Both the position numbers and the translations under genes were made by a program. Below are positions 1 to 64,000 of a stretch of DNA of 64,000 bases, one piece after another. The first letter of the stretch is position 1; every line of letters begins with the position of its first letter. The stretch spans positions 16,529-80,528 of the forward strand of contig CALSMU010000013.1 of assembly GCA_943787535.1 (NCBI GenBank), in the 5' to 3' direction. Under the pieces are notes generated by a model. That model did not search any database. It was not told where the DNA came from and saw only the letters and a program-made list of their open reading frames with translations. Source of the DNA: an uncultured Flavobacteriales bacterium. Lineage in GTDB: Bacteria; Bacteroidota; Bacteroidia; Flavobacteriales_D; Parvicellaceae.

Positions 1-321
1 CAACAATATTGTTTTCTGACAATAATTGATTTTGTGACTGATGATAGATACTTTTTCCCTGCATTAGCGAGCTTGGATTTTTATTAATTGCGGTTTTTAC
101 TACTGCTATTTCCTTGGTTCTAAAGGAATAACTTAAAATAGGTATTTCGTTACAATTATAATTAATAAATATTACCCCACTGAAACTTTTTCAGCAGGAA
201 TCTGTAAGGCAAGAAATTTAGTGTAAGGTGCTTGTGGTCTAGTAGACAACGGAGAATAAAATATAATGTTGCATTAAAAAATATAATTCTAACTTAACAA
301 TTGTCAACCCAATATTAGTTG

Positions 322-329
322 TATTTTTG
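322..329 (+). promoter_or_regulatory. candidate sigma-A -7 box TATTTTTG (fits the Bacteroidota TAnnTTTG consensus)
   Basis: The motif lies 45 nt upstream of the GTG start at 374. This is a motif match only. Confidence 0.3.
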
Positions 330-373
330 ATAGAAATTAGAAATTTTATATTTCAATTATTACAAAAGATAGA

Positions 374-2509
374 GTGTATTCATTTAAGTATATATTAATT
401 TGTTTACTATTTCTGTTAAATACTCTTAAGTTTCAGGCTCAAGCCAATAGAAGTAAATTGGATAGTTTGCTCCAATTATTGGATAATGTTGAGGATACTG
501 CTAGGTTATCTATGTTAAAAAATATATCTGAAGCGTATATCCCATTTAGTTTGGATTCCTCCCACTTGTATGCTAATTTTTTACTTCAAGAAGCAAAAAA
601 CCTCGACAACCTTTCTTTTACAGCCGATGGATTTAATATGATTGGCTATGCCTTAAGGGAAATGCTCAGAATGGAAGAGTCATATGTTTATTTTCAAAAA
701 GCATTGGATTTAAGGCTCGATCTTAAAGAATATGATAAAGCTAGTAATACATTAAACCTCATTGGAACAGCATACCACAGAACAGGAGATGTAGAACAAT
801 CTTTGGATTATTATATGCAGGCAATTGAACAGGCAGAAATAAATGGAAACTCAGAGTATTTAAGTGGTCCCATTAGTAATATTGGGAAGTTATATTCTGA
901 TATGGGAGACAATGAAAAAGCGCTAAAATATGACTTAAGAGCCTTGGCAATTGCTCGAGACTCCGATAATATTGGAGATATGGCCTTGGCTTACAATAAT
1001 TTAGGTACAATTTATCAGGAAACAGGTCATATTGATACGGCCAAACTTTTCTATAAAGAAGCAATGAAGTTATATGACGATACCGAAAACCTTTCAGGAG
1101 CAGCTCATGTTTACAACAATATGGCTATTATTTATTTTATGGAAGGAAATACAGACGAGTCATTAATACATTTTCGAAGAGCTATGGAAATGCGTTTGGC
1201 AAGCAGAGATATGATAAGTTATTCTCAAAGTTTAATGAATATGGGGATCTATTATCAGATGTTAGAAGAATATGATAGTGCAATATATTATACTGATTCT
1301 AGTATTGTTGTGGCCATCGACCATCACGGTTTATTAGAGCAGAAAGATTCCTATTTGGTTTTATCTGAATGCTACGAATCAAAAGGAGATTGTATTAGAG
1401 CTCTAAGTGCATATAAAAGTTTTGTTTTAATTAAGGATAGTGTAATGGATGAAAATGGGTTAAAAAACATCCAGGAAATGGAAACAAAGTATAAAAGCAA
1501 AGAGCAACAAAAGGAGTTAGAGCTCAAAGATTTAAAAATTAAGCAGGAAGCGGAAGAGAAAAAATATGCTGAGAGTAAAAATAATTTTCAGTTTTTAATA
1601 ATTGGTATTACGGGTGCTTGTATGTCACTGATACTGGTCCTAATAGGTAGGGGATATTTTGCTAAAAGAAAATCCAATATAAAATTAGCAGATATTAATG
1701 AAGAATTGGAGAGTCAAAAATCGATTATAGAAGCAAAGAACAAAGATATCACGGATAGTATTTTATATGCGCAAAAAATTCAGGAAGCTATGTTGCATTC
1801 CCAAACAGATATAAGTAATGTTTTTCCAGATTCGTTTGTTATTTACAAACCGAAGGATATAGTTGCAGGCGATTTTTATTGGTGGATAAACGAAGGTAAT
1901 AGGTTTTATTTAGCCGCAGCTGATTGCACTGGCCATGGAGTTCCTGGAGCTATGATAAGTGTAGCTTGTGCTAGTATATTAAATAAAGCATTAAAGGAGT
2001 TGGGGCTTTCCAAACCTTCAGATATACTAGACAAAACCACGGAGTTGGTAGTCGATGCTTTTTCGATAAGTGAAAGCGAACAAACCTATATGAAGGATGG
2101 AATGGATATAGCTCTTTGTGCAATTGAAAAAGGGAAGAAAGAGAGTGTAACTATTGAATTTTCTGGAGCAAATAATCCGTTATGGATATTCCGAAAGAAT
2201 GGGGCATTTGAAGAAATTCGTGGAGATAGACAACCGGTAGGTTATTTTGAGAATCAAAAACCATTTACGAACTCCTCCATCACTTTAGAAAAAGGTGATA
2301 CGATATATATGTTTTCTGATGGCTACACGGATCAGTTTGGAGGAGAAAAAAATAAAAAATTTAAATCCTCTAATTTTAAAAAGAAATTGAGCTCTATACA
2401 GTCTAATTCTTTAGCAGCACAAAAAGAAATTTTAGAGAAGGGATTTGAAGAATGGAAAGGCGATTTTGCTCAAACAGATGATGTTTGTGTTATAGGGCTG
2501 AAAATATAA
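374..2509 (+). CDS. TPR-repeat, single-TM, PP2C-type (SpoIIE family) protein phosphatase
   Basis: The N-terminal signal/anchor is followed by many TPR-like repeats (AYNNLGTIYQETG, VYNNMAIIYFMEG), a coiled coil and a TM helix (FLIIGITGACMSLILVLIG). The C-terminal domain carries PP2C/SpoIIE motifs (VAGDFYWW, AAADCTGHGVPGAM, DGMDIALC, FSDGYTDQFGG, DDVCVIGL). Confidence 0.85.
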   Translation: MYSFKYILICLLFLLNTLKFQAQANRSKLDSLLQLLDNVEDTARLSMLKNISEAYIPFSLDSSHLYANFLLQEAKNLDNLSFTADGFNMIGYALREMLRMEESYVYFQKALDLRLDLKEYDKASNTLNLIGTAYHRTGDVEQSLDYYMQAIEQAEINGNSEYLSGPISNIGKLYSDMGDNEKALKYDLRALAIARDSDNIGDMALAYNNLGTIYQETGHIDTAKLFYKEAMKLYDDTENLSGAAHVYNNMAIIYFMEGNTDESLIHFRRAMEMRLASRDMISYSQSLMNMGIYYQMLEEYDSAIYYTDSSIVVAIDHHGLLEQKDSYLVLSECYESKGDCIRALSAYKSFVLIKDSVMDENGLKNIQEMETKYKSKEQQKELELKDLKIKQEAEEKKYAESKNNFQFLIIGITGACMSLILVLIGRGYFAKRKSNIKLADINEELESQKSIIEAKNKDITDSILYAQKIQEAMLHSQTDISNVFPDSFVIYKPKDIVAGDFYWWINEGNRFYLAAADCTGHGVPGAMISVACASILNKALKELGLSKPSDILDKTTELVVDAFSISESEQTYMKDGMDIALCAIEKGKKESVTIEFSGANNPLWIFRKNGAFEEIRGDRQPVGYFENQKPFTNSSITLEKGDTIYMFSDGYTDQFGGEKNKKFKSSNFKKKLSSIQSNSLAAQKEILEKGFEEWKGDFAQTDDVCVIGLKI

Positions 2510-2566
2510 ACTATTAATATAGTTTATGTTGATTGAAGTCCAAATTTTATGGAATTTCGACTATGA

Positions 2567-3157
2567 CTACTTCAATATTTTCCCAATTGTTTTAAAAATC
2601 AGTTTAATATCTGTAACAAAACTTTTTTGTTCAATGTATTTAAGGTTTAATTCAAGTTTTGCAGGCATTATTTCTTCGATATAAGTTTTTTCAGGATCTT
2701 CCGATTTACCCAATAGTTCATTTTCATTAATATATTCAATTGATGCAAAATCAGATAAACCCGGCCGAACGGAAAGCACGTTTAGTTGTTCTATAGAGTA
2801 CAATTCGACATACCTTCTGACCTCTGGACGTGGTCCAATAATACTCATGTCCCCTTTAATAACGTTTAATAATTGTGGGAATTCATCTAGTTTAAACTTT
2901 CTTAAAAAGTAGCCAATTTTCGTAATTCGAGGATCTCTTTCCCCTACTGTAATTTGACTGCCTTTTTTGGAGTCAGAACGCATCGTTCTGAACTTAAACA
3001 AGCCAAAATTACGGTTATCTTTTCCAACGCGTTGCTGGATAAAAAAGACTCCTCCCTTACTGTCAATTCCTATAAGAAAAGCTATTAGGATAAAAAAGGG
3101 AAGCCCCATAGTTAAAACAACTAGAGAAGATATGATATCGAAAAAACGTTTTAACAT
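2567..3157 (-). CDS. small monotopic undecaprenyl-phosphate sugar-phosphate transferase (bacterial sugar transferase, PglC/WbaP C-domain type)
   Basis: Family-typical motifs are present: FFDIISS..., a re-entrant helix, FKFRTM, DPRITKIG..LRKFKLDEFPQLLNV.KGDMS.IGPRPE. Confidence 0.85.
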   Translation of the reverse strand: MLKRFFDIISSLVVLTMGLPFFILIAFLIGIDSKGGVFFIQQRVGKDNRNFGLFKFRTMRSDSKKGSQITVGERDPRITKIGYFLRKFKLDEFPQLLNVIKGDMSIIGPRPEVRRYVELYSIEQLNVLSVRPGLSDFASIEYINENELLGKSEDPEKTYIEEIMPAKLELNLKYIEQKSFVTDIKLIFKTIGKILK

Positions 3158-3163
3158 TTGTCA

Positions 3164-3171
3164 CAAAAGTA
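3164..3171 (-). promoter_or_regulatory. candidate -7 box (minus strand TACTTTTG)
   Basis: It fits TAnnTTTG and sits only about 7 nt upstream of the start at 3157, which would imply a near-leaderless transcript. Motif match only. Confidence 0.25.
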
Positions 3172-3222
3172 AATTCCTTTTTTTAATTATGTTAATATTA
3201 TATCAGGTTATTATTAATTCTT

Positions 3223-3230
3223 TAATTTTG
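3223..3230 (+). promoter_or_regulatory. candidate -7 box TAATTTTG
   Basis: It fits TAnnTTTG and lies 33 nt upstream of the ATG at 3263. Confidence 0.35.
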
Positions 3231-3262
3231 AATGAGTAAAAAGTAAGCACCTTTAGTTTATT

Positions 3263-4678
3263 ATGGTATTTAACTCATTAGAATTTCTGTTTTTTGGCCT
3301 GCTTTTCTTTTTGCTGTGGCCACTATTCAAAAAGAAAGATACCTCACGTTGGTTGTATTTGGTGTCAGCTTCTTTTTTGTTTTACGGATGGTGGGATTGG
3401 CGCTTTATATTTCTGATTATCGGAAGCGGATTAATTGACTACTTCAGTGGCCTTTGGATAGAGAAATTTCCAAAATACCGAAAGTATTCCCTTATTTTAT
3501 CTCTGATAGGTAACCTAGGGTCTTTATCTATATTTAAGTATAGTTTGTTTTTTGCTACTTCATTAGATAGTCTTTTATTAAAGTTTGGTGTCCATTCGAA
3601 TTTAGCTAATAATATACCCGAATTTGCATTAATACTACCTGTAGGAATTAGCTTTTATACTTTTCAATCTTTGAGTTATACGATTGATATTTATCGAGGA
3701 AGGTTGAAACCAACTAAGAATCTTTTACATTTTTTTAGCTACCTATCGATGTTTCCACAATTAGTAGCTGGGCCAATTGTAAGGGCTAAAGATTTGTTAA
3801 AGCAATTGACAAAGGTTCCATCTGTAAACTCTTTACAAGTATGGCATGGAATAAAATTAATTGTATTCGGATTGTTTCAAAAAGTTGTAATTGCTGATAA
3901 TCTTTCTTTATTTATTGATTCCGCTTTTTCAGGTAGTAAATATTATGAAGGACCCGCATATTGGTGGTTTGTAATGGTAGCATTCGCATTCCAGATTTAT
4001 TGTGATTTTTCTGGATACAGCCTTATTGCTAGAGGATTGGCAAAAACAATGGGGTATCATTTTAAAATGAATTTCAACCATCCTTATTTGTCATCTAGTT
4101 TAAAAGAATTTTGGGGTAGGTGGCATATCTCGCTGTCAACATGGTTCAGAGATTACGTTTATATTCCATTGGGGGGAGCTAGAAGAGGAATCTATTTTGG
4201 GTTATTATTTTTATGGGTAACGATGTTGCTATCAGGCTTATGGCATGGTGCAAACATTACGTTTGTTATCTGGGGAGCCATGCATGCCTTATTTTTAACC
4301 TTGGAAAGGTTTTACGCTAAAGTTAAATTTTTCAGCAGGATACCCAAAGGTCTTTTGATTTTAATAACTTTTATTCAAGCTGTTGTTGCATGGGTGTTTT
4401 TTCGAGCAGAATCTTTTGATCAAAGTATTACAGTATTAAAATCTATGTTTATGTTTCAGAGCTCCGACTTTAAATTTTTAACGACGTATTTTGATGCAAT
4501 GATTTTTTTAGGGACAGCTATTATTATTGAACTAGTCATTCTGTTTAAAAGGTACAAAATATCTGTTCAATCCGTTTATCAAAGATACAATTTAGATGTA
4601 TTGTTTATTTCAATCGCTCTTGTTGCAATTGTAATGTTTAGAGGAGAAGGTCAACAATTCATATACTTTCAGTTTTAA
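3263..4678 (+). CDS. MBOAT-family membrane O-acyltransferase (AlgI/DltB-like)
   Basis: The protein is polytopic. It has the typical N-terminus MVFNSLEFLFF and conserved MBOAT blocks (FWGRWHISLSTWFRDYVYIPLGG and the catalytic-His region SGLWHGA). Confidence 0.9.
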   Translation: MVFNSLEFLFFGLLFFLLWPLFKKKDTSRWLYLVSASFLFYGWWDWRFIFLIIGSGLIDYFSGLWIEKFPKYRKYSLILSLIGNLGSLSIFKYSLFFATSLDSLLLKFGVHSNLANNIPEFALILPVGISFYTFQSLSYTIDIYRGRLKPTKNLLHFFSYLSMFPQLVAGPIVRAKDLLKQLTKVPSVNSLQVWHGIKLIVFGLFQKVVIADNLSLFIDSAFSGSKYYEGPAYWWFVMVAFAFQIYCDFSGYSLIARGLAKTMGYHFKMNFNHPYLSSSLKEFWGRWHISLSTWFRDYVYIPLGGARRGIYFGLLFLWVTMLLSGLWHGANITFVIWGAMHALFLTLERFYAKVKFFSRIPKGLLILITFIQAVVAWVFFRAESFDQSITVLKSMFMFQSSDFKFLTTYFDAMIFLGTAIIIELVILFKRYKISVQSVYQRYNLDVLFISIALVAIVMFRGEGQQFIYFQF

Positions 4679-4684
4679 AGAGTT

Positions 4685-5593
4685 ATGACAGCAAAATATA
4701 AAATTATATTCTTCTTACCCATAGCTTTGATTATTGGAATGGTGCTAAAAATGGTATTGCCAACTCCCAATTTAAATGATGCATACCGCGATTATTGTTG
4801 GGTTAAAAAAACGCATTCAACAGAACAATTCAATATACTGGCAATTGGCGATTCTAGGATTTATAAAGGTGTAAATCCAACTTATTTATTAGATGTTAAT
4901 TCAGAATTTAACGCAGTCAATCTCGGTTACTCCAGTACTGGGTATAGCAAAGAATACCTCTCTTTTGTGTCTAACCGCATAAAGGAAAAAGGAAAAAGAG
5001 TAATCTTATCTGGTATTACACCTTATAGCTTTACTCCTGAAGCACTAAAGAATGAGCATTACAAATCATTCCATGATAAAAATACAATGGAAGTTTATAA
5101 AATGCTTTATTTATCTGTTTATTTGAAGAGTTTTCCAAGGTATTCTCCCGAGGAAATATGGGATTATTTTACTGATGCTTCAATTACCTATTTATATTAT
5201 AATGATTTTAAAGAGAATGGTTGGGTAAAATCATATAAATTTCCATTTGACTCAACGGCTGGATTAATCCCTTATAGAAAGAATTTTGTTGACAATACAT
5301 CTGATGATACTGCAGTAGAAGAGTATTTAAATTGGGTTAAAAAGATGTCGGACAAAGATGTTGAGATTATTGGGTTTAGACCTCCTTCAACGCTCGCAAT
5401 GGAACAGTTGGAGGACTCGCTTAGTGGTTTTAATTATTCCAGTTTTATTAGTAAGTTTAAGCAAAATGGAGGTGTGTGGTTAACTTTTTCATTGAAGGAC
5501 TACGTTAGTTACGATGGCAGCCACCTTCATTATGAATCAGCAAATAAGTTTTCAAAAAATCTTGGTTTGAAAATCGAGAAATACCTTAAGTAG
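4685..5593 (+). CDS. membrane-anchored SGNH/AlgJ-DltD-like putative acyl-transfer partner of the MBOAT protein
   Basis: The start is 7 nt after the MBOAT stop. It has an N-terminal TM helix, a GDS-type block (ILAIGDSRIY) and a C-terminal D..H block (YDGSHLHY). The function is assigned from context plus these motifs. Confidence 0.5.
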   Translation: MTAKYKIIFFLPIALIIGMVLKMVLPTPNLNDAYRDYCWVKKTHSTEQFNILAIGDSRIYKGVNPTYLLDVNSEFNAVNLGYSSTGYSKEYLSFVSNRIKEKGKRVILSGITPYSFTPEALKNEHYKSFHDKNTMEVYKMLYLSVYLKSFPRYSPEEIWDYFTDASITYLYYNDFKENGWVKSYKFPFDSTAGLIPYRKNFVDNTSDDTAVEEYLNWVKKMSDKDVEIIGFRPPSTLAMEQLEDSLSGFNYSSFISKFKQNGGVWLTFSLKDYVSYDGSHLHYESANKFSKNLGLKIEKYLK

Positions 5594-6799
5594 TTATCCT
5601 AGGACTTCTTGTACAGAATCTGCCACAGCCTTAATTACTGTGTCTATTTGTTCGTTGGTTAAATTAAACCAAACGGGAAGTGTAATCTCATTATGATAAT
5701 TATCGAAAGTTGTTGGGTAGTCTTTTATATCATACCCCTTTCCCTTATAGAAAGAAAGCATTGGCAATGGAATGTAGTGAACATTAACGGCTACTTGTTT
5801 TTCTCCTATTTTATTGATAATCGTATCTCTTTGAAATTCAGAGCAGCTATTGATTCGAAGCATATATAAATGAAAAGAAGATTTTTTATCTTTAGTTTCA
5901 TAAAAAGGTGTATTTGCCCAATTATATTTAGCTAGCCCTTTAGTGTACCGCTCAAAAATCTCTTTCCTCCGATTTAATGTTTCTGGATAGCGTTCTAATT
6001 CTACTAACCCAATGGCAGCTTGTAAATCAGTCATATTACATTTGAAACCTGCTTCAACGATATCATATCGCCAAGCACCAATTTGAACTTTACTAAAAGC
6101 ATCTTTTGTTTGTCCGTGAAGAGAGCTAATTTTGAAGCGTTTTTGTAACTCTTCATGGTTAAATTTATCTGCAACATTAAATACAACTGCTCCTCCTTCA
6201 GCGGTGGTGAGATTCTTAACTGCGTGAAATGAGAAAGAACTCATATCAGCAATTAATCCCGCCTTCTTTCCTTTGTATGAAGCACCAATAGAATGTGCAG
6301 AATCAGAGACTAATACGATTCGTCCAAATTTTTCTTGCACATCATTTTTGGCAGAAAACAATTCTTTTTTCTCTTCAATGATGTTGAATAACTCTTCGTA
6401 GTCAGCAGGCATCCCAGCAATGTCGACCGGTATTATTACCTTTGTTTTTCTCGTAATTGCGTTTTTAACGGCAGCACAATTAATGTTAAAATCAATACTA
6501 TTGACGTCTACCATAACTGGTTTAGCACCCGTATGCGTCACAACATTTGCTGTGGCGGTATATGTGTAAGCTGGTATTATTACTTCGTCTCCTTCTCCTA
6601 TTCCTAGCCAATGTAAAATGAGCTGCAATCCTGCAGTTGCAGAACCTAAAGCAACAACATGGTCTGCGCCAACGTATTGAGCCAAATTTTCTTCAAACTT
6701 CTTCGTTTTTGGGCCAGTAGAGATCCAACCAGATTTTAGAGAATCTGTAACTTCATCTATGGTTTTTTGATCTATTCTAGGTGGAGAAAATGGTATCAT
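5594..6799 (-). CDS. DegT/DnrJ/EryC1/StrS-family PLP-dependent sugar aminotransferase
   Basis: N-terminus IPFSPPRIDQ..I.EV...L.SGWISTGP, plus DSAHSIGA and the PLP-lysine block SFSFHAVKNLTTAEGG. Confidence 0.9.
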   Translation of the reverse strand: MIPFSPPRIDQKTIDEVTDSLKSGWISTGPKTKKFEENLAQYVGADHVVALGSATAGLQLILHWLGIGEGDEVIIPAYTYTATANVVTHTGAKPVMVDVNSIDFNINCAAVKNAITRKTKVIIPVDIAGMPADYEELFNIIEEKKELFSAKNDVQEKFGRIVLVSDSAHSIGASYKGKKAGLIADMSSFSFHAVKNLTTAEGGAVVFNVADKFNHEELQKRFKISSLHGQTKDAFSKVQIGAWRYDIVEAGFKCNMTDLQAAIGLVELERYPETLNRRKEIFERYTKGLAKYNWANTPFYETKDKKSSFHLYMLRINSCSEFQRDTIINKIGEKQVAVNVHYIPLPMLSFYKGKGYDIKDYPTTFDNYHNEITLPVWFNLTNEQIDTVIKAVADSVQEVLG

Positions 6800-6829
6800 A
6801 TATTATATCTATGCGGTACAAAAGTACTA

Positions 6830-8101
6830 TTATTTGGTGGTTTCAGGTTTGAACTTGCCAATAAATATATAGGTGACAACCATAATCAATAAGTAAAAGA
6901 AACTTTGCGTAAAGGTAAACCACCAAAGACTTGTGAAATTATTATTATACATATCGTGTGAGTAGCTTATGCTGAAGTAAACCAAAATGATATGTAGACA
7001 ATTAAAAAGTAGCATTTCTTTTTGACGTCCTAGCTTTATATAAATGTAAGACAGGGAAGAGGATACGAACATTATTCCCATCCAGATTGACATTATTTTC
7101 ATAACTTCCAAAGTTCCATTCCAGGCTTTTCCCAGTATTAATTCGTCCCATGTATTTGGAATAAATTGCATAATGATTACACCTATAACAGCAATTAAAA
7201 AAAGACGTAAAAACCAAAAAGTGTAGTTTTTTCTTAGTTCCTCTTTGGATTCTATAGTGCTTAGCTTACTGTAATATACTTGCGCAAACGATGTGGTGAT
7301 TACAGCAATACTTACTCCTAGATAATGATAGGCAGAACCAATTTTACCACTAAAGTCGTCACCGTAATATTTCATAAAAAGGTCAATGAGTAAAAAATTA
7401 ACTACACCGCCAAGCAGCACGCTTGGGGAAGTGAAGTAGATAAATTTATTGTGTTTTACGATCATTCTTTTTTCATCTCCTTTTTCTTTTTGTATTGCAG
7501 GTCTATTCTTTAGGTATTTAAAGAAAAATATTAAGTTTGAAACCAGTAATCCTATAGTTCTTCCGTAAATAAGCCCAAATGATTTTATGTTTGAAATTGC
7601 GAATACCACCTGACCAAAAAGAGAAGTAGAGTTTTGGGATACTTTATTGACACTCATTAATTTAAACGAATTCTTCCATGTAAACCATGAGTTAAAAACC
7701 TGTGTGAAGCCTAAACAAATAACGGTAACTGGGAGTAAAATTAATAGATAAATGTTATTTGTTACCTTCATTAAATTGCTGTCAAATTGCGAATAAGCAA
7801 TTAGAGTTATAAAACTAATTAGTCCGGTAATTAGTACAAGTTTCAAGCTTAAATTAGTTAGCAGTCGAGCAGCATTTTCATTCTTTTCCAATACGATTCC
7901 TGTTTCAAGCTTTAAAGCACTTATTCCAACAAATATTGCAGCAAACTCATAGAATAATTTGAAATTAGCAAACTCCTCTGGGCCATAGTAATACCGTTGA
8001 ATATAAATTAATCCTAGTAGTGAAATCATCTGAGCTATAACATTCCCTGTCATTAAGGTCAGTACATTTTTAATAAATGATTTGTTTTTGGAATTGCTCA
8101 A
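6830..8101 (-). CDS. Wzx-type (MOP superfamily) polysaccharide flippase, copy 1
   Basis: About 12 predicted TM helices. N-terminus KNVLTLMTGNVIAQ and ...Y.PEEF are typical of polysaccharide biosynthesis (PST) proteins. There is a 4-nt overlap with the upstream gene. Confidence 0.75.
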   Translation of the reverse strand: MSNSKNKSFIKNVLTLMTGNVIAQMISLLGLIYIQRYYYGPEEFANFKLFYEFAAIFVGISALKLETGIVLEKNENAARLLTNLSLKLVLITGLISFITLIAYSQFDSNLMKVTNNIYLLILLPVTVICLGFTQVFNSWFTWKNSFKLMSVNKVSQNSTSLFGQVVFAISNIKSFGLIYGRTIGLLVSNLIFFFKYLKNRPAIQKEKGDEKRMIVKHNKFIYFTSPSVLLGGVVNFLLIDLFMKYYGDDFSGKIGSAYHYLGVSIAVITTSFAQVYYSKLSTIESKEELRKNYTFWFLRLFLIAVIGVIIMQFIPNTWDELILGKAWNGTLEVMKIMSIWMGIMFVSSSLSYIYIKLGRQKEMLLFNCLHIILVYFSISYSHDMYNNNFTSLWWFTFTQSFFYLLIMVVTYIFIGKFKPETTK

Positions 8102-9348
8102 GTAGATTGAATTATTGAATTAACCGATTTATCTTGTTTTTGTTGCATTAATACAGCAAAGAATAAAGTATTAAAAAAGGCATAAAAGATTACTCCGGAT
8201 TGCGTTTCAAGCATTGCTTCCGAAAAGAAATTTAAAGATAAAATACTAATGAATATTGCATATAGAGCTTGTTTATTTTTAAAGCACATAATTAAAGGAA
8301 CAAACAATAGAAGCAGAAGAGTGATTCCTCCAATTAAACCAGCATCTAATGTGGACTGTAAATATTGATTGTGAGCATTGAATTGCTTGTCTAGGAGAAA
8401 TCCGAGGTTGTGGTTTTTGTATTGTTTGGTTAATGCAAGTTTACTGTCACCAGCACCATAGCCAAACAATGGCTTTTCTATAATTAAGTCTGAAGAGATT
8501 TCCCAAATCAGCTTTCTTGATTGGGTAGAAGAAAAACGAGTGCCTTCTGTCTCTCCAGAAATATTGTAGAATAGGTCATTTACTCTTGATTTCATTGTCG
8601 GTGAAAAGGTGTAAAATAGAAAAGTTCCTGCGATGATAGTAACTAGTGCGATTCCTCCTTTTACAAAGTTTTTGTGTTTAATAATCCAATATAATAATGC
8701 TGAAAAGTGTATGATTAGTAGTATTATCCAGCCTGATTTAGAAGAAAGTAAAATGATTATTGTGGTAAAGAAAACAATCAGAAAAAAGCTTATTACAGGT
8801 TTTAGGTAGAAACTCTTGGATGGAGAAAATGCGTAATAATAGAGTATAGATAATCCAAAGCAAAGGTACATTGAGAAGTAGCTAGCATGACTAAAAATTG
8901 ATAGTTTAGAATAGACTAAATTGGTTGCATCGGCTGAATAATAATATTGCAAAAAAGCATGAATTAAGACAAGTACACAAGCCACAAATGCTCCTTCTGT
9001 AAATGATTTTAAAACAGGTGTAAAGGTTTTTTTAAAATTTAACTTTGAAAATTGGAAAGCAATTGGAAAGGCTAATAAGGATAGTTTTGTTTCAAGATTC
9101 ATTCCCCCAATCCCTTTATTTTCACTATAGGCAATGCTAATTAAAGAGACGAAGAAAATGGGTGTTAACCAAAGAATTGATTTTTTATAATTTTTCAAGC
9201 GTATTTCTTTCCATCGGTTGTTTATGCATGATGTAATGATGAAAAACAGAATGCCAATTGGAATTATTTCTTTAAACAATGGGAGAATAAAGCCCAGTAG
9301 CAATATGGAATAATAATTAGCTTTATATTTGAGGTCAATTCCTTGCAC
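8098..9348 (-). CDS. O-antigen ligase/polymerase family (Wzy_C-type) membrane protein
   Basis: Polytopic, with a periplasmic loop carrying a GYGAGDS...NAHNQYLQSTLDAGLIGG block that is characteristic of the O-antigen ligase-like domain. Confidence 0.75.
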   Translation of the reverse strand: MQGIDLKYKANYYSILLLGFILPLFKEIIPIGILFFIITSCINNRWKEIRLKNYKKSILWLTPIFFVSLISIAYSENKGIGGMNLETKLSLLAFPIAFQFSKLNFKKTFTPVLKSFTEGAFVACVLVLIHAFLQYYYSADATNLVYSKLSIFSHASYFSMYLCFGLSILYYYAFSPSKSFYLKPVISFFLIVFFTTIIILLSSKSGWIILLIIHFSALLYWIIKHKNFVKGGIALVTIIAGTFLFYTFSPTMKSRVNDLFYNISGETEGTRFSSTQSRKLIWEISSDLIIEKPLFGYGAGDSKLALTKQYKNHNLGFLLDKQFNAHNQYLQSTLDAGLIGGITLLLLLFVPLIMCFKNKQALYAIFISILSLNFFSEAMLETQSGVIFYAFFNTLFFAVLMQQKQDKSVNSIIQST

Positions 9349-10575
9349 AGAATGTTTAAAGAGTTAAAAATACTAAAGCTAAGTCTATTTGCTGTTTTTT
9401 TGGCAATAATAATATGGCAGGTAAGAGAAAGTAATAAAATTTCAGTTTTTTTCACAACGAATTTATCGCATTCTGCTGGTTCTGAAATTGAAGTTTTTCA
9501 AGCTGGTAATTTTCATTCAGCAGATGGAGTTTTTCTTTTGTCAAACCTCGAAGGTGAGATGTTTTATAAAGACGTTTTTGACTATATTGATAACTGTGAA
9601 AAAAACACAGCTGGAAATGAATTTTCAATAGCTAATAAAAATCCGGTTGAACTTCCTGGGAGCATTATGTCGGGTGTTTATTTAATGAATAATTTGTATT
9701 CTTTAATACTACGAGGTGAAAAAGAATCAGATATTACAATAGTTTATCCTTATGCAAATAATCTTATTTATCAAGATGCGGGTAACGGCACTATTTTGTC
9801 GAATAAAATAATGGATTTTAATTTAGCTTCTCCCGTATTGGTTGATGAGTATACAAGGGGTTTAATGAATCTTTTTACGTTTTGTTCAAATAACTATTCT
9901 GTTAATTATATCACTGACGTTGAATTAGAAAATAAAGACATGTACGCATCTTCTAAGCTACTAGTAATTTATGGACAGACTTCCTTTTATTCTTTGTTGA
10001 TGAAAAATAAGGTTATTGAATTTTTAAAGGAAGGAGGAAATATATTGTTGATGAGTTCATCTTTTTCTACAAATGCAATGTGGTTAGATAATAATAGGGT
10101 TAGATTTTCTATAGGTGACTCTTCGAACAACTTTAAATTGAATTCATGGTTAGGTTTAAATGATGACATACGGAATAAGATAGGCCTGAGTTATCAGTTT
10201 GGAGGAAAAGCAAAAACTGTAATTGGTCAATCCTACAAGATATTGAATAAGAAGCATAAAATATTTGAAGGAGTTGAAGGATACGAAGTACCATTGTCTG
10301 CTAATCGCTATATAGGAGCTTATTCCGAGTGGTCTGAAGAAGCCTCAACGTATATACCTAAAAATCATTTTTATAAATCAGAGATATTAGCTTTTAATGA
10401 ATGTAAGAATGGTAATCTAGTTGATAACATAGGGGGAGTTTATGCTATTCAGCCTGATTCGACTTCAGGAATCATCTTGTCCTTAGGAACAGAGGACTGG
10501 TGTTTAGAGAAGAATCAAAGCAATGAGGTGATTTTTACTATTTCTAAAAATGCAATAGATTTTTTAGTTAAGTAA
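9343..10575 (+). CDS. membrane-anchored hypothetical protein; from memory it resembles the N,N-dimethylformamidase-beta-like / DUF6605 (GATase-like) family
   Basis: The ORF has an N-terminal TM helix (LSLFAVFLAIIIWQV). The blocks PGSIMSGVYLM...ITIVYPYANNLIYQDAG and LLVIYGQTSFYS...FLKEGGNILLMSS recall that family. The true start may be the second Met at 9352. The family call is unverified. Confidence 0.55.
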   Translation: MHRMFKELKILKLSLFAVFLAIIIWQVRESNKISVFFTTNLSHSAGSEIEVFQAGNFHSADGVFLLSNLEGEMFYKDVFDYIDNCEKNTAGNEFSIANKNPVELPGSIMSGVYLMNNLYSLILRGEKESDITIVYPYANNLIYQDAGNGTILSNKIMDFNLASPVLVDEYTRGLMNLFTFCSNNYSVNYITDVELENKDMYASSKLLVIYGQTSFYSLLMKNKVIEFLKEGGNILLMSSSFSTNAMWLDNNRVRFSIGDSSNNFKLNSWLGLNDDIRNKIGLSYQFGGKAKTVIGQSYKILNKKHKIFEGVEGYEVPLSANRYIGAYSEWSEEASTYIPKNHFYKSEILAFNECKNGNLVDNIGGVYAIQPDSTSGIILSLGTEDWCLEKNQSNEVIFTISKNAIDFLVK

Positions 10576-11592
10576 CTATCTCGTGAGTTTTTGACTGGAT
10601 TTACGAGGGCCTTTGGCTAAGGCAATAAAATCAAATATTCCCACTAGATATCCAAGCCCGTAGCTAAAGTGTAATAAAAAAAAGGTGTAAGCTATTCCTG
10701 TAATTTTTTCAAAGGAATTTGATTTTTGAGATGCAAATACAATTCCTAGAACGATATAAGCGAGAATTCCTAAAGAGAATAATGTTCCCAAAATCCAGTG
10801 GAAAAACGAAAGAGTAAACCCTAAAAATAGAAACAGAATAAAAAACAGAGGAACCAATTGTCGAATAGAAGTTACCGCCTTATGCTTCTTATTAACGTAA
10901 ACTTTCCAATACCCATATTGATAATATTGTTTATATAGTTTACTAAAAGATGCTCTTACGTAATATTTAGATTTAATATTAGAATTCAAATAAATTTTAA
11001 ATCCATTTTGTAATAGTCTAAAATTAAATTCATCATCTTGATTTCGGATAAGGTCTTCATCAAAATATCCTATTTTTTCAAATACTTCTTTTCTGTAAGC
11101 TCCAAATGCCACTGTGTCCACAAACCCATTTTTACTACCTGTTCTAAAATGAGCGTTTCCTACTCCAAATCCTGAAGACATTGCTAGTCCAATAGTCTCA
11201 GCTGATTCGTTTTCGTAAACGTTTTCGATTATTCCACCTGAACAGCCTACTTCAGGGTAATCATTTAAAACAGAAACATTATTCTTGATGAAATCTTTAT
11301 CTATTTCAGCATGTGCTCCAAGTATTATTTTAATAGCACAATTGGATGCTTTCAGACCTAGATTTAAAGCAAATGGAGTTGTTTGCTTTTCGTTATCAAT
11401 TAATTGTATGTTGTTGTGTTTATTTGATAGTGAAGAGACTATTTCTCTTGTATTATCCGTACTCAATCCATCGCAAACAAATATTTTTATTTTTTCCTGA
11501 GGGTAATCTGAGGAAAGAATCGAAAGGATACATTTTTCAATATATTTCTCTTCGTTTCGAGCAGGAATTGTTATAGAGATACTTGGTAACAT
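10576..11592 (-). CDS. family 2 glycosyltransferase with C-terminal TM helices
   Basis: ISITIPARNEEKYIEKC..S......P....I.V.DG.S.DNT is followed by a DDEF-type DxD region (NQDDEFNFRL) and 3-4 C-terminal TM helices. Confidence 0.85.
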   Translation of the reverse strand: MLPSISITIPARNEEKYIEKCILSILSSDYPQEKIKIFVCDGLSTDNTREIVSSLSNKHNNIQLIDNEKQTTPFALNLGLKASNCAIKIILGAHAEIDKDFIKNNVSVLNDYPEVGCSGGIIENVYENESAETIGLAMSSGFGVGNAHFRTGSKNGFVDTVAFGAYRKEVFEKIGYFDEDLIRNQDDEFNFRLLQNGFKIYLNSNIKSKYYVRASFSKLYKQYYQYGYWKVYVNKKHKAVTSIRQLVPLFFILFLFLGFTLSFFHWILGTLFSLGILAYIVLGIVFASQKSNSFEKITGIAYTFFLLHFSYGLGYLVGIFDFIALAKGPRKSSQKLTR

Positions 11593-11593
11593 G

Positions 11594-12703
11594 TTATTTT
11601 GATAACTCCTGATAAAGGCCTATTAATTTCTTTTTTTCAATGTCCCAATTGTATTTTTCAATTACCATTTTTCGTCCATTTTCTCCCATTTTTTTGGCTT
11701 CCTTTGGGTTGTTTAGAATATAATTAATAGCCTCGCCTATTTCAATTGGACTCATTGGGTCTACGCAAAGGCCTGCATTATTTTCTAAAATTATATCCTT
11801 CCACAGAGGGAAATTCGATGCTATTAAAGGAAGCCCTGCTGCCATATATTCAAACATTTTAACAGGAAGAGAAACATAATAGTTAGAAATAGGATGTAGC
11901 GTAACAATGCCTAACTTCGATTTTTTATATACGTTTACTACTTCTTCTCTTGTCAAAAAACCAAGCTCTTCGACTTTGTTCCATGCATTTTTATTGATTA
12001 TGGAATCTCTAAGTCCATTTTCCAGAAAATCCCCTGCTAAAAGCAATGAGCATTCAGACCCTTCTAAAGCCTCTAGTAGTTCGTTTATTCCTCGGACGGT
12101 TGTAATGCCACCCACATAACAAATTTTGTTGCCCTTCTTGTGGTCATACTCAAAATCGAATAACAATTCTTTTATTATGGGAAAATTGTTTATGTCGATA
12201 GAGTTTGGATTTACTTTTAAAAACCGATTTCTTATGTAAGGTGTAGCTGTCACAATCACATCTAGTTTTTTTGCGACTTTATTTTCATATTTTTCAATTC
12301 TTGAACTAATTAACTTTCTTACTATTGGTTTTAAGTATTCTTTAGAAAGAATTTGACGCGGAAGATCCTCGTGCGCATCATAAATAACTTTTTTACCCTT
12401 TTTTTTAAGTTTTACAGCTATTCTTAATAATTCCGGATCGTGTAAATGATATATGTCAGCATCTAATTCCAGCGCTTTTTTGTATGCCAGGTTTACTGAT
12501 TTAGTAAATCTACTAAGACGCGAAGTAGGCTCGTAAATAAATGAAACTATGTTGACACCATTTTCAATTCGAGATGCTGTATTCGGTATTACTAGTGAAA
12601 CATCATATCCCTCTTCAGCTAGAGATACACATTCCTTATGGAAAATACGAACATCGCCATCGGGATGTGCACTTGTAATATGACAAACTTTATTTTTTTT
12701 CAC
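11594..12703 (-). CDS. GT-B fold glycosyltransferase (GT4-like)
   Basis: N-terminus CHITSAH..GDVRIF.KE and the C-terminal EX7E-type block (VKMFEYMAAGLPLIASN). There is a 1-nt gap to the downstream GT2 gene. Confidence 0.85.
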   Translation of the reverse strand: MKKNKVCHITSAHPDGDVRIFHKECVSLAEEGYDVSLVIPNTASRIENGVNIVSFIYEPTSRLSRFTKSVNLAYKKALELDADIYHLHDPELLRIAVKLKKKGKKVIYDAHEDLPRQILSKEYLKPIVRKLISSRIEKYENKVAKKLDVIVTATPYIRNRFLKVNPNSIDINNFPIIKELLFDFEYDHKKGNKICYVGGITTVRGINELLEALEGSECSLLLAGDFLENGLRDSIINKNAWNKVEELGFLTREEVVNVYKKSKLGIVTLHPISNYYVSLPVKMFEYMAAGLPLIASNFPLWKDIILENNAGLCVDPMSPIEIGEAINYILNNPKEAKKMGENGRKMVIEKYNWDIEKKKLIGLYQELSK

Positions 12704-13910
12704 TTTCTAAGCTAAATTCTCTTGCAAAGATATAATATAGAACGATAACTAATCCCCATCCACCACTGAAAAGGGCAGTAGTTAAAGCCCCTGAGCTAAG
12801 CATAAAGATTGGGAATAGGTTTAGTGAAGTTTTTAATAGCATATTATTTCCGAAAATTGATTCGACAAAAAATAACAGAAACCCAAGAAATAAAGCTGAT
12901 AACACTAATCCTGTGTTTCCGAAATTGGAATATTCATACATAAAACTTGCTGTATTTACACTTCCTTTTAAACCTCTCGCTGCATATTTTGGGCGAATGA
13001 TAGGGTAGAGTACTTTTGAATATTCAACATGCTTTATTCCTTTAATTTTACATATAAATCCATACCCATTTTCATGTAAAAAGGGTTTGTTTTTCGGGAT
13101 TTTCTGGAACCATTGTGAAACCATTTCTCCCGGTACAATAAGTATTCTATGCTTTAATCCAATCAAGACCCTAATAGAATAGGGTAGGTCACTATCAACT
13201 CTATCCTCGAGAGGGATTTCAATTTTTGTTACATTGTCAACACCACCTCTCATTTGCGGGTTTTGTATATATACTAAGCTGATAATAACAATTCCACATA
13301 TTAAGAACAATCCGATGCTTTGTAGGTATTTTTTGTAGAATAGAGTGAGCAATATAATAGGAAACAAAACGGTCAGTATGTAGCTCTTTTGCATTAGCGA
13401 GAAAGCGTAGAAAGCACCTATTGTAATCAAAATGCCAAATAGAAGTTTTTTCTTTTTGAATGCCAGTAGAAGAAGGGAAAAAGGAAGTATGGCCTTGATA
13501 TTAAAACTGGATAAATAATTCCACAAAGAGCTTGCTTCGGATGTTATGTTTCTGCGTAATTCGACAATCCCTTTTGTGTCCATCACTGTTAGCGCTTTTG
13601 CTCCAGGAGAACCTCCAATATGAATTAAATGACCAACTACTAAAAACACACAAATTCCAGTTAGAATCAAATAAGAATAATCTGGAAGCAAATTAGGTGT
13701 TTTCTTAAAGTAAGAAAACGCCTTAAATTTTTTGTTCTTCGCGAAAGTGAATCCAAAATAGAATATCATTAAAGGAATAAAAAATAGAAACATGTTAAAA
13801 ACATATTTACTTCCGGAAGTTTCAATTACGCCATTGAGCAAGATTATGAAAACTACGCTATAAATCGAAAATAGTGTATGGGTTTTAAAAAATGTTTTTA
13901 TTGCTATCAT
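12690..13910 (-). CDS. polytopic membrane protein, putative Wzy-type repeat-unit polymerase (copy 2)
   Basis: About 10 TM helices with one larger loop and no soluble-domain motifs. It is placed between a flippase and the glycosyltransferases, with overlapping ends on both sides. Confidence 0.5.
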   Translation of the reverse strand: MIAIKTFFKTHTLFSIYSVVFIILLNGVIETSGSKYVFNMFLFFIPLMIFYFGFTFAKNKKFKAFSYFKKTPNLLPDYSYLILTGICVFLVVGHLIHIGGSPGAKALTVMDTKGIVELRRNITSEASSLWNYLSSFNIKAILPFSLLLLAFKKKKLLFGILITIGAFYAFSLMQKSYILTVLFPIILLTLFYKKYLQSIGLFLICGIVIISLVYIQNPQMRGGVDNVTKIEIPLEDRVDSDLPYSIRVLIGLKHRILIVPGEMVSQWFQKIPKNKPFLHENGYGFICKIKGIKHVEYSKVLYPIIRPKYAARGLKGSVNTASFMYEYSNFGNTGLVLSALFLGFLLFFVESIFGNNMLLKTSLNLFPIFMLSSGALTTALFSGGWGLVIVLYYIFAREFSLESEKK

Positions 13911-15178
13911 CTCAATATTTTATTGTCATATTTTTTACAAACTCCAACAAGAAGGAAGTAATATATTAAGTAAGAAGCTAAATCAATCAATACATAATTC
14001 CACAGAAACTCCTCAATTGTACAATCTTTAAATAGGTATAAACAGCCAATAGCTATGAAGTAACCTATCTGCCAAATACTACTGATTTTTATTTTTTCAA
14101 GTGCTGTAAATATAGCTGTAAGTGGAGATACTATAAACTTAATGGCATAGGAAAATACAAGTATGGTTGTCAGTTTTCCGGCTGTTTCCCATTGGTCGCC
14201 AAAAACCCATTTGAATAAGTCCACTCCAAATAGTTCAATGATGATTATTCCAATACCGGATAAAGCCAAAAGAATCAAAGATATTCTTAGAACCAATGGA
14301 AGTATTGTTTTTTTTAGATTTCTTGATTCCGCTACTTTTTGGAGCAAGACTTGAGATATGCTAACAGATAAAAAAGCTAATGGTATCGATAGTAATTGTC
14401 GACTGAAGCCAAATTGGCCTGTAAGCTCTAGGGTGAAATATTCTTGAACAATAATAGGAGGTAAAAACAAACTAATAGAATTCATTAAAGATGGCAAAGA
14501 ACTGTATAGTGGAAAGTCTTTATATCTTTTGAGCTGTTCTTTTATCTCTGAAGTAGTTATGTTTTTGAAGCTTAATTTGTGTTTTGCAGATTGGCCAAAA
14601 GCGACAATAAAATTAAAAATCTCTCCAATTATATTTCCTATAATTAATCCTTGGAATTTGAAAAAGTAACCAGTTCCTAGCTGGACACATCCTTCACTAC
14701 CTCTCTTAACAAGTTTATTTAAGGAAGAAGCTCGGAATGCTTTTTTTCGAATTAACCAAAAATTTAATGCCCTACTAGAAGAAATTACAAAAATCGCTAA
14801 AGGAATAATTAATAGCCATATTTTAATGCTTGGCGAGAAATTGAAAAGTGTGATTATTTGTTTGTCGAAAAAGAAGAATATAATTAACCATACTAGACTA
14901 AATGAGAAGCTTATAAAGACACTCGCAAGTAACAGAGCTGATGCTTTTCTGTCCGATTCAGGTAAAACAATCGCCCCTTCATACTTTAGGTTTCCTGCGG
15001 GTGCTAGCATTCCAATTATGCTTAAATAAATAGTAAAGGTCCCAAACTCTTCAGGTGAGTAAATTCTACTTAGCAGCGGCTGAATAGCAATCGCAATGAG
15101 ATTTGCAAGGATAGTTCCGGAAAGGAGGGTGGCAATATTTTTGAGAAAATCAGATTTATAGAAATACCTTTTTATCAT
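13907..15178 (-). CDS. Wzx-type polysaccharide flippase, copy 2
   Basis: Polytopic. N-terminus LKNIATLLSGTILANLI...LLSRIYSPEEFG is typical of PST/MOP flippases. Confidence 0.75.
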   Translation of the reverse strand: MIKRYFYKSDFLKNIATLLSGTILANLIAIAIQPLLSRIYSPEEFGTFTIYLSIIGMLAPAGNLKYEGAIVLPESDRKASALLLASVFISFSFSLVWLIIFFFFDKQIITLFNFSPSIKIWLLIIPLAIFVISSSRALNFWLIRKKAFRASSLNKLVKRGSEGCVQLGTGYFFKFQGLIIGNIIGEIFNFIVAFGQSAKHKLSFKNITTSEIKEQLKRYKDFPLYSSLPSLMNSISLFLPPIIVQEYFTLELTGQFGFSRQLLSIPLAFLSVSISQVLLQKVAESRNLKKTILPLVLRISLILLALSGIGIIIIELFGVDLFKWVFGDQWETAGKLTTILVFSYAIKFIVSPLTAIFTALEKIKISSIWQIGYFIAIGCLYLFKDCTIEEFLWNYVLIDLASYLIYYFLLVGVCKKYDNKILR

Positions 15179-15223
15179 ACTTATTACAAAAGAAAGGAAT
15201 TATTTAACTGACTTCAAGTGTTT

Positions 15224-15280
15224 TAAATTGTTTTGTAAACACTAAATTGTTTTGTATCTACTGAATTGTTTTGAACTTTG
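15224..15280. repeat. three tandem 19-nt units (TAAATTGTTTTGTAAACAC / TAAATTGTTTTGTATCTAC / TGAATTGTTTTGAACTTTG)
   Basis: Read directly in the 106-nt gap between the epimerase gene and Wzx copy 2. The first 14 nt of units 1 and 2 are identical. Confidence 0.85.
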
Positions 15281-15284
15281 AGTA

Positions 15285-16268
15285 CTATTTCTTTAAATTC
15301 TCCCAATACCAATCAATAGCTTCTTCTAAACCTTGATTGATACTATGTGTCGGGTTATACCCCAAGTTTCTTTTGGCTTTATCAATTGAAGCTAATGAAT
15401 ATCTAACATCTCCTAACCTTTCAGGTCCGTGTTCTGGTCTGATTTCAGCAATCTTGGGATCGTGCTGAGAAAGTAATTCTCCGAGTTTGTTGATAAGGTT
15501 TATTAAAACAGTTTCTTCTCCATAAGCAACATTATAAACTTGATTAAACGCATCTTTATTTGTTGTTGTTGCAGCCAATTCATTTGCCTGAATGACATTG
15601 TCGATGTATGTGAAATCTCTTGTCTGCGTTCCGTCACCATGAATAATAGGAGCCTTGTGATTCATCAGGGCTAAAATGAATTTTGGAATCGCGGCGGCAT
15701 AAGCACCATTAGAATCTTGACGTCTTCCAAACACATTGAAGTATCTTAAACCAATTGTTTCCATGCCGTATAATGATCCGAAAACATGCGCATATAATTC
15801 ATTTACATATTTGGTTACTGCATAAGGTGAAAGCGGCATTCCAATATTTTCTTCAATTTTTGGAAGCTCTTTCGAGTCTCCATAGGTTGAAGAACTAGCC
15901 GCATAAACAAATCGTTTTACACCTTCTTCTTTTGCTGCTAATAGCATGTTTAAAAATCCGGAAATATTTATCTCGTTGGTTGTTCCTGGATCTTCAATAG
16001 ACCTCGGGACAGATCCTAATGCAGCTTGATGCAACACCACATCTGCTCCCGATACAGCCCTCTTGCAATCATCAAGGTTTCGAATGTCTCCTTGAATAAA
16101 AGTGAAATTACTGTTTCCTAATAAATGTGCAATATTTTCTTTTTTACCAGTAAGTAAATTGTCTAAACAAACAACTTGATTGTTTTGAGCTAATAATTTT
16201 TCACAAAGGTTAGAGCCTATAAAGCCTGCTCCTCCGGTTATTAAAACTTTTTTATTGGTAAGTATCAT
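15285..16268 (-). CDS. NAD-dependent sugar-nucleotide epimerase/dehydratase (extended SDR; WbpP/TviC-like 4-epimerase group)
   Basis: Rossmann motif VLITGGAGFIGSN, catalytic SPYAVTKYVNE (YxxxK), and a length of about 327 aa. Confidence 0.85.
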   Translation of the reverse strand: MILTNKKVLITGGAGFIGSNLCEKLLAQNNQVVCLDNLLTGKKENIAHLLGNSNFTFIQGDIRNLDDCKRAVSGADVVLHQAALGSVPRSIEDPGTTNEINISGFLNMLLAAKEEGVKRFVYAASSSTYGDSKELPKIEENIGMPLSPYAVTKYVNELYAHVFGSLYGMETIGLRYFNVFGRRQDSNGAYAAAIPKFILALMNHKAPIIHGDGTQTRDFTYIDNVIQANELAATTTNKDAFNQVYNVAYGEETVLINLINKLGELLSQHDPKIAEIRPEHGPERLGDVRYSLASIDKAKRNLGYNPTHSINQGLEEAIDWYWENLKK

Positions 16269-16314
16269 TTTATGTTTTTTTCAAAAGTAATTAATTTATA
16301 AGTCAGGCAATCAA

Positions 16315-17214
16315 TTATATATAATTGTTCATCATGTTTACCTTTTCCCTAGGTACGAAAAAACAATTTCTTATTCCGTCATCCTCTTTCCGAATAATGG
16401 AGTCTAATTTGATCAATTTTTTTCCTTTGTGTCCAAAAAATAAATAGTCATATTTTGAGAATTCATTTTCTAGTTCTTTTTCAATGTCATTAAATAAAAT
16501 TTCACAAACAATAATAGGCTTATGGGTTTTAATCACAGACTCCATTCCTTTTATTATTTGTGGCTCGACACCTTCTGCATCAATTTTCACAAAATCAATT
16601 TGAAGGTTTTCAAGGTTGTTTTCTTTTAAACAATCTTCCAAAGGAGTTGAAGGAACCTTAATCTCTTTATATTCTTTGGGTTTGTTTACGGCACTTGCTG
16701 CACCTCCTAGATTATGTTTTAAAAAAGGGTATTTTTTATTCCTGACTTCATAAAACGAAATTTCTCCTTTTACATCTGAAATTGCCAATTGGAAAAAATC
16801 AATTTTAGATTCAAAACCGTTAACGGCAATATTGTTCCTAAAATAATGGGCGGAAGCATTTGTTGGGTCAAAAGCAACTATACGAATGTCTTTCGATTTT
16901 TTAGCAGCGATCATAGAGTACAGGCCTGCATTCGATCCAATGTCTAAAAAGCTTTTACAGTTACTAATGATGTCTTCAAAAATATCTACGTATTCATATC
17001 CATATATTCCTTTCCAGAATATGTTTTGGCCAACTGGGTCGGTTTGATTCGTGCAAAATTTAATTTTGTCTCCGTCTTTTAATTTTAATGATATAATTCC
17101 AGAAGGAGGTATTTTTATTTTAGGGAAGGCGAAACTAAAAGTTTTATTTAAAGACCTAAGTATTACATTAATGAATGGAGTATAGATTATTTTATAAATA
17201 ATTTTCATATTCAA
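16315..17214 (-). CDS. FkbM-family SAM-dependent methyltransferase
   Basis: SAM-binding block FLDIGSNAGLYS plus ..VAFDP and a C-terminal FVKIDAEG.E block typical of FkbM-type methyltransferases. Confidence 0.7.
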   Translation of the reverse strand: MNMKIIYKIIYTPFINVILRSLNKTFSFAFPKIKIPPSGIISLKLKDGDKIKFCTNQTDPVGQNIFWKGIYGYEYVDIFEDIISNCKSFLDIGSNAGLYSMIAAKKSKDIRIVAFDPTNASAHYFRNNIAVNGFESKIDFFQLAISDVKGEISFYEVRNKKYPFLKHNLGGAASAVNKPKEYKEIKVPSTPLEDCLKENNLENLQIDFVKIDAEGVEPQIIKGMESVIKTHKPIIVCEILFNDIEKELENEFSKYDYLFFGHKGKKLIKLDSIIRKEDDGIRNCFFVPREKVNMMNNYI

Positions 17215-17229
17215 TGACTTCTGGTTTCG

Positions 17230-17856
17230 TTACTCGAGATTTTGATAGAATGTCGAGAAATCTTTCTCGTAAATAATTTTAATCCTATTTTTTTGTTCTC
17301 TTGTTAAGGTGATTTCTTTCTTTTTAGTAGAGTTTAAATGAGGGACTTGTTTTATTTCTAAATTTAATTCTAGCGCTACCTTTTTAAAATCATCATTAAA
17401 AGATTCAAACCTTCCGAGAAAATCCAATTGCTCAACATCAATTAAAGAATATTGTGATCGAATGTGTTCGTCGCATTTCTCAATGTTTTGTTTTTCTACC
17501 CAACCAATAAAGTTGTTTATGTCTTTCATTTTTTCCAATTCGAGGTCTGGGAAATTGAAGTAATTACGTTCTACAACTTTGTCTTTCCAAGAACTTATGA
17601 AGCGATCATATGGGTTGCGAACAAACGCAAATTTGTAATATTTTTTATACAATCTAGGGTTGTAAGCTGTGGCGGAAGGATAAAGAAAGTCACTTCCGTT
17701 TTCTTTTTCAAAAAGCTTAAGAATGGAACGAGTACCTACTTTTGCTACTCGGTACCAAATTACTTTCTTCTTGAAATCATAGGCTATAAAGTACCGCTTA
17801 CTAATAAATAAAGGTAGTACGTATTTATTGAAGTAGAAGTGAATGTACTTTAACAT
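17230..17856 (-). CDS. PAPS-dependent (carbohydrate-type) sulfotransferase family protein
   Basis: 5'-PSB-like block VAKVGTRSIL and 3'-PB-like block FAFVRNPYDRFISSW. About 208 aa and cytoplasmic. Confidence 0.65.
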   Translation of the reverse strand: MLKYIHFYFNKYVLPLFISKRYFIAYDFKKKVIWYRVAKVGTRSILKLFEKENGSDFLYPSATAYNPRLYKKYYKFAFVRNPYDRFISSWKDKVVERNYFNFPDLELEKMKDINNFIGWVEKQNIEKCDEHIRSQYSLIDVEQLDFLGRFESFNDDFKKVALELNLEIKQVPHLNSTKKKEITLTREQKNRIKIIYEKDFSTFYQNLE

Positions 17857-17873
17857 TGTTGCAGGCTATAGAT

Positions 17874-17910
17874 TAAAGAAGGGAAGCATACAGAAAACTT
17901 CCCTTCTTTA
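17874..17910 (-). terminator. 13-bp perfect stem hairpin downstream of rny
   Basis: TAAAGAAGGGAAG (11-nt loop) CTTCCCTTCTTTA. There is no clean U-tract on the minus strand, so it could be a terminator or a processing/stability element. Confidence 0.45.
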
Positions 17911-17918
17911 TAGAATAA

Positions 17919-19451
17919 TTATTTAGCGTAATTAACCGATCTCTTTTCTCTAATTACTGTGATTTTTACCTGACCGGGGTAGGTCATTTCTGTTTGAATT
18001 TTTTGAGAAATCTCAAATGATAACTCATCAGCGCGTTTATCAGCAACTTTTTCGCTCTCTACCATTACACGCAATTCTCTGCCTGCTTGAATAGCATATG
18101 CCTTTGTTACTCCCTCATAAGATAAAGCTACGTTTTCAAGGTCTTTGATTCTTTGAATGTAAGATTCAGCAACTTCTCTACGCGCACCTGGTCTTGCACC
18201 AGAAATAGCATCACAAACTTGAACGATTGGAGAAATTAAAGTTGTCATTTCAATTTCATCATGGTGAGCTCCAATTGCGTTACAAATATGTGGTTTTTCA
18301 CCATATTTTTCAGCTATCTTCATTCCCAGTATGGCGTGTGGCAATTCGGGCTCATCTTCAGGGACTTTGCCTATATCATGCAAAAGACCAGCTCTTTTAG
18401 CGATTTTTGGATCTAATCCTAATTCAGAAGCCATTGTCGCACAGAGATTGGCTACTTCTCTAGAGTGTTGTAATAAATTTTGTCCATAAGAAGAACGATA
18501 CTTCATTCTTCCAACCATTTTAATTAACTCTGGGTGCAGACCATGAATCCCTAAATCAATACAAGTTCTTTTACCTGTTTCGATTATTTCATCAGTTAAT
18601 GTCTTTTTTGTTTTAGCAACAACTTCCTCAACACGAGCAGGGTGAATTCTTCCATCACTTACCAGTTGATGTAAAGATAATCGTGCTATTTCTCTTCTGA
18701 TTGGATCAAAACAAGAAAGAATGATTGCTTCCGGAGTGTCGTCAACAATTATTTCTACCCCAGTAGCAGCTTCTATAGCTCTAATGTTTCTTCCTTCTCT
18801 ACCAATAATTCTTCCTTTCATTTCATCACTTGCGATGTTAAAGACAGAAACTGAATTTTCAATTGCATGCTCCGCTGCAACCCTTTGAATGGTTTGAATA
18901 ACAATTTTCTTAGCTTCTCTAGATGCATTTAACTTGGCTTCCTCTTGAATCTCATTAATTGCAGCCATTGCGCTAGTTCTAGCCTCATCTTTTAAGGATT
19001 CTACTAGTTGAGATTTAGCATCTTCCTTAGAATATCCACTTAGTTTTTCTAACTCAGAAACCACCTTTTCATGAGATTTATCAAGGTCATCTTGTTTTTT
19101 ATTGACAATCTCTAATTGTCTGTTAAGGGTTTCCTTAGACTGGTTCAGTTGCTTGTCTTTTCGATTCGCATCTTCCAGTTTATGATTCAAGGATTTCTCT
19201 TTTTGTCTGAAAGAATTTTCACGTTCATTTAATTTCCTGTCACGATTATTTATTGCTTTTTCGTGCTCTTCTTTTAACTGTAAAAACTTTTCTTTTGCTT
19301 GAAGAATTTTCTCCTTTTTGATTGTTTCAGCTTCGCTTTTAGCTTCTTTTAAAGCGCTTGCTTTTTTTGATTTTAAACCGCTATTTAGTGCAATGTAGGC
19401 TATTATACCTCCTACAACTAATCCTATCATAGCTCCTATTACTATTTCCAT
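17919..19451 (-). CDS. rny: ribonuclease Y
   Basis: N-terminal TM helix, a long coiled coil, a KH domain ([17 protein letters not shown]) and an HD domain (HSREVA......LLHDIGK). Confidence 0.95.
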
Positions 19452-19521
19452 AGTTCAATATTAAATGTGTTTTAAATAAGCCCTTTGCCTATTTAATTAA
19501 TATTGATGGAGAATTAGAAGA

Positions 19522-19806
19522 TTATTTCTCAAGGAAATCACTCAGCTCTTCATTTAGCGCTATTAACTCATCAGAAACTTTATCGTCTTCAACTTCTTTA
19601 GAAATTGTATTTGATTTAGTACTAAGTTGTAATGCCGTCATTGCAAGTAAATCTTGCATGTCCTTTACAGCGTAGTTTTCCTTTAAGTTTTTAATGCTCT
19701 CGTTAATGTTGTCAGCAGCCTTTCGAATCATTTCCTCTTCCGATCTTTCGATTGTTAAAGGATATGTCCTTCCCGCTATATTTACTTTTATAGAAAGCTG
19801 ACTCAT
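19522..19806 (-). CDS. zapA: cell division protein ZapA
   Basis: 94 aa. IKVNIAGRTYPLTI...EE..IR.AA..IN is typical of ZapA, and the gene sits directly upstream of rny. Confidence 0.8.
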   Translation of the reverse strand: MSQLSIKVNIAGRTYPLTIERSEEEMIRKAADNINESIKNLKENYAVKDMQDLLAMTALQLSTKSNTISKEVEDDKVSDELIALNEELSDFLEK

Positions 19807-19813
19807 TACCGTT

Positions 19814-20098
19814 TTATTTATTTAAGAGTGAAATACACTTGTCAATTTCTCTAACCAACTCATTTATCTTTAGTTTCATTTCTGTGTTTTTTTCAGAATC
19901 TCCGCCTAAAGATTTTGCCATCTTCAACATTTTAATCTTTTTATTAAAATTTTCAATTTCTGCTTTCTGCTGATCTAACGTATTTTTAAGTTCAAATACT
20001 TTTGCCTCAAGTTGCATGTTTTGTTCTCTGAGTGAGCTATTGTTGCTCATTAGCGTATGAACTTTTTCCTTTATACTATTTAAAACAGCATTTTCCAT
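19814..20098 (-). CDS. 94-aa all-coiled-coil protein of unknown function
   Basis: Heptad-rich sequence (LREQNMQLEAKVFELKNTLDQQKAEIENFNKKIKMLK). The stop is 7 nt before zapA. Confidence 0.6.
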   Translation of the reverse strand: MENAVLNSIKEKVHTLMSNNSSLREQNMQLEAKVFELKNTLDQQKAEIENFNKKIKMLKMAKSLGGDSEKNTEMKLKINELVREIDKCISLLNK

Positions 20099-20133
20099 TT
20101 GTTCAAAATCCTTTTAAAAAGATTAATTCTCTA

Positions 20134-20141
20134 CAAAGTTA
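20134..20141 (-). promoter_or_regulatory. candidate -7 box (minus strand TAACTTTG)
   Basis: It fits TAnnTTTG and lies 36 nt upstream of the start at 20098. Confidence 0.35.
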
Positions 20142-20273
20142 ATATAGTACAAGGACTAAACAAATTTTCACGAAACTGTGTGCATATCTATACCATAATT
20201 AAATATTACAGATTGTGATTAATATTACCTTCATGGCTTGATATTGTTATAGATACCGGTAAAATTGAATTTT

Positions 20274-22001
20274 ATGAATAGTTTGTATAGATTTTTACTT
20301 GTGGTAGTTTGTTTGTTGACTTTTCAACAATATTACACACAAGTGGAATATGATAAAACACAATTTGTATCGCCTTTGCATATTCCTTTGATTCTTTCCG
20401 GTAATTTTGCGGAATTAAGATCGAATCATTTCCATACAGGATTAGATATTAAAACAAAAGGATCTGAGGGCTATCGGATTTATGCTGTTGATTCGGGGTT
20501 TGTTTCAAGAATCAATATATCGCATTGGGGATATGGCAAAGCAATTTATGTAACTCATCCAAATGGATATACATCTGTTTATGCTCATCTTAGCAGATTT
20601 CCAGATAAAATTGAAAAGTACTTGCGTAAAAAACAATTCGAAAATGAAACAGAGACTATTACCGTTTATCCAGATAGTTCAGATTTATTGGTTTCAAAAG
20701 AAGAAATAATTGCTTACTCAGGCAATTCAGGTAGTTCTGGTGGGCCTCATTTGCATTTTGAGATAAGAGAAACCGAAACAGAAAATGCGGTTAATCCTTT
20801 ACTTTTTGGGTTCGATGTTAAGGATGATATTCGCCCAACTGTGAGTAATATTAAAATCTACCCTTTAGAAAATGGGTTTATAAATGGAAAAGATATAGCC
20901 AAAGTCTATCCAACTGTTGGAACTTCAGGAGAATACAGGTTAAAGGATAATCCCATTATTGAGGTTGATGGTGAAATTGGTTTAGGGGTGCATACAATTG
21001 ATAAATTAAATGGAGCTGGCAATAAATGCGGTATTTATACAATAGAGTTATTTGTTGATGGAAGCAGGGTGTTTCGTCAAACGATGGAAAAAATCGATTT
21101 TTTTACGAACAGATATATAAATGCGCATAAGGATTATAATGAGTATCACTTAAAAAAGAGAAGTTTCCATAAGTCATTTGTTTCTGAAAATAATAAACTA
21201 GAACTATATGATGGATTAATAAATAAAGGGAAATTAAGTTTTGAAGATGATACTATACATCAGTTGAAATATGTCATTAAGGATACCTATGGGAATACTT
21301 CAAATCTGAATTTTCAACTTAAGTCAAATACTAAAATGGCGAAAACGATTAGTCAAGTACTTTCCTCAGGTGATACCATTAATATGGTTGGAGATGCTGT
21401 GATTGAGAAAGCTGGCTTTAAAGCTTATTTACCGGAAAACTCTGTGTATAATGACTTAAGGGCAAAGTATAAGGAAGAAGAAATGTCAAAAACGGCTTCG
21501 AGTCTGCATCAATTTGGTAATTCTAAAATACCTGTTCAGCATTATTTTATAATGAAGATAAAAACGCAAAATATTGCTAAAAATATGGAAAAAAAAGCTG
21601 TAATAGTTTCTGTTAGTAGTGATAAACGAAAGGTTTCTGCAAAAGGGGGTGAATATAAAAATGGTTGGGTTGGAACCAAAGTCAGGGCATTTGGGAATTA
21701 TGCAGTTAAAATTGATAGTGTTGCTCCCTCTGTTACAGCTGTAAATATTTCAGAAGGGAAAAATCTAAGCTCAGCTAAAAATATACAATTTAAGATATCC
21801 GATAATTTGAGTGGGGTTGAAACTTACGATTCTTTTATTGATGGAAATTGGGTTTTAGGTAAATATGTTCCAAAACGTGGAACTTTTACAATTCCATTTG
21901 ATAAGTATAATAACATTTCCAAAGGTAAGCACTTGTTAAAGGTATTGGTAAAAGACGAAAGAGGTAATGAGACATTGAAAGAATTCAACTTTATTCGTTA
22001 G
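20274..22001 (+). CDS. M23-family metallopeptidase with C-terminal beta-rich (Ig-like) region
   Basis: HFHTGLDIK ... GGPHLHFEIRE zinc-ligand motifs and a signal peptide. The ATG at 20274 is preferred over the TTG at 20265. Confidence 0.9.
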   Translation: MNSLYRFLLVVVCLLTFQQYYTQVEYDKTQFVSPLHIPLILSGNFAELRSNHFHTGLDIKTKGSEGYRIYAVDSGFVSRINISHWGYGKAIYVTHPNGYTSVYAHLSRFPDKIEKYLRKKQFENETETITVYPDSSDLLVSKEEIIAYSGNSGSSGGPHLHFEIRETETENAVNPLLFGFDVKDDIRPTVSNIKIYPLENGFINGKDIAKVYPTVGTSGEYRLKDNPIIEVDGEIGLGVHTIDKLNGAGNKCGIYTIELFVDGSRVFRQTMEKIDFFTNRYINAHKDYNEYHLKKRSFHKSFVSENNKLELYDGLINKGKLSFEDDTIHQLKYVIKDTYGNTSNLNFQLKSNTKMAKTISQVLSSGDTINMVGDAVIEKAGFKAYLPENSVYNDLRAKYKEEEMSKTASSLHQFGNSKIPVQHYFIMKIKTQNIAKNMEKKAVIVSVSSDKRKVSAKGGEYKNGWVGTKVRAFGNYAVKIDSVAPSVTAVNISEGKNLSSAKNIQFKISDNLSGVETYDSFIDGNWVLGKYVPKRGTFTIPFDKYNNISKGKHLLKVLVKDERGNETLKEFNFIR

Positions 22002-23430
22002 GTGTTTTTTGCCTGTATAATTTAAATAGGTTTAAATTTAAAGCTACCAATTCCAGATTCTTATTTTGAACTTCTGTATTCTTATAAAAAAGGTGATATT
22101 CTGCCTTTTCTTTTTTAGAATCTAAATGAAGGTTGTGATAGCGCATAGCATAAACTTGATTGCTCCATTGCCTTTTGACTTTTTGGGTAGTTTTTACAAT
22201 AGAGTTATGGGGTATTACAGTGCTCAAAGTTTTAATGTCATTGATTATCAACTCATCTCTTTTTGTTTTTCCTATACTAATTATTGTGACAGTAATACTT
22301 ACAATAAGAGCTATACTTGACAAAATTTTAAAAGTTTGAAATTTAATTGATGCTGTATTTATTTTTGTAATAAATTGGGATAATAGAGGAGCAATGATGA
22401 ATGCAGCGGCTATGCCAAAGAAAGGCAAAGAAGGTGAGAAATAGAAAGGTTTCTGAATCATAGTTAGTGTTAATGGAATAGAAGCGCATATTCCAATACT
22501 GAAAAACAAGAGAACATGCTTAAAGTTGATGTTAGAAAGTTTTTTCTTAGTCTTTGTTATAGCTAGAACAATGAATGTTAATAGCATAATAGGGACTAAT
22601 TCTAAAAATAACTTTCCAAGTATCCAATATCGACTATCAACAGTAGGTGAAGAGCTTATTCTTCCTATTAATCGTTCTTGGAAGTAAAACTTAAAACTAT
22701 TAAACGCTCCCTCACTAATGGTAAGCATCAATAAATAAGCTGTTGCAACCGTTAGAATAGGAGTCATTGTCCATAATGTGGTATTGATAAAAGAACTTTT
22801 TCTATAAATAAGATAGTATAGAGGTATTACTGCTAGGGGGAAAAGTCCAGGTACTCCTTTTGTAAAGGTTGCCAGAAAAATAAAGAAACCACCCACTAAA
22901 AAAAGAAGCTGTTTGTTTTGTTGTGCCTGCACTCCTTTTAATAAAAAAAGAACTGATAACAATGTGAAAAGGCTTAATGTGTTTTCTAAGATATTATTGT
23001 GTATAGACCAAAAGCTAATTGGGATAGTGATCCATAAAAGAATAGGGAGCCAACTAATATTTTTAAATTTATCTTGAGTTACCTTATTCCAAATTTTGAA
23101 TATTAGGTAAGCAGTTATGCAGGCAACAAGAAAAGAATAGAGTCTTTCTACATATATACTAAATCCAAAAACCTTAAAAAAAATGGCTTGCAGTCCAAAT
23201 CCTAAGGGTGGTTGTTCATGAAAAAAATCAGAACCAGAGGAATGCCAACTATAGCTAAATATGGGCTCCCAAAATGTGCCAATTCCTTGCGCCATATTTT
23301 TTGAAACACCTAAGTATAATAATCCATCCATAAACATTCCTTCTTGTATAAGAGAAGGAGCGACAACTATAATAAAAATGGCAATGGTAAGAATCCAAAA
23401 GGGAAGCGACTTTTTATTGAACTTTAACAT
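21991..23430 (-). CDS. ArnT/PMT-like (GT39/GT83-type) lipid-linked-sugar glycosyltransferase
   Basis: About 12 TM helices. The first periplasmic loop has MDGLLY...HEQPPLGF, typical of the family. Confidence 0.75.
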   Translation of the reverse strand: MLKFNKKSLPFWILTIAIFIIVVAPSLIQEGMFMDGLLYLGVSKNMAQGIGTFWEPIFSYSWHSSGSDFFHEQPPLGFGLQAIFFKVFGFSIYVERLYSFLVACITAYLIFKIWNKVTQDKFKNISWLPILLWITIPISFWSIHNNILENTLSLFTLLSVLFLLKGVQAQQNKQLLFLVGGFFIFLATFTKGVPGLFPLAVIPLYYLIYRKSSFINTTLWTMTPILTVATAYLLMLTISEGAFNSFKFYFQERLIGRISSSPTVDSRYWILGKLFLELVPIMLLTFIVLAITKTKKKLSNINFKHVLLFFSIGICASIPLTLTMIQKPFYFSPSLPFFGIAAAFIIAPLLSQFITKINTASIKFQTFKILSSIALIVSITVTIISIGKTKRDELIINDIKTLSTVIPHNSIVKTTQKVKRQWSNQVYAMRYHNLHLDSKKEKAEYHLFYKNTEVQNKNLELVALNLNLFKLYRQKTPNE

Positions 23431-23574
23431 TTAAAATTATTTATAATCGTAAAAGTACTGAATCTGTTTATTAAACGGCTCCTAAATCAAATATTGGTTT
23501 TACGATTGCAATTTTGAAGGAAATATGACCGTCAAATTGTACCATAAATTACAGCTCTATTAATTGATAATAAT

Positions 23575-23582
23575 TACATTTG
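23575..23582 (+). promoter_or_regulatory. candidate -7 box TACATTTG
   Basis: It fits TAnnTTTG and lies 25 nt upstream of the ATG at 23607. The TTG at 23580 that opens the tracked ORF lies inside this box. Confidence 0.45.
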
Positions 23583-23606
23583 TTTTATATAATTAAAGTA
23601 AGAATA

Positions 23607-24557
23607 ATGAGTGAAAAAATAGAAAAAATTAAATGTTTGATAATTGGCTCGGGTCCTGCAGGGTTTACAGCTGCAATTTATGCTTCCAGAGCGAATATGG
23701 CTCCAGTGCTGTATCAAGGAATGCAGCCAGGTGGACAATTAACTACTACTACAGAGGTTGATAATTTTCCCGGATACCCTGACGGAGTTAATGGGCCAGA
23801 GATGATGATGCAATTGGAAGCACAGGCGAAAAGGTTTGATGCGGATATACGATCAGGATATATTACAAGAGTTGATTTTACAGGACCTGTGCATAAAGTT
23901 TGGGTCGATGGAGTCAAAGAGATTCATGCGGACACTATTATTATTTCTACCGGAGCTTCAGCTAAATATTTAGGTTTAGAATCTGAGCAGCACTACTTAA
24001 AAATAGGCGGTGGAGTTTCTGCTTGTGCTGTTTGTGACGGTTTTTTCTACAAAGGACAAGAAACAGTAATTGTTGGTGCGGGAGATTCGGCATGTGAAGA
24101 AGCGCATTACCTTTCCAATATTTGTACTAAAGTAACGATGTTGGTCCGCAGAGATGAGTTTAGAGCGTCTAAAATAATGGCTGAGCGTGTTAAAAACACT
24201 AAAAATATTACCATTTTATATAATACTGAGACTGAAGAGGTTTTGGGAGATGATAATGGTGTAACAGGGGCAAGAACGAAAAACAACAAAACAGGAGAGG
24301 TTACCGATATCCCTTGCACTGGTTTTTTTGTTGCAATAGGTCATAATCCGAATACAGAAATTTTCAAACCTTACATTGAAATGGATGAGACAGGATATAT
24401 TATAAATACCCCAGGTTCTTCTAAAACAAATGTTGCGGGAGTTTTTGTTTCAGGAGATGCTGCTGATAAAGATTATCGTCAAGCAGTTACTGCTGCGGGT
24501 ACGGGGTGTATGGCTGCTTTAGATGCTGAAAGATATTTAGCGGCATTAGGGCACTAA
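23607..24557 (+). CDS. trxB: thioredoxin-disulfide reductase
   Basis: GSGPAG FAD motif, the redox-active CAVCDG, and the GAGDSA NADPH motif. The start is set at MSEKIEK. Confidence 0.95.
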   Translation: MSEKIEKIKCLIIGSGPAGFTAAIYASRANMAPVLYQGMQPGGQLTTTTEVDNFPGYPDGVNGPEMMMQLEAQAKRFDADIRSGYITRVDFTGPVHKVWVDGVKEIHADTIIISTGASAKYLGLESEQHYLKIGGGVSACAVCDGFFYKGQETVIVGAGDSACEEAHYLSNICTKVTMLVRRDEFRASKIMAERVKNTKNITILYNTETEEVLGDDNGVTGARTKNNKTGEVTDIPCTGFFVAIGHNPNTEIFKPYIEMDETGYIINTPGSSKTNVAGVFVSGDAADKDYRQAVTAAGTGCMAALDAERYLAALGH

Positions 24558-24572
24558 AAGCGCAGAACCTGC

Positions 24573-25025
24573 TCACCTTATTTTACCTATAGTAACGGCA
24601 TCATTTCTACTGGAAATGGTGTCGTTTAGTTTTAGAAATAATGTAGATCGAAGTTCGAGAGGTCTTATCTTTTTTGGGAATTTTCTAATTAATAAGGTCA
24701 GTTGCAATAGTGCGTGTTCGCAAAGCGTATCATTTTTAATACACTGCTCATGGAAAATTTCAGCAAGCAGCATTCTACTGTTATAATCATTAGGGTCCAT
24801 TTTAAGCAGTTTGTCTAATAGTTTTTCTGCATTATCTATTTCTCCTTTCTTATAAAGTTGTGCTGCTTCCATAATTGGAGTAGGATTTCTAATTATACTT
24901 TGCTGGGTGTATTCTTCCCTGTCTTGTTTTAAATCCATGGTAAGTGAATACATTATCCATAAAATACCAAATAGAAATATTGAAGATTTTAAAATCGAAA
25001 AAATGATATGCGGTTTTTTCTTCAA
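24573..25025 (-). CDS. membrane-anchored TPR-like protein
   Basis: One N-terminal TM helix followed by TPR-like helices (AAQLYKKGEIDNAEKLLDKLLKMDPNDYNS). It is the last gene of the sigma/anti-sigma operon. Confidence 0.6.
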   Translation of the reverse strand: MKKKPHIIFSILKSSIFLFGILWIMYSLTMDLKQDREEYTQQSIIRNPTPIMEAAQLYKKGEIDNAEKLLDKLLKMDPNDYNSRMLLAEIFHEQCIKNDTLCEHALLQLTLLIRKFPKKIRPLELRSTLFLKLNDTISSRNDAVTIGKIR

Positions 25026-25026
25026 A

Positions 25027-26205
25027 CTAAATATTATTTAACATTTCACTTGCTTTTTTTGCATAAAACCCATTTTCAGTAGCTATTTCATTCAATATCG
25101 TTATACACTTACTTATTTTACCTAATTCATGCAAGCTCATCGCTTTGTACCATTTTGCTTCTTCATAAAAAGTATTGAAATCATGGTTTAATACTCTGTC
25201 AAAATGCTGAATGGCCTTCTTTTGTTTATTGATATTGAAATAACAAAGAGCCATATAAAAGTGCGCATTCACATCATTTGAATAGTGATTCAAAATGGTT
25301 CTGTAATCTTTTAATGCATCTTTAAATTTATTCCTTCTGAATTTTGCTTGTGTCTCCTCTAAAAAATCCACATAAGTGATTTTTTGAGTATAGCTATTTA
25401 CAGCTAATTCACTTGCACCATTATCGCTTTTATTTTCTTTGTCAGCGGTTGTGCCGGTTAGTTCAAAGTTTGGAACAGTGATTTCCTTAGTGTATATGTT
25501 AGTGTAATCAACAACCAAAAGTCTTGAAAGAAACAAAGTCCCTACGTTACTGCTAATAACATTTGTGATAGTCACTTCGGTAACTTCTTTTTTATCACTT
25601 GATTTTGCGTTAATTATTTGTTTCTCTTCATTGATTAGTAGGATTGCGCTATCAATGTTATCTATTTCATTAAGAGAACTATCTATAGCCATGATTAGGG
25701 GAGCGTTAAAAATAATTCTATCAGAAGTTAGTTGTTTACTTTCCTCCAATGGAGTTGCATCTTCTATTTCTTTATCGTTCAATTCTTTAATTGGTTGGAT
25801 AGTAATATATGTGGAACTTGAATCAGTAATTGTCTGCATAGTTAATTTACTTTCATCAAATTTAATCTCGTCTAAATCGATTTGATCTAGAAAATGGTAG
25901 CCAATAAAATAGAGCCCTATAGCAACACCAATTATAAGAATAAATGAAAATTCGAATCTCCAAAATTTACTAGCTACTTTTCGAGGAAGGTTTCCATGGA
26001 ATTGATCTTCTAATTGTTTAAACCCTTCCATGGAGCCAGGTGTAGATTCAAACCCTTCCATGGCGTCACTGTTGAAATCATTGCTGGCAATTTTTTGCTC
26101 AAGCTGATATTTTTCAGCTTGTGACATATCACCTTTTAAATAAGCGTCCATTTCCTCTTTGGTAAGAGGAGTGCTGCTTTCGAATATGTTCTTTTTCCTG
26201 CTCAT
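25027..26205 (-). CDS. putative anti-sigma factor: single-TM protein with C-terminal TPR domain
   Basis: The start is 5 nt after the sigma gene stop. The N-terminal cytoplasmic segment (MDAYLKGDMSQAEKYQLEQKI) resembles Bacteroidota anti-sigma N-termini. It has a TM helix (FSFILIIGVAIGLYFIGY) and C-terminal TPR repeats. Confidence 0.55.
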   Translation of the reverse strand: MSRKKNIFESSTPLTKEEMDAYLKGDMSQAEKYQLEQKIASNDFNSDAMEGFESTPGSMEGFKQLEDQFHGNLPRKVASKFWRFEFSFILIIGVAIGLYFIGYHFLDQIDLDEIKFDESKLTMQTITDSSSTYITIQPIKELNDKEIEDATPLEESKQLTSDRIIFNAPLIMAIDSSLNEIDNIDSAILLINEEKQIINAKSSDKKEVTEVTITNVISSNVGTLFLSRLLVVDYTNIYTKEITVPNFELTGTTADKENKSDNGASELAVNSYTQKITYVDFLEETQAKFRRNKFKDALKDYRTILNHYSNDVNAHFYMALCYFNINKQKKAIQHFDRVLNHDFNTFYEEAKWYKAMSLHELGKISKCITILNEIATENGFYAKKASEMLNNI

Positions 26206-26210
26206 TTTAT

Positions 26211-26780
26211 TCAGCTATAATTTTCAGTTAGAATTATTTTTAAATTCCGTTTCCCATTTTGAATATAACTTTTCACTTTTTTTGTTTCGTAGCCTGTTAG
26301 GTTTGCAACTTCATCGTATGTTTTTTCTTTTAAATAGAATAAATCAATACACTGTTGTTGCTCGTTTTTTAGTTTTTTTATTGCCTCTTCAAGGTTTTTT
26401 AATTTACTTTCTTTAATGAATATATCCTCCGGATTGTAGTTGTCTTTGAGCTTGTATTCCAATTCAGAAATATTTTCAATTCCTTCAGGTTTTTTCTTCC
26501 GTAATTGCATTAGGCAATGGTTTGTAGAAACCCTATACAACCAAGATTTAAAATTCTTTACATCCATTCTCAGTAAATCAACCATTACCTTTTCAAAAAT
26601 TACAGATGTAGCATCTTGACTTTCTACTACATTGTTTAGATACTTTAAACATACACCATATACAAGGTGTCCGTATCTTTCAAATAAAATACCAATGTAT
26701 TTATTGTTTTTACTTTTCTTGTACTGAATGAGTAGTTCCGTATCTGGAAATTGTTTGATATTTTTTTTTGTTCTTCTCAA
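26211..26780 (-). CDS. ECF-type RNA polymerase sigma-70 factor
   Basis: Region 2 (FE..Y..LVYGVCLKYL......QD......FEK) and region 4 (Q..C..LFYL.E.TY.EVA..TG....VKSYIQNGKRNLK). Confidence 0.9.
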   Translation of the reverse strand: MRRTKKNIKQFPDTELLIQYKKSKNNKYIGILFERYGHLVYGVCLKYLNNVVESQDATSVIFEKVMVDLLRMDVKNFKSWLYRVSTNHCLMQLRKKKPEGIENISELEYKLKDNYNPEDIFIKESKLKNLEEAIKKLKNEQQQCIDLFYLKEKTYDEVANLTGYETKKVKSYIQNGKRNLKIILTENYS

Positions 26781-26797
26781 AAAATCCTTTTGAATTG

Positions 26798-26805
26798 CAA
26801 ATATA
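26798..26805 (-). promoter_or_regulatory. candidate -7 box (minus strand TATATTTG)
   Basis: It fits TAnnTTTG and lies 18 nt upstream of the sigma-factor start at 26780. Confidence 0.4.
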
Positions 26806-26862
26806 ATAAACTACTTAAGGGTTTGTAAAAAGTTTAATTCTTGATCGGTATAACGGAATAAC

Positions 26863-26889
26863 AAAACAGCGAGAATGAAACGCTGTTTT
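26863..26889 (-). terminator. hairpin AAAACAGCG (9-nt loop) CGCTGTTTT
   Basis: A 9-bp stem lies 16 nt downstream of the plug-protein stop, flanked by T-rich sequence on the minus strand. Confidence 0.5.
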
Positions 26890-26904
26890 ATTACTCAAAA
26901 ATTA

Positions 26905-27660
26905 TTAGTCAACTACTTTATTATGACTTTCTTTATATGCCTTCATTTCTTGTTCTCCTTTCCAGATTGAATAGTAATCAAAGTAACTTTTTGTTTCTAC
27001 CATTATAACTCCTCCCAGGACATCGCCATATTTAGCAGGAACCCCACCTGTATATACGCGCATAGCTTGAATTGAAGCACTAGGCAAAGTTGGTCTTCCT
27101 CCGGTTATTTTTACTCCATCCACAATATACATTACATCACCATTTCGTGAGCCTCTAAAGTATATTTCATTGCCATCTTCGGAAACTTTTATCTCTGAAC
27201 TCATTGTTCTTGCTATCTGATTTATGTTGGTTCTAACTGGAAGAACTGCAATTTCTTTAGCTTTAATTGTAACAATTTTAGTGTCTTCTGGATCTATTAA
27301 TTTTTCTCTCCAAGTATGGATTTCGATAACTCCTAAAAGTCCTTTTGTCATAACCAGATCGTTGACAAATGTGATTTTGTCTGCGTTAATTTGTATTCCA
27401 TTCTGTTTGAGCGTGTCAATTCCAGATGCTATCGTTAAATTATAGGTTCCCGGATTTAAGGGCTTAATTGTAAACTTTCCGTCAAAATCGGTTATTGTTT
27501 GTACTGTCTTTCCAAGTACATCTAGTGTTACCATGGCTCCTGGTATAGGATCGTTTGTCTCGTTTTCTACTATTTTCCCTTTTAGTGTTCCAAAGTTTGC
27601 TTGGGCGAACAAAGTGGAAGTTCCAAATATTAGAAGCGCTGCACAAATTAAATTTTTCAT
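26905..27660 (-). CDS. secreted CarboxypepD_reg-like domain + TonB-receptor Plug domain protein with no beta-barrel
   Basis: Signal peptide, then GTLKGKIVE.ETNDPIPGAMVTL....K...TDFDGKFTI..L.PGTY.L (carboxypeptidase-regulatory-like fold), then plug motifs (IYFRGSRNGDVMYIVDGVKI, VYTGGVPAKYGDVLGGVIMVETKS). The ORF ends about 30 aa later. Confidence 0.75.
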   Translation of the reverse strand: MKNLICAALLIFGTSTLFAQANFGTLKGKIVENETNDPIPGAMVTLDVLGKTVQTITDFDGKFTIKPLNPGTYNLTIASGIDTLKQNGIQINADKITFVNDLVMTKGLLGVIEIHTWREKLIDPEDTKIVTIKAKEIAVLPVRTNINQIARTMSSEIKVSEDGNEIYFRGSRNGDVMYIVDGVKITGGRPTLPSASIQAMRVYTGGVPAKYGDVLGGVIMVETKSYFDYYSIWKGEQEMKAYKESHNKVVD

Positions 27661-27737
27661 ATCTCTTATTTTTTAATTGGTTCTCTATTGAGATGCAGTT
27701 ATAAATAAGATTCCACAAAAAGTATTTATATTCTTTC

Positions 27738-27784
27738 ATAAAAAAGCCGACTCCTTCCGATAGTATCGGAACGGAATCGGCTTT
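27738..27784 (-). terminator. rho-independent terminator closing the receptor operon
   Basis: Compound hairpin AAAGCCGA...TCGGCTTT enclosing TTCCGATA/TATCGGAA, followed on the minus strand by TTTTTT. It lies about 20 nt after the stop at 27805. Confidence 0.7.
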
Positions 27785-27804
27785 AAATAAAGAGGTATTC
27801 TACT

Positions 27805-29199
27805 TTATTTCTTTATTAAAATTTGCGTAGAAAAAGCGTTATTATTTGAAATTGAAACGATATAAGTTCCACTTTCAAGAGAAGAAACATCAATCATTTC
27901 AAAAGCATTGTTCGTTGTAGTGTTGATTACTACTTTACCTTCAATGCTTAAAAGAGTAACAGCACTATTAGCAGGAGCTTCAATGTTTACAACCTCGCTT
28001 GCAGGATTAGGGTAAACAGAAGTTTGAAGCGTTTCATTTTCATCAACACCAACCGAAGTAATAATATCAGCAAGTGTTCTAGGTTGAAGTAAAAATGAGC
28101 CAAATGCATAATCAATAATTCCTGTTACATCATAAGGTCCGCCTACAACAGCATTATAAACAGCTCCTAATAAGAAATCATCAACGATACAATCACCAGA
28201 ACCATCATTAATTGTCCATTCTCCAAAACCATTTGTAGCAACTGTGCAGTTAGTTACAGGTATGTTTACTAAAACACCTTCGTACATTTCAGCTAATGCA
28301 GCTCCAGTTGTAACTGTTGTTTTAACAACAGTATTTCCACTTGAGGCATTATTAAAACCTGTTATGTTTGTCAATTCAGTCAAACCGCTAAATTCTGTCA
28401 CTACACAAGTGAAAGTAACAGAATCGCCTATTGCAACCGTATTGTTTAAGTCATAAACGTAAATCCCTGTCCATGGTCCTGATCCATTTTGAATAAAGTA
28501 ACTTCCATTTGATTTAATTCCAGTTACAACACCACCGGCCATAACTGTATTTCCGTTTTCTGGAGAATCTCCGTTACCAGCTACCGTATATTGGATGTCA
28601 TAGATTGATTTGGAAGGTGGGATAACAGCCCCTGTTTCGTTAACCAATATATCATCAACTTCCCAAGTACTTCCATCTGCAGATGTTCCCACGTATTTAA
28701 ATGCAATATAAACACCACTGGCAGCATAAGCAGATAAATTTACATTTCCTGAAGATACCCATTCAAACCAAGTTCCAGAGTTTAAAGGCATTGTCGGACT
28801 CAACGCACTCCAGGTGCCTTGCGAAGAAGGGTCACTAGTTCCGTCATAGTCATTAGAAATTAACACTTCTAAAGCGTCACCATCATATGCGACAGCACTT
28901 TTGAAAGACAATAATGGAGTTGTAGCTGCACTTAAGTCTATTGAAGGAGAAATTAGCCAGCTTTCAACAGGCTCATTTGAAGAGCCATTCCAGTTTTTCA
29001 TCACTCCGTAAGCAGTTGGTGCGCCACCTGCTGTACTTGTTGCCCATGTTAAAGAGGTAGTAGTTGCAGGAGTTGGTTCATTTATTGTCCATCCACCTGA
29101 CGTAGCACTGTTGTCATCAAAATCTTTTGTTAAATATGTCTGTGCATTAACGCTAGAGATAGCTAATGCAGATAAAGCTAAAATGTAAAGTTTTTTCAT
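27805..29199 (-). CDS. T9SS (type A CTD) secreted protein: N-terminal choice-of-anchor-J-like domain + OB-like beta domain
   Basis: Signal peptide. The block ...ESWLISPSIDLS....LSFKSA.AYDGDALEVLISNDYDG...W.. is choice-of-anchor-J-like. The middle IYDIQYT....GNTVMAGGVVTGI....YFIQ.....TGIYVYD....IGDSVTFTCVVTEFSGLTEL recalls the OB-like module of ExeM/NucH-type extracellular nucleases. C-terminal VYPNPAS..VNIE........LLSIEGKV..........D.S.L.SGTYIV.I is a type A sorting domain. Confidence 0.8.
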   Translation of the reverse strand: MKKLYILALSALAISSVNAQTYLTKDFDDNSATSGGWTINEPTPATTTSLTWATSTAGGAPTAYGVMKNWNGSSNEPVESWLISPSIDLSAATTPLLSFKSAVAYDGDALEVLISNDYDGTSDPSSQGTWSALSPTMPLNSGTWFEWVSSGNVNLSAYAASGVYIAFKYVGTSADGSTWEVDDILVNETGAVIPPSKSIYDIQYTVAGNGDSPENGNTVMAGGVVTGIKSNGSYFIQNGSGPWTGIYVYDLNNTVAIGDSVTFTCVVTEFSGLTELTNITGFNNASSGNTVVKTTVTTGAALAEMYEGVLVNIPVTNCTVATNGFGEWTINDGSGDCIVDDFLLGAVYNAVVGGPYDVTGIIDYAFGSFLLQPRTLADIITSVGVDENETLQTSVYPNPASEVVNIEAPANSAVTLLSIEGKVVINTTTNNAFEMIDVSSLESGTYIVSISNNNAFSTQILIKK

Positions 29200-29224
29200 G
29201 TTATTAATTTTTGTGTAAGGTTTA

Positions 29225-30496
29225 TTAAAGTTCTTCTATTTTTATATCATCGATTTCCCAAGTACTTCCATCGGAAGCAGAACCAATGTATTTAAAGGCA
29301 ACGTAAACACCATTTTGAGTAAAGGAGGATAAATTTAATGGTCCTGAATTTACCCATTCGAAAAATCCTGAGGACCATAATGCTCCTCCCGTAAAAGATG
29401 TCCAAGTTGCTAGGTTCGGATCTCCATTACCAGAATAATCTGCAGAAATAAGGACTTCCAAAGCATTTCCAGTATAACTATATGCGTTGTTAAAGCTTAA
29501 TGCTGGAGTAGTTGCTCCGCTTAAATCAATAGATGGAGAAATAAGCCAGGACTCATTAATCTCGTTTGTCGAACCATTGTAGTTACTCATGTTTCCATAG
29601 GATTGACCGCCAAATTCACCAACAGTCCAATTTAGCGTGCCAATAACCAATTGAGTAGTCCAACCTCCAGAAGTTACACTCCCATCATTAAAGTTTTTTT
29701 CTAATATTGGGGGAATTCCACTACTGGTGCATCTGGTGTTTGTGAAATCAGCACTTTCAGGATCTCTAACATAGATTTGTAAATCTAAGGTTGTGAAGAG
29801 TGCGGGATTTGTTTCCGTAGTGTATATGCCAACAATACCCGTTAAAGATCCATTTAAAGAAGGAATTATATCATCAGCGAAATTTGCATATCCGCTGGTT
29901 CTAACAATTAAGGAATTTAAATTACAATTTAAAATATTGTGGTTTACATCACTTTGTGTTACGGAATTTGACCAGGTTGCCCCCATAGATGCCTGCTCAA
30001 ATTCAACATCTTCAAATGTTACTAGCAATCCTCTATCTGCATCTGGATTAATTGTGGTAATTGTTCTTAAAGCAGGAGCTACATGTTTTCCAGTGGCTTG
30101 TTTAATAATATTGTTATCTACATCAACCCCATCTAACTGAAACATTCCTCTATATATGTCAATAGTAGTGCCTTTTAAATAGATCCTGATAGAATCTCCC
30201 TCGTATAATCCTCCGGAGTTGACCAGTCTTAATTGAATAGCATGATTTCCTGCTTGAACATAAACTTCTTTATAGAAATTTCCAGAAGATTCATCCGTAG
30301 TAGCGGTAGCATAAACAGAGTAATCTTCAGTAAAAGTATATGCTGCTCCAACGGAGTCTCTAAATGCTTTCAATTCTTCAATTGTCAGAATGTTGCCAAC
30401 CGGTAAATTCTGCACAGGTGGAGAATCATATTCTTTTCTGCAAGAAAATGTGCTTATAAGAATTCCGATTGCTAATAGTATATTTAAATTTTTCAT
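29225..30496 (-). CDS. surface lipoprotein: N-terminal DUF5689-like OB/beta domain + C-terminal choice-of-anchor-J-like domain
   Basis: Lipobox LISTFSC. LTIEELKA......I..D..V.A..T.DESSGNFYKEVYVQ.G..AI.LRL.....LYEGD.I.I.L.G is as I recall for DUF5689. The C-terminal 150 aa is a close paralogue of the N-terminal domain of the 27805 gene. Confidence 0.75.
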   Translation of the reverse strand: MKNLNILLAIGILISTFSCRKEYDSPPVQNLPVGNILTIEELKAFRDSVGAAYTFTEDYSVYATATTDESSGNFYKEVYVQAGNHAIQLRLVNSGGLYEGDSIRIYLKGTTIDIYRGMFQLDGVDVDNNIIKQATGKHVAPALRTITTINPDADRGLLVTFEDVEFEQASMGATWSNSVTQSDVNHNILNCNLNSLIVRTSGYANFADDIIPSLNGSLTGIVGIYTTETNPALFTTLDLQIYVRDPESADFTNTRCTSSGIPPILEKNFNDGSVTSGGWTTQLVIGTLNWTVGEFGGQSYGNMSNYNGSTNEINESWLISPSIDLSGATTPALSFNNAYSYTGNALEVLISADYSGNGDPNLATWTSFTGGALWSSGFFEWVNSGPLNLSSFTQNGVYVAFKYIGSASDGSTWEIDDIKIEEL

Positions 30497-30522
30497 AATC
30501 TATTTGGATATCTATTCTTTTA

Positions 30523-33045
30523 TTAAAATAAGTAACTGACCGAAGCGAAATAAGTTAACCCATACATATAACCATATTTAGGTGGAAACCTGTCAATTTG
30601 AGTTACATCATATCGCAATTGCTCAAAACCACCTGTTTTGAATGATGTATTGTTTAATACATTGTTTATGTTAATGTTTAAACGAACAAATGAGTTGTTT
30701 TTTAACTTCCAAGATTTGCCTCCGTAAAGGTTCAATGAGTAGCCATTTTCTAATTTTTCTTGGTCAATTATTTCTGTAATCTGAGGATCTGTATCTACGA
30801 AGTTTGCAAGCGCTTCTTCTGTTCTTCTGTCTGGATTGGGGTCTAGGTATATATTGGCAAAGTAATTAAAATTAGTGCCAGCATACCAATATTTTCGAGC
30901 ATTGTACTTAAATCCAATAGATGCAGCAGTTTGCGGCATTCCTCCAATTCTATAGTTTTTAAAATAAATTGTTCTGTTTTCAGCAACAATTTCTTCCGAG
31001 TTGTCTCGAGTAATTGTAGCATTTGGCCTCGAATTATAAAGCGACATGCTATGTGTTCCCGCAGCTTGAATGACAAATGCTCCTAAAGTTTTTTCTACTC
31101 CTAACTCAATACCAGTGAATAATTGGTCAACATCTGTCATCATATAGTTTACGAATGTTCTAAATTCATCATGATAAAAGCTACGTGCCCATACTTGATC
31201 GTCTATTTGCGTGTAGTAACCTGTTAATCTCACCTTTAATTTAGGGTATCTAATGACATAACTTAAATCACCGGATAGAATTTTGGTGCTTTCTAAACTA
31301 TCAATAACTTGATCTCTAGTTCTAGGGGATATAAATGCATTTCGAGAAAATGGCGCTCTTGTTGAATAAGTTAAGTTTCCTGTTACAAGGTGTCTACCGG
31401 TAATTTTATATACAGCTCCAGCTTTTATTCCGTAATTAAAAAAGTTATTTTTTTCAGATTCTCCAATAGATTCTTCAGGGAATCTACCATTTTGAACATT
31501 ACCTGTTCTCCAGAAAGAAGTGTAAGAAGATGTTAGACCGGCATATGCATCAACCTTTTTTGATTTAAAATCTACTTGTCCGAAAATCTCAGCTTTGTTA
31601 TTGTGAATGTTATAGTCGTATCCAAATTTATCGCCAGCTCTGATAAGTTTATTTGTAGTCGATAAATCGTTTTGCGCAACACTATCATTTGCAAAATCTC
31701 TTTCAGCAAATTGATCTACATCGACCCAGAAATCACCTCCTAATAAATCTGCCATTAATCTATAGTTATGGCTTGTATAGGTATGTGCGTTAATACCTGC
31801 AGTTAAGTAAATTTTTTCATTGAGCTGATTGTTATATACTGAATTGACTCCAAATCTTCTTGGGTCAACTCTATATTCTTCAACAATATACTTAGAACGA
31901 TTTCCGGTAATAATGTTTCCTTCACCATTTGCATTTTCTACAGCATGTAAATTTTTAGAATTCGCAAAATACATTTGGTCCCAATTTAATTGCGATGTGC
32001 TTGTATTGTTTTGCCAAGCTGAAGTTGCTGCATTTGCCTCATCAAATTCTGCTCTGTTTGTAAAATAACTTGGTAGGTTTTTGTAATAATCGGGTCTTGG
32101 GTCGGCAGCATCGTACCAGTTTAAGTTGGTACTGCTCGTTCTTCCGAAAACTGCATAAACAGATGTAGTCAATTTTGATTTTTCATCTATTTGTAAATAA
32201 TCTGTTACTACAACATAGGGTTTGTGATTGTCTCGCATCCGTGCGTTTCTTTTAATACTGTCACCTTCAGATGTAGTTTGGTATCCCCAATATGGATTGT
32301 AGTAATTAGAACCTGTCAAATCCAAAGCTTCTTGCTGCGCAATCCCTCTTCTTCCTTGAACTGCTGGTGCTCCAAATCCCGCTAAGTTAATAGTGTGATT
32401 ATCGTTAATTCTTCTTTCTATAGCAGCAAAATAACTTCCTCCACTATAAGATGTTCCTTCAACATAACCTTCATTGGCCCATCTGGAAGACGCAGAGACT
32501 GAAAAAGCCCAATCTCCTTTCCAACCAGAATTATATGAATACATTGCTCTGTTGTTATAGCTTCTGTTGGTAGCTGCGTAAGAAGCTCTGTGCCCTTTGC
32601 TTTTTTCTGAGGCCCTTAAACTAATTGAAGAGTAACCTCCAATTCCGCCATAAGTGGTGTGTGAAGATGCAATTCCCATTTTAGCTTCTGGGTATCTTGT
32701 AACATCATTCAATCCACCCCAGTAACTCCATATAGCCCATCCACTCTCGGGATCATTGCCCGGTATTCCGCCAATTAAAATGTTGGTATTTTCTGAACTA
32801 TACCCCCTTAGTCTAAATCTTGCAGCGCTAAAGTTAAATCCGGCTATACCCGCATAAACGTCTCTTGAAGATTGCAGCAAACCACTAATATTTTGCGATT
32901 GACCCTCGGATTGAATCAAATCTGCTCCTGAAGTAATAAGCGGCATATTTGTAATTGAGGAATCCTGATTCGTAGAATCTGATTGCGCACAAATAGTAAA
33001 TACACAAAAAGATAGGATGAAAATGGCTAGGTTTCTAAGCTTCAT
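30523..33045 (-). CDS. TonB-dependent outer-membrane receptor (non-SusC type, no CarboxypepD_reg extension)
   Basis: Signal peptide, plug motifs (FRLRGYSSENTNILIGGIPGND, YGGIGGYSSISLRA), a long beta-barrel and a terminal aromatic residue (...SYLF). Confidence 0.9.
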   Translation of the reverse strand: MKLRNLAIFILSFCVFTICAQSDSTNQDSSITNMPLITSGADLIQSEGQSQNISGLLQSSRDVYAGIAGFNFSAARFRLRGYSSENTNILIGGIPGNDPESGWAIWSYWGGLNDVTRYPEAKMGIASSHTTYGGIGGYSSISLRASEKSKGHRASYAATNRSYNNRAMYSYNSGWKGDWAFSVSASSRWANEGYVEGTSYSGGSYFAAIERRINDNHTINLAGFGAPAVQGRRGIAQQEALDLTGSNYYNPYWGYQTTSEGDSIKRNARMRDNHKPYVVVTDYLQIDEKSKLTTSVYAVFGRTSSTNLNWYDAADPRPDYYKNLPSYFTNRAEFDEANAATSAWQNNTSTSQLNWDQMYFANSKNLHAVENANGEGNIITGNRSKYIVEEYRVDPRRFGVNSVYNNQLNEKIYLTAGINAHTYTSHNYRLMADLLGGDFWVDVDQFAERDFANDSVAQNDLSTTNKLIRAGDKFGYDYNIHNNKAEIFGQVDFKSKKVDAYAGLTSSYTSFWRTGNVQNGRFPEESIGESEKNNFFNYGIKAGAVYKITGRHLVTGNLTYSTRAPFSRNAFISPRTRDQVIDSLESTKILSGDLSYVIRYPKLKVRLTGYYTQIDDQVWARSFYHDEFRTFVNYMMTDVDQLFTGIELGVEKTLGAFVIQAAGTHSMSLYNSRPNATITRDNSEEIVAENRTIYFKNYRIGGMPQTAASIGFKYNARKYWYAGTNFNYFANIYLDPNPDRRTEEALANFVDTDPQITEIIDQEKLENGYSLNLYGGKSWKLKNNSFVRLNININNVLNNTSFKTGGFEQLRYDVTQIDRFPPKYGYMYGLTYFASVSYLF

Positions 33046-33245
33046 AGTTATTTAAGAATTGCAACTGAATCTATTGTGCCAATGGAAGTAAATATATGTT
33101 AACCGTTTTGAATTTCTAAAGATGATATGCGAGAAATACAGTTAAACTTTATAATCTTTTACTCTGTTGGTTTTTAGTTATCTATACAAACATGGTTTCA
33201 GGTGCTTTGTCACTTTCAAGGAGAACATGTTGTACTTTATGTATG

Positions 33246-33253
33246 CAAATGTA
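33246..33253 (-). promoter_or_regulatory. candidate -7 box (minus strand TACATTTG) for the receptor operon
   Basis: This is the only TAnnTTTG match I found on the minus strand of the 412-nt gap. It would give a leader of roughly 190 nt. Confidence 0.25.
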
Positions 33254-33433
33254 AAATATTTTTAATAAAGTCCCACTTGGATAGGTGTGTTGTGAATAAC
33301 TTAATAAATTATAAACATTTTTTTTTGGTTAAATCGTTATTTGTTCTCGCTTAAGGGGTGTTTGTTTAAACTCTATTTGGTTGAAAAGTTCACTAAATTA
33401 TTGGTTGTTTTTTGGGAAGTTTAGTTTTGGCTA

Positions 33434-33441
33434 TATATTTG
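33434..33441 (+). promoter_or_regulatory. candidate -7 box TATATTTG
   Basis: It fits TAnnTTTG and lies upstream of the EEP gene (GTG 33458 / ATG 33497). Confidence 0.4.
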
Positions 33442-33496
33442 CTACCTGGGTTTAATAGTGATTTCATCATTAAAACCAATTAAAATTTCAATTCCT

Positions 33497-34573
33497 ATGT
33501 CGCTACTTAGATATACATTTTCAACGCTTTTATTGCTATTTTGTTTTACAACTCTAAAAGCACAAATACTTAATCCGGACAGGAGTTACGAGGTTGCTTG
33601 TGTTGGTTTTTATAACCTTGAGAATTTATTTGATACTATAGTTGACCCTGATACAAATAAAATTCTCCAGGAAGATTTTACGCCAAAAAGCAGTAAGCAG
33701 TGGAATTCAAAAAAGTACTTCAGTAAGCTAAATAATATGGCGGATGTAATTAGTAAAATTGGTGTTTCAAAATCTGTTCCTGATGGGGCAGCTGTTCTAG
33801 GCGTCTGTGAAATAGAAAATAAATCGGTATTAGATGATTTAGTAGCGCACGAAAAACTTAAAAACAAAAATTATCAGATTGTTCATTATGATTCTCCAGA
33901 TAAAAGGGGAATTGATGTGGGATTTTTATACCAGCCAAAATATTTTAAAGTAACTTCTAGTAAAACTTATACCCTAACTCTGCCTGATAGAGATGATTGG
34001 TTTACAAGAGATCAGCTATTGGTTTCTGGAGAATTAAATGGAGAAAAAATGCATTTTATTGTTTGTCACTGGCCTTCCAGAAGAGGAGGGCAAAAAGCGA
34101 GCTCACATAAACGTATTGCAGCTGGTGAACTGGCTAAGAGTATTGTTGATTCGTTAACAAAAGAAAATCCTTTGGCAAAGGTTTTAGTAATGGGAGATTT
34201 AAATGATGATCCGGTTGATCCAAGTGTTAGAGAGGCAATGAACTCAGTTGGAAAGATTAAAAAAATGAAGGAAGGAGATATGTTTAATCCTATGGAATCA
34301 CTTTTTAAATTAGGAATAGGCACCTTAGGTTACAATGATGCGTGGAATTTATTTGATCAAATGGTTATAACATCTGGGTTGATATCGAAGGACAATAGTT
34401 TTAACACTTATTCTTATTTTACCGCTAAAGTGTTTAATAATTCATTCTTGAAAAATAGTTCAGGAAGATTTGAAGGATTTCCATTTAGAACTTATTCTTA
34501 TGGGAAATTTATCAATGGCTACAGCGATCATTTTCCTGTATATTTATACTTGGTTAAACAGAAAAGTAGATAA
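33497..34573 (+). CDS. secreted endonuclease/exonuclease/phosphatase (EEP) fold protein, no T9SS domain
   Basis: Signal peptide MSLLRYTFSTLLLLFCFTTLKAQ (the GTG at 33458 is an alternative start). EEP motifs: GFYNLENLFD, VCEIEN, VCHWPSRRGG, MGDLNDDP, SDHFPVY. Confidence 0.85.
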   Translation: MSLLRYTFSTLLLLFCFTTLKAQILNPDRSYEVACVGFYNLENLFDTIVDPDTNKILQEDFTPKSSKQWNSKKYFSKLNNMADVISKIGVSKSVPDGAAVLGVCEIENKSVLDDLVAHEKLKNKNYQIVHYDSPDKRGIDVGFLYQPKYFKVTSSKTYTLTLPDRDDWFTRDQLLVSGELNGEKMHFIVCHWPSRRGGQKASSHKRIAAGELAKSIVDSLTKENPLAKVLVMGDLNDDPVDPSVREAMNSVGKIKKMKEGDMFNPMESLFKLGIGTLGYNDAWNLFDQMVITSGLISKDNSFNTYSYFTAKVFNNSFLKNSSGRFEGFPFRTYSYGKFINGYSDHFPVYLYLVKQKSR

Positions 34574-34596
34574 TTAATACGTCATTTTTACATTTT

Positions 34597-35829
34597 ATGA
34601 GGAATTTAAAATTATTCATTGTTGTTGCGTTCGTATTTCTTTGCAATACTGGAAGAGCCCAGGAAACACTAAAAGTTATGTATTATAACTTGTTAAACTT
34701 CCCATCAACATCTCCAGAAAGAGCAGATACATTAAAAAAGATTGTGCAACACGTCTTACCCGATATGTTTTTGGTTAATGAATTAGATAATCAATTTGGG
34801 GCAACATTAATATTAAATAATGCGCTTAATCAAAATGGGATAACGCATTATCAGCAAGCTACATTTGTAGATGGTCCTGATACTGATAATATGTTGTTTT
34901 TTAATTCTAATAAATTGGGTTTGATTTCTCAAAATGAAATCCAAACTTCGTTAAGGGATATAAATGAATACATTTTGTATTACAAAGCTCCGGATTTAGC
35001 TTCTACAATGGATACGGCCTTTTTCTTCATGTATTCCTGTCATTTAAAAGCTGGAAGTACGGATCCTAATCCAGATTATCGATTGGCCGAAGCGCAAGTT
35101 TTTAAAAATTATTTGTCTGGAAAAACAGGACTAAAAAATGTAATGTTTGGTGGGGACTTTAATTTTTACGGAAGTTCAGTCTCTAGTGAGCCTGCGCATA
35201 ATTGGGTTTTAAATGGAGGAACTATTCCGTTGTTTGATCCAATTGATATGACCGGTGAGTGGCATGCGAATTCATTCTATGCTAGTATTCATACGCAAAG
35301 TACAAGAACTGTAAGTTTTGACGGTGGAGCGACTGGCGGATTAGACGACCGCTTTGATTTTGTTTTTATAAGTAATGATTTACAAACTGGAGCAAATAAA
35401 GCAAAATATGTCGATAATTCTTATACATCCATCGGCAATGATGGAGCTCATTACAATACATCATTGGTAAACCCTTTATCCAATGGGGCTGTGCCAGATG
35501 ATGTTGCAAATGCGTTGTATCAAATGAGCGATCATTTGCCAGTTTACCTAGAGATACAAGTAGGAGGGGATGTTGGTATTACCGAGAATGACTATATTAG
35601 TAGTTTTAGTTTCAATAGTACTTCCAGAGAGTTGGAAGTTTTTCTAAAAAACAGTGAGAATCAAATTTCACTATCGGTTTACGATATTTCAGGTAAAAGA
35701 ATTCTAGATCAAATGCATTCCGGAATTGATTTAATAAAAACATCCTTTCCCTACCTAAGAAGTGGAGTGTATATTATAAATCTTCAAAAAAGAGGAATGA
35801 ATACTTCTTTGAAAGTTATTGTTCTTTAA
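34597..35829 (+). CDS. EEP-fold protein with type A T9SS C-terminal sorting domain
   Basis: Signal peptide. EEP motifs: MYYNLLNF, LVNELD, SCHLKAG, GGDFNF, LDDRFDFV, SDHLPVY. The C-terminal 80 aa (LSVYDISGKRIL.....SGVYIINL) is CTD-like. Confidence 0.85.
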   Translation: MRNLKLFIVVAFVFLCNTGRAQETLKVMYYNLLNFPSTSPERADTLKKIVQHVLPDMFLVNELDNQFGATLILNNALNQNGITHYQQATFVDGPDTDNMLFFNSNKLGLISQNEIQTSLRDINEYILYYKAPDLASTMDTAFFFMYSCHLKAGSTDPNPDYRLAEAQVFKNYLSGKTGLKNVMFGGDFNFYGSSVSSEPAHNWVLNGGTIPLFDPIDMTGEWHANSFYASIHTQSTRTVSFDGGATGGLDDRFDFVFISNDLQTGANKAKYVDNSYTSIGNDGAHYNTSLVNPLSNGAVPDDVANALYQMSDHLPVYLEIQVGGDVGITENDYISSFSFNSTSRELEVFLKNSENQISLSVYDISGKRILDQMHSGIDLIKTSFPYLRSGVYIINLQKRGMNTSLKVIVL

Positions 35830-35831
35830 AA

Positions 35832-36590
35832 TTACCTGCTAAAGTCCATAACCATATTATAAAAACTGAATGGGTTCTCAGCATGTACCCAGTGCCCAGC
35901 ATCATAAATGGTTTCTATTTCACTATTCGGGAATTGGTCGTAGATGTTTTGAAAATCGTCTTCTGCAATGTAATTTGATTTTTCCCCACGAATAAATAGT
36001 GTGGGAGTGTCCACAATCTTATCCGGAATAGCGGCAACAATATCTGACATCTTCTTTTCTAATACAGGAATATTTATCCTCCATCCCAATTGACCTTTTT
36101 CTATCCAGTATAAATTTTTCAGTAAAAATTGTTTTACCCCGATGTCTTCAATGAATTTCGATAATTGTTTATCTGCTTGGCCTCTTGATTTTATGATAGA
36201 TAAATCCAAAGAGTTAAGCCCTTCCAAAATAATCCCATGGTGCATTGGGTAAGCTTTTGGTCCAATATCTACAACTATTAGCTTCTCAATAAATAGCGGG
36301 TGCTGTTGCGCGAAATGCATAACTGTTTTTCCTCCCATAGAGTGTCCTATAAGAATAATATTTTCTAATTCTAGGTCAGTAATGAGTTTGTATAGATCAT
36401 CCGAAAGCAATTGGTAATTGAATTCATCACTTTTTGGTGAATGTCCATGATTTCTTTGGTCTACAAGGTAAACTTCAAAATTCTCGGCAAATTTTTTACC
36501 TAAGGTTTGCCAATTGTCAGAGCTGCCAAACAACCCATGAAGGATGATTAATGGTTGACCTTTTCCATATTTTCTGTAATGTAATTTCAT
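35832..36590 (-). CDS. alpha/beta-fold hydrolase (YbfF-like esterase)
   Basis: ILHGLFGS, the nucleophile elbow GHSMGG, and the C-terminal GHWVHAE. Confidence 0.85.
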   Translation of the reverse strand: MKLHYRKYGKGQPLIILHGLFGSSDNWQTLGKKFAENFEVYLVDQRNHGHSPKSDEFNYQLLSDDLYKLITDLELENIILIGHSMGGKTVMHFAQQHPLFIEKLIVVDIGPKAYPMHHGIILEGLNSLDLSIIKSRGQADKQLSKFIEDIGVKQFLLKNLYWIEKGQLGWRINIPVLEKKMSDIVAAIPDKIVDTPTLFIRGEKSNYIAEDDFQNIYDQFPNSEIETIYDAGHWVHAENPFSFYNMVMDFSR

Positions 36591-37303
36591 TTTAACTCTC
36601 TCAAATAAAGTTGGACGGTGTTTTCCATTCCAAATTGCAGTGCATCAGATATTAATGCATGTCCTATTGATACCTCTTCTAGGCCTGGCAAATTATCTTT
36701 AAAAAACTTTAAATTATCTAAAGATAAATCATGACCAGCATTTAGTCCTAACCCTATTTCTACGGCTCTTTTTGTTGCTTCTGTAAAAGGAGCAATTGCT
36801 TTGTGTTTATCTATTAAATAATTAGCAGCATAGCTTTCTGTATATAATTCAATTCTATCGGACCCTGTTTCTAAAGCACCTTCAATCATTTTAATATCGG
36901 GGTCGACAAAAATAGAAGTTCGAATTCCTTTTTCTTTAAAACAACCAATAATTTCTTGCAAATAGATTTTATGTTGAATCGTATCCCAGCCATGATCAGA
37001 TGTAAGCTGACCTCCACTATCGGGCACAAGCGTTACTTGTTCCGGAATTATATCTAAAACAAGGTCAATGAACTTATTTTCTTTAGGGTTGCCTTCAATA
37101 TTAAACTCCGTTTGGACAACTTTCTTTAAGTCATATACGTCTTTGTATCGTATGTGTCGTTCATCGGGTCTTGGGTGTACTGTAATTCCTTGGGCACCAA
37201 AACGCTCAATGTTCTGAGCCATTTTGATTAAATTAGGAGTATTTCCTCCTCTTGCATTTCTGATGGTAGCAATTTTGTTAATATTGACACTTAATCTTAC
37301 CAT
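36587..37303 (-). CDS. pdxJ: pyridoxine 5'-phosphate synthase
   Basis: LSVNINKIATIRNARGG..P, TVHPRPDERHI, NIEGNP, and HALISDAL at the C-terminus. Confidence 0.95.
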   Translation of the reverse strand: MVRLSVNINKIATIRNARGGNTPNLIKMAQNIERFGAQGITVHPRPDERHIRYKDVYDLKKVVQTEFNIEGNPKENKFIDLVLDIIPEQVTLVPDSGGQLTSDHGWDTIQHKIYLQEIIGCFKEKGIRTSIFVDPDIKMIEGALETGSDRIELYTESYAANYLIDKHKAIAPFTEATKRAVEIGLGLNAGHDLSLDNLKFFKDNLPGLEEVSIGHALISDALQFGMENTVQLYLRELK

Positions 37304-37428
37304 TGTTTTTAATTAAATTGGTTTAATAGTTGATACAATAGAAAGAAAAGAAAAACGTTTTAAAAATTAAGGTATCTGTATATAAATAAAAACAAACATC
37401 TTAAAAGGTAAATCGTAAATCAAATACT

Positions 37429-37436
37429 TACATTTG
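37429..37436 (+). promoter_or_regulatory. candidate -7 box TACATTTG
   Basis: It fits TAnnTTTG and lies 23 nt upstream of the ATG at 37459. Confidence 0.45.
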
Positions 37437-37458
37437 CACGCTGCAAAATTAATAATAA

Positions 37459-38121
37459 ATGATTGCAAGAGAATTAATAACAAATGATGTTCCTCCGATT
37501 CGATCTTCCGAAACGGTAGAAAAAGCTTTAAATTGGTTGGATGAGTTTAAGGTAACTCACTTAGCTGTTGTAGATGGAGTTCAATATCAGGGCTTAGTTT
37601 CTGAAGATATATTATATGATGCAGCATCTTCGGATATGACAATAGCGGATTTAAACCTGACGTTAAATCGCCCTTTTATTTATGAAGATCGGCATATTTA
37701 TGAAGTGATGAAAATGGTTTCGGATATGCAGCTTTCGGTTGCTCCTATTCTAGATAAAAGCGATAATTACCTTGGGTTGACCACGCTTCCATCCTTGATG
37801 CATCTAATTTCCAATACAGCATCGATAAGTGAGCCAGGTTCTGTAATTGTACTCGAATTGAATCAAAATGATTATTCCTTAGGTCATTTGGCCCAAATAA
37901 TTGAAGGCGATGATACTAAAATATTAAGTACCTACATTACTTCTGCTAATGATTCAACACTTATGGAAGTAACTATTAAAGTGAATAGAAAGAACATTCA
38001 GGGAGTTCTTCAGGCTTTAACTCGTTATGATTATTTGGTAAAAGAATCTTATTCAGAAATAGATTATCAAGAAGATATGAAAGATCGATTTGAATCTCTC
38101 ATGAAATACCTGGATATGTAA
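37459..38121 (+). CDS. CBS-domain pair protein
   Basis: Two CBS-like modules (ELITNDVPPI...VTHLAVVDG; IYEVMKMVSDMQLSVAPILD) plus an ACT-like tail. Confidence 0.8.
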   Translation: MIARELITNDVPPIRSSETVEKALNWLDEFKVTHLAVVDGVQYQGLVSEDILYDAASSDMTIADLNLTLNRPFIYEDRHIYEVMKMVSDMQLSVAPILDKSDNYLGLTTLPSLMHLISNTASISEPGSVIVLELNQNDYSLGHLAQIIEGDDTKILSTYITSANDSTLMEVTIKVNRKNIQGVLQALTRYDYLVKESYSEIDYQEDMKDRFESLMKYLDM

Positions 38122-38129
38122 TTGGAATA

Positions 38130-39524
38130 ATGCTTCTCAAATTGCCTAGGCCCCTATATTTTCTTTTTATTTGTTTAGTTTCTCATACCTTTAGTTGGGC
38201 TCAAGACCAAGATGCAATATTTGAAGTTGCCAATATTAGGATTGTTGGGAATGATAGGACAAAAGAATTTGTTATTCATAGAGAATTGACTTTTTCAATT
38301 GGAGATACACTTTCTTATTCACTAATAGAAATAGAGCTAGAAAAGTCTCTGTTAAATTTGAAAAACACATCTCTTTTTAATTTTGTAACTGTCGAACACC
38401 ATCCCGTAGATGATCGATATACAGAGGTGTTGATTGTAGTTACTGAAAGGTGGTATGTTTGGCCATTTCCTATTCTTGAAGTGGCAGATCCAAATTTTAA
38501 TACTTGGCTGGAGACAAAAAACTTGGCAAGAATAAATTGGGGGTCCATGATTATGAATAGAAATTTTAGAGGGAGAAAAGAGAAATTAGGGTTTGTTTTT
38601 CAATTGGGATATTCGAAAAAAGTTGGTTGTTTTTATGATGTTCCCTATACAAAAAAGCATCAGAACTTTGGGTTTGGGGCGTACGCCTCTTATTTTCAAA
38701 ATTATGAGGTTGTTTATGGTACAAATCGCAACAAACGTTTATTTACTAGGCCTACAGGCAAATCCAAAGAGGAGTGGTACAATGCTTTATATATAAAATA
38801 TAGAAATAAGATTTTTGTTTCTCATCAGCTAATTGGTGTTTTTCAAGATGTTAGAGTAGAGGATAGTATCGTGATAAATAACACTAACTACTTTGGAAAT
38901 GGAGAAAGTAGGATGAAATCGCTTGGTTTAAAATATGTTTTTAAAGATGATCATAGAGATAATGCATCATACCCCTTAAAAGGTTATTTTCTGAAAGCAG
39001 AGTTTCAGCATAATGGTTTCAATTTGTTTTCCAATCATTCATTTACCAAATTAGAAAGTGAGGTAAAGAAATTCGACAAGATTGGGGGTGATTTTTATTG
39101 GGCCTCGAGTATAAAAGGAAAATTTACATTTCAAGAGGTTCAAGCTTATTATTTCCAGAATATGCTTGGATATAGTGATTTTGTGCGAGGCTATGAATAT
39201 TATGTAATAGATGGGAAGTATGCATTGTTACTAAAAAGTAATCTTAAGTACAAGGTTGCCTCTTCTAAAAAAACAATTCTACCCGTAGTCCGCAATCCTG
39301 GGATTTCTAATTTTCATTATGCATTTTATTTAAATATTTTTACAGATATTGGTTATGTCGGAGATGATTATTTTAATAATAACTTATTGGCGAACAATAC
39401 GATGGTTGGATATGGTGTTGGTCTTGATTTTGTAACTTATTATGATAAAGTTATTCGAATTGAATTCTCTACGAATAAATTAAACGAATTTGGATTTTTT
39501 CTACATTTTGTTCAACCGATATAA
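38130..39524 (+). CDS. Omp85-superfamily outer-membrane protein (one POTRA-like domain + beta-barrel), second paralogue besides BamA
   Basis: Signal peptide, a POTRA-like segment (IRIVGNDRTKEFVIHRELTFSIGD) and a beta-rich C-terminus ending in an aromatic-rich strand. Assigned from motifs only. Confidence 0.6.
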   Translation: MLLKLPRPLYFLFICLVSHTFSWAQDQDAIFEVANIRIVGNDRTKEFVIHRELTFSIGDTLSYSLIEIELEKSLLNLKNTSLFNFVTVEHHPVDDRYTEVLIVVTERWYVWPFPILEVADPNFNTWLETKNLARINWGSMIMNRNFRGRKEKLGFVFQLGYSKKVGCFYDVPYTKKHQNFGFGAYASYFQNYEVVYGTNRNKRLFTRPTGKSKEEWYNALYIKYRNKIFVSHQLIGVFQDVRVEDSIVINNTNYFGNGESRMKSLGLKYVFKDDHRDNASYPLKGYFLKAEFQHNGFNLFSNHSFTKLESEVKKFDKIGGDFYWASSIKGKFTFQEVQAYYFQNMLGYSDFVRGYEYYVIDGKYALLLKSNLKYKVASSKKTILPVVRNPGISNFHYAFYLNIFTDIGYVGDDYFNNNLLANNTMVGYGVGLDFVTYYDKVIRIEFSTNKLNEFGFFLHFVQPI

Positions 39525-39563
39525 AAGTAGGTTACTTTTGAAGCAGAAAATTAAAATCAAACA

Positions 39564-40439
39564 ATGAAAGTAGCTATCTATTGTAAAAGAGTACCTGATG
39601 AAGCGGTGGTTTCTGTACTGATTCTTGTTAATGAATTAATGAGCAAGCAAGTTCAGCTATACATGAATGCTTCTTTTTGTGATTTTTTAAAGAGTAAAAA
39701 TATATCAGGAAATTTTATTATTGGCTCTTCTCTGGAAGATGTTGACACGGCACCAGACATATTGATTAGCATAGGAGGTGATGGGACCATTTTAGATACC
39801 ATTACAGCAATTGGAGATTCAAAGATACCTATCGTTGGCTTAAATACAGGTAGGCTTGGCTTTTTGGCGAATAATGCCAAAGAAGACGCTAAGCAGATTG
39901 TAGAAATGTTATTGAAGGGGAATTATGAGTTAGAACAAAGGTCATTGTTAAGTCTTGAGACTGATGATAAATTATTTGGGAAAAATAATTTTGCATTAAA
40001 TGAGCTGACGGTTCACAAAAAGGATTCGTCCTCAATGATGACAATACATACATATATAAATGATGAGTATTTGAACTCGTATTGGGCTGATGGTTTAATC
40101 TTGTCAACTCCAACGGGTTCAACGGCATATTCATTAAGTTGCGGAGGCCCAATATTAATTCCACAAGCAAAAAACTTTGTAATAAACCCAATTGCCCCAC
40201 ATAATCTCAGTGCTAGACCTCTTATAGTTCCCGATGATGTAGAGGTAAAATTGCGGATTGAGGGTAGAGAAGATGAGTTTTTAGCGACTTTAGATAGTCG
40301 TACTAGGACGATAAGTAATGATACTGATTTAAAGGTGGTTAAGTCAGATTTTTGCATCAATTTAGTTAAATTCGAAGGGCAGAATTTTTACAAAACCATA
40401 AGGAATAAATTATTATGGGGAGTAGATAAAAGAAATTAA
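39564..40439 (+). CDS. nadK: NAD(+) kinase
   Basis: GGDGT motif (ISIGGDGTILDT), NTGRLGFL, and STPTGSTAYSLS.GGPI. Confidence 0.9.
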   Translation: MKVAIYCKRVPDEAVVSVLILVNELMSKQVQLYMNASFCDFLKSKNISGNFIIGSSLEDVDTAPDILISIGGDGTILDTITAIGDSKIPIVGLNTGRLGFLANNAKEDAKQIVEMLLKGNYELEQRSLLSLETDDKLFGKNNFALNELTVHKKDSSSMMTIHTYINDEYLNSYWADGLILSTPTGSTAYSLSCGGPILIPQAKNFVINPIAPHNLSARPLIVPDDVEVKLRIEGREDEFLATLDSRTRTISNDTDLKVVKSDFCINLVKFEGQNFYKTIRNKLLWGVDKRN

Positions 40440-40577
40440 CTAAATATCCTCCAATAATTCTTATGCTTGTTAAGCAATCTTATTGAAATACCATTAAATT
40501 TGTTTGATTTTGAAAAAGATAATTGGGTATTTAGCAATAAATCACTGAAATTAATGTTTTATTCGCTTGTATTAATC

Positions 40578-41423
40578 ATGATGAGAAGGATTAGCCTCAT
40601 AGTAATTATATTTTTTTCCGTAACAAATGTAACCGCTCAAACTCCTGAAATAGGAGTCTTTGGAGGGGGAGCTTATTACATAGGGGATTTAAATCCTTAT
40701 GCTCATTTTAACCAAACTAATTACGCAGTCGGAATTGTTTATCGTTCTAATTTTGACAATGAGAGAATAGCTTTGCGTATTCAAGCAATATATGGTCAGG
40801 TTGAAGGAAATGACGCTTTTTCGAATGACTTAAATCAATTGAATAGAAACTTGAATTTTAGTTCTTCTATATTAGAAATAGGTCCACTAATTGAAATAAA
40901 TTTTATAGATTATATCGTTGGAGATTTGAGTAGAAAGAAATTTAAATTTCAAACTTTTTATTTGTTAGCTGGCATTACTTATTTCAAAATGAATCCTTTA
41001 GGAAATTATCAAGGTGAAGCTATAGAACTACAACCTTTAGCAACAGAAGGGCAAGAAACATCTCAGAACCCTTCAGTGAAAAGGTATCAATTAAATCAAA
41101 TCAGTATTCCTCTGGGCGTGGGCTACAAGTTTAATGTAACAAAAAGATTTGCTATCTCATTGGAGTATGGAATTCGAAAAACTTTTACGGATTATTTAGA
41201 TGACGTTAGTGGTCGGTATCCCGATTTGCAGTTATTATCTCAGGAGGCAGGTCAGCTTTCGGCATACATGAGTGATAGAACATTAAATGAGGAAGGCTAC
41301 ACTGATATGAATTATGGTATGTCGCGCGGAAACTCTAAAAATAAAGATTGGTATTCTTTTTTCGGAGCCATTATTAGTTTTAGAATATTTGACCACGAAA
41401 CGTGCAGCAAAAGATTCAAATAG
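40578..41423 (+). CDS. outer-membrane beta-barrel protein (DUF6089-like)
   Basis: Signal peptide MMRRISLIVIIFFSVTNVTAQ, alternating beta-strand pattern, and a position between nadK and uppS. The upstream TTG extension was rejected. Confidence 0.6.
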   Translation: MMRRISLIVIIFFSVTNVTAQTPEIGVFGGGAYYIGDLNPYAHFNQTNYAVGIVYRSNFDNERIALRIQAIYGQVEGNDAFSNDLNQLNRNLNFSSSILEIGPLIEINFIDYIVGDLSRKKFKFQTFYLLAGITYFKMNPLGNYQGEAIELQPLATEGQETSQNPSVKRYQLNQISIPLGVGYKFNVTKRFAISLEYGIRKTFTDYLDDVSGRYPDLQLLSQEAGQLSAYMSDRTLNEEGYTDMNYGMSRGNSKNKDWYSFFGAIISFRIFDHETCSKRFK

Positions 41424-41505
41424 CTTCTCATAGATTTAAAATTCACAAAAAACCATAAATCATTTCACAAAGTCCTTATATTTCCTCAAATTCGCAGGAA
41501 TTTTT

Positions 41506-42255
41506 ATGAGTTACAAAAACCAAATAGATTTAACCAAAGTTCCGCAGCATGTAGCTATGATCATGGATGGCAATGGACGTTGGGCTCAACAAAAAGGAGA
41601 AGAAAGAGTATTTGGTCATATTAATGGAGTTGATTCTGTAAGGGAATCGCTTACAGCCGCTGGTGAAATAGGTGTAAAATACCTTACACTTTATGCCTTT
41701 AGTGCAGAGAATTGGAATAGACCAAAAGAAGAAATTGATGCTTTAATGGATTTATTGGTTAAAACGATTGCATCTGAGGTAGATGAATTAAATGAAAATA
41801 GCGTGAAACTTCAAGCAATAGGAGATACAGGTAATCTTCCGGAAAGTTGCCAAGAAGCCTTGTCTGGAGCTATTAAGAAAACAAAGAATAATACAAGGGT
41901 AACATTGAACTTAGCCTTAAGCTATAGCTCTAAGTGGGAAATGACCAAAGCAATTCAAGAAATTGCAAATGAGGTTAAAGGAAAAAATATTTTACCAAGT
42001 GAAATAAATGAGGAATTAATAAGTTCTTATCTCAGTACTCGAAATATTCCGGATCCTGAATTGTTAATTCGCACAAGCGGAGAGGCAAGGATAAGTAATT
42101 TCATGTTGTGGCAACTGGCCTATGCAGAGTTGTATTTTACTGAAACGCTTTGGCCAGACTTTAAGAAGGAGAATTTTTTCGAAGCAATATTAAATTACCA
42201 AAACCGAGAAAGAAGGTTTGGAAAAACAAGTGAACAAATATCTGAAAATGAATAA
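41506..42255 (+). CDS. uppS: isoprenyl transferase (undecaprenyl-diphosphate synthase)
   Basis: HVAMIMDGNGRWA, LTLYAFSAENWNRP, and IRTSGE.R.SNF.LWQ.AYAE. Confidence 0.95.
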   Translation: MSYKNQIDLTKVPQHVAMIMDGNGRWAQQKGEERVFGHINGVDSVRESLTAAGEIGVKYLTLYAFSAENWNRPKEEIDALMDLLVKTIASEVDELNENSVKLQAIGDTGNLPESCQEALSGAIKKTKNNTRVTLNLALSYSSKWEMTKAIQEIANEVKGKNILPSEINEELISSYLSTRNIPDPELLIRTSGEARISNFMLWQLAYAELYFTETLWPDFKKENFFEAILNYQNRERRFGKTSEQISENE

Positions 42256-44806
42256 AGTTATTTTAATACTTCTGCTTGTTATTTCAAGTGTTTTAGGTTC
42301 TAAAGTGTCAGCCCAAAATGCTGCCGTAGATTATTTGTCACCAAAGAAGTATACGCTTGCAGGAATAGTTGTGGATGGTGTTCGGAATTTTGATCATAAT
42401 CAAATTATCAATAAAACTGGACTTGTAAGAGGGGAGCAGGTTACCATTCCTGGTGACAATATTACTAAGGCTATAAATAATTTATGGAAGGAGAAGCTTT
42501 TTTCCGATGTACAGATTGTTGCAGAAAAAATCCAAGGGAATGATATCTTTTTAGTGATAAAACTACAAGAAAGAGAAAGATTGTCTCGTTACAGTTTTAA
42601 AGGTGTTTCCAAATCCGAAGCAAACAAAATCAGAGAGGTTTTAGACTTGTACACGGGTAAAATTATTACCGAAGATTTGCTGTTGAGAGTAAAACAAACT
42701 AGCAGAAACTATTTCATTGATAAAGGTTATCTAAAAACTAAGGTAAATGTTGTTTCCCAGCCGGATACATTGATAAATAATAGTGCTCAACTTACGATCA
42801 AAGTAAAAAAAGGAGAGAAGATTAAAATCAGTAAAATTCTTATCGAAGGCAATGAAAAACTTTCGGATGGTAAAGTTAGAAGAGCAATGAAAAAGACCAA
42901 ACAGAAAAGATGGTATTTTTTCAATATTGGTTCTAAGTTTATGCAATCGAATTTTGCAAATGACAAAAGACATGTGATTGAGAAGTACAAAGAACTTGCT
43001 TTTAGAGATGCAGAAATAACATTTGATACATTGTACAGCGTTGATGAGAGGTCAATCAATATTAAAATGAAGATTGATGAAGGAAATAAGTACTTTATTA
43101 GAAATGTTGATTGGGTTGGTAATCTAAAATATTCTTCAGGAAGGCTGGATACGATTTTGGGAATTAAACCCGGAGATGAGTATAATCAGGCAACATTAGA
43201 AACGCGACTTTTTATGAATCCTGGAGGTTCTGATGTGTCCTCATTATATATGGATGATGGATATTTGTTTTTCCAATTAACACCGGTAGAAACACAAGTC
43301 ACTAGTGATTCTGTAGATTTGGAATTACGTATTTATGAAGGGAAACAGGCAAGAAATAGAAACATAACAATTATTGGGAACTCAAAAACCAGTGATCATG
43401 TAATTCTGCGTGAAATTTATACAAAGCCAGGAGACTTGTTTAGCAGGGATGCTGTTATTCGAACACAACGGCAATTAGCGCAAAATGGTTATTTTGACCC
43501 GGAAAAACTGGCTGTAAACCCCAAGCCTAATCCTGCAGATGGCACAGTAGATATTGAGTATGTTGTTGAAGAAAAGCCAAGTGATCAGATTGAACTTTCT
43601 GGTGGTTGGGGAGCAGGAAGAGTAGTTGGCACATTGGGAGTTGTGTTTAATAATTTTTCAAGTAGAAAGTTTTTTAGAGCATCTGAGTGGAAGCCATTAC
43701 CATCAGGTGATGGGCAGCGTTTAAGTATTAGAGCTCAATCGAATGGGTACTTTTTTCAATCTTACAATGCTTCATTTACTGAGCCATGGTTGGGAGGGAA
43801 AAAACCAAATTCATTAAGTGTTTCAATTTTTCATTCAGTTCAAGCATCTGACCCTGTGAATTACCGTGATTCCACAGACGCAGAAGGTAAAAGAGTAAAA
43901 AACCCAGATAGAAGATATATTAAAATTACAGGAGCTTCAATTGGGTTGGGGAAAAGGTTAAAGTGGCCAGATGATTATTTTACACTCCAATTAATGGCGG
44001 GTTATCAGTATTATGATTTGAATAATTATGGGAATGTATTTTCTTTTTCTGATGGATATGCGAACAACTTATCTTTTCAAGCAACTTTGTCCAGAAATTC
44101 AATAGATCAACCATTGTATCCAAGGACGGGTTCTTCATTTACATTATCAGCTAAAATTACTCCTATGTATTCTTGGTTTGACGGTGTTGATGATTACTCA
44201 GATTTATCGGATCAAGAAAGATACAAGTGGTTAGAGTACAATAAAATTAAATTTACCTCATCCTGGTTTACGCCATTGTCTAAAGATAAAAAATTGGTTA
44301 TTAATGCGAGGCTTGGATTTGGATTTCTTAATGCTTGGAATTCTGATAAGGGAGCTCCGCCTTTTGAACGATTCTTTATGGGAGGCAGTGGTCTTACTGG
44401 ATTCAATCTAGATGGACGTGAAATTATTGCTTTACGTGGTTATGATGATGGGCACATATCCCCACAAGTCAATGGTGGCAGGATAATCAGTAAATACACC
44501 ATGGAGTTGCGTTATCCACTTTCTTTAAATCCATCAGCAACAATTTATATGCTCGGATTTATAGAAGCAGGAAATACATGGAATGATTATAAAAAGTACA
44601 ATCCGTTTCAGGTGAAGCGATCAGCTGGTGTAGGGGTAAGAATATTTTTGCCAATGTTTGGTTTAATGGGGCTTGATTATGGTTGGGGGTTAGATGAGTT
44701 AGATGCAGGAGCGGCTGGAGAATTTATTCACAATTCTGAAATTCAATTAAAGGGCTATCGTGGGCAGTTCCATTTTACCATTGGCATGAATCTTGGGGAA
44801 CTATAA
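42248..44806 (+). CDS. bamA: outer membrane protein assembly factor BamA
   Basis: Signal peptide MNKVILILLLVISSVLGSKVSAQ, five POTRA-like repeats and an Omp85 barrel. The ATG overlaps the uppS stop (ATGAATAA). Confidence 0.9.
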   Translation: MNKVILILLLVISSVLGSKVSAQNAAVDYLSPKKYTLAGIVVDGVRNFDHNQIINKTGLVRGEQVTIPGDNITKAINNLWKEKLFSDVQIVAEKIQGNDIFLVIKLQERERLSRYSFKGVSKSEANKIREVLDLYTGKIITEDLLLRVKQTSRNYFIDKGYLKTKVNVVSQPDTLINNSAQLTIKVKKGEKIKISKILIEGNEKLSDGKVRRAMKKTKQKRWYFFNIGSKFMQSNFANDKRHVIEKYKELAFRDAEITFDTLYSVDERSINIKMKIDEGNKYFIRNVDWVGNLKYSSGRLDTILGIKPGDEYNQATLETRLFMNPGGSDVSSLYMDDGYLFFQLTPVETQVTSDSVDLELRIYEGKQARNRNITIIGNSKTSDHVILREIYTKPGDLFSRDAVIRTQRQLAQNGYFDPEKLAVNPKPNPADGTVDIEYVVEEKPSDQIELSGGWGAGRVVGTLGVVFNNFSSRKFFRASEWKPLPSGDGQRLSIRAQSNGYFFQSYNASFTEPWLGGKKPNSLSVSIFHSVQASDPVNYRDSTDAEGKRVKNPDRRYIKITGASIGLGKRLKWPDDYFTLQLMAGYQYYDLNNYGNVFSFSDGYANNLSFQATLSRNSIDQPLYPRTGSSFTLSAKITPMYSWFDGVDDYSDLSDQERYKWLEYNKIKFTSSWFTPLSKDKKLVINARLGFGFLNAWNSDKGAPPFERFFMGGSGLTGFNLDGREIIALRGYDDGHISPQVNGGRIISKYTMELRYPLSLNPSATIYMLGFIEAGNTWNDYKKYNPFQVKRSAGVGVRIFLPMFGLMGLDYGWGLDELDAGAAGEFIHNSEIQLKGYRGQFHFTIGMNLGEL

Positions 44807-44854
44807 TTCAAATTTTTTAACTTCGCGTAATCAAATAATAAGCACATTCGTTAT

Positions 44855-45364
44855 ATGAAAAAAATAGTTCTAAGTTTACTAACAGTTTTTTTATTGTCAT
44901 CAGCAGCACTCTCTCAAAAATATGCTTTTGTAGATATGAACTATATTTTGAGTGAGATTCCTGCCTACAAGGAAGCGCAAAAAGAGTTGGATGATTTATC
45001 TGAAAAATGGCAAAAAGAAATTGAGTTAGAGTACAAGGAGATAGAAGTGAAATACAAAGCATATCAGCAAGAGCAAATTTTGTTGCCAGAAGATACCAAG
45101 CGACAAAGAGAACAAGAAATTTTTGAAGCTGAAAAAGCAGCAAAAGAATTACAAAAAAAACGTTTTGGTGTTAATGGTAGCATGTTTCAAAAAAGGAAAG
45201 AGTTAATTGAACCAATACAAGATGAAATTTATAGAGCCATAAAAACTATGGCAAAAGAGAAAGGATATGATTTTGTAATGGAGAAAGAAAAAAATTCAAA
45301 TATCTTATACGCCAATCCGAAATATGACAAAAGTGATATCGTATTGAATAAAATAAAAAAATAA
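44855..45364 (+). CDS. OmpH/Skp-family periplasmic chaperone
   Basis: Signal peptide, then KYAFVDMNYIL...P.YK.AQ.ELD and a long coiled-coil arm. Confidence 0.85.
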   Translation: MKKIVLSLLTVFLLSSAALSQKYAFVDMNYILSEIPAYKEAQKELDDLSEKWQKEIELEYKEIEVKYKAYQQEQILLPEDTKRQREQEIFEAEKAAKELQKKRFGVNGSMFQKRKELIEPIQDEIYRAIKTMAKEKGYDFVMEKEKNSNILYANPKYDKSDIVLNKIKK

Positions 45365-45388
45365 ATATAGAACAGTAAAATTACCGAG

Positions 45389-45880
45389 ATGAAAAAATTA
45401 TTTGTAATAGCAGTATTAGCATTAGGAACCATTAGTATGTCAGCACAAAAATTGGGTCATATTAATTCGCAGGAAATGATGGTGCAGATGAAAGAATATA
45501 AAGCAGCAGAAACAGAACTAGAGAGATATCAAGCTGAGTTAATGAGGGAATTAGAGATGTTTGCTACATTAATTAAACAAGATGAAGCCAAGTATATTGA
45601 AGATGAACCAAATTTAACCGAAGAAATAAAAGCTTCTCGTTACCAAGAACTTATGCAGAAGAGTCAAAATTTTCAGGTAAAACAAGGAGAAGCAGAAAAA
45701 AAGTTACAGGATAAAGAGGCAATGTTAATGCAAACGGTACTTAAAAAAATTCAAGAAGCTGTGCAGAAAGTAGCAAAAGAAAATAGTTATACTTATGTAT
45801 TTGATACTTCAAGTCTTCATTTTGCTGGAGGAGAAGATATTACTCCATTATTAAAAAAAGAATTAGGTATTGTTGACTAA
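45389..45880 (+). CDS. OmpH/Skp-family periplasmic chaperone (second copy)
   Basis: Signal peptide, then KLGHINSQEMM and a coiled-coil arm. It is in tandem with the first copy. Confidence 0.85.
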   Translation: MKKLFVIAVLALGTISMSAQKLGHINSQEMMVQMKEYKAAETELERYQAELMRELEMFATLIKQDEAKYIEDEPNLTEEIKASRYQELMQKSQNFQVKQGEAEKKLQDKEAMLMQTVLKKIQEAVQKVAKENSYTYVFDTSSLHFAGGEDITPLLKKELGIVD

Positions 45881-45902
45881 TCAATGATTACTTGTTACAT
45901 TT

Positions 45903-45933
45903 AAAACCACTTACATATGTAAGTGGTTTTTTT
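45903..45933 (+). terminator. rho-independent terminator after the ompH pair
   Basis: Perfect palindrome CCACTTACAT/ATGTAAGTGG followed by T7. It ends immediately before the murI ATG at 45934. Confidence 0.8.
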
Positions 45934-46773
45934 ATGCAAAATAAAATGATAAAGAAAGCCCCCATAGGAGTTTTTGATTCGGGTTACGGTGGATTAACGG
46001 TTCTTTCTGAATTGAGAAAGGCTATGCCAGATAATGATTTTATTTATTTGGGAGATAATGCTAGAGCACCCTATGGTACGCGCTCTTTTGATGTGGTATA
46101 TGAATATACGCTTCAAGCTGTAAAAACATTATTTGACCAAGGGTGTCACTTAGTTATATTAGCATGTAATACGGCTTCGGCTAAAGCTTTGAGAACAATA
46201 CAGCAAAATGACTTGCCAAAAATAGCTCCAGAAAAAAGAGTGTTGGGAGTTATTCGCCCATGTGCAGAAATGATAGATGAGTTTTCTACTACTAAACATA
46301 TTGGAGTTTTAGGAACTGTTGGTACGGTCATATCTGAATCATATGTGCTTGAAATCGAAAAACTCCACCCACACATTGTGGTGAGTCAAGAAGCCTGTCC
46401 AATGTGGGTTCCTTTAGTTGAAGATAACGAATTCAATACTCCAGGAGGAGAGTTTTTTATTAGACAAAGCTTAGAGTCGCTATTATCAAAAGATTCAGCG
46501 TTAGATGCTCTGATTTTAGGTTGTACACATTATCCAATTTTGATAGAGCAAATTAGAAAATTCGTGCCCAATACGGTTAGAGTAATTGCTCAAGGGGAAA
46601 TTGTTGCAAAGAAACTAGTTGATTATCTTAGAAGACATCCAGATATGGCTGATAGGTGTTCTAAGAATGGAATTAAGATGTATTATACTACAGAGAACCC
46701 AAGGTCATTTGAAGAAAAAGCGAGCTTGTTTTTAGATGAAAAGGTTGTTGCAGAGCAAATTCAATTGAGTTAA
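45934..46773 (+). CDS. murI: glutamate racemase
   Basis: IGVFDSGYGGLTV, LACNTASA and LGCTHYP. The tracked TTG start at 45892 runs through the terminator and is rejected. Confidence 0.9.
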   Translation: MQNKMIKKAPIGVFDSGYGGLTVLSELRKAMPDNDFIYLGDNARAPYGTRSFDVVYEYTLQAVKTLFDQGCHLVILACNTASAKALRTIQQNDLPKIAPEKRVLGVIRPCAEMIDEFSTTKHIGVLGTVGTVISESYVLEIEKLHPHIVVSQEACPMWVPLVEDNEFNTPGGEFFIRQSLESLLSKDSALDALILGCTHYPILIEQIRKFVPNTVRVIAQGEIVAKKLVDYLRRHPDMADRCSKNGIKMYYTTENPRSFEEKASLFLDEKVVAEQIQLS

Positions 46774-46790
46774 GATAGCGGTATTCTCAT

Positions 46791-47441
46791 TCACTCAATT
46801 AATCCGTCCTTCATAACCAAAGTGCGATCAGCCATTTTTGCTAAATCTTCATTGTGCGTTACGATTACAAAAGTTTGTTGGAATTTATCTCGCAGGTCAA
46901 AGAATAATTGATGTAATTCTTTAGCGGTTGTGGAATCTAAGTTTCCACTGGGTTCATCTGCTAGAATAAGAGCAGGGTCATTAATTAATGCTCGAGCAAC
47001 ACTTACTCTTTGTTGTTCCCCACCTGAAAGTTCATTTGGTTTGTGCTCTATTCTGTTTTCTAAGCCTAATTGAATTAATAGCTCTTTAGCTCTTTTTTCG
47101 ACTTCTTTTTTATTTCTTTTTCCAATATATCCGGGTAGGCAAACGTTTTCAAAAGCTGTAAATTCAGGCAATAAATGGTGGAACTGGAACACGAATCCGA
47201 TGTTCTGGTTTCTGAATTGTGCTAATTCTTTTTTACCCAAAGCACTAGTAGATTTGTTTTCGAAAATAATATCACCTCCATCTGCACGGTCTAGTGTTCC
47301 AAGAATTTGAAGCAAGGTTGTTTTACCCGCACCTGAAGCTCCAACTACTGATACAATTTCTCCTTTGTTAATAGTGAAGTTAACACCTTTTAGCACTTTT
47401 AAGTCGCCGTAAGATTTAGTTATGTCTTTTGATTCAATCAC
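46791..47441 (-). CDS. ABC transporter ATP-binding protein (LolD/MacB-partner type)
   Basis: Walker [10 protein letters not shown], signature LSGGEQQRV, Walker [16 protein letters not shown] start. Confidence 0.85.
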
Positions 47442-47450
47442 GTTGCTAAG

Positions 47451-48421
47451 TTATTCAAATTGTTTTAGGTAATCCAAAACAAAGGGGAAATGATCTTTGG
47501 GAGCATCTTTATGAGTAAGAATGATTGATATGATCGTAATCGTGTTTGAACCCATTATTCTTTCCCACAATTTGCAATTTGTTCGCTTGATGCTTCCCCG
47601 TTTCATTCAAAAGTCTTTTTACATCATCGGATGACCTAGAAGCTTATCACCTCTTCCTGTTATGTATAAAATAGGAGGGAGCTTCACATTCGCTAATGCT
47701 TTTTGGTAATTATAGCCGTCTTCTGGAGAAATCCATTTTTCTTCTTTTACCCAAATATTTGCATCTGCATAATAAGCTGCTGGTTCATTTTCAGTTCCCA
47801 TCTTCATTTTTTTTGCAGGCAAATAGCCATGTTTTTTAGTCAAATAGGTTCCGTATTTATCCCACATCAAATTAACTCCAATCAATTTTCTCCAACCTTT
47901 TATGCAATTCTTCTTTTGGTGCTGAATGCAATCATTGATTTAATATTAGGATCTTGCGTCCTGGATAAATAAGCTATTGCTAAAACACCTCCCCAGCTAT
48001 GGGCTCCCAAGTGTATTTTTTCTATCCCAGTTGTTTTCTCTTACAAATGCTAGATAGGTTGGAATATCTCTTGTAATTATTTCAAATTGACTGTGATTAA
48101 ACCTTTCTTTATTTTTGGAAGACTTTCACCTTTTCCTAGTAAGTCACACACAAAAACATCAAAACCGTTTTCCGCAAGAAATGGAGCGAATCCTTTACCT
48201 TTTTTGGTGAAAAATATTCTGCCATCTTCAAAATATCCATGAATTAAGAAAATTGGAGAACCTCCTTTTTTTGTGTAAAAACGATGAACTTTGGAAGTTC
48301 CCTGATTGAATTTTATATCGTATGATTCGTATTCCATGGGAGGTAAAGATACTATTGTAAAATTGTTAAAAGTAAATTTGTGAATTGGCCTTGTAAATAA
48401 TCTTCTAAAATACATCCGCAA
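47451..48421 (-). pseudogene. alpha/beta-fold hydrolase broken by at least five frameshifts
   Basis: The homologous reading hops between frames: ...PIFLIHGYFEDG...DLLGKGES | SKNKERFNHSQFEIITRDIPTYLAFVRE | TTGIEKIHLGAHSWGGVLAIAYLS...AFSTKRRIA | CIKGWRKLIGVNLMWDKYG...ITGRGDKLLGHP | DDVKRLLNETGKHQANKLQIVGKNNGFKHDYDHIN | ILTHKDAPKDHFPFVLDYLKQFE-stop (stop codon at 47451-47453). The nucleophile elbow GAHSWGG is present. Confidence 0.75.
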
Positions 48422-48664
48422 GGAGCGTTAAAAAGGAAAAGCTGTTTGAACGAAGTGAGTTCTTTTACTTTAGTGATGAGGAATTGAATTTTGAAGGTTA
48501 TTTGCGAAGCCTTGACTTTTTTTGTTTCGTTTTTTGTGTTAAGACAAAAAATGAAATGCCCGTCCGGCAATAGGACTTTAAGCTATTATAGTTGTATTTA
48601 AATGAAAGAGAATATCTTTTTAAAAAAACATGTAACTATTTATGGCTTAACCCAAGACTATTTT

Positions 48665-48672
48665 TACATTTG
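48665..48672 (+). promoter_or_regulatory. candidate -7 box TACATTTG
   Basis: It fits TAnnTTTG and lies 20 nt upstream of the sucC ATG at 48692. Confidence 0.45.
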
Positions 48673-48691
48673 GGCAACTAAAACCAAAAAA

Positions 48692-49903
48692 ATGAATTTA
48701 CACGAATTTCAAGGAAAATCGATTTTAGAAAGTTACGGAGTAGCTATACAAAAAGGAATTGTAGTTGATGATGCATCTCAAACATTAGGGGTGGCTAAAC
48801 AACTTACAGCAGAAACGGGTACCGAATGGTATGTTGTTAAAGCACAAATTCATGCTGGAGGCAGAGGGAAAGGAATTATCGAAGAAACGGGTTCTCATGG
48901 TGTTGAAATCGCAAAAGGAATTGATAAAGTTGAAGGTGTTGTACGAGGGATTTTAGGCGGGCATCTAGAAACGGCTCAAACAAATGGTGTTGGAAAATTA
49001 GTAGTAAAGTGCTTAGTTGCTGAAGATGTATACGCTCCAGATTTTGATAAATGTGAAGAGTATTACATGTCTGTATTAATGGATAGAGGTAATGGTAGAA
49101 ATATTATCATGTACTCTACCGAAGGAGGAATGAATATTGAAGAAGTTGCGGAGAAAACACCTCATTTAATATTTAAAGAAGAAATTGATCCTAAAGTTGG
49201 TTTACAAGGTTTTCAATGTCGAAAAATTGCTTTTAACTTAGGTTTAAGTGGAAAGGCATTTAAAGAAATGACAAAGTTTGTTAAGTCATTATATGCAGCT
49301 TACGAAGGTTGTGATGCTTCTATGTTTGAAATTAACCCAGTGTTAAAAACATGTGAAGAAACAATTATAGCTGTCGATTCTAAAGTGACTTTAGATGATA
49401 ATGCTTTGTATCGTCATCCGGATTACGCCGCAATGAGAGACGTAAGTGAAGAGGATCCGACAGAAGTTGAAGCAGCTGCAGCTGGTTTAAGCTATGTCAA
49501 CTTGGATGGAAATGTTGGGTGTATGGTAAATGGTGCTGGATTAGCCATGAGCACAATGGATATTATTAAGTTATCAGGTGGAGAACCTGCGAACTTTTTA
49601 GATGTTGGTGGTACAGCGGATGCTGAAAGAGTTGAAAAAGCCTTTAACCTTATTCTAAAGGATAAAAATGTAGAAGGTATTTTAGTAAATATCTTTGGAG
49701 GAATTGTAAGATGCGATAGAGTGGCTAATGGAATTGTTCAAGCTTATAAAAGCATTGGTAACATTCCAGTTCCAATTATTGTAAGGTTACAAGGAACAAA
49801 TGCTGTTGAAGCAAAAGAGATTATTGATAACTCTGGTTTAAACGTGCATTCTGCAATTACATTGCAAGATGCTGCAGACAAGGTGAAAGAAGTTATTATA
49901 TAA
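48692..49903 (+). CDS. sucC: succinate--CoA ligase (ADP-forming) subunit beta
   Basis: MNLHEFQGK.IL...GV, VVKAQ.HAGGRGK, GCMVNGAGLAM.TMD and LVNIFGGI.RCD. The tracked 30-aa N-terminal extension is rejected. Confidence 0.95.
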   Translation: MNLHEFQGKSILESYGVAIQKGIVVDDASQTLGVAKQLTAETGTEWYVVKAQIHAGGRGKGIIEETGSHGVEIAKGIDKVEGVVRGILGGHLETAQTNGVGKLVVKCLVAEDVYAPDFDKCEEYYMSVLMDRGNGRNIIMYSTEGGMNIEEVAEKTPHLIFKEEIDPKVGLQGFQCRKIAFNLGLSGKAFKEMTKFVKSLYAAYEGCDASMFEINPVLKTCEETIIAVDSKVTLDDNALYRHPDYAAMRDVSEEDPTEVEAAAAGLSYVNLDGNVGCMVNGAGLAMSTMDIIKLSGGEPANFLDVGGTADAERVEKAFNLILKDKNVEGILVNIFGGIVRCDRVANGIVQAYKSIGNIPVPIIVRLQGTNAVEAKEIIDNSGLNVHSAITLQDAADKVKEVII

Positions 49904-49920
49904 GCTTTAAATTAATAGAG

Positions 49921-49954
49921 AAAAAAAAAGGAGAGCAATTGCTCTCCTTTTTTT
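49921..49954. terminator. bidirectional rho-independent terminator between convergent genes
   Basis: A9-GGAGAGCAATTGCTCTCC-T7: a perfect 7-bp stem flanked by an A-run and a T-run. Confidence 0.75.
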
Positions 49955-49996
49955 ATGCTTAAAATTTTTCAATAACAATTTTGTAAATCAAGCTAA

Positions 49997-51228
49997 TTAA
50001 AATTCAAAAACCGTTAGACCACTTCTTATTTTAGGTTCTATCCAAGTGCTTTTTGGGGGCATAATGTTATTTGTGTCTGCAACCCTTTTTAACTGGTCTA
50101 TTGAGACAGGAAAGAATCCAAATGCAACTTTGGCTTTTTTGCTTTCAACAGATTCTTGCAAAGCTATCATTCCCTTAGTTCCTTCAATAAAATTAACGCG
50201 ATTATCTGTTTTTAAATCGTGTATCCCAAGAATAGGAGAGAGAACCAAGTTGGATAGAAGCTGCGCGTCAAGACAACCAACAGGATTGTCATTTTCAATA
50301 AATTCATCTTTAATTGTAAGCGAGTACCATGACTCATCAAAGTACATGGATAAATTGTGTAATGATTTGGGATGATACTCTTCTTTGCTTTTTGTTAATA
50401 TAAATGATTTTTCTATTTGGAGTAAAAACTCTTCAGAAGTAAGGTCATTTAAACTATTAACAGTTCTGTTGTAATCAAAAATTCTCAATTTACTTTCAGC
50501 AATATAAAAAGCCATGAAGTAATTAAAGTCTTCATCTCCTTTGTATCCTTTTTCTCTTTGACTCTTCGTATATAATGCAGATGATGAGACTCTATGGTGT
50601 CCGTCAGCAATATATGAATGCTCTACATTAGCAAAAGCATCTTGAAGTAGCTCGATATCCTTTTTGTCACTAACAATCCAAAGATCATGCTTTACTTCTC
50701 TTGTGTTGGTAAATTCGTATTCTGAGCGAGTGCTAACGTATTTTTCCAACAGCGCATCAATATCCTCATTGTCTTTGTAAGTTAAAAGTACGGGCTCTGC
50801 ATTAAATTTACATACATTCAAATATTTCTTAAACATCTCCTCTCTTTGAGAAAGGGTATGCTCATGAACTTTAATTTTTCCGTTTAAATAATCGTCGACT
50901 GAAGCGGCCGCAATAATTCCAATATAAGTATTCGTGGAGTTATTTGTCTGTAAATGTATATAGCAGGAACTTCGTCTTGAGTAAAATATCCGAGTGTCTT
51001 GAACTCATCGTACTTGTCTCTCACTTTTTCGAAACGCTCAACAGTATTTGGTTCAGTCGAGTCATCCTCTCTAAACTCGGGGTTGATAACATGTAAAAAA
51101 GTATATGGATTCCCTTCAAGTTTAGATTCTAAGTGCTTTTTCTTGTATGAGTAGGAAGGTCTGCTAGATACTAAATAAGCTTTGTCTCTAGTTGGCCGAA
51201 CCGCTTTAAATGGAATTATTTTACTCAT
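49997..51228 (-). pseudogene. DUF1015-family protein interrupted by one frameshift near 50940-50950
   Basis: The N-terminal ORF (MSKIIPFKAVRPTRDKA...IYIYRQ) runs into a stop. A different frame reads NNSTNTYIGIIAAASVDDYLNGKIKVHEHTLSQREEMFKKYL straight into the 279-aa ORF. Confidence 0.8.
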
Positions 51229-51265
51229 AGTGCTAAGTTACATTGATTTGAAAGTGGGAAAGTAA

Positions 51266-51300
51266 TAAAAAAGCCGATAAACAATTACGAATATCGGCTT
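51266..51300 (-). terminator. rho-independent terminator downstream of the full-length serA reading frame
   Basis: Stem AGCCGATA/TATCGGCT with a 12-nt loop, followed by T6 on the minus strand. It lies about 24 nt after the frame-corrected stop at 51324. Confidence 0.7.
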
Positions 51301-51323
51301 TGGTATTGATTATAATAAGATTA

Positions 51324-52278
51324 TTAAACTTTGTAAAAGTCAATTATTTGACTTGCCAGTTCTGTTCCAATTCTGTCCTGCGCTTCAACCGTTGCAGCTC
51401 CAACGTGAGGTGTTAAAGCTATTTTCTCGTGTGCTAAAATATCAGCTCTTGGAGATGGTTCTCCTACAGAATACGTCTAATGCACAAGCAGCAACTTTAC
51501 CATTGTTTAATGCTTCAATTAAGTCATCTTCATTGATTACTCCACCTCTTGCAGCATTAACGATACGAACACCATCTTTCATTTTATCGAATTCAGCTTT
51601 TGCTATTACAGCTCCTTCTTTTGGCATAGGAACGTGTAAAGAGATATAATCAGCTTTTGCTAATAAATCATCTTTAGAAACCATGTCAATGTTTACATCA
51701 ATGCTTTGATTTCCAACTTCAACGGATACAGAAGCGTTTTCCACAAATGGGTCAGCAGCAATAACATTCATCCCGCAACCTAAAGCGTATTTAGCAGTAT
51801 ATTGACCAATTCTTCCAAATCCAATTACGCCTAAAGTTTTACCTCTTAATTCAACACCTTTCCCGTATTTTTTCTTTAGAACTTTAAATTCGGAATTCCC
51901 ATTAGTAGGCATATTTCTCTCAGAGTCATAAGTAGAACGAGAAATACTAAATAATTGCCCAGTTACTAATTCAGCAACAGCCAATGAAGATGCTGCCGGT
52001 GTATTAAAAACAACTAATCCATTGTCTCTGCCATATTGAACATCAATGTTGTCCATTCCAACACCACCTCTACCAATCATTTTAAGTCCAGGGCATGCAT
52101 CCATTACTTCTTTGCGCACAGTGGTTGCACTTCTTACTAATACAACTTCATAACCTTCGTTGTTAATTGCATCAATTAAATCATCCTGAGCAACAGTTTC
52201 AGTAACGACAGTAAATCCTTTTGCTTCTAAAGCTTCTTTTCCTGATGGTGCAATACCATCGTTTGCTAATACTTTCAT
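51324..52278 (-). pseudogene. serA: D-3-phosphoglycerate dehydrogenase with a 1-nt frameshift near 51466-51472
   Basis: GFGRIG Rossmann motif and RGG..D. As written, the frame gives ...ACALDVFCRRTISKS-stop. Deleting one T restores VF-VGEPSPRADILAHEKIALTPHVGAATVEAQDRIGTELASQIIDFYKV-stop. Confidence 0.85.
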
Positions 52279-52288
52279 TTATTCTTTT

Positions 52289-53363
52289 TTATGCTGTTTG
52301 AAGTGCTAGTTTTTTCATTACGTCTACTAAAACTTGTACACTTTCCAAAGGAAGAGCGTTGTACATGGATGCTCTATATCCACCAACTCGAGCGATGTCC
52401 TTTAAGTCCGTTAATTTTTTCTTCGTTCCACATTTTATCAAACTCTTCTGCCTTGCTCTCGTCAGTAAGAACGAAAGTAACATTCATGTTACTTCTGTCT
52501 TCTTTTGCAGCAGTTCCTTCAAAAAGAGGATTGTTGTCTATTTCACTGTAAAGTAACGCAGATTTTTCTTCATTTCTTTTTTCAATCCAATCAAGTCCAC
52601 CGTTTTTCTTCAACCATCTTAATGTCAGCATTGCCGTGTAAATAGCAAAACAAGGAGGAGTATTAAACATCGAGTCTTTATCCGCATGTGTTTTTAGATT
52701 CAGCATAGTTGGAATATCAACTGATGAATTACCAAGTACAGAATCCTTGATTATGTAAAGAGTTGTTCCTGCTGGACCAAGATTTTTTTGAGCACCGGCA
52801 TAAATAATATCAAATTTAGATACATCAATTTTCTTTGAGAAAATATCCGAACTCATATCGCATACCAAAGGCACGCTTGTAGATGGAATTTCTTTAAACT
52901 GCGTTCCAAAAATTGTGTTATTCGATGTATAGTGCAAGTAATCTATGTCATTCGGTATTGCGTAGCCTTTTGGAATGTAATTGTTGTTTTTATCTTCTGA
53001 AGAGGCTATTAAAACAGATTCGCCCATGAAATCAGCTTCTTTAATCGCTTTTTTTGCCCAGGCTCCAGTGTTAATGTACCCACCTTTTTTATTTTCTCTC
53101 ATCATATTATAAGCGGAAACTAAAAATCCTAAGCTAGCTCCTCCCTGAAGAAACAAAACGGTATAACCATTTGGAACTTCTAGTATTTCTTTGACTAAAC
53201 CTCTAGCTTCTTCCATAACCGCTACGAAGTCTTTGCTTCTATGAGACATTTCAAGAATGGAAAGTCCTGAGTTGTTATAGTTTAATACTGCTTTTGAAGC
53301 TTCTTCGAATACTTCTTGCGGCAAGATGCATGGCCCTGCACTGTAGTTGTGAACTTTTGACAT
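52289..53363 (-). pseudogene. serC: 3-phosphoserine aminotransferase with a 1-nt frameshift at 52387-52392
   Basis: MSKVHNYSAGPCILP... and YAGAQKNLGPAG (PLP lysine). As written, the frame gives GLKGHRSSWWI-stop. Removing one base restores [36 protein letters not shown]-stop at 52289. Confidence 0.85.
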
Positions 53364-53616
53364 AGTGACTAATTTAGCGTTAAAATTTATCATGCAAATG
53401 TGATGAAAAAAGGTCAATTAATATCAAAATAGTTAAGTTCTTTTTTATTGGTTTAATAATTAAAAACAGATCATTTGTGCAAACCAAATTTGTTCATAGG
53501 TTAAAATAATGTAGTTTTATGAGCACTTATAATTAAGTAATTATGCACGGTACAGATTTTTGTGCAGTAAAAAAAAGCAACCAAGTTTGTTTTTGAACGT
53601 TAAAATAAAAAAAATC

Positions 53617-53970
53617 ATGAAAACGGTATCCGTTATATTTTTACTCTTGATATCCTTTAAGTCATTCTCTCAAAATGATTTAGGTAAATCAGTTCAGATG
53701 AAAAAAGTGTCTTTCACAAATGAAGGAACTACCAAAGTTCAGGCGCACAATAAAGGGCAATATGTGTCTGGTGGTAACAAAAAAATAATAGAGGCTAAAA
53801 CTGTAGCCTATTATGATAGCTACATTTCTTCTGTAAAAACAAAAATGGAACATATTAAATCTGATAAAGTTGAGAATAGGAGAGCTATTGAAAGTGGATG
53901 GTATGATGAAATGAAAAAGAACATATCAAATGCTGAAATTGAAAAACAAAAATTACTAATTGTTAAATAG
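53617..53970 (+). CDS. small secreted hypothetical protein
   Basis: Signal peptide MKTVSVIFLLLISFKSFSQ. Lys-rich and helical. The stop is 5 nt before the adhesin ATG. Confidence 0.6.
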   Translation: MKTVSVIFLLLISFKSFSQNDLGKSVQMKKVSFTNEGTTKVQAHNKGQYVSGGNKKIIEAKTVAYYDSYISSVKTKMEHIKSDKVENRRAIESGWYDEMKKNISNAEIEKQKLLIVK

Positions 53971-53974
53971 CCAA

Positions 53975-56900
53975 ATGAAACATTTGAAATTAATTTCGTT
54001 AGTGCTTTTTACGATTCTCTTGAGTGGTATTGTCTATTCTCAAAGTAATACATGTAATACTTTAGAGCCTATTTGTACCGATGTAGGTTTGGATTTCCCT
54101 GCTCAAACTGGAGTAGCAGATGCGAGTATCACGGATCCTGGTAATAATTATAGTTGTTTAGCCTCTTCTCCTAATCCTACATGGTATTATATGGAGGTAG
54201 CAGATGCTGGTGGTATTGATATGGATCTGTCTGCGGGTTCTGATATTGATTTTGCGTTATGGGGTCCCTTTTCTAATTTAGCCGATGCTCAAGCAAATTG
54301 TAATTCATATGGATCTGCAATAGACTGCAGCTATTCCACTGCTGCGACGGAAAATGTAAATGTACCGAATGCTCAAATAGGTGAGGTATATGTCTTGTTA
54401 ATTACAAATTATGCGTCAGTTTCTCAGCAAATTACTCTTGAGCAGACAGGTGGCTCGGGGTCCACAGATTGTAGTATTGTAGATCCTTGCTTTATGGATT
54501 TTATAGACGCAAACGTTTCGGTATGCGCTGGTGGTACATTTGATATTACGGGGCAAGTTCAGTTTACAGATCCTCCCACAAGTGGTACTCTGACGGTTAC
54601 TAATTGTTCTGGCGATCAGCAAGTATTTAATGCTCCGTTTAATAGCCCAATAAATTATGCTATAAATGGTATTACAGCGGATGCAACTGCCGGTTGCTCT
54701 GTTACCGCGGTTTTTTCGGATGATCCAGCCTGTACAATTACTACAGGTACTTTTACGGAACCTGTCTGTACATGTTTTATGACATTATTGGACGCAACTG
54801 TTGGTGTCTGTAATGGGGCAACTAATTCATTTGATATAACCGGAACAGTTGAGTTTGTCAACCCCCCAGCTACGGGAACATTAACGGTATCGAATTGTTC
54901 AGGAGATCAGCAAGTTTTCAATGCCCCTTTTACCAGTCCACAACTGTTTACTATTGGAGGAATAGCGGCAGATGGAACTGCTGGTTGTGCTGTTTCAGCT
55001 GTGTTTTCAGCAGATCCTGCTTGTACGCTAACAACTAGCACTTACACTGAGCCAGCTTCCTGTCTGTGTCCAGCATATGCTGGAACTACCACTGTAACAA
55101 TGACTGGTTTTGGAACAAACAATTATGTGTTATGTGATGGAGATCAAATTGATATTTTGTCTAATGGAGATAACGTTGCAGACCCTTCATGGATAGACCC
55201 TGGATTGATGTATGGTATTTACACCTGTCCCCCAACCCCTGGTTTGGAACCTGGAGTTGATCCATGTTATTCTGGGTTTGTTGTTGGAGGTCCATCGGAT
55301 TTGATAGATTTGAATGTTGGAGGTTCCAGTGGAGGTTTGTTGGCAGCTATTATTGGTGCAGGAATTCCAATAACTGGCAATACAGTGTATTATGCGCCAA
55401 TGACCGCAATAGATTTTGGTGGTTTATTGTATGATCCTACTTGTGTTGATGTTGGTCCTGTAACGGCAGTAACTTATTTGGAACCATTAGTTATAGCTGG
55501 TGTAGAAGATTGTCAAACTGGAACAGTAACAGTTACAATTAGTGGTGGGTATCCAGAACTTTTAGGAGGAAATTATTCAATATCTAATATATTGCCAGCC
55601 ACAGCTTCGGTTTCCCCAAATCCACTTACAGTAAGTGGTGGCACAGTTACAATTTCAGGGCTGCAAGATGGTGACATGTATTCATTTGATGTTACTGACG
55701 ATAATGGTTGTCCAATAGCATTTTCTGGAGGTCCGTTTGTTGGGTTGCCAGTTGCAGATGCTGGAACTGATGCTGTAGAATGTTCATTTAGTTATGGTTT
55801 AAATGCTACTGCAAGTTTTGGTACAGGAACATGGACTGGAGCCGGTGTTACATTTTCTAATCCAAATTCACCTACTTCAAATGCGACTGTAACAAGTGCA
55901 GGCTCTTATACCATGACGTGGACCGAAGACAATGGTGGCGGATGTGCAGATTCGGACGATGTTATTGTTCAGTTTTCAAATTTAAGTTATATAGATGCTG
56001 TTGTTCAATCTACATGTGGAAGTGCAGATGGTGAAATTACATTAACAGCAAGTGATGGAGTTATTGCTTATCAATATTCAATTGATAATGGTGCCAATTT
56101 TCAGGCATCTGGTAATTTTACCGGATTATTGGCTGGTAACTATAATGTTGTTGTTCAAGATAATATAGGATGTCAAGTTACTGGAGTTGTTTCAGTAACA
56201 GATCAAGGTGGTCCAGTAATAAATAACGTTATAGGTATTGATCCGTTATGCAATGCAGGATGTGATGGTTCTATTTCTATTGATGCAACTGATGCGACTC
56301 AGTTTAGTATAGATAATGGAACAACTTTTCAAGGTGTAAACGTTTTTCCAAACTTATGTCCAGGTAATTACGATATTGTGGTGACAAACGCAGTTGGTTG
56401 TCAAGCAACGTCCTCAGCTATATTAAATGATCCTCCTGCACTATCATATTCAGCAGCATTAACGGATGTTTTTTGCTCAGGACAATGCACTGGAGAAATT
56501 GATGTAACAGTAAGTGGAGGTACCGGAACTTTACAATACAGTATTGATAATGGTGTGACTTTTGGTTTGAACAATGTATTTACCAACCTTTGTGTTGGTA
56601 ATTATGATATGGTGGTAGAAGATGCAAATGGATGTCAAACAGTGGCGAATGAACCAATTACTGAGCCCGCACCTTTAACGGTTACTCTGGGAATTACAGA
56701 TCCAATTTGTAATAGTTCTTGTGATGGTATGATAAATTCTATACCAGCTGGTGGTGACGGGAACTATTCTTATGTATGGTCAAGTGGGCAATTGATTCCT
56801 CTAGTTTCAAACCTATGTTCGGGTCAATATGATTTGAATGTTACAGATGGAAACGGTTGTTTTATCGATACCACAGTCACTTTGGTTGGTCCTGCAGCTG

Positions 56901-58399
56901 CAGTGATTACTAATGTAATAGAGGTGGATGAATCTTGCCCAGGAATGTGCGATGGTTCTTTAGAGGTTGTTGCTAGTAATGTTACCCAGTATAGTATAGA
57001 TGGGGTTAATTTTGTAGCAGGTTCAATATTCACTAATTTATGTTCAGGGAGTTATACCGTATATGCCCAAGATGTTAATGGATGTTCAACAACTGCTCCA
57101 GCAGAGGTTTCAAGTCCAATAATTGTTGGAGTATCTGCAACTTCTACTAGCCCAATTTGTATTGGCGGTTCCTCCTTCTTAGACGGAACGACCACAGGAG
57201 GTACTCAACCTTTTACTTATGCATGGTCTGACAATGCTGGATCAGTAGTTTTTGCTACTGAAGATGGAAATGTTTCACCTGTTTTAGATGAGGTATATAC
57301 ATTTACTGCAACCGATGCAAATGGATGCTCTGCAGCAACGAATGTTTTAGTTCAAGTGAATGATCCTTTATCCCTTTCAGTATTTGGAGATACTCCAATT
57401 TGTGATGGTTCAGCGTCAAGTCTTTCAGCACTGGCAAGTGGTGGTGATGGTGGTCCTTACACTTACACTTGGGATCAAGGTTTGGGTGTTGGGCAAAACC
57501 AAACAGTTTTTCCTACGCAAACAACAGTTTATACGGTAACAGTTACAGATGGATGTGAAACACCACCAATTTCTGATCAAGTGACTGTAACGGTAAATAC
57601 AGTTCCGGCAATTTCATTTACTGGCGATCAATTGTCTGGTTGCGTTCCAGTTACAACTAATTTTTCCGATAACTTGGTTCCAGCTGGTTCATCTTGTTTA
57701 TGGAATTTTGGTGATGGAGGAACAAGCACTCAATGTGGAAATCCTTCTTATGTTTTTACACAACCAGGTTGCTGGGATGTAACGCTTACCGTAACTACTG
57801 CAGAAGGATGTGTTGAAACGGTTACGATTCCAAATTATGTTTGTGTTTTTGAATACCCTACCGCTGACTTTACATTTGGACCGCAACCAACCACTGTAAT
57901 GCATCCAACAATCGATTTCGATAATTTAAGCTCCAATGCGGATCTATATAATTGGACTTTTGATGTTGGGGGATTAGAAGACGAAAGCACTTTAGAAAAT
58001 CCTCAGTATACTTTTCCGGGTGCAAACCCTGGAACTTATGAAGTGTGTTTAGAGGCTATTACGGTTGAAGGATGTGCTGATGCAATTTGTCAGAACGTTG
58101 CAATCGATGAGGAATTTCTTCTTTATGTTCCAAATGCTTTTACACCAGGCGGAGGCGATTTACTGAATAACGAATTTAAACCCATTGTAAAAGGAGAAGA
58201 TCCTTTGAAATATTCGTTTATGGTGTTTAACCGATGGGGAGAATTAATTTTTGAAACCTCTCACTCATCTGAAGGATGGGATGGCACCTATAAAGGGCTT
58301 ATGTCTCAACAAGATGTTTATGTTTGGAAAGTAACTTGTACAGATGCTTCTTCGAAGGAGCCGCATGAATATATTGGGCACGTAACGTTATTGAAATAA
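53975..58399 (+). CDS. large cell-surface adhesin-like protein with SprB-type repeats, PKD-like domains and a type B T9SS (gliding-motility-associated) C-terminal domain
   Basis: Signal peptide MKHLKLISLVLFTILLSGIVYSQ, a Cys-rich N-domain, two 95-aa tandem repeats, and five repeats of about 75 aa with C...CDG.I...A....YS.D.G..F.....F..L..G.Y...V.D..GC. It also has PKD-like WNFGDGG and the C-terminal LYVPNAFTPGGGDLLNNEF.P......YSF.VFNRWGELIFE......GWDG.Y.G.......YVW. Confidence 0.9.
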   Translation: MKHLKLISLVLFTILLSGIVYSQSNTCNTLEPICTDVGLDFPAQTGVADASITDPGNNYSCLASSPNPTWYYMEVADAGGIDMDLSAGSDIDFALWGPFSNLADAQANCNSYGSAIDCSYSTAATENVNVPNAQIGEVYVLLITNYASVSQQITLEQTGGSGSTDCSIVDPCFMDFIDANVSVCAGGTFDITGQVQFTDPPTSGTLTVTNCSGDQQVFNAPFNSPINYAINGITADATAGCSVTAVFSDDPACTITTGTFTEPVCTCFMTLLDATVGVCNGATNSFDITGTVEFVNPPATGTLTVSNCSGDQQVFNAPFTSPQLFTIGGIAADGTAGCAVSAVFSADPACTLTTSTYTEPASCLCPAYAGTTTVTMTGFGTNNYVLCDGDQIDILSNGDNVADPSWIDPGLMYGIYTCPPTPGLEPGVDPCYSGFVVGGPSDLIDLNVGGSSGGLLAAIIGAGIPITGNTVYYAPMTAIDFGGLLYDPTCVDVGPVTAVTYLEPLVIAGVEDCQTGTVTVTISGGYPELLGGNYSISNILPATASVSPNPLTVSGGTVTISGLQDGDMYSFDVTDDNGCPIAFSGGPFVGLPVADAGTDAVECSFSYGLNATASFGTGTWTGAGVTFSNPNSPTSNATVTSAGSYTMTWTEDNGGGCADSDDVIVQFSNLSYIDAVVQSTCGSADGEITLTASDGVIAYQYSIDNGANFQASGNFTGLLAGNYNVVVQDNIGCQVTGVVSVTDQGGPVINNVIGIDPLCNAGCDGSISIDATDATQFSIDNGTTFQGVNVFPNLCPGNYDIVVTNAVGCQATSSAILNDPPALSYSAALTDVFCSGQCTGEIDVTVSGGTGTLQYSIDNGVTFGLNNVFTNLCVGNYDMVVEDANGCQTVANEPITEPAPLTVTLGITDPICNSSCDGMINSIPAGGDGNYSYVWSSGQLIPLVSNLCSGQYDLNVTDGNGCFIDTTVTLVGPAAAVITNVIEVDESCPGMCDGSLEVVASNVTQYSIDGVNFVAGSIFTNLCSGSYTVYAQDVNGCSTTAPAEVSSPIIVGVSATSTSPICIGGSSFLDGTTTGGTQPFTYAWSDNAGSVVFATEDGNVSPVLDEVYTFTATDANGCSAATNVLVQVNDPLSLSVFGDTPICDGSASSLSALASGGDGGPYTYTWDQGLGVGQNQTVFPTQTTVYTVTVTDGCETPPISDQVTVTVNTVPAISFTGDQLSGCVPVTTNFSDNLVPAGSSCLWNFGDGGTSTQCGNPSYVFTQPGCWDVTLTVTTAEGCVETVTIPNYVCVFEYPTADFTFGPQPTTVMHPTIDFDNLSSNADLYNWTFDVGGLEDESTLENPQYTFPGANPGTYEVCLEAITVEGCADAICQNVAIDEEFLLYVPNAFTPGGGDLLNNEFKPIVKGEDPLKYSFMVFNRWGELIFETSHSSEGWDGTYKGLMSQQDVYVWKVTCTDASSKEPHEYIGHVTLLK
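54488..55063 (+). repeat. tandem duplication of a 95-97 aa module inside the adhesin (54488-54772 and 54773-55063)
   Basis: CFMDFIDANVSVCAGGTFDITGQVQFTDPPTSGTLTVTNCSGDQQVFNAPF... versus CFMTLLDATVGVCNGATNSFDITGTVEFVNPPATGTLTVSNCSGDQQVFNAPF... Confidence 0.9.
55997..57109 (+). repeat. five consecutive SprB-type repeats of about 75 aa inside the adhesin
   Basis: Recurring C(x3-4)DG.I ... (Y/F)SIDNG..F ... F.NLC.G.Y..VV.D..GC pattern at aa ~680-1050. Confidence 0.8.
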
Positions 58400-58406
58400 T
58401 TAAAGC

Positions 58407-59306
58407 TTAGTTTTTAGGAGGTGCTGTTTCATTTGGTGGAATAAAATTCTTGTCATTTCGCGATTTACTAGTTCTTGCATCAAAATCTTTTAAGTATTTC
58501 CATTTGCCATTTTCCAAAACGAAAGCATCAAAACTTAAGTCTGGAACCAAATAATCCGGTATACCTGCTAACTGTCCTGACATTGGGGATAGGTGGTCAA
58601 ATATTATGTATTTTTTCTTTTTTATTAATTTGTACTTAACTGAAATGGTTGCTTTTTTACTGTATTGAAAAATAACTCTTCTTTTTGTGTCTTCCTCCTG
58701 TTTAAATATTGGCAATCCGAATTTGATTTTGTCTTTTCCTTGGAATACCATTGTTTCAATAATCTTTTTATTTGACATTCGATTGTTCCCATCCCAGCCT
58801 AATAAAGTATATGTTGTATTCAGACCTTTTTTTACGGGAATAATTTCATAATATAATGCTCCAAACCATTTTTTATCATTGTGTACGGTATATTCAACTC
58901 GTGTGGCATATTTAGATTTGTCATATAATTCTATTATCACGTATTCGCCTTTTCGTGAATCGTATTTCATTACTAAGCAGAAAAAATAATGTTCTTGGAT
59001 ATCTGGAACTTCAATATTCCAATTGAATATTCTAAAGGCTTTGTCAGGAGATATTTTTGTGCTCATTACCTTAGATAAAGCATTGAATTTATAAGTAAAA
59101 GCTTCATCATATCGAAGAGCTTTCCTTAAGGTGTTTTCAAAATGCGTATTCAATATAAATTTTTCTTTTAATGTCTCAGCTGTTCTTATTTGCTCAAGTG
59201 AAGTTAGCAGAGAGTCTTCAAAAGATTTAACTTTCTCGATGGCAGTTTGGGCCAAACCTGACGACATAAAGGAGAGTGAAATAAAAATGAAAAGCAAAAT
59301 TTTCAT
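58407..59306 (-). CDS. secreted hypothetical protein
   Basis: Signal peptide MKILLFIFISLSFMSSGLAQ (the tracked 22-aa extension is rejected). No recognisable motif. It is convergent with the adhesin gene, with a 7-nt gap. Confidence 0.7.
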   Translation of the reverse strand: MKILLFIFISLSFMSSGLAQTAIEKVKSFEDSLLTSLEQIRTAETLKEKFILNTHFENTLRKALRYDEAFTYKFNALSKVMSTKISPDKAFRIFNWNIEVPDIQEHYFFCLVMKYDSRKGEYVIIELYDKSKYATRVEYTVHNDKKWFGALYYEIIPVKKGLNTTYTLLGWDGNNRMSNKKIIETMVFQGKDKIKFGLPIFKQEEDTKRRVIFQYSKKATISVKYKLIKKKKYIIFDHLSPMSGQLAGIPDYLVPDLSFDAFVLENGKWKYLKDFDARTSKSRNDKNFIPPNETAPPKN

Positions 59307-59416
59307 AAAATGTAATTTAAAATATAACCGCTTATTTACTCCTGGGTTACAATAATTTATCCAAAAAAACACCTTTGCTAGATACGGTGATTAGATTGCA
59401 TAGTTTCAATTGAAAA

Positions 59417-59770
59417 TTAATCTATGTGAAGGCTATCTTTTTTAAGTAAAAGTTCTTCTTCTGTTTCAATATTGGCCTCATCATCTACGCAGCAGTCAAC
59501 TGGGCATACAGCAGCGCATTGTGGTTCATCATGAAACCCTTTACATTCAGTACATTTATCAGGAACTATATAATAGACGTCCATGTCCACTGGCTCCTGT
59601 TCAGCGTCAGCATCAACAGTTAAACCAGAGTTTTTTCCTTTAAAGAGGCCTTTTAACGATGTTCCTTCAGAAAACTTCCATTCAGCACCACCTTCGTATA
59701 TCGCATTATTAGGACACTCCGGTTCGCAAGCTCCACAATTAATACATTCGTCAGTTATTATAATCGCCAT
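59417..59770 (-). CDS. 4Fe-4S dicluster ferredoxin
   Basis: CINCGACEPECP and CTEC......C..VCP cysteine motifs. Confidence 0.9.
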   Translation of the reverse strand: MAIIITDECINCGACEPECPNNAIYEGGAEWKFSEGTSLKGLFKGKNSGLTVDADAEQEPVDMDVYYIVPDKCTECKGFHDEPQCAAVCPVDCCVDDEANIETEEELLLKKDSLHID

Positions 59771-59784
59771 CGTTTAAATCTTTA

Positions 59785-59792
59785 TAATTTTG
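59785..59792 (+). promoter_or_regulatory. candidate -7 box TAATTTTG (reductase gene)
   Basis: It fits TAnnTTTG and lies 34 nt upstream of the ATG at 59826. Confidence 0.4.
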
Positions 59793-59798
59793 CAAGTG

Positions 59799-59806
59799 CA
59801 AATGTA
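59799..59806 (-). promoter_or_regulatory. candidate -7 box (minus strand TACATTTG; ferredoxin gene)
   Basis: It fits TAnnTTTG and lies 29 nt upstream of the start at 59770. Confidence 0.4.
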
Positions 59807-59825
59807 ATCATTATTTAATTTGGAA

Positions 59826-60878
59826 ATGAATTTATATCAACGAGTTAAGGCATTAGAGAAATTAGGTGAAATTCTTACTTCAATTGGAGAGAGTAGAAGC
59901 TGGACAGGTTTTGACCTGGGTATTACTGAAGATGAGTACAATGCTTTGGAGGAATTGACGCGAAGGGTGCATGTTTTTAATGGATGGTTTACTGAAAAAG
60001 AAGTGAAGAATTCTTTCAAGGCTTGGGGGAAACTATTGTCATTAGAAAATATTGAAAACTGGATAAAGAAATATCCACTAGATGATGAAGGAGCTAATAA
60101 AGAAATTGGAATTGTTATGGCTGGTAACATCCCTTTAGTAGGTTTTCACGATTATTTATGCTGTTATGTCGCTGGATATAAATCAAAAATAAAATTATCA
60201 AGTGATGACGATAAGCTCTTTCCAGCTATTCTGAACATTTTAAATCATTTTGATAGTACAGTTTTGGATAGGTCTGAGGTGGTAGTTGCTCAATTAAAAG
60301 CTGTAGATGGAATAATTGCTACTGGAAGTAATAATACATCGAGGTATTTTGAGCAATATTTTGGAAAATACCCAAACATTATTCGCAAAAGCAGAACTTC
60401 AGTTGCTATAATTACAGGAGCAGAATCGGAAGAGGATCTGCAGGGTCTGGCTAATGATGTTTTTGCTTTTTATGGATTGGGTTGTAGAAATGTTACTAAA
60501 GTGTTTTTGCCAAAAGGATATGATTTGGATAATTTATTCAAAGCTTTTTTTCCATTCCAATATGTTTCAGAGAATAATAAATATGCTAATAATTACGATT
60601 ATCATAAAGCTGTTTTCATGATGGAACAGTATGATTTGCTTGAAAATGGGTTTCTGATCATGAAGGAAGATCAAAGTTTGCATTCTCCGATTGGTACGCT
60701 ATACTATGAATACTATAGTGATGCTAACTCAATTCAAGAACATTTAAAGCAGTTTGATGAAAACATTCAGTGCATTGTATCCAAAAAAGACATTCCTTTC
60801 GGTAAAGCGCAAAATCCTGAATTATGGGATTATGCAGATAATATCGATACCATGGAGTTTTTGCTTGGTTTGAAATAG
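59826..60878 (+). CDS. LuxC-like acyl-CoA reductase family protein
   Basis: Blocks VMAGNIPLVGFHD, ATGSNNTSRYFEQYFGKYPNIIRK.RTSVA, FAFYGLGCRNVTK and KYANNYDYHKAV match my recollection of the Flavobacteriia acyl-CoA reductase family. The ATG at 59826 is preferred over the TTG at 59820. Confidence 0.7.
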   Translation: MNLYQRVKALEKLGEILTSIGESRSWTGFDLGITEDEYNALEELTRRVHVFNGWFTEKEVKNSFKAWGKLLSLENIENWIKKYPLDDEGANKEIGIVMAGNIPLVGFHDYLCCYVAGYKSKIKLSSDDDKLFPAILNILNHFDSTVLDRSEVVVAQLKAVDGIIATGSNNTSRYFEQYFGKYPNIIRKSRTSVAIITGAESEEDLQGLANDVFAFYGLGCRNVTKVFLPKGYDLDNLFKAFFPFQYVSENNKYANNYDYHKAVFMMEQYDLLENGFLIMKEDQSLHSPIGTLYYEYYSDANSIQEHLKQFDENIQCIVSKKDIPFGKAQNPELWDYADNIDTMEFLLGLK

Positions 60879-60992
60879 TTGTTGCTAGCAATTTTCAACG
60901 ATTCAAAATAGTAATCAACAATGTAATAAGATTGATTTTTACATTCTTTACCTTTCCCTTACACAATTACCCTAAGACATAATTAAAATGAT

Positions 60993-61394
60993 ATGAGCAA
61001 AGAACTATTACTGAAAGATTGCATTGAAAATGTAAAGGCATTCCACGAAGCATTTTTAATTGGTAACGAAGAAGAACCAAAAGCAGAAATTCCTGAAGCT
61101 GACTATTTATTGCGTTACAAGTTAATGCGAGAAGAGAATGAAGAATATCTCGAAGCAGCTCAAAATGGTGATTTAATCGAAATAGCTGATGCTTGTGGTG
61201 ATATGCTTTACATTTTATGCGGGACGCTTTTAAAGCATGGTTTACAGCACAAAATAGAGGAAGTTTTTACCGAGATTCAACGAAGTAATATGAGTAAGTT
61301 GGATGAGAATGGACAGCCCATTTATCGCGAAGATGGAAAAGTGCTAAAAAGTACTAAGTACTTTAAACCGAATATTGCTGAGATTTTAGGGTGA
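60993..61394 (+). CDS. MazG-like all-alpha nucleoside triphosphate pyrophosphohydrolase family protein
   Basis: E..EE..E (LMREENEEYLEA) and ..D...D (IADACGDMLY) metal-binding helices in a 133-aa protein. Confidence 0.65.
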   Translation: MSKELLLKDCIENVKAFHEAFLIGNEEEPKAEIPEADYLLRYKLMREENEEYLEAAQNGDLIEIADACGDMLYILCGTLLKHGLQHKIEEVFTEIQRSNMSKLDENGQPIYREDGKVLKSTKYFKPNIAEILG

Positions 61395-61482
61395 AATTTT
61401 ACCTTAAAATAGTTGGCTTTTATTTTTTTTCTAAATAAAAAAACATGAGCTGAATTGCATCTCAATTTTCTACCTTTATCCC

Positions 61483-62115
61483 ATGCAAAAAACAGCCATT
61501 CTCCTAGGAGCAACCGGTCTCACTGGTTCACTTGTTTTAGAACAGCTTCTTTCCAATGCAAACTATGGAACAATCAAGCTTTTCTCAAGAAAATCAACGG
61601 GTATTTTTCATCCAAAAGTGAAAGAATATATAGGGGATCTTTTATTTTTAGAGGATTTCAAAGAAGACCTAACTGGAGATGATTTGTTCATTTGTATAGG
61701 AACCACCAAAAAGAAAACACCCAATCATCAGCAGTATCGAAAAATAGATTTGGGTATTCCCAAAAAAGCTGTTGAAATTTGTAAAAACAATGGAGTTTCT
61801 AAGGTCGCTGTGGTTTCTGCTATTGGGGCCAATGCAAAAAGTTCTATAGCCTACAATAAAATAAAAGGAGAGATGGAGCATGCTGTATTATCTGCTAATA
61901 TTGCGCATACTTATATTCTAAGGCCAAGCTTTATTGCGGGTAACAGGAAACAGCAGCGCACTGGAGAAGAATTGGGAATAGCGGTTTTTAAATGTTTTAA
62001 ATTTTTAATACCTAAGAAATACCGTGTGGTTGAAGCCAGAGCCATTGCCGCTAAAATGATCGCGTTGTGTAATTCTAACGCCTCTTCAAAAATTATTGAG
62101 TCGAACGATATTTAG
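61483..62115 (+). CDS. NAD(P)H-binding atypical SDR (HTATIP2/YbjT-like) oxidoreductase
   Basis: ILLGATGLTGS Rossmann motif. About 210 aa. C-terminal ILRPSFI.G.R. Confidence 0.8.
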   Translation: MQKTAILLGATGLTGSLVLEQLLSNANYGTIKLFSRKSTGIFHPKVKEYIGDLLFLEDFKEDLTGDDLFICIGTTKKKTPNHQQYRKIDLGIPKKAVEICKNNGVSKVAVVSAIGANAKSSIAYNKIKGEMEHAVLSANIAHTYILRPSFIAGNRKQQRTGEELGIAVFKCFKFLIPKKYRVVEARAIAAKMIALCNSNASSKIIESNDI

Positions 62116-62266
62116 TTAATGCGGTTTTAACGCTTCAATGGTTAGATGTTTTCACAATCTGAAAAATTAATTTTTTAATTGCGCTATAACGTTCTAGTAT
62201 AAAAGTCTTGAAGATGTATGGGTAGGGAGTTCTTTTATAGCTTATTACGTATCTGATTTTATGTTT

Positions 62267-62995
62267 TTATAAATTAATTTTTAGCATGTCTTTTTCTATT
62301 TCTGTGATCAAATAGACCAATTTTCGTTGATCTTCTGTTGCTAATCGATTGAAAAGTTTTTCACCTATATTTATCATTTCAAGACTCATTTCGAGTCCCT
62401 TAATTTGGCTTGATGTGTAATGACTTTCTTTGTTTTTCATTACAAGGATTAAATATTCAAGAATCTCTTTGATTTTCTTAATAAGCTTTCTATCCTGTAA
62501 GATTTCAAATAAAGATTGGAAAGTATCAATAAATTTTACTATTTCTTTACGAGGCAATAATTTTATAAGTGTTGTGATTTTTGATGGATCATAAGGAGCT
62601 TCTGTTTTATTTTTAATGACTTCATCGACAAGCATGTTTTCAAAACCTGTTGCTGCTCGGTATGATTTCATTACTTTAAGTGAAGTATTTAATATTTTGG
62701 GTAAATGGATTCCATATTTAAAGATTAGATTAGAGGTGTCCATTAAAATATTTAACAATTTTTTGGGATGCTTAATGTAATTATCTAGACTTTTGAATGA
62801 TTCGTTTAATTCTGCTCGCTTATTAAATTCTGGATAAATATAATTTAGGAAGTAATTCCTAAGTAAATTTACTGTCTCTTCATTTATTGATTCGGGGATT
62901 TCATATTGATTCTTGATATTTTCATATTGATATCTTTGATAAATAGTATTTCGATATCCTTCAATTATATCCTCCACAATTTTCTCTCTGTTCAT
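62267..62995 (-). CDS. all-helical hypothetical protein
   Basis: A clean 242-aa ORF with no signal peptide or recognisable motif. Confidence 0.7.
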   Translation of the reverse strand: MNREKIVEDIIEGYRNTIYQRYQYENIKNQYEIPESINEETVNLLRNYFLNYIYPEFNKRAELNESFKSLDNYIKHPKKLLNILMDTSNLIFKYGIHLPKILNTSLKVMKSYRAATGFENMLVDEVIKNKTEAPYDPSKITTLIKLLPRKEIVKFIDTFQSLFEILQDRKLIKKIKEILEYLILVMKNKESHYTSSQIKGLEMSLEMINIGEKLFNRLATEDQRKLVYLITEIEKDMLKINL

Positions 62996-63380
62996 CTCCT
63001 TCTATTTTTTAGGTTTTTCTCAATTAGAATCACAACATTTTAATATTTTAATCATCGGCAAGCTGTAAGTTTACTCTTTATTGGTAACTGCTGAGTTAAT
63101 GATGTAGAGGAGTGCGTTAGGAGTATTTAGTTATAATGTTCTATAACGCTAGAGTACACAATACACATAGCACTTAAAGATAGTAATTTTCCGATTCTTT
63201 GATAACTCAGATCCTTTTTTAATCCATTCTGAGTGTTGGTAAGCAAAGGCTGAATGCAGCTAGACTAATTTCCTCTTTAAGAGCTACTAATAAAATTTCG
63301 AAACCACAGAAAGAACGTAATAAATATTAGGAGTAAACAGTAAATTTGAACAGCTGGAAAATCTAGATAAGAAGACTAAC

Positions 63381-63596
63381 TTAAATAAGTTCTTCTAGTT
63401 CGCATCTAGATGTAGATCCATAATTAATTTCATTTCCGCAATTTTCCTTCGCTTTCTCAAAGTTTTGTGCTTTATATTGATCGCTCGAGTTGACATTCCC
63501 AAAGTGGTCGTAGCATGTACATTGAAAATCCTTTTTACAACTGCTTAATAATACCATTAAGGAAATTGTTAAGCATAAATTTTTATAAAATTTCAT
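63381..63596 (-). CDS. small Cys-rich putative lipoprotein
   Basis: MKFYKNLCLTISLMVLLSSC lipobox, followed by 5 further Cys in 50 aa. The tracked 16-aa extension is rejected. Confidence 0.5.
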   Translation of the reverse strand: MKFYKNLCLTISLMVLLSSCKKDFQCTCYDHFGNVNSSDQYKAQNFEKAKENCGNEINYGSTSRCELEELI

Positions 63597-63705
63597 CGGT
63601 TCTATTTTTAAATATGTTGCAGGTACCAGCGAAAGAGTACTCAATTAAGTTGCGATCTTTGAATTTTGAAAAATTTAAGTATTTAATCCTGTTGAAGAGT
63701 AAAAA

Positions 63706-64000
63706 CTAAAATCCTACTTTTTTCATAGGTTTTGTAATCTCTTCTTTGGTGGCAATCATTTTTATACAAGCAATTGCGCATTCAATACCTTTGTTTCCGT
63801 GCTTTCCTCCGGAACGGTCAATTGCTTGCTGCATCGTATTGTCTGTAAGCACACCAAAGATTACGGGTTTATTGTATTTAAGACTAACATCCATAATACC
63901 TTGCGTTACTCCGTGACAAACAAAGTCAAAATGTTTTGTTTCTCCTTGAATAACACTTCCTAATGCTATTACACCATCAATTTTTAAATGTTCCAAAAGA
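63706..64000 (-). CDS. ribH: 6,7-dimethyl-8-ribityllumazine synthase (C-terminal part; the gene continues past the window end)
   Basis: DGVIALGSVIQGETKHFDFVCHGVTQGIMDVSL....PVIFGVLT......AI.RSGGKHGNKG.E.A. The frame stays open to position 64000. Confidence 0.9.
   Translation of the reverse strand, partial: LLEHLKIDGVIALGSVIQGETKHFDFVCHGVTQGIMDVSLKYNKPVIFGVLTDNTMQQAIDRSGGKHGNKGIECAIACIKMIATKEEITKPMKKVGF

What the first reader, a model, noticed from the sequence alone, without database searches (positions are those of the whole stretch)
27805..35829. SusD-less receptor locus with OB-like surface proteins and two EEP phosphoesterases: candidate extracellular nucleic-acid (or phosphoester) capture-and-import system
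Seen: the minus-strand operon contains a TonB-dependent receptor (840 aa), a lipoprotein (lipobox STFSC) and a secreted protein with a type A T9SS sorting domain. It is closed by a strong terminator. Both accessory proteins pair a choice-of-anchor-J-like domain with an OB-like beta module (GNFYKEVYVQ...LYEGDSIRIYLKG; IYDIQYT...GVVTGI...IGDSVTFTCVVTEFSGLTEL). From memory these modules resemble DUF5689 and the DNA-binding module of ExeM/NucH-type extracellular nucleases. Divergent from the operon, across a 412-nt gap, are two EEP-fold enzymes with intact catalytic blocks. One has only a signal peptide, so is probably periplasmic. The other has a T9SS sorting domain, so is surface or extracellular. 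No SusD-like gene is present.
Known: the EEP fold includes DNase I/ExoIII-type nucleases as well as phosphatases and sphingomyelinases. TonB receptors import scarce substrates. T9SS sorting domains direct proteins to the cell surface.
Inference: together these form a complete path of surface capture by OB-like binders, extracellular cleavage, TonB-powered import and periplasmic trimming. The substrate would be extracellular DNA/RNA or another phosphodiester polymer, used as a source of phosphorus or nucleotides. I am not aware of an experimentally characterised system with this architecture.
Basis: partly seen in the sequence, partly recalled or inferred. Interest (0 to 1): 0.7.

Follow-up and report, generated by a model that had tools for sequence, protein, structure and literature searches.

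The report
TonB-dependent DNA-uptake locus, Flavobacteriales version
This is a real and conserved gene cluster for catching, cutting and importing DNA from outside the cell, but the same kind of system was already described experimentally in Riemerella anatipestifer (2021) and Bacteroides thetaiotaomicron (2025), so this is a new member of a known kind.

Summary
Every part of the observation checks out: five genes at the stated coordinates, the lipobox, two T9SS type-A sorting domains, DUF5689, choice-of-anchor-J domains, two EEP enzymes with intact catalytic blocks, a strong terminator and no SusD.

These are the R. anatipestifer natural-transformation genes RA0C_RS04915/04920 (PMC8459023) and the B. 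thetaiotaomicron ddbABCDEF DNA-utilisation locus (PMC12478041).

- **Orthology of the core.** The receptor is 35-41% identical over more than 800 aa to the receptors next to DUF5689 genes in Bacteroides finegoldii and Aureibacter. The periplasmic EEP (PF19580) is 47-50% identical to their neighbouring EEPs.
- **Fold.** The DUF5689 part models confidently as a tandem OB fold. It matches only nucleic-acid-binding OB/HIN proteins, including p202 (4JBM).
- **Conservation.** The core is conserved across 80 species-level Flavobacteriales genomes.
- **What differs here.** The accessory binder and surface nuclease carry T9SS sorting domains (predicted surface or extracellular) instead of being lipoproteins. 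The receptor lacks the N-terminal carboxypeptidase-regulatory-like domain.

Whether the imported DNA feeds the cell or transforms it cannot be told from sequence. The novelty claim is outdated. Interest is modest.

The parts
27740..27784 (-). Intrinsic terminator that closes the receptor operon: a 19-bp G+C-rich stem and a U-run, 20 nt after the stop codon of the T9SS binder gene.
   Evidence: Read directly. RNA fold: hairpin at nt 27-68 of the folded piece, z-score -7.6, 0 of 200 shuffles fold as well. Not listed by the consensus scan.
27805..29199 (-). T9SS-sorted accessory surface protein, 464 aa. Signal peptide (cleavage after ...VNAQ), choice-of-anchor J beta-sandwich (aa 21-190), ExeM/NucH-N-terminal-like double OB-like module (about aa 196-382), type A T9SS sorting domain (aa 395-464). 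Proposed extra DNA-binding protein, analogous to SusE/F or DdbE.
   Evidence: NF038128 E 8e-24, NF033681 partial E 1.8e-8, TIGR04183 and PF18962. The choice-of-anchor J domain is homologous to that of the lipoprotein (hhalign E 5e-63). The middle region aligns to the DUF5689 tandem OB region over 183 columns (prob 72%, E 3e-5). Present in 65 of 71 related loci. No structure model was obtained (job failed).
29225..30496 (-). DUF5689 surface lipoprotein, 423 aa (DdbD / RA0C_RS04920 type). Lipobox Cys19, tandem OB fold (aa 28-262), C-terminal choice-of-anchor J / DUF5017 beta-sandwich (aa 263-423). Proposed substrate-binding partner of the receptor, taking the place of SusD.
   Evidence: PF18942 E 2.4e-36 and PF16409 36 bits. 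NF052645 'M949_1556 family lipoprotein' of R. anatipestifer E 5e-40, and NF038128. AF2 model of aa 28-262: pLDDT 91.4, pTM 0.87. The Foldseek PDB list is made up mostly of nucleic-acid-binding OB proteins: Teb1, POT1, RPA70, p204/MNDA/p202 HIN, including 4jbm_B. The C-terminal domain resembles CBM, MAM and gingipain adhesin sandwiches.
30523..33045 (-). Divergent TonB-dependent outer-membrane transporter, 840 aa (DdbC / RA0C_RS04915 type). Signal peptide, plug, large C-terminal region ending in Phe. It has no N-terminal carboxypeptidase-regulatory-like domain.
   Evidence: Plug PF07715 in 14 of 16 homologues. [quoted passage not shown] No Pfam barrel family, no NCBIfam family including SusC/RagA, and no solved TonB-dependent transporter matched by profile.
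33176..33253 (-). Putative promoter -7 box (TACATTTG, 33253-33246) of the receptor operon, followed by a conserved leader hairpin (33246-33176): a 13-bp stem and a 23-nt conserved loop. A candidate cis-regulatory element restricted to this narrow lineage.
   Evidence: The box matches the Bacteroidota TAnnTTTG consensus (established knowledge) and is conserved in L009 as TAACTTTG. There are 6 compensatory pairs between the window and L009. The covariance model finds it only in L001, L009 and three near-identical metagenome contigs, always between the EEP and receptor genes. No Rfam family matches.
33434..33441 (+). Putative -7 promoter box (TATATTTG) of the divergent nuclease pair.
   Evidence: Read directly. 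The block GCAAATATAT is conserved in L001 and L009. Function is inferred from the Bacteroidota promoter consensus.
33458..34573 (+). Periplasmic EEP-fold enzyme of family PF19580 (maximal ORF 371 aa; likely start at ATG 33497, 358 aa). It has a type-I signal peptide only and is basic (pI 8.7). Proposed DdbB-like periplasmic nuclease.
   Evidence: PF19580 E 4e-124. 50% identity to the EEP encoded next to DUF5689 in B. finegoldii and 47% to the one in Aureibacter, both also PF19580. Divergent and directly upstream of the receptor gene in 48 loci. Catalytic residues invariant. pI. Nuclease activity is inferred, not shown.
34597..35829 (+). T9SS-sorted EEP-fold enzyme, 410 aa. Proposed cell-surface or extracellular nuclease, analogous to DdbA/DdbF or SusG.
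   Evidence: PF03372 30.9 bits and TIGR04183 28.8 bits. The profile of 16 homologues gives only a weak N-terminal match to DNase gamma (7kiu_A, E 5e-4). Catalytic residues invariant. Adjacent in 28 of 80 loci. Substrate is not shown.

Best explanation
The locus is a Flavobacteriales member of the Ddb / Riemerella-type TonB-dependent outer-membrane DNA capture-and-uptake system.

Proposed working:
1. Exogenous DNA is held at the cell surface by the DUF5689 lipoprotein (tandem OB fold plus a choice-of-anchor-J sandwich). This protein sits on the divergent TonB-dependent transporter in the place SusD occupies in glycan systems.
2. A T9SS-sorted paralogous binder helps hold the DNA.
3. The T9SS-sorted EEP enzyme cuts it.
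4. Fragments pass through the transporter, powered by TonB.
5. The signal-peptide-only PF19580 EEP enzyme processes them in the periplasm.

Shown here: gene content, domain and fold identities, orthology of the three core genes with Bacteroides and Cytophagales loci, and strong conservation of the arrangement.

Taken from the literature on homologues: requirement for DNA depletion and for transformation, and nuclease activity of the Ddb enzymes.

Inferred: DNA binding by the OB proteins, nuclease activity of these two EEPs, the receptor-lipoprotein complex, and the fate of the DNA. Because a surface nuclease and a periplasmic nuclease are both present, I favour degrade-and-import (nucleotide, nucleobase or phosphorus salvage) over transformation, roughly 2:1. 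The two fates are not exclusive.
For: - Domain calls.
- The DUF5689 N-terminal model has pLDDT 91 and matches mostly tandem-OB nucleic-acid binders, including the p202 HIN structure (4JBM) used for DdbD in PMC12478041.
- Receptor: 41% identity over 831 aa and 35% over 818 aa to receptors encoded next to DUF5689 in Aureibacter and B. finegoldii. EEP: 47-50% identity to their PF19580 neighbours.
- The R. anatipestifer M949_1556-family lipoprotein model hits the window lipoprotein at E 5e-40. It covers the Aureibacter DUF5689 protein full length.
- Conservation in 80 species-level genomes: receptor 77 of 80, T9SS binder 65 of 71, PF19580 EEP 48 of 55, and 48 of these EEPs divergent directly upstream of the receptor.
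- Literature: deleting ddbABCDEF abolishes DNA depletion, and DdbA, B and F are nucleases. RA0C_RS04915/04920 are essential for natural transformation. A tonBA mutation inhibits transformation without reducing iron uptake. BT3560-3563 includes the extracellular DNase BT3563.
- No SusD, CAZyme or glycan genes in the window.
Against: - No direct comparison with DdbA-F or RA0C_RS04915/04920 sequences was possible. Orthology is shown through B. finegoldii and Aureibacter proxies and shared Pfam/NCBIfam models.
- The receptor lacks the N-terminal carboxypeptidase-regulatory-like domain present in the Riemerella, Bacteroides and Aureibacter homologues.
- Its barrel matches no Pfam barrel family and no solved TonB-dependent transporter.
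- Both putative DNA binders are very acidic (pI 4.1-4.8, net charge -27 and -31). This is unusual for DNA-binding surfaces, and DNA binding by any DUF5689 protein has not been shown biochemically.
- The choice-of-anchor-J domain resembles carbohydrate-binding and adhesin sandwiches.
- The T9SS EEP has no specific nuclease-family assignment and is linked in only 28 of 80 loci.
- Foldseek TM-scores for the OB module are modest (0.3-0.44).
Confidence: 0.78

Rival explanations
1. The same outer-membrane machine is used mainly for natural transformation, as in R. anatipestifer. Long double-stranded DNA is bound and pulled into the periplasm. The periplasmic EEP converts or trims it, and ComEC, ComF and DprA encoded elsewhere in the genome take one strand into the cytoplasm.
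For: The only genetic data from a member of the Flavobacteriales are for transformation (RA0C_RS04915/04920 essential). The Riemerella locus also carries a ddbB-like nuclease neighbour, so a periplasmic nuclease does not argue against transformation. In two thirds of related loci no surface nuclease gene is adjacent (28 of 80 have one).
Against: No ComEC, ComF, DprA, ComEA-like or RecA gene lies in the 64-kb window or within 10 kb of the 80 related loci, whereas in Riemerella comEC lies a few genes away (locus tags). This window does have a T9SS-sorted EEP enzyme next to the periplasmic one, which favours degradation. Competence has not been reported for these uncultured lineages in the papers found.
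Confidence: 0.25
2. The substrate is not nucleic acid but another anionic or phosphoester-containing polymer or lipid, such as teichoic-acid-like polymers, phospholipids or sulfated glycans. The EEP enzymes would act as phosphodiesterases or phosphatases, and the beta-sandwich domains as carbohydrate-binding modules.
For: The EEP fold also covers phosphatases and sphingomyelinases (established knowledge). The choice-of-anchor-J domain's best structural match is a carbohydrate-binding domain of a putative chondroitinase (8jiy, E 1e-9). The binders are acidic. The T9SS EEP has no nuclease-specific family hit.
Against: The DUF5689 module is a tandem OB fold whose structural matches are mostly DNA/RNA binders, not carbohydrate-binding modules. 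Homologous loci are genetically tied to DNA in two organisms. Across the phylum the DUF5689-receptor pair recurs with nucleases of different families, for example Endonuclease I PF04231 in Aureibacter. No glycoside hydrolase, lyase, sulfatase or SusD gene is linked.
Confidence: 0.06
3. The main physiological role is remodelling of extracellular DNA in the cell's own matrix or biofilm, as shown for BT3563 in bile-dependent biofilm formation. Import would be secondary.
For: BT3560-3563, the same locus type, was first found through a biofilm phenotype caused by the extracellular DNase.
Against: A dedicated TonB-dependent transporter, a surface binder and a periplasmic nuclease are conserved much more tightly than the surface nuclease. 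This points to uptake. These are mostly planktonic aquatic lineages known only from metagenomes.
Confidence: 0.08

Closest known systems
ddbABCDEF DNA-utilisation locus of Bacteroides thetaiotaomicron (BT3558-3563 region; Sharan et al. 2025, PMC12478041; Bechon et al. 2022, PMC8851478)
   Same: A divergent TonB-dependent transporter (DdbC) is encoded next to a DUF5689 lipoprotein (DdbD) whose model resembles the p202 HIN domain. There is a signal-peptide-only periplasmic nuclease (DdbB), surface nucleases, an extra surface protein of unknown function (DdbE), a PUL-like logic and no SusD. The window's receptor, DUF5689 protein and PF19580 EEP are clear homologues of the triad in B. finegoldii (35%, 29% and 50% identity).
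   Different: Here the accessory binder and the surface nuclease carry T9SS type A sorting domains instead of lipoprotein signals. The receptor lacks the N-terminal carboxypeptidase-regulatory-like domain. The DUF5689 protein carries a C-terminal choice-of-anchor-J domain. The nuclease pair is divergently transcribed. Direct identity to DdbA-F could not be measured. No phenotype is known.
Riemerella anatipestifer natural-transformation outer-membrane pair RA0C_RS04915 / RA0C_RS04920 (Huang et al. 2021, PMC8459023)
   Same: Same order (Flavobacteriales). RA0C_RS04920 has the same architecture as the window lipoprotein (DUF5689 + DUF5017 / choice-of-anchor J). It is in an operon with an outer-membrane transporter, and there is a neighbouring ddbB-like nuclease. 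The R. anatipestifer M949_1556-family lipoprotein model matches the window protein at E 5e-40.
   Different: [quoted passage not shown] In Riemerella comEC and recA lie close by, but not here. The papers describe no T9SS-sorted binder or nuclease. The demonstrated function is transformation, which is unknown here. The window protein scores far below the subfamily cut-off (138 vs 475 bits).
SusC/SusD-type polysaccharide utilisation loci
   Same: The overall logic: surface binders, a surface hydrolase, a TonB-dependent transporter with a lipoprotein partner, and a periplasmic hydrolase.
   Different: No SusD gene. The receptor is not SusC/RagA family (no TIGR04056 hit). There are no CAZymes. The binding partner is an OB-fold protein rather than a TPR-like SusD.
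ExeM/NucH extracellular endonucleases (NF033681)
   Same: The OB-like module of the T9SS binder matches the N-terminal part of the model (E 1.8e-8), and the PF19580 enzyme weakly matches its EEP part (E 1.9e-6).
   Different: In ExeM/NucH the two parts are in one polypeptide. Here they are split between different proteins in different compartments. Scores (34 and 27 bits) are far below the 300-bit cut-off.

Membership tests
Ddb / Riemerella-type TonB-dependent DNA-uptake locus | DdbC-type divergent TonB-dependent transporter gene | tested here: met
   41% identity over 831 aa and 35% over 818 aa to the transporters encoded next to DUF5689 genes in Aureibacter tunicatorum and Bacteroides finegoldii. 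Plug domain in 14 of 16 homologues. This was tested through proxies, because the sequences of DdbC and RA0C_RS04915 themselves were not obtainable.
Ddb / Riemerella-type TonB-dependent DNA-uptake locus | Adjacent DUF5689 lipoprotein (DdbD / RA0C_RS04920) in the same operon | tested here: met
   PF18942 E 2.4e-36 covering positions 2-206 of 217, plus DUF5017 and choice-of-anchor J. Lipobox Cys19 is invariant. There is a 26-nt gap to the receptor gene. The pair is adjacent in 77 of 80 genomes.
Ddb / Riemerella-type TonB-dependent DNA-uptake locus | DUF5689 fold resembles HIN/OB DNA-binding domains (p202, PDB 4JBM) | tested here: met
   Model of aa 28-262: pLDDT 91.4. Foldseek finds p202 HIN1 4l5r_C (TM 0.41), 4jbm_B (prob 0.95, TM 0.38), p204, MNDA, RPA70, POT1 and Teb1. 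No carbohydrate-binding modules are among the 50 listed matches.
Ddb / Riemerella-type TonB-dependent DNA-uptake locus | Neighbouring periplasmic (type-I signal peptide) nuclease, DdbB type | tested here: inconclusive
   A PF19580 EEP with a type-I signal peptide is adjacent and is 47-50% identical to the EEPs in the B. finegoldii and Aureibacter loci. Whether DdbB itself is PF19580 could not be checked. Nuclease activity is not testable here.
Ddb / Riemerella-type TonB-dependent DNA-uptake locus | Surface-exposed nuclease(s) encoded in the locus (DdbA, DdbF) | tested here: inconclusive
   An EEP enzyme with a T9SS sorting domain is present. It shows no detectable similarity to the other Aureibacter nucleases and only a weak DNase-gamma match. 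It is linked in 28 of 80 loci.
Ddb / Riemerella-type TonB-dependent DNA-uptake locus | N-terminal carboxypeptidase-regulatory-like domain on the transporter (as annotated for RA0C_RS04915) | tested here: not met
   No PF13620 or PF13715 hit in the window protein or 15 homologues. The alignments start at residue 112 (Aureibacter) and 127 (B. finegoldii) of the longer homologues, which do carry the domain. The ORF is already maximal and starts with a signal peptide.
Ddb / Riemerella-type TonB-dependent DNA-uptake locus | Predicted transporter-DUF5689 complex; DNA depletion or transformation phenotype | not testable with these tools
SusC/SusD polysaccharide utilisation locus | SusD-like gene next to a SusC/RagA-family transporter, with CAZymes | tested here: not met
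   No SusD or CAZyme family among the 51 ORFs scanned. No TIGR04056 hit for the receptor.
ExeM/NucH family extracellular endonuclease (NF033681) | Full-length match above 300 bits, with the OB module and EEP domain in one protein | tested here: not met
   Partial matches only: 33.7 bits for the binder (profile positions 34-117) and 27.1 bits for the PF19580 enzyme (profile positions 286-445).
T9SS type A cargo | C-terminal type A sorting domain (TIGR04183 / PF18962) after a type-I signal peptide | tested here: met
   48.4 bits (binder) and 28.8 bits (EEP) against a cut-off of 23. Both have N-terminal signal peptides ending in AQ. Another T9SS cargo lies in the window at 53960-58399.

The most novel reading that the evidence does not exclude
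In these abundant, mostly uncultured aquatic Flavobacteriales the system may be a distinct T9SS-dependent 'DNA utilisome'. Its features would be a transporter without the N-terminal extension domain, a lipoprotein tandem-OB lid, and a T9SS-anchored domain-swapped paralogue of that lid. In the window's own lineage there is also a separate 251-aa 'extension domain + plug' protein and a structured leader hairpin. Such a machine could import long DNA and make these lineages naturally competent. That would be an unrecognised route of gene flow, and of dissolved-DNA turnover, in marine and fresh waters.
Probability: 0.12. Interest if true: 0.6.

Novelty: new member of a known kind. Interest (0 to 1): 0.3.

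Why it matters
Dissolved DNA is a large pool of organic phosphorus and nitrogen in water and sediments. It is also the raw material of natural transformation. This work shows that the recently described Bacteroidota outer-membrane DNA-uptake module is conserved, with a T9SS-based accessory set, in at least 80 species-level genomes of Parvicellaceae, Vicingaceae, Crocinitomicaceae, Cryomorphaceae and related Flavobacteriales. That extends the system from a bird pathogen and gut Bacteroides to environmental lineages. It also names cultured relatives in which it can be tested. The finding does not open a new question. It gives a clear annotation for genes now called 'DUF5689', 'choice-of-anchor J' and 'Plug domain-containing protein'. 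It also highlights one open point for the whole family: nobody has shown that these very acidic OB proteins bind DNA.

Tried and rejected
- **Sequence searches of the PDB.** The two EEPs, the binder, and profiles of the lipoprotein and receptor gave nothing useful. Only T9SS sorting domains and a weak DNase-gamma stretch matched.
- **Foldseek with the full-length lipoprotein model.** The C-terminal sandwich domain dominated the results. I therefore re-modelled aa 28-262 alone.
- **Structure prediction of the T9SS binder.** A local profile-profile alignment was used instead.
- **Obtaining Riemerella or B. thetaiotaomicron sequences.** The three protein searches and the one genome scan returned only closer relatives. 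Annotated proxies came from a tblastn of the plasmid collection.
- **Other conserved system genes within 10 kb of 80 loci.** I looked for ComEC, phosphatases and further nucleases. Only housekeeping synteny appeared (PdxJ, hydrolase, CBS, NAD kinase, UppS, BamA). The seven loci without the PF19580 gene have unrelated neighbours.
- **Known RNA families in the 412-nt gap.** None found. The leader as a whole does not fold unusually well (z = +0.8).
- **The leader hairpin as a general feature.** The covariance model and a metagenome pattern scan found it only in the window's own narrow lineage.
- **The 251-aa carboxypeptidase-regulatory-like + Plug ORF as part of the operon.** Rejected. It lies after the terminator, and it travels with an ECF sigma factor in only 5 of 80 loci.
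- **The terminator-like site at 35620-35639.** It lies inside the coding sequence and is taken as chance.

Full report

On the minus strand, separated by gaps of 26 and 25 nt, lie three genes:
- An 840-aa outer-membrane protein (30523-33045).
- A 423-aa lipoprotein (29225-30496, lipobox ...STFSC19).
- A 464-aa protein with a type A T9SS sorting domain (27805-29199).

A 19-bp hairpin with a U-run at 27784-27740 ends this unit (z = -7.6). The simple terminator scan had missed it.

Divergent from this operon are two EEP genes:
- A PF19580 enzyme (33458-34573). The likely start is the ATG at 33497, which gives a plain type-I signal peptide.
- After 23 nt, a PF03372 enzyme with a T9SS sorting domain (34597-35829).

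- DUF5689 (PF18942, E 2.4e-36) with DUF5017 / choice-of-anchor J in the lipoprotein.
- Choice-of-anchor J (E 8e-24) in the T9SS protein, plus a partial match to the N-terminal part of the ExeM/NucH model (E 1.8e-8).

The catalytic residues of both EEPs are invariant among homologues. No SusD, SusC/RagA signature or CAZyme occurs in the window. The window is a chromosomal piece of an uncultured Flavobacteriales bacterium. The exact lipoprotein is on 18 ENA metagenome contigs, and the nearest genome is a Flavobacteriales MAG (96% identity).

**It is not chance.** A scan of one genome per species returned 80 loci with a homologue of the lipoprotein at 38-96% identity. They come from Parvicellaceae, Vicingaceae, Crocinitomicaceae, Cryomorphaceae and unclassified Flavobacteriales, including the cultured Putridiphycobacter roseus.
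- The receptor gene is directly upstream in 77 of 80. The other three loci are cut by contig ends.
- The T9SS binder follows in 65 of 71 loci with enough downstream sequence.
- The PF19580 gene is present in 48 of 55 loci with enough flank. In 48 loci it lies divergently and directly upstream of the receptor gene.
- The T9SS EEP is adjacent in 28 loci.
- The DUF5689 gene is tandemly duplicated in 13 loci.

Other conserved neighbours are housekeeping genes, and no competence or glycan genes are linked. A profile of the lipoprotein finds 9,736 cluster representatives at E <= 1e-3 among 1.84 billion proteins, so the family is large.

**What the parts are.**
- *DUF5689 module.* The full-length lipoprotein model (pLDDT 86) gave only beta-sandwich matches (carbohydrate-binding modules, MAM, gingipain adhesin domains, ephrin-receptor ligand-binding domains). 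These belong to the C-terminal choice-of-anchor-J domain. Modelling residues 28-262 alone gave pLDDT 91.4 and pTM 0.87. The Foldseek PDB list for this model is made up mostly of tandem-OB nucleic-acid binders: Teb1, POT1, RPA70 DBD-A/B, aspartyl- and lysyl-tRNA synthetase anticodon domains, and the HIN domains of p204, MNDA and p202, including 4JBM. TM-scores are modest (0.3-0.44).
- *T9SS binder.* It shares the choice-of-anchor-J domain with the lipoprotein (hhalign E 5e-63). Its middle region aligns over 183 columns with the DUF5689 tandem OB region (prob 72%, E 3e-5). The two proteins are thus domain-swapped relatives: OB-OB-CAJ versus CAJ-OB-OB-sorting domain. One homologue of the T9SS binder carries a precomputed hit to the OB-fold family PF01336 (P0198).
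- *Receptor.* It is very divergent. Only the Plug domain is detected (14 of 16 homologues). No Pfam barrel family, NCBIfam model or solved TonB-dependent transporter matches.

**Link to known systems.** A text search for DUF5689 led to two papers.
- Huang et al. [quoted passage not shown] RA0C_RS04915 is an outer-membrane protein with a carboxypeptidase-regulatory-like domain. RA0C_RS04920 is a choice-of-anchor J protein with DUF5689 and DUF5017. The authors proposed that the two bind DNA and carry it across the outer membrane. A companion paper found that a tonBA mutation inhibits transformation without reducing iron uptake.
- Sharan et al. 2025 (PMC12478041) described ddbABCDEF in B. thetaiotaomicron: three nucleases with activity shown in vitro, the transporter DdbC, the DUF5689 protein DdbD and the surface protein DdbE. 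Deletion abolished DNA depletion and the production of uracil and xanthine from DNA. DdbC and DdbD are homologous to the Riemerella pair, and a ddbB-like nuclease neighbours the Riemerella genes. DdbD's model resembles p202.
- Bechon et al. 2022 had found the same locus (BT3560-3563) through the extracellular DNase BT3563.

**Membership.** I could not retrieve the Riemerella or B. thetaiotaomicron sequences. A tblastn of the plasmid collection gave two annotated relatives instead.
- B. finegoldii: TonB-dependent receptor, DUF5689, EEP.
- Aureibacter tunicatorum pAT2: carboxypeptidase regulatory-like domain protein, two DUF5689 proteins, Endonuclease I, two EEPs.

| Window protein | B. finegoldii | Aureibacter |
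|---|---|---|
| Receptor | 35% over 818 aa | 41% over 831 aa |
| PF19580 enzyme | 50% | 47% |
| Lipoprotein | 29% | 28% |

The neighbouring EEPs in both loci are also PF19580. The NCBIfam model named after the R. anatipestifer lipoprotein M949_1556 hits the window lipoprotein (E 5e-40) and covers the Aureibacter DUF5689 protein end to end. This ties the family to Riemerella. The three-gene core of receptor, DUF5689 lipoprotein and PF19580 enzyme is therefore shared across Flavobacteriales, Bacteroidales and Cytophagales.

One annotated feature is not met. The window receptor and its close homologues lack the roughly 80-residue carboxypeptidase-regulatory-like N-terminal domain.

**How it most likely works.**
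- *Shown:* the parts, their sorting signals, folds and orthology.
- *From the literature on homologues:* DNA is the substrate, and TonB dependence is plausible.
- *Inferred:* the steps below.

1. The lipoprotein acts as the substrate-binding lid of the receptor.
2. The T9SS-sorted paralogue adds binding capacity.
3. The T9SS EEP fragments DNA outside the cell.
4. Fragments are imported.
5. The basic (pI 8.7) PF19580 enzyme processes them in the periplasm.

The fate of the DNA is open. In B. thetaiotaomicron DNA was a poor sole nutrient. In Riemerella the pair serves transformation. I lean towards salvage here for two reasons. Both a surface and a periplasmic EEP enzyme are present, and no competence genes are nearby, unlike in Riemerella, where comEC is a few genes away.

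A real caveat applies to the whole family. The putative DNA binders are very acidic (pI 4.1-4.8, net charge -27 and -31; likewise in the Bacteroides and Aureibacter proteins). No DUF5689 protein has been shown to bind DNA.

**Novelty and score.** The new points are modest:
- The accessory binder and nuclease are sorted by T9SS rather than by lipidation. The described Bacteroides locus uses lipoprotein signals for these proteins.
- The receptor has no N-terminal extension domain.
- The module is widespread in uncultured aquatic Flavobacteriales.

I rate this a new member of a known kind, interest 0.3.

Noticed in passing
window 26905-27660 (-), with 26211-26780 (-), 25027-26205 (-), 24573-25025 (-): A stand-alone 251-aa protein has a signal peptide, a carboxypeptidase-regulatory-like domain (E 3e-13) and a TonB-receptor Plug domain (E 6e-7), but no barrel. 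It lies just after the operon terminator and is followed by an ECF sigma factor and two TPR proteins. Same-length homologues lie upstream of an ECF sigma factor gene in only 5 of 80 related loci. In one of them (L001) the contig ends before a sigma gene could be seen. Its N-terminus resembles the extension domain that the window's own DNA-uptake receptor lacks (34% identity to the B. finegoldii receptor N-terminus). Role unknown.
   Followed up: partly
window 33176-33253 (-): Just downstream of a putative Bacteroidota -7 box (TACATTTG), the receptor operon's roughly 195-nt leader starts with a hairpin: a 13-bp stem and a 23-nt conserved loop (UCUCCUUGAAAGUGAC...CACCU). Six stem pairs change on both sides between the window and locus L009 while pairing is kept. 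The element is found only in this narrow lineage (L001, L009 and three near-identical metagenome contigs), always between the EEP and receptor genes. No Rfam family matches.
   Followed up: partly
window 27805-30496 (-); L081, L082: The putative DNA-binding surface proteins are strongly acidic (pI 4.1-4.8, net charge -27 and -31), as are the DUF5689 proteins of B. finegoldii and Aureibacter. The periplasmic PF19580 enzyme is basic (pI 8.7). This is odd for DNA binders and unexplained.
   Followed up: no
loci L029, L047, L052, L059, L060, L061, L064, L068, L069, L070, L072, L073, L078; L082 10363-12264: The DUF5689 lipoprotein gene is tandemly duplicated in 13 of 80 related loci. In Aureibacter a 633-aa protein carries two DUF5689 repeats, and many database relatives have 2-7 repeats.
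   Followed up: no
window 53960-58399 (+): A 1479-aa protein with SprB repeats, a PKD domain and a CHU_C type B T9SS sorting domain lies in a stretch of higher G+C (0.39-0.41 against about 0.33). It is probably a gliding or adhesin cargo. It shows that the organism encodes further predicted T9SS cargo.
   Followed up: no
window 2567-17856: A large surface-polysaccharide biosynthesis cluster: sugar transferase, MBOAT, DegT aminotransferase, two flippases, a Wzy-like polymerase, GT2 and GT4 glycosyltransferases, an epimerase, an FkbM methyltransferase and a sulfotransferase. It is unrelated to the finding.
   Followed up: no
window 49997-50836 (-): The DUF1015 ORF matches only positions 132-324 of the 325-position family model. 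It may be N-terminally truncated, or its start may be miscalled.
   Followed up: no
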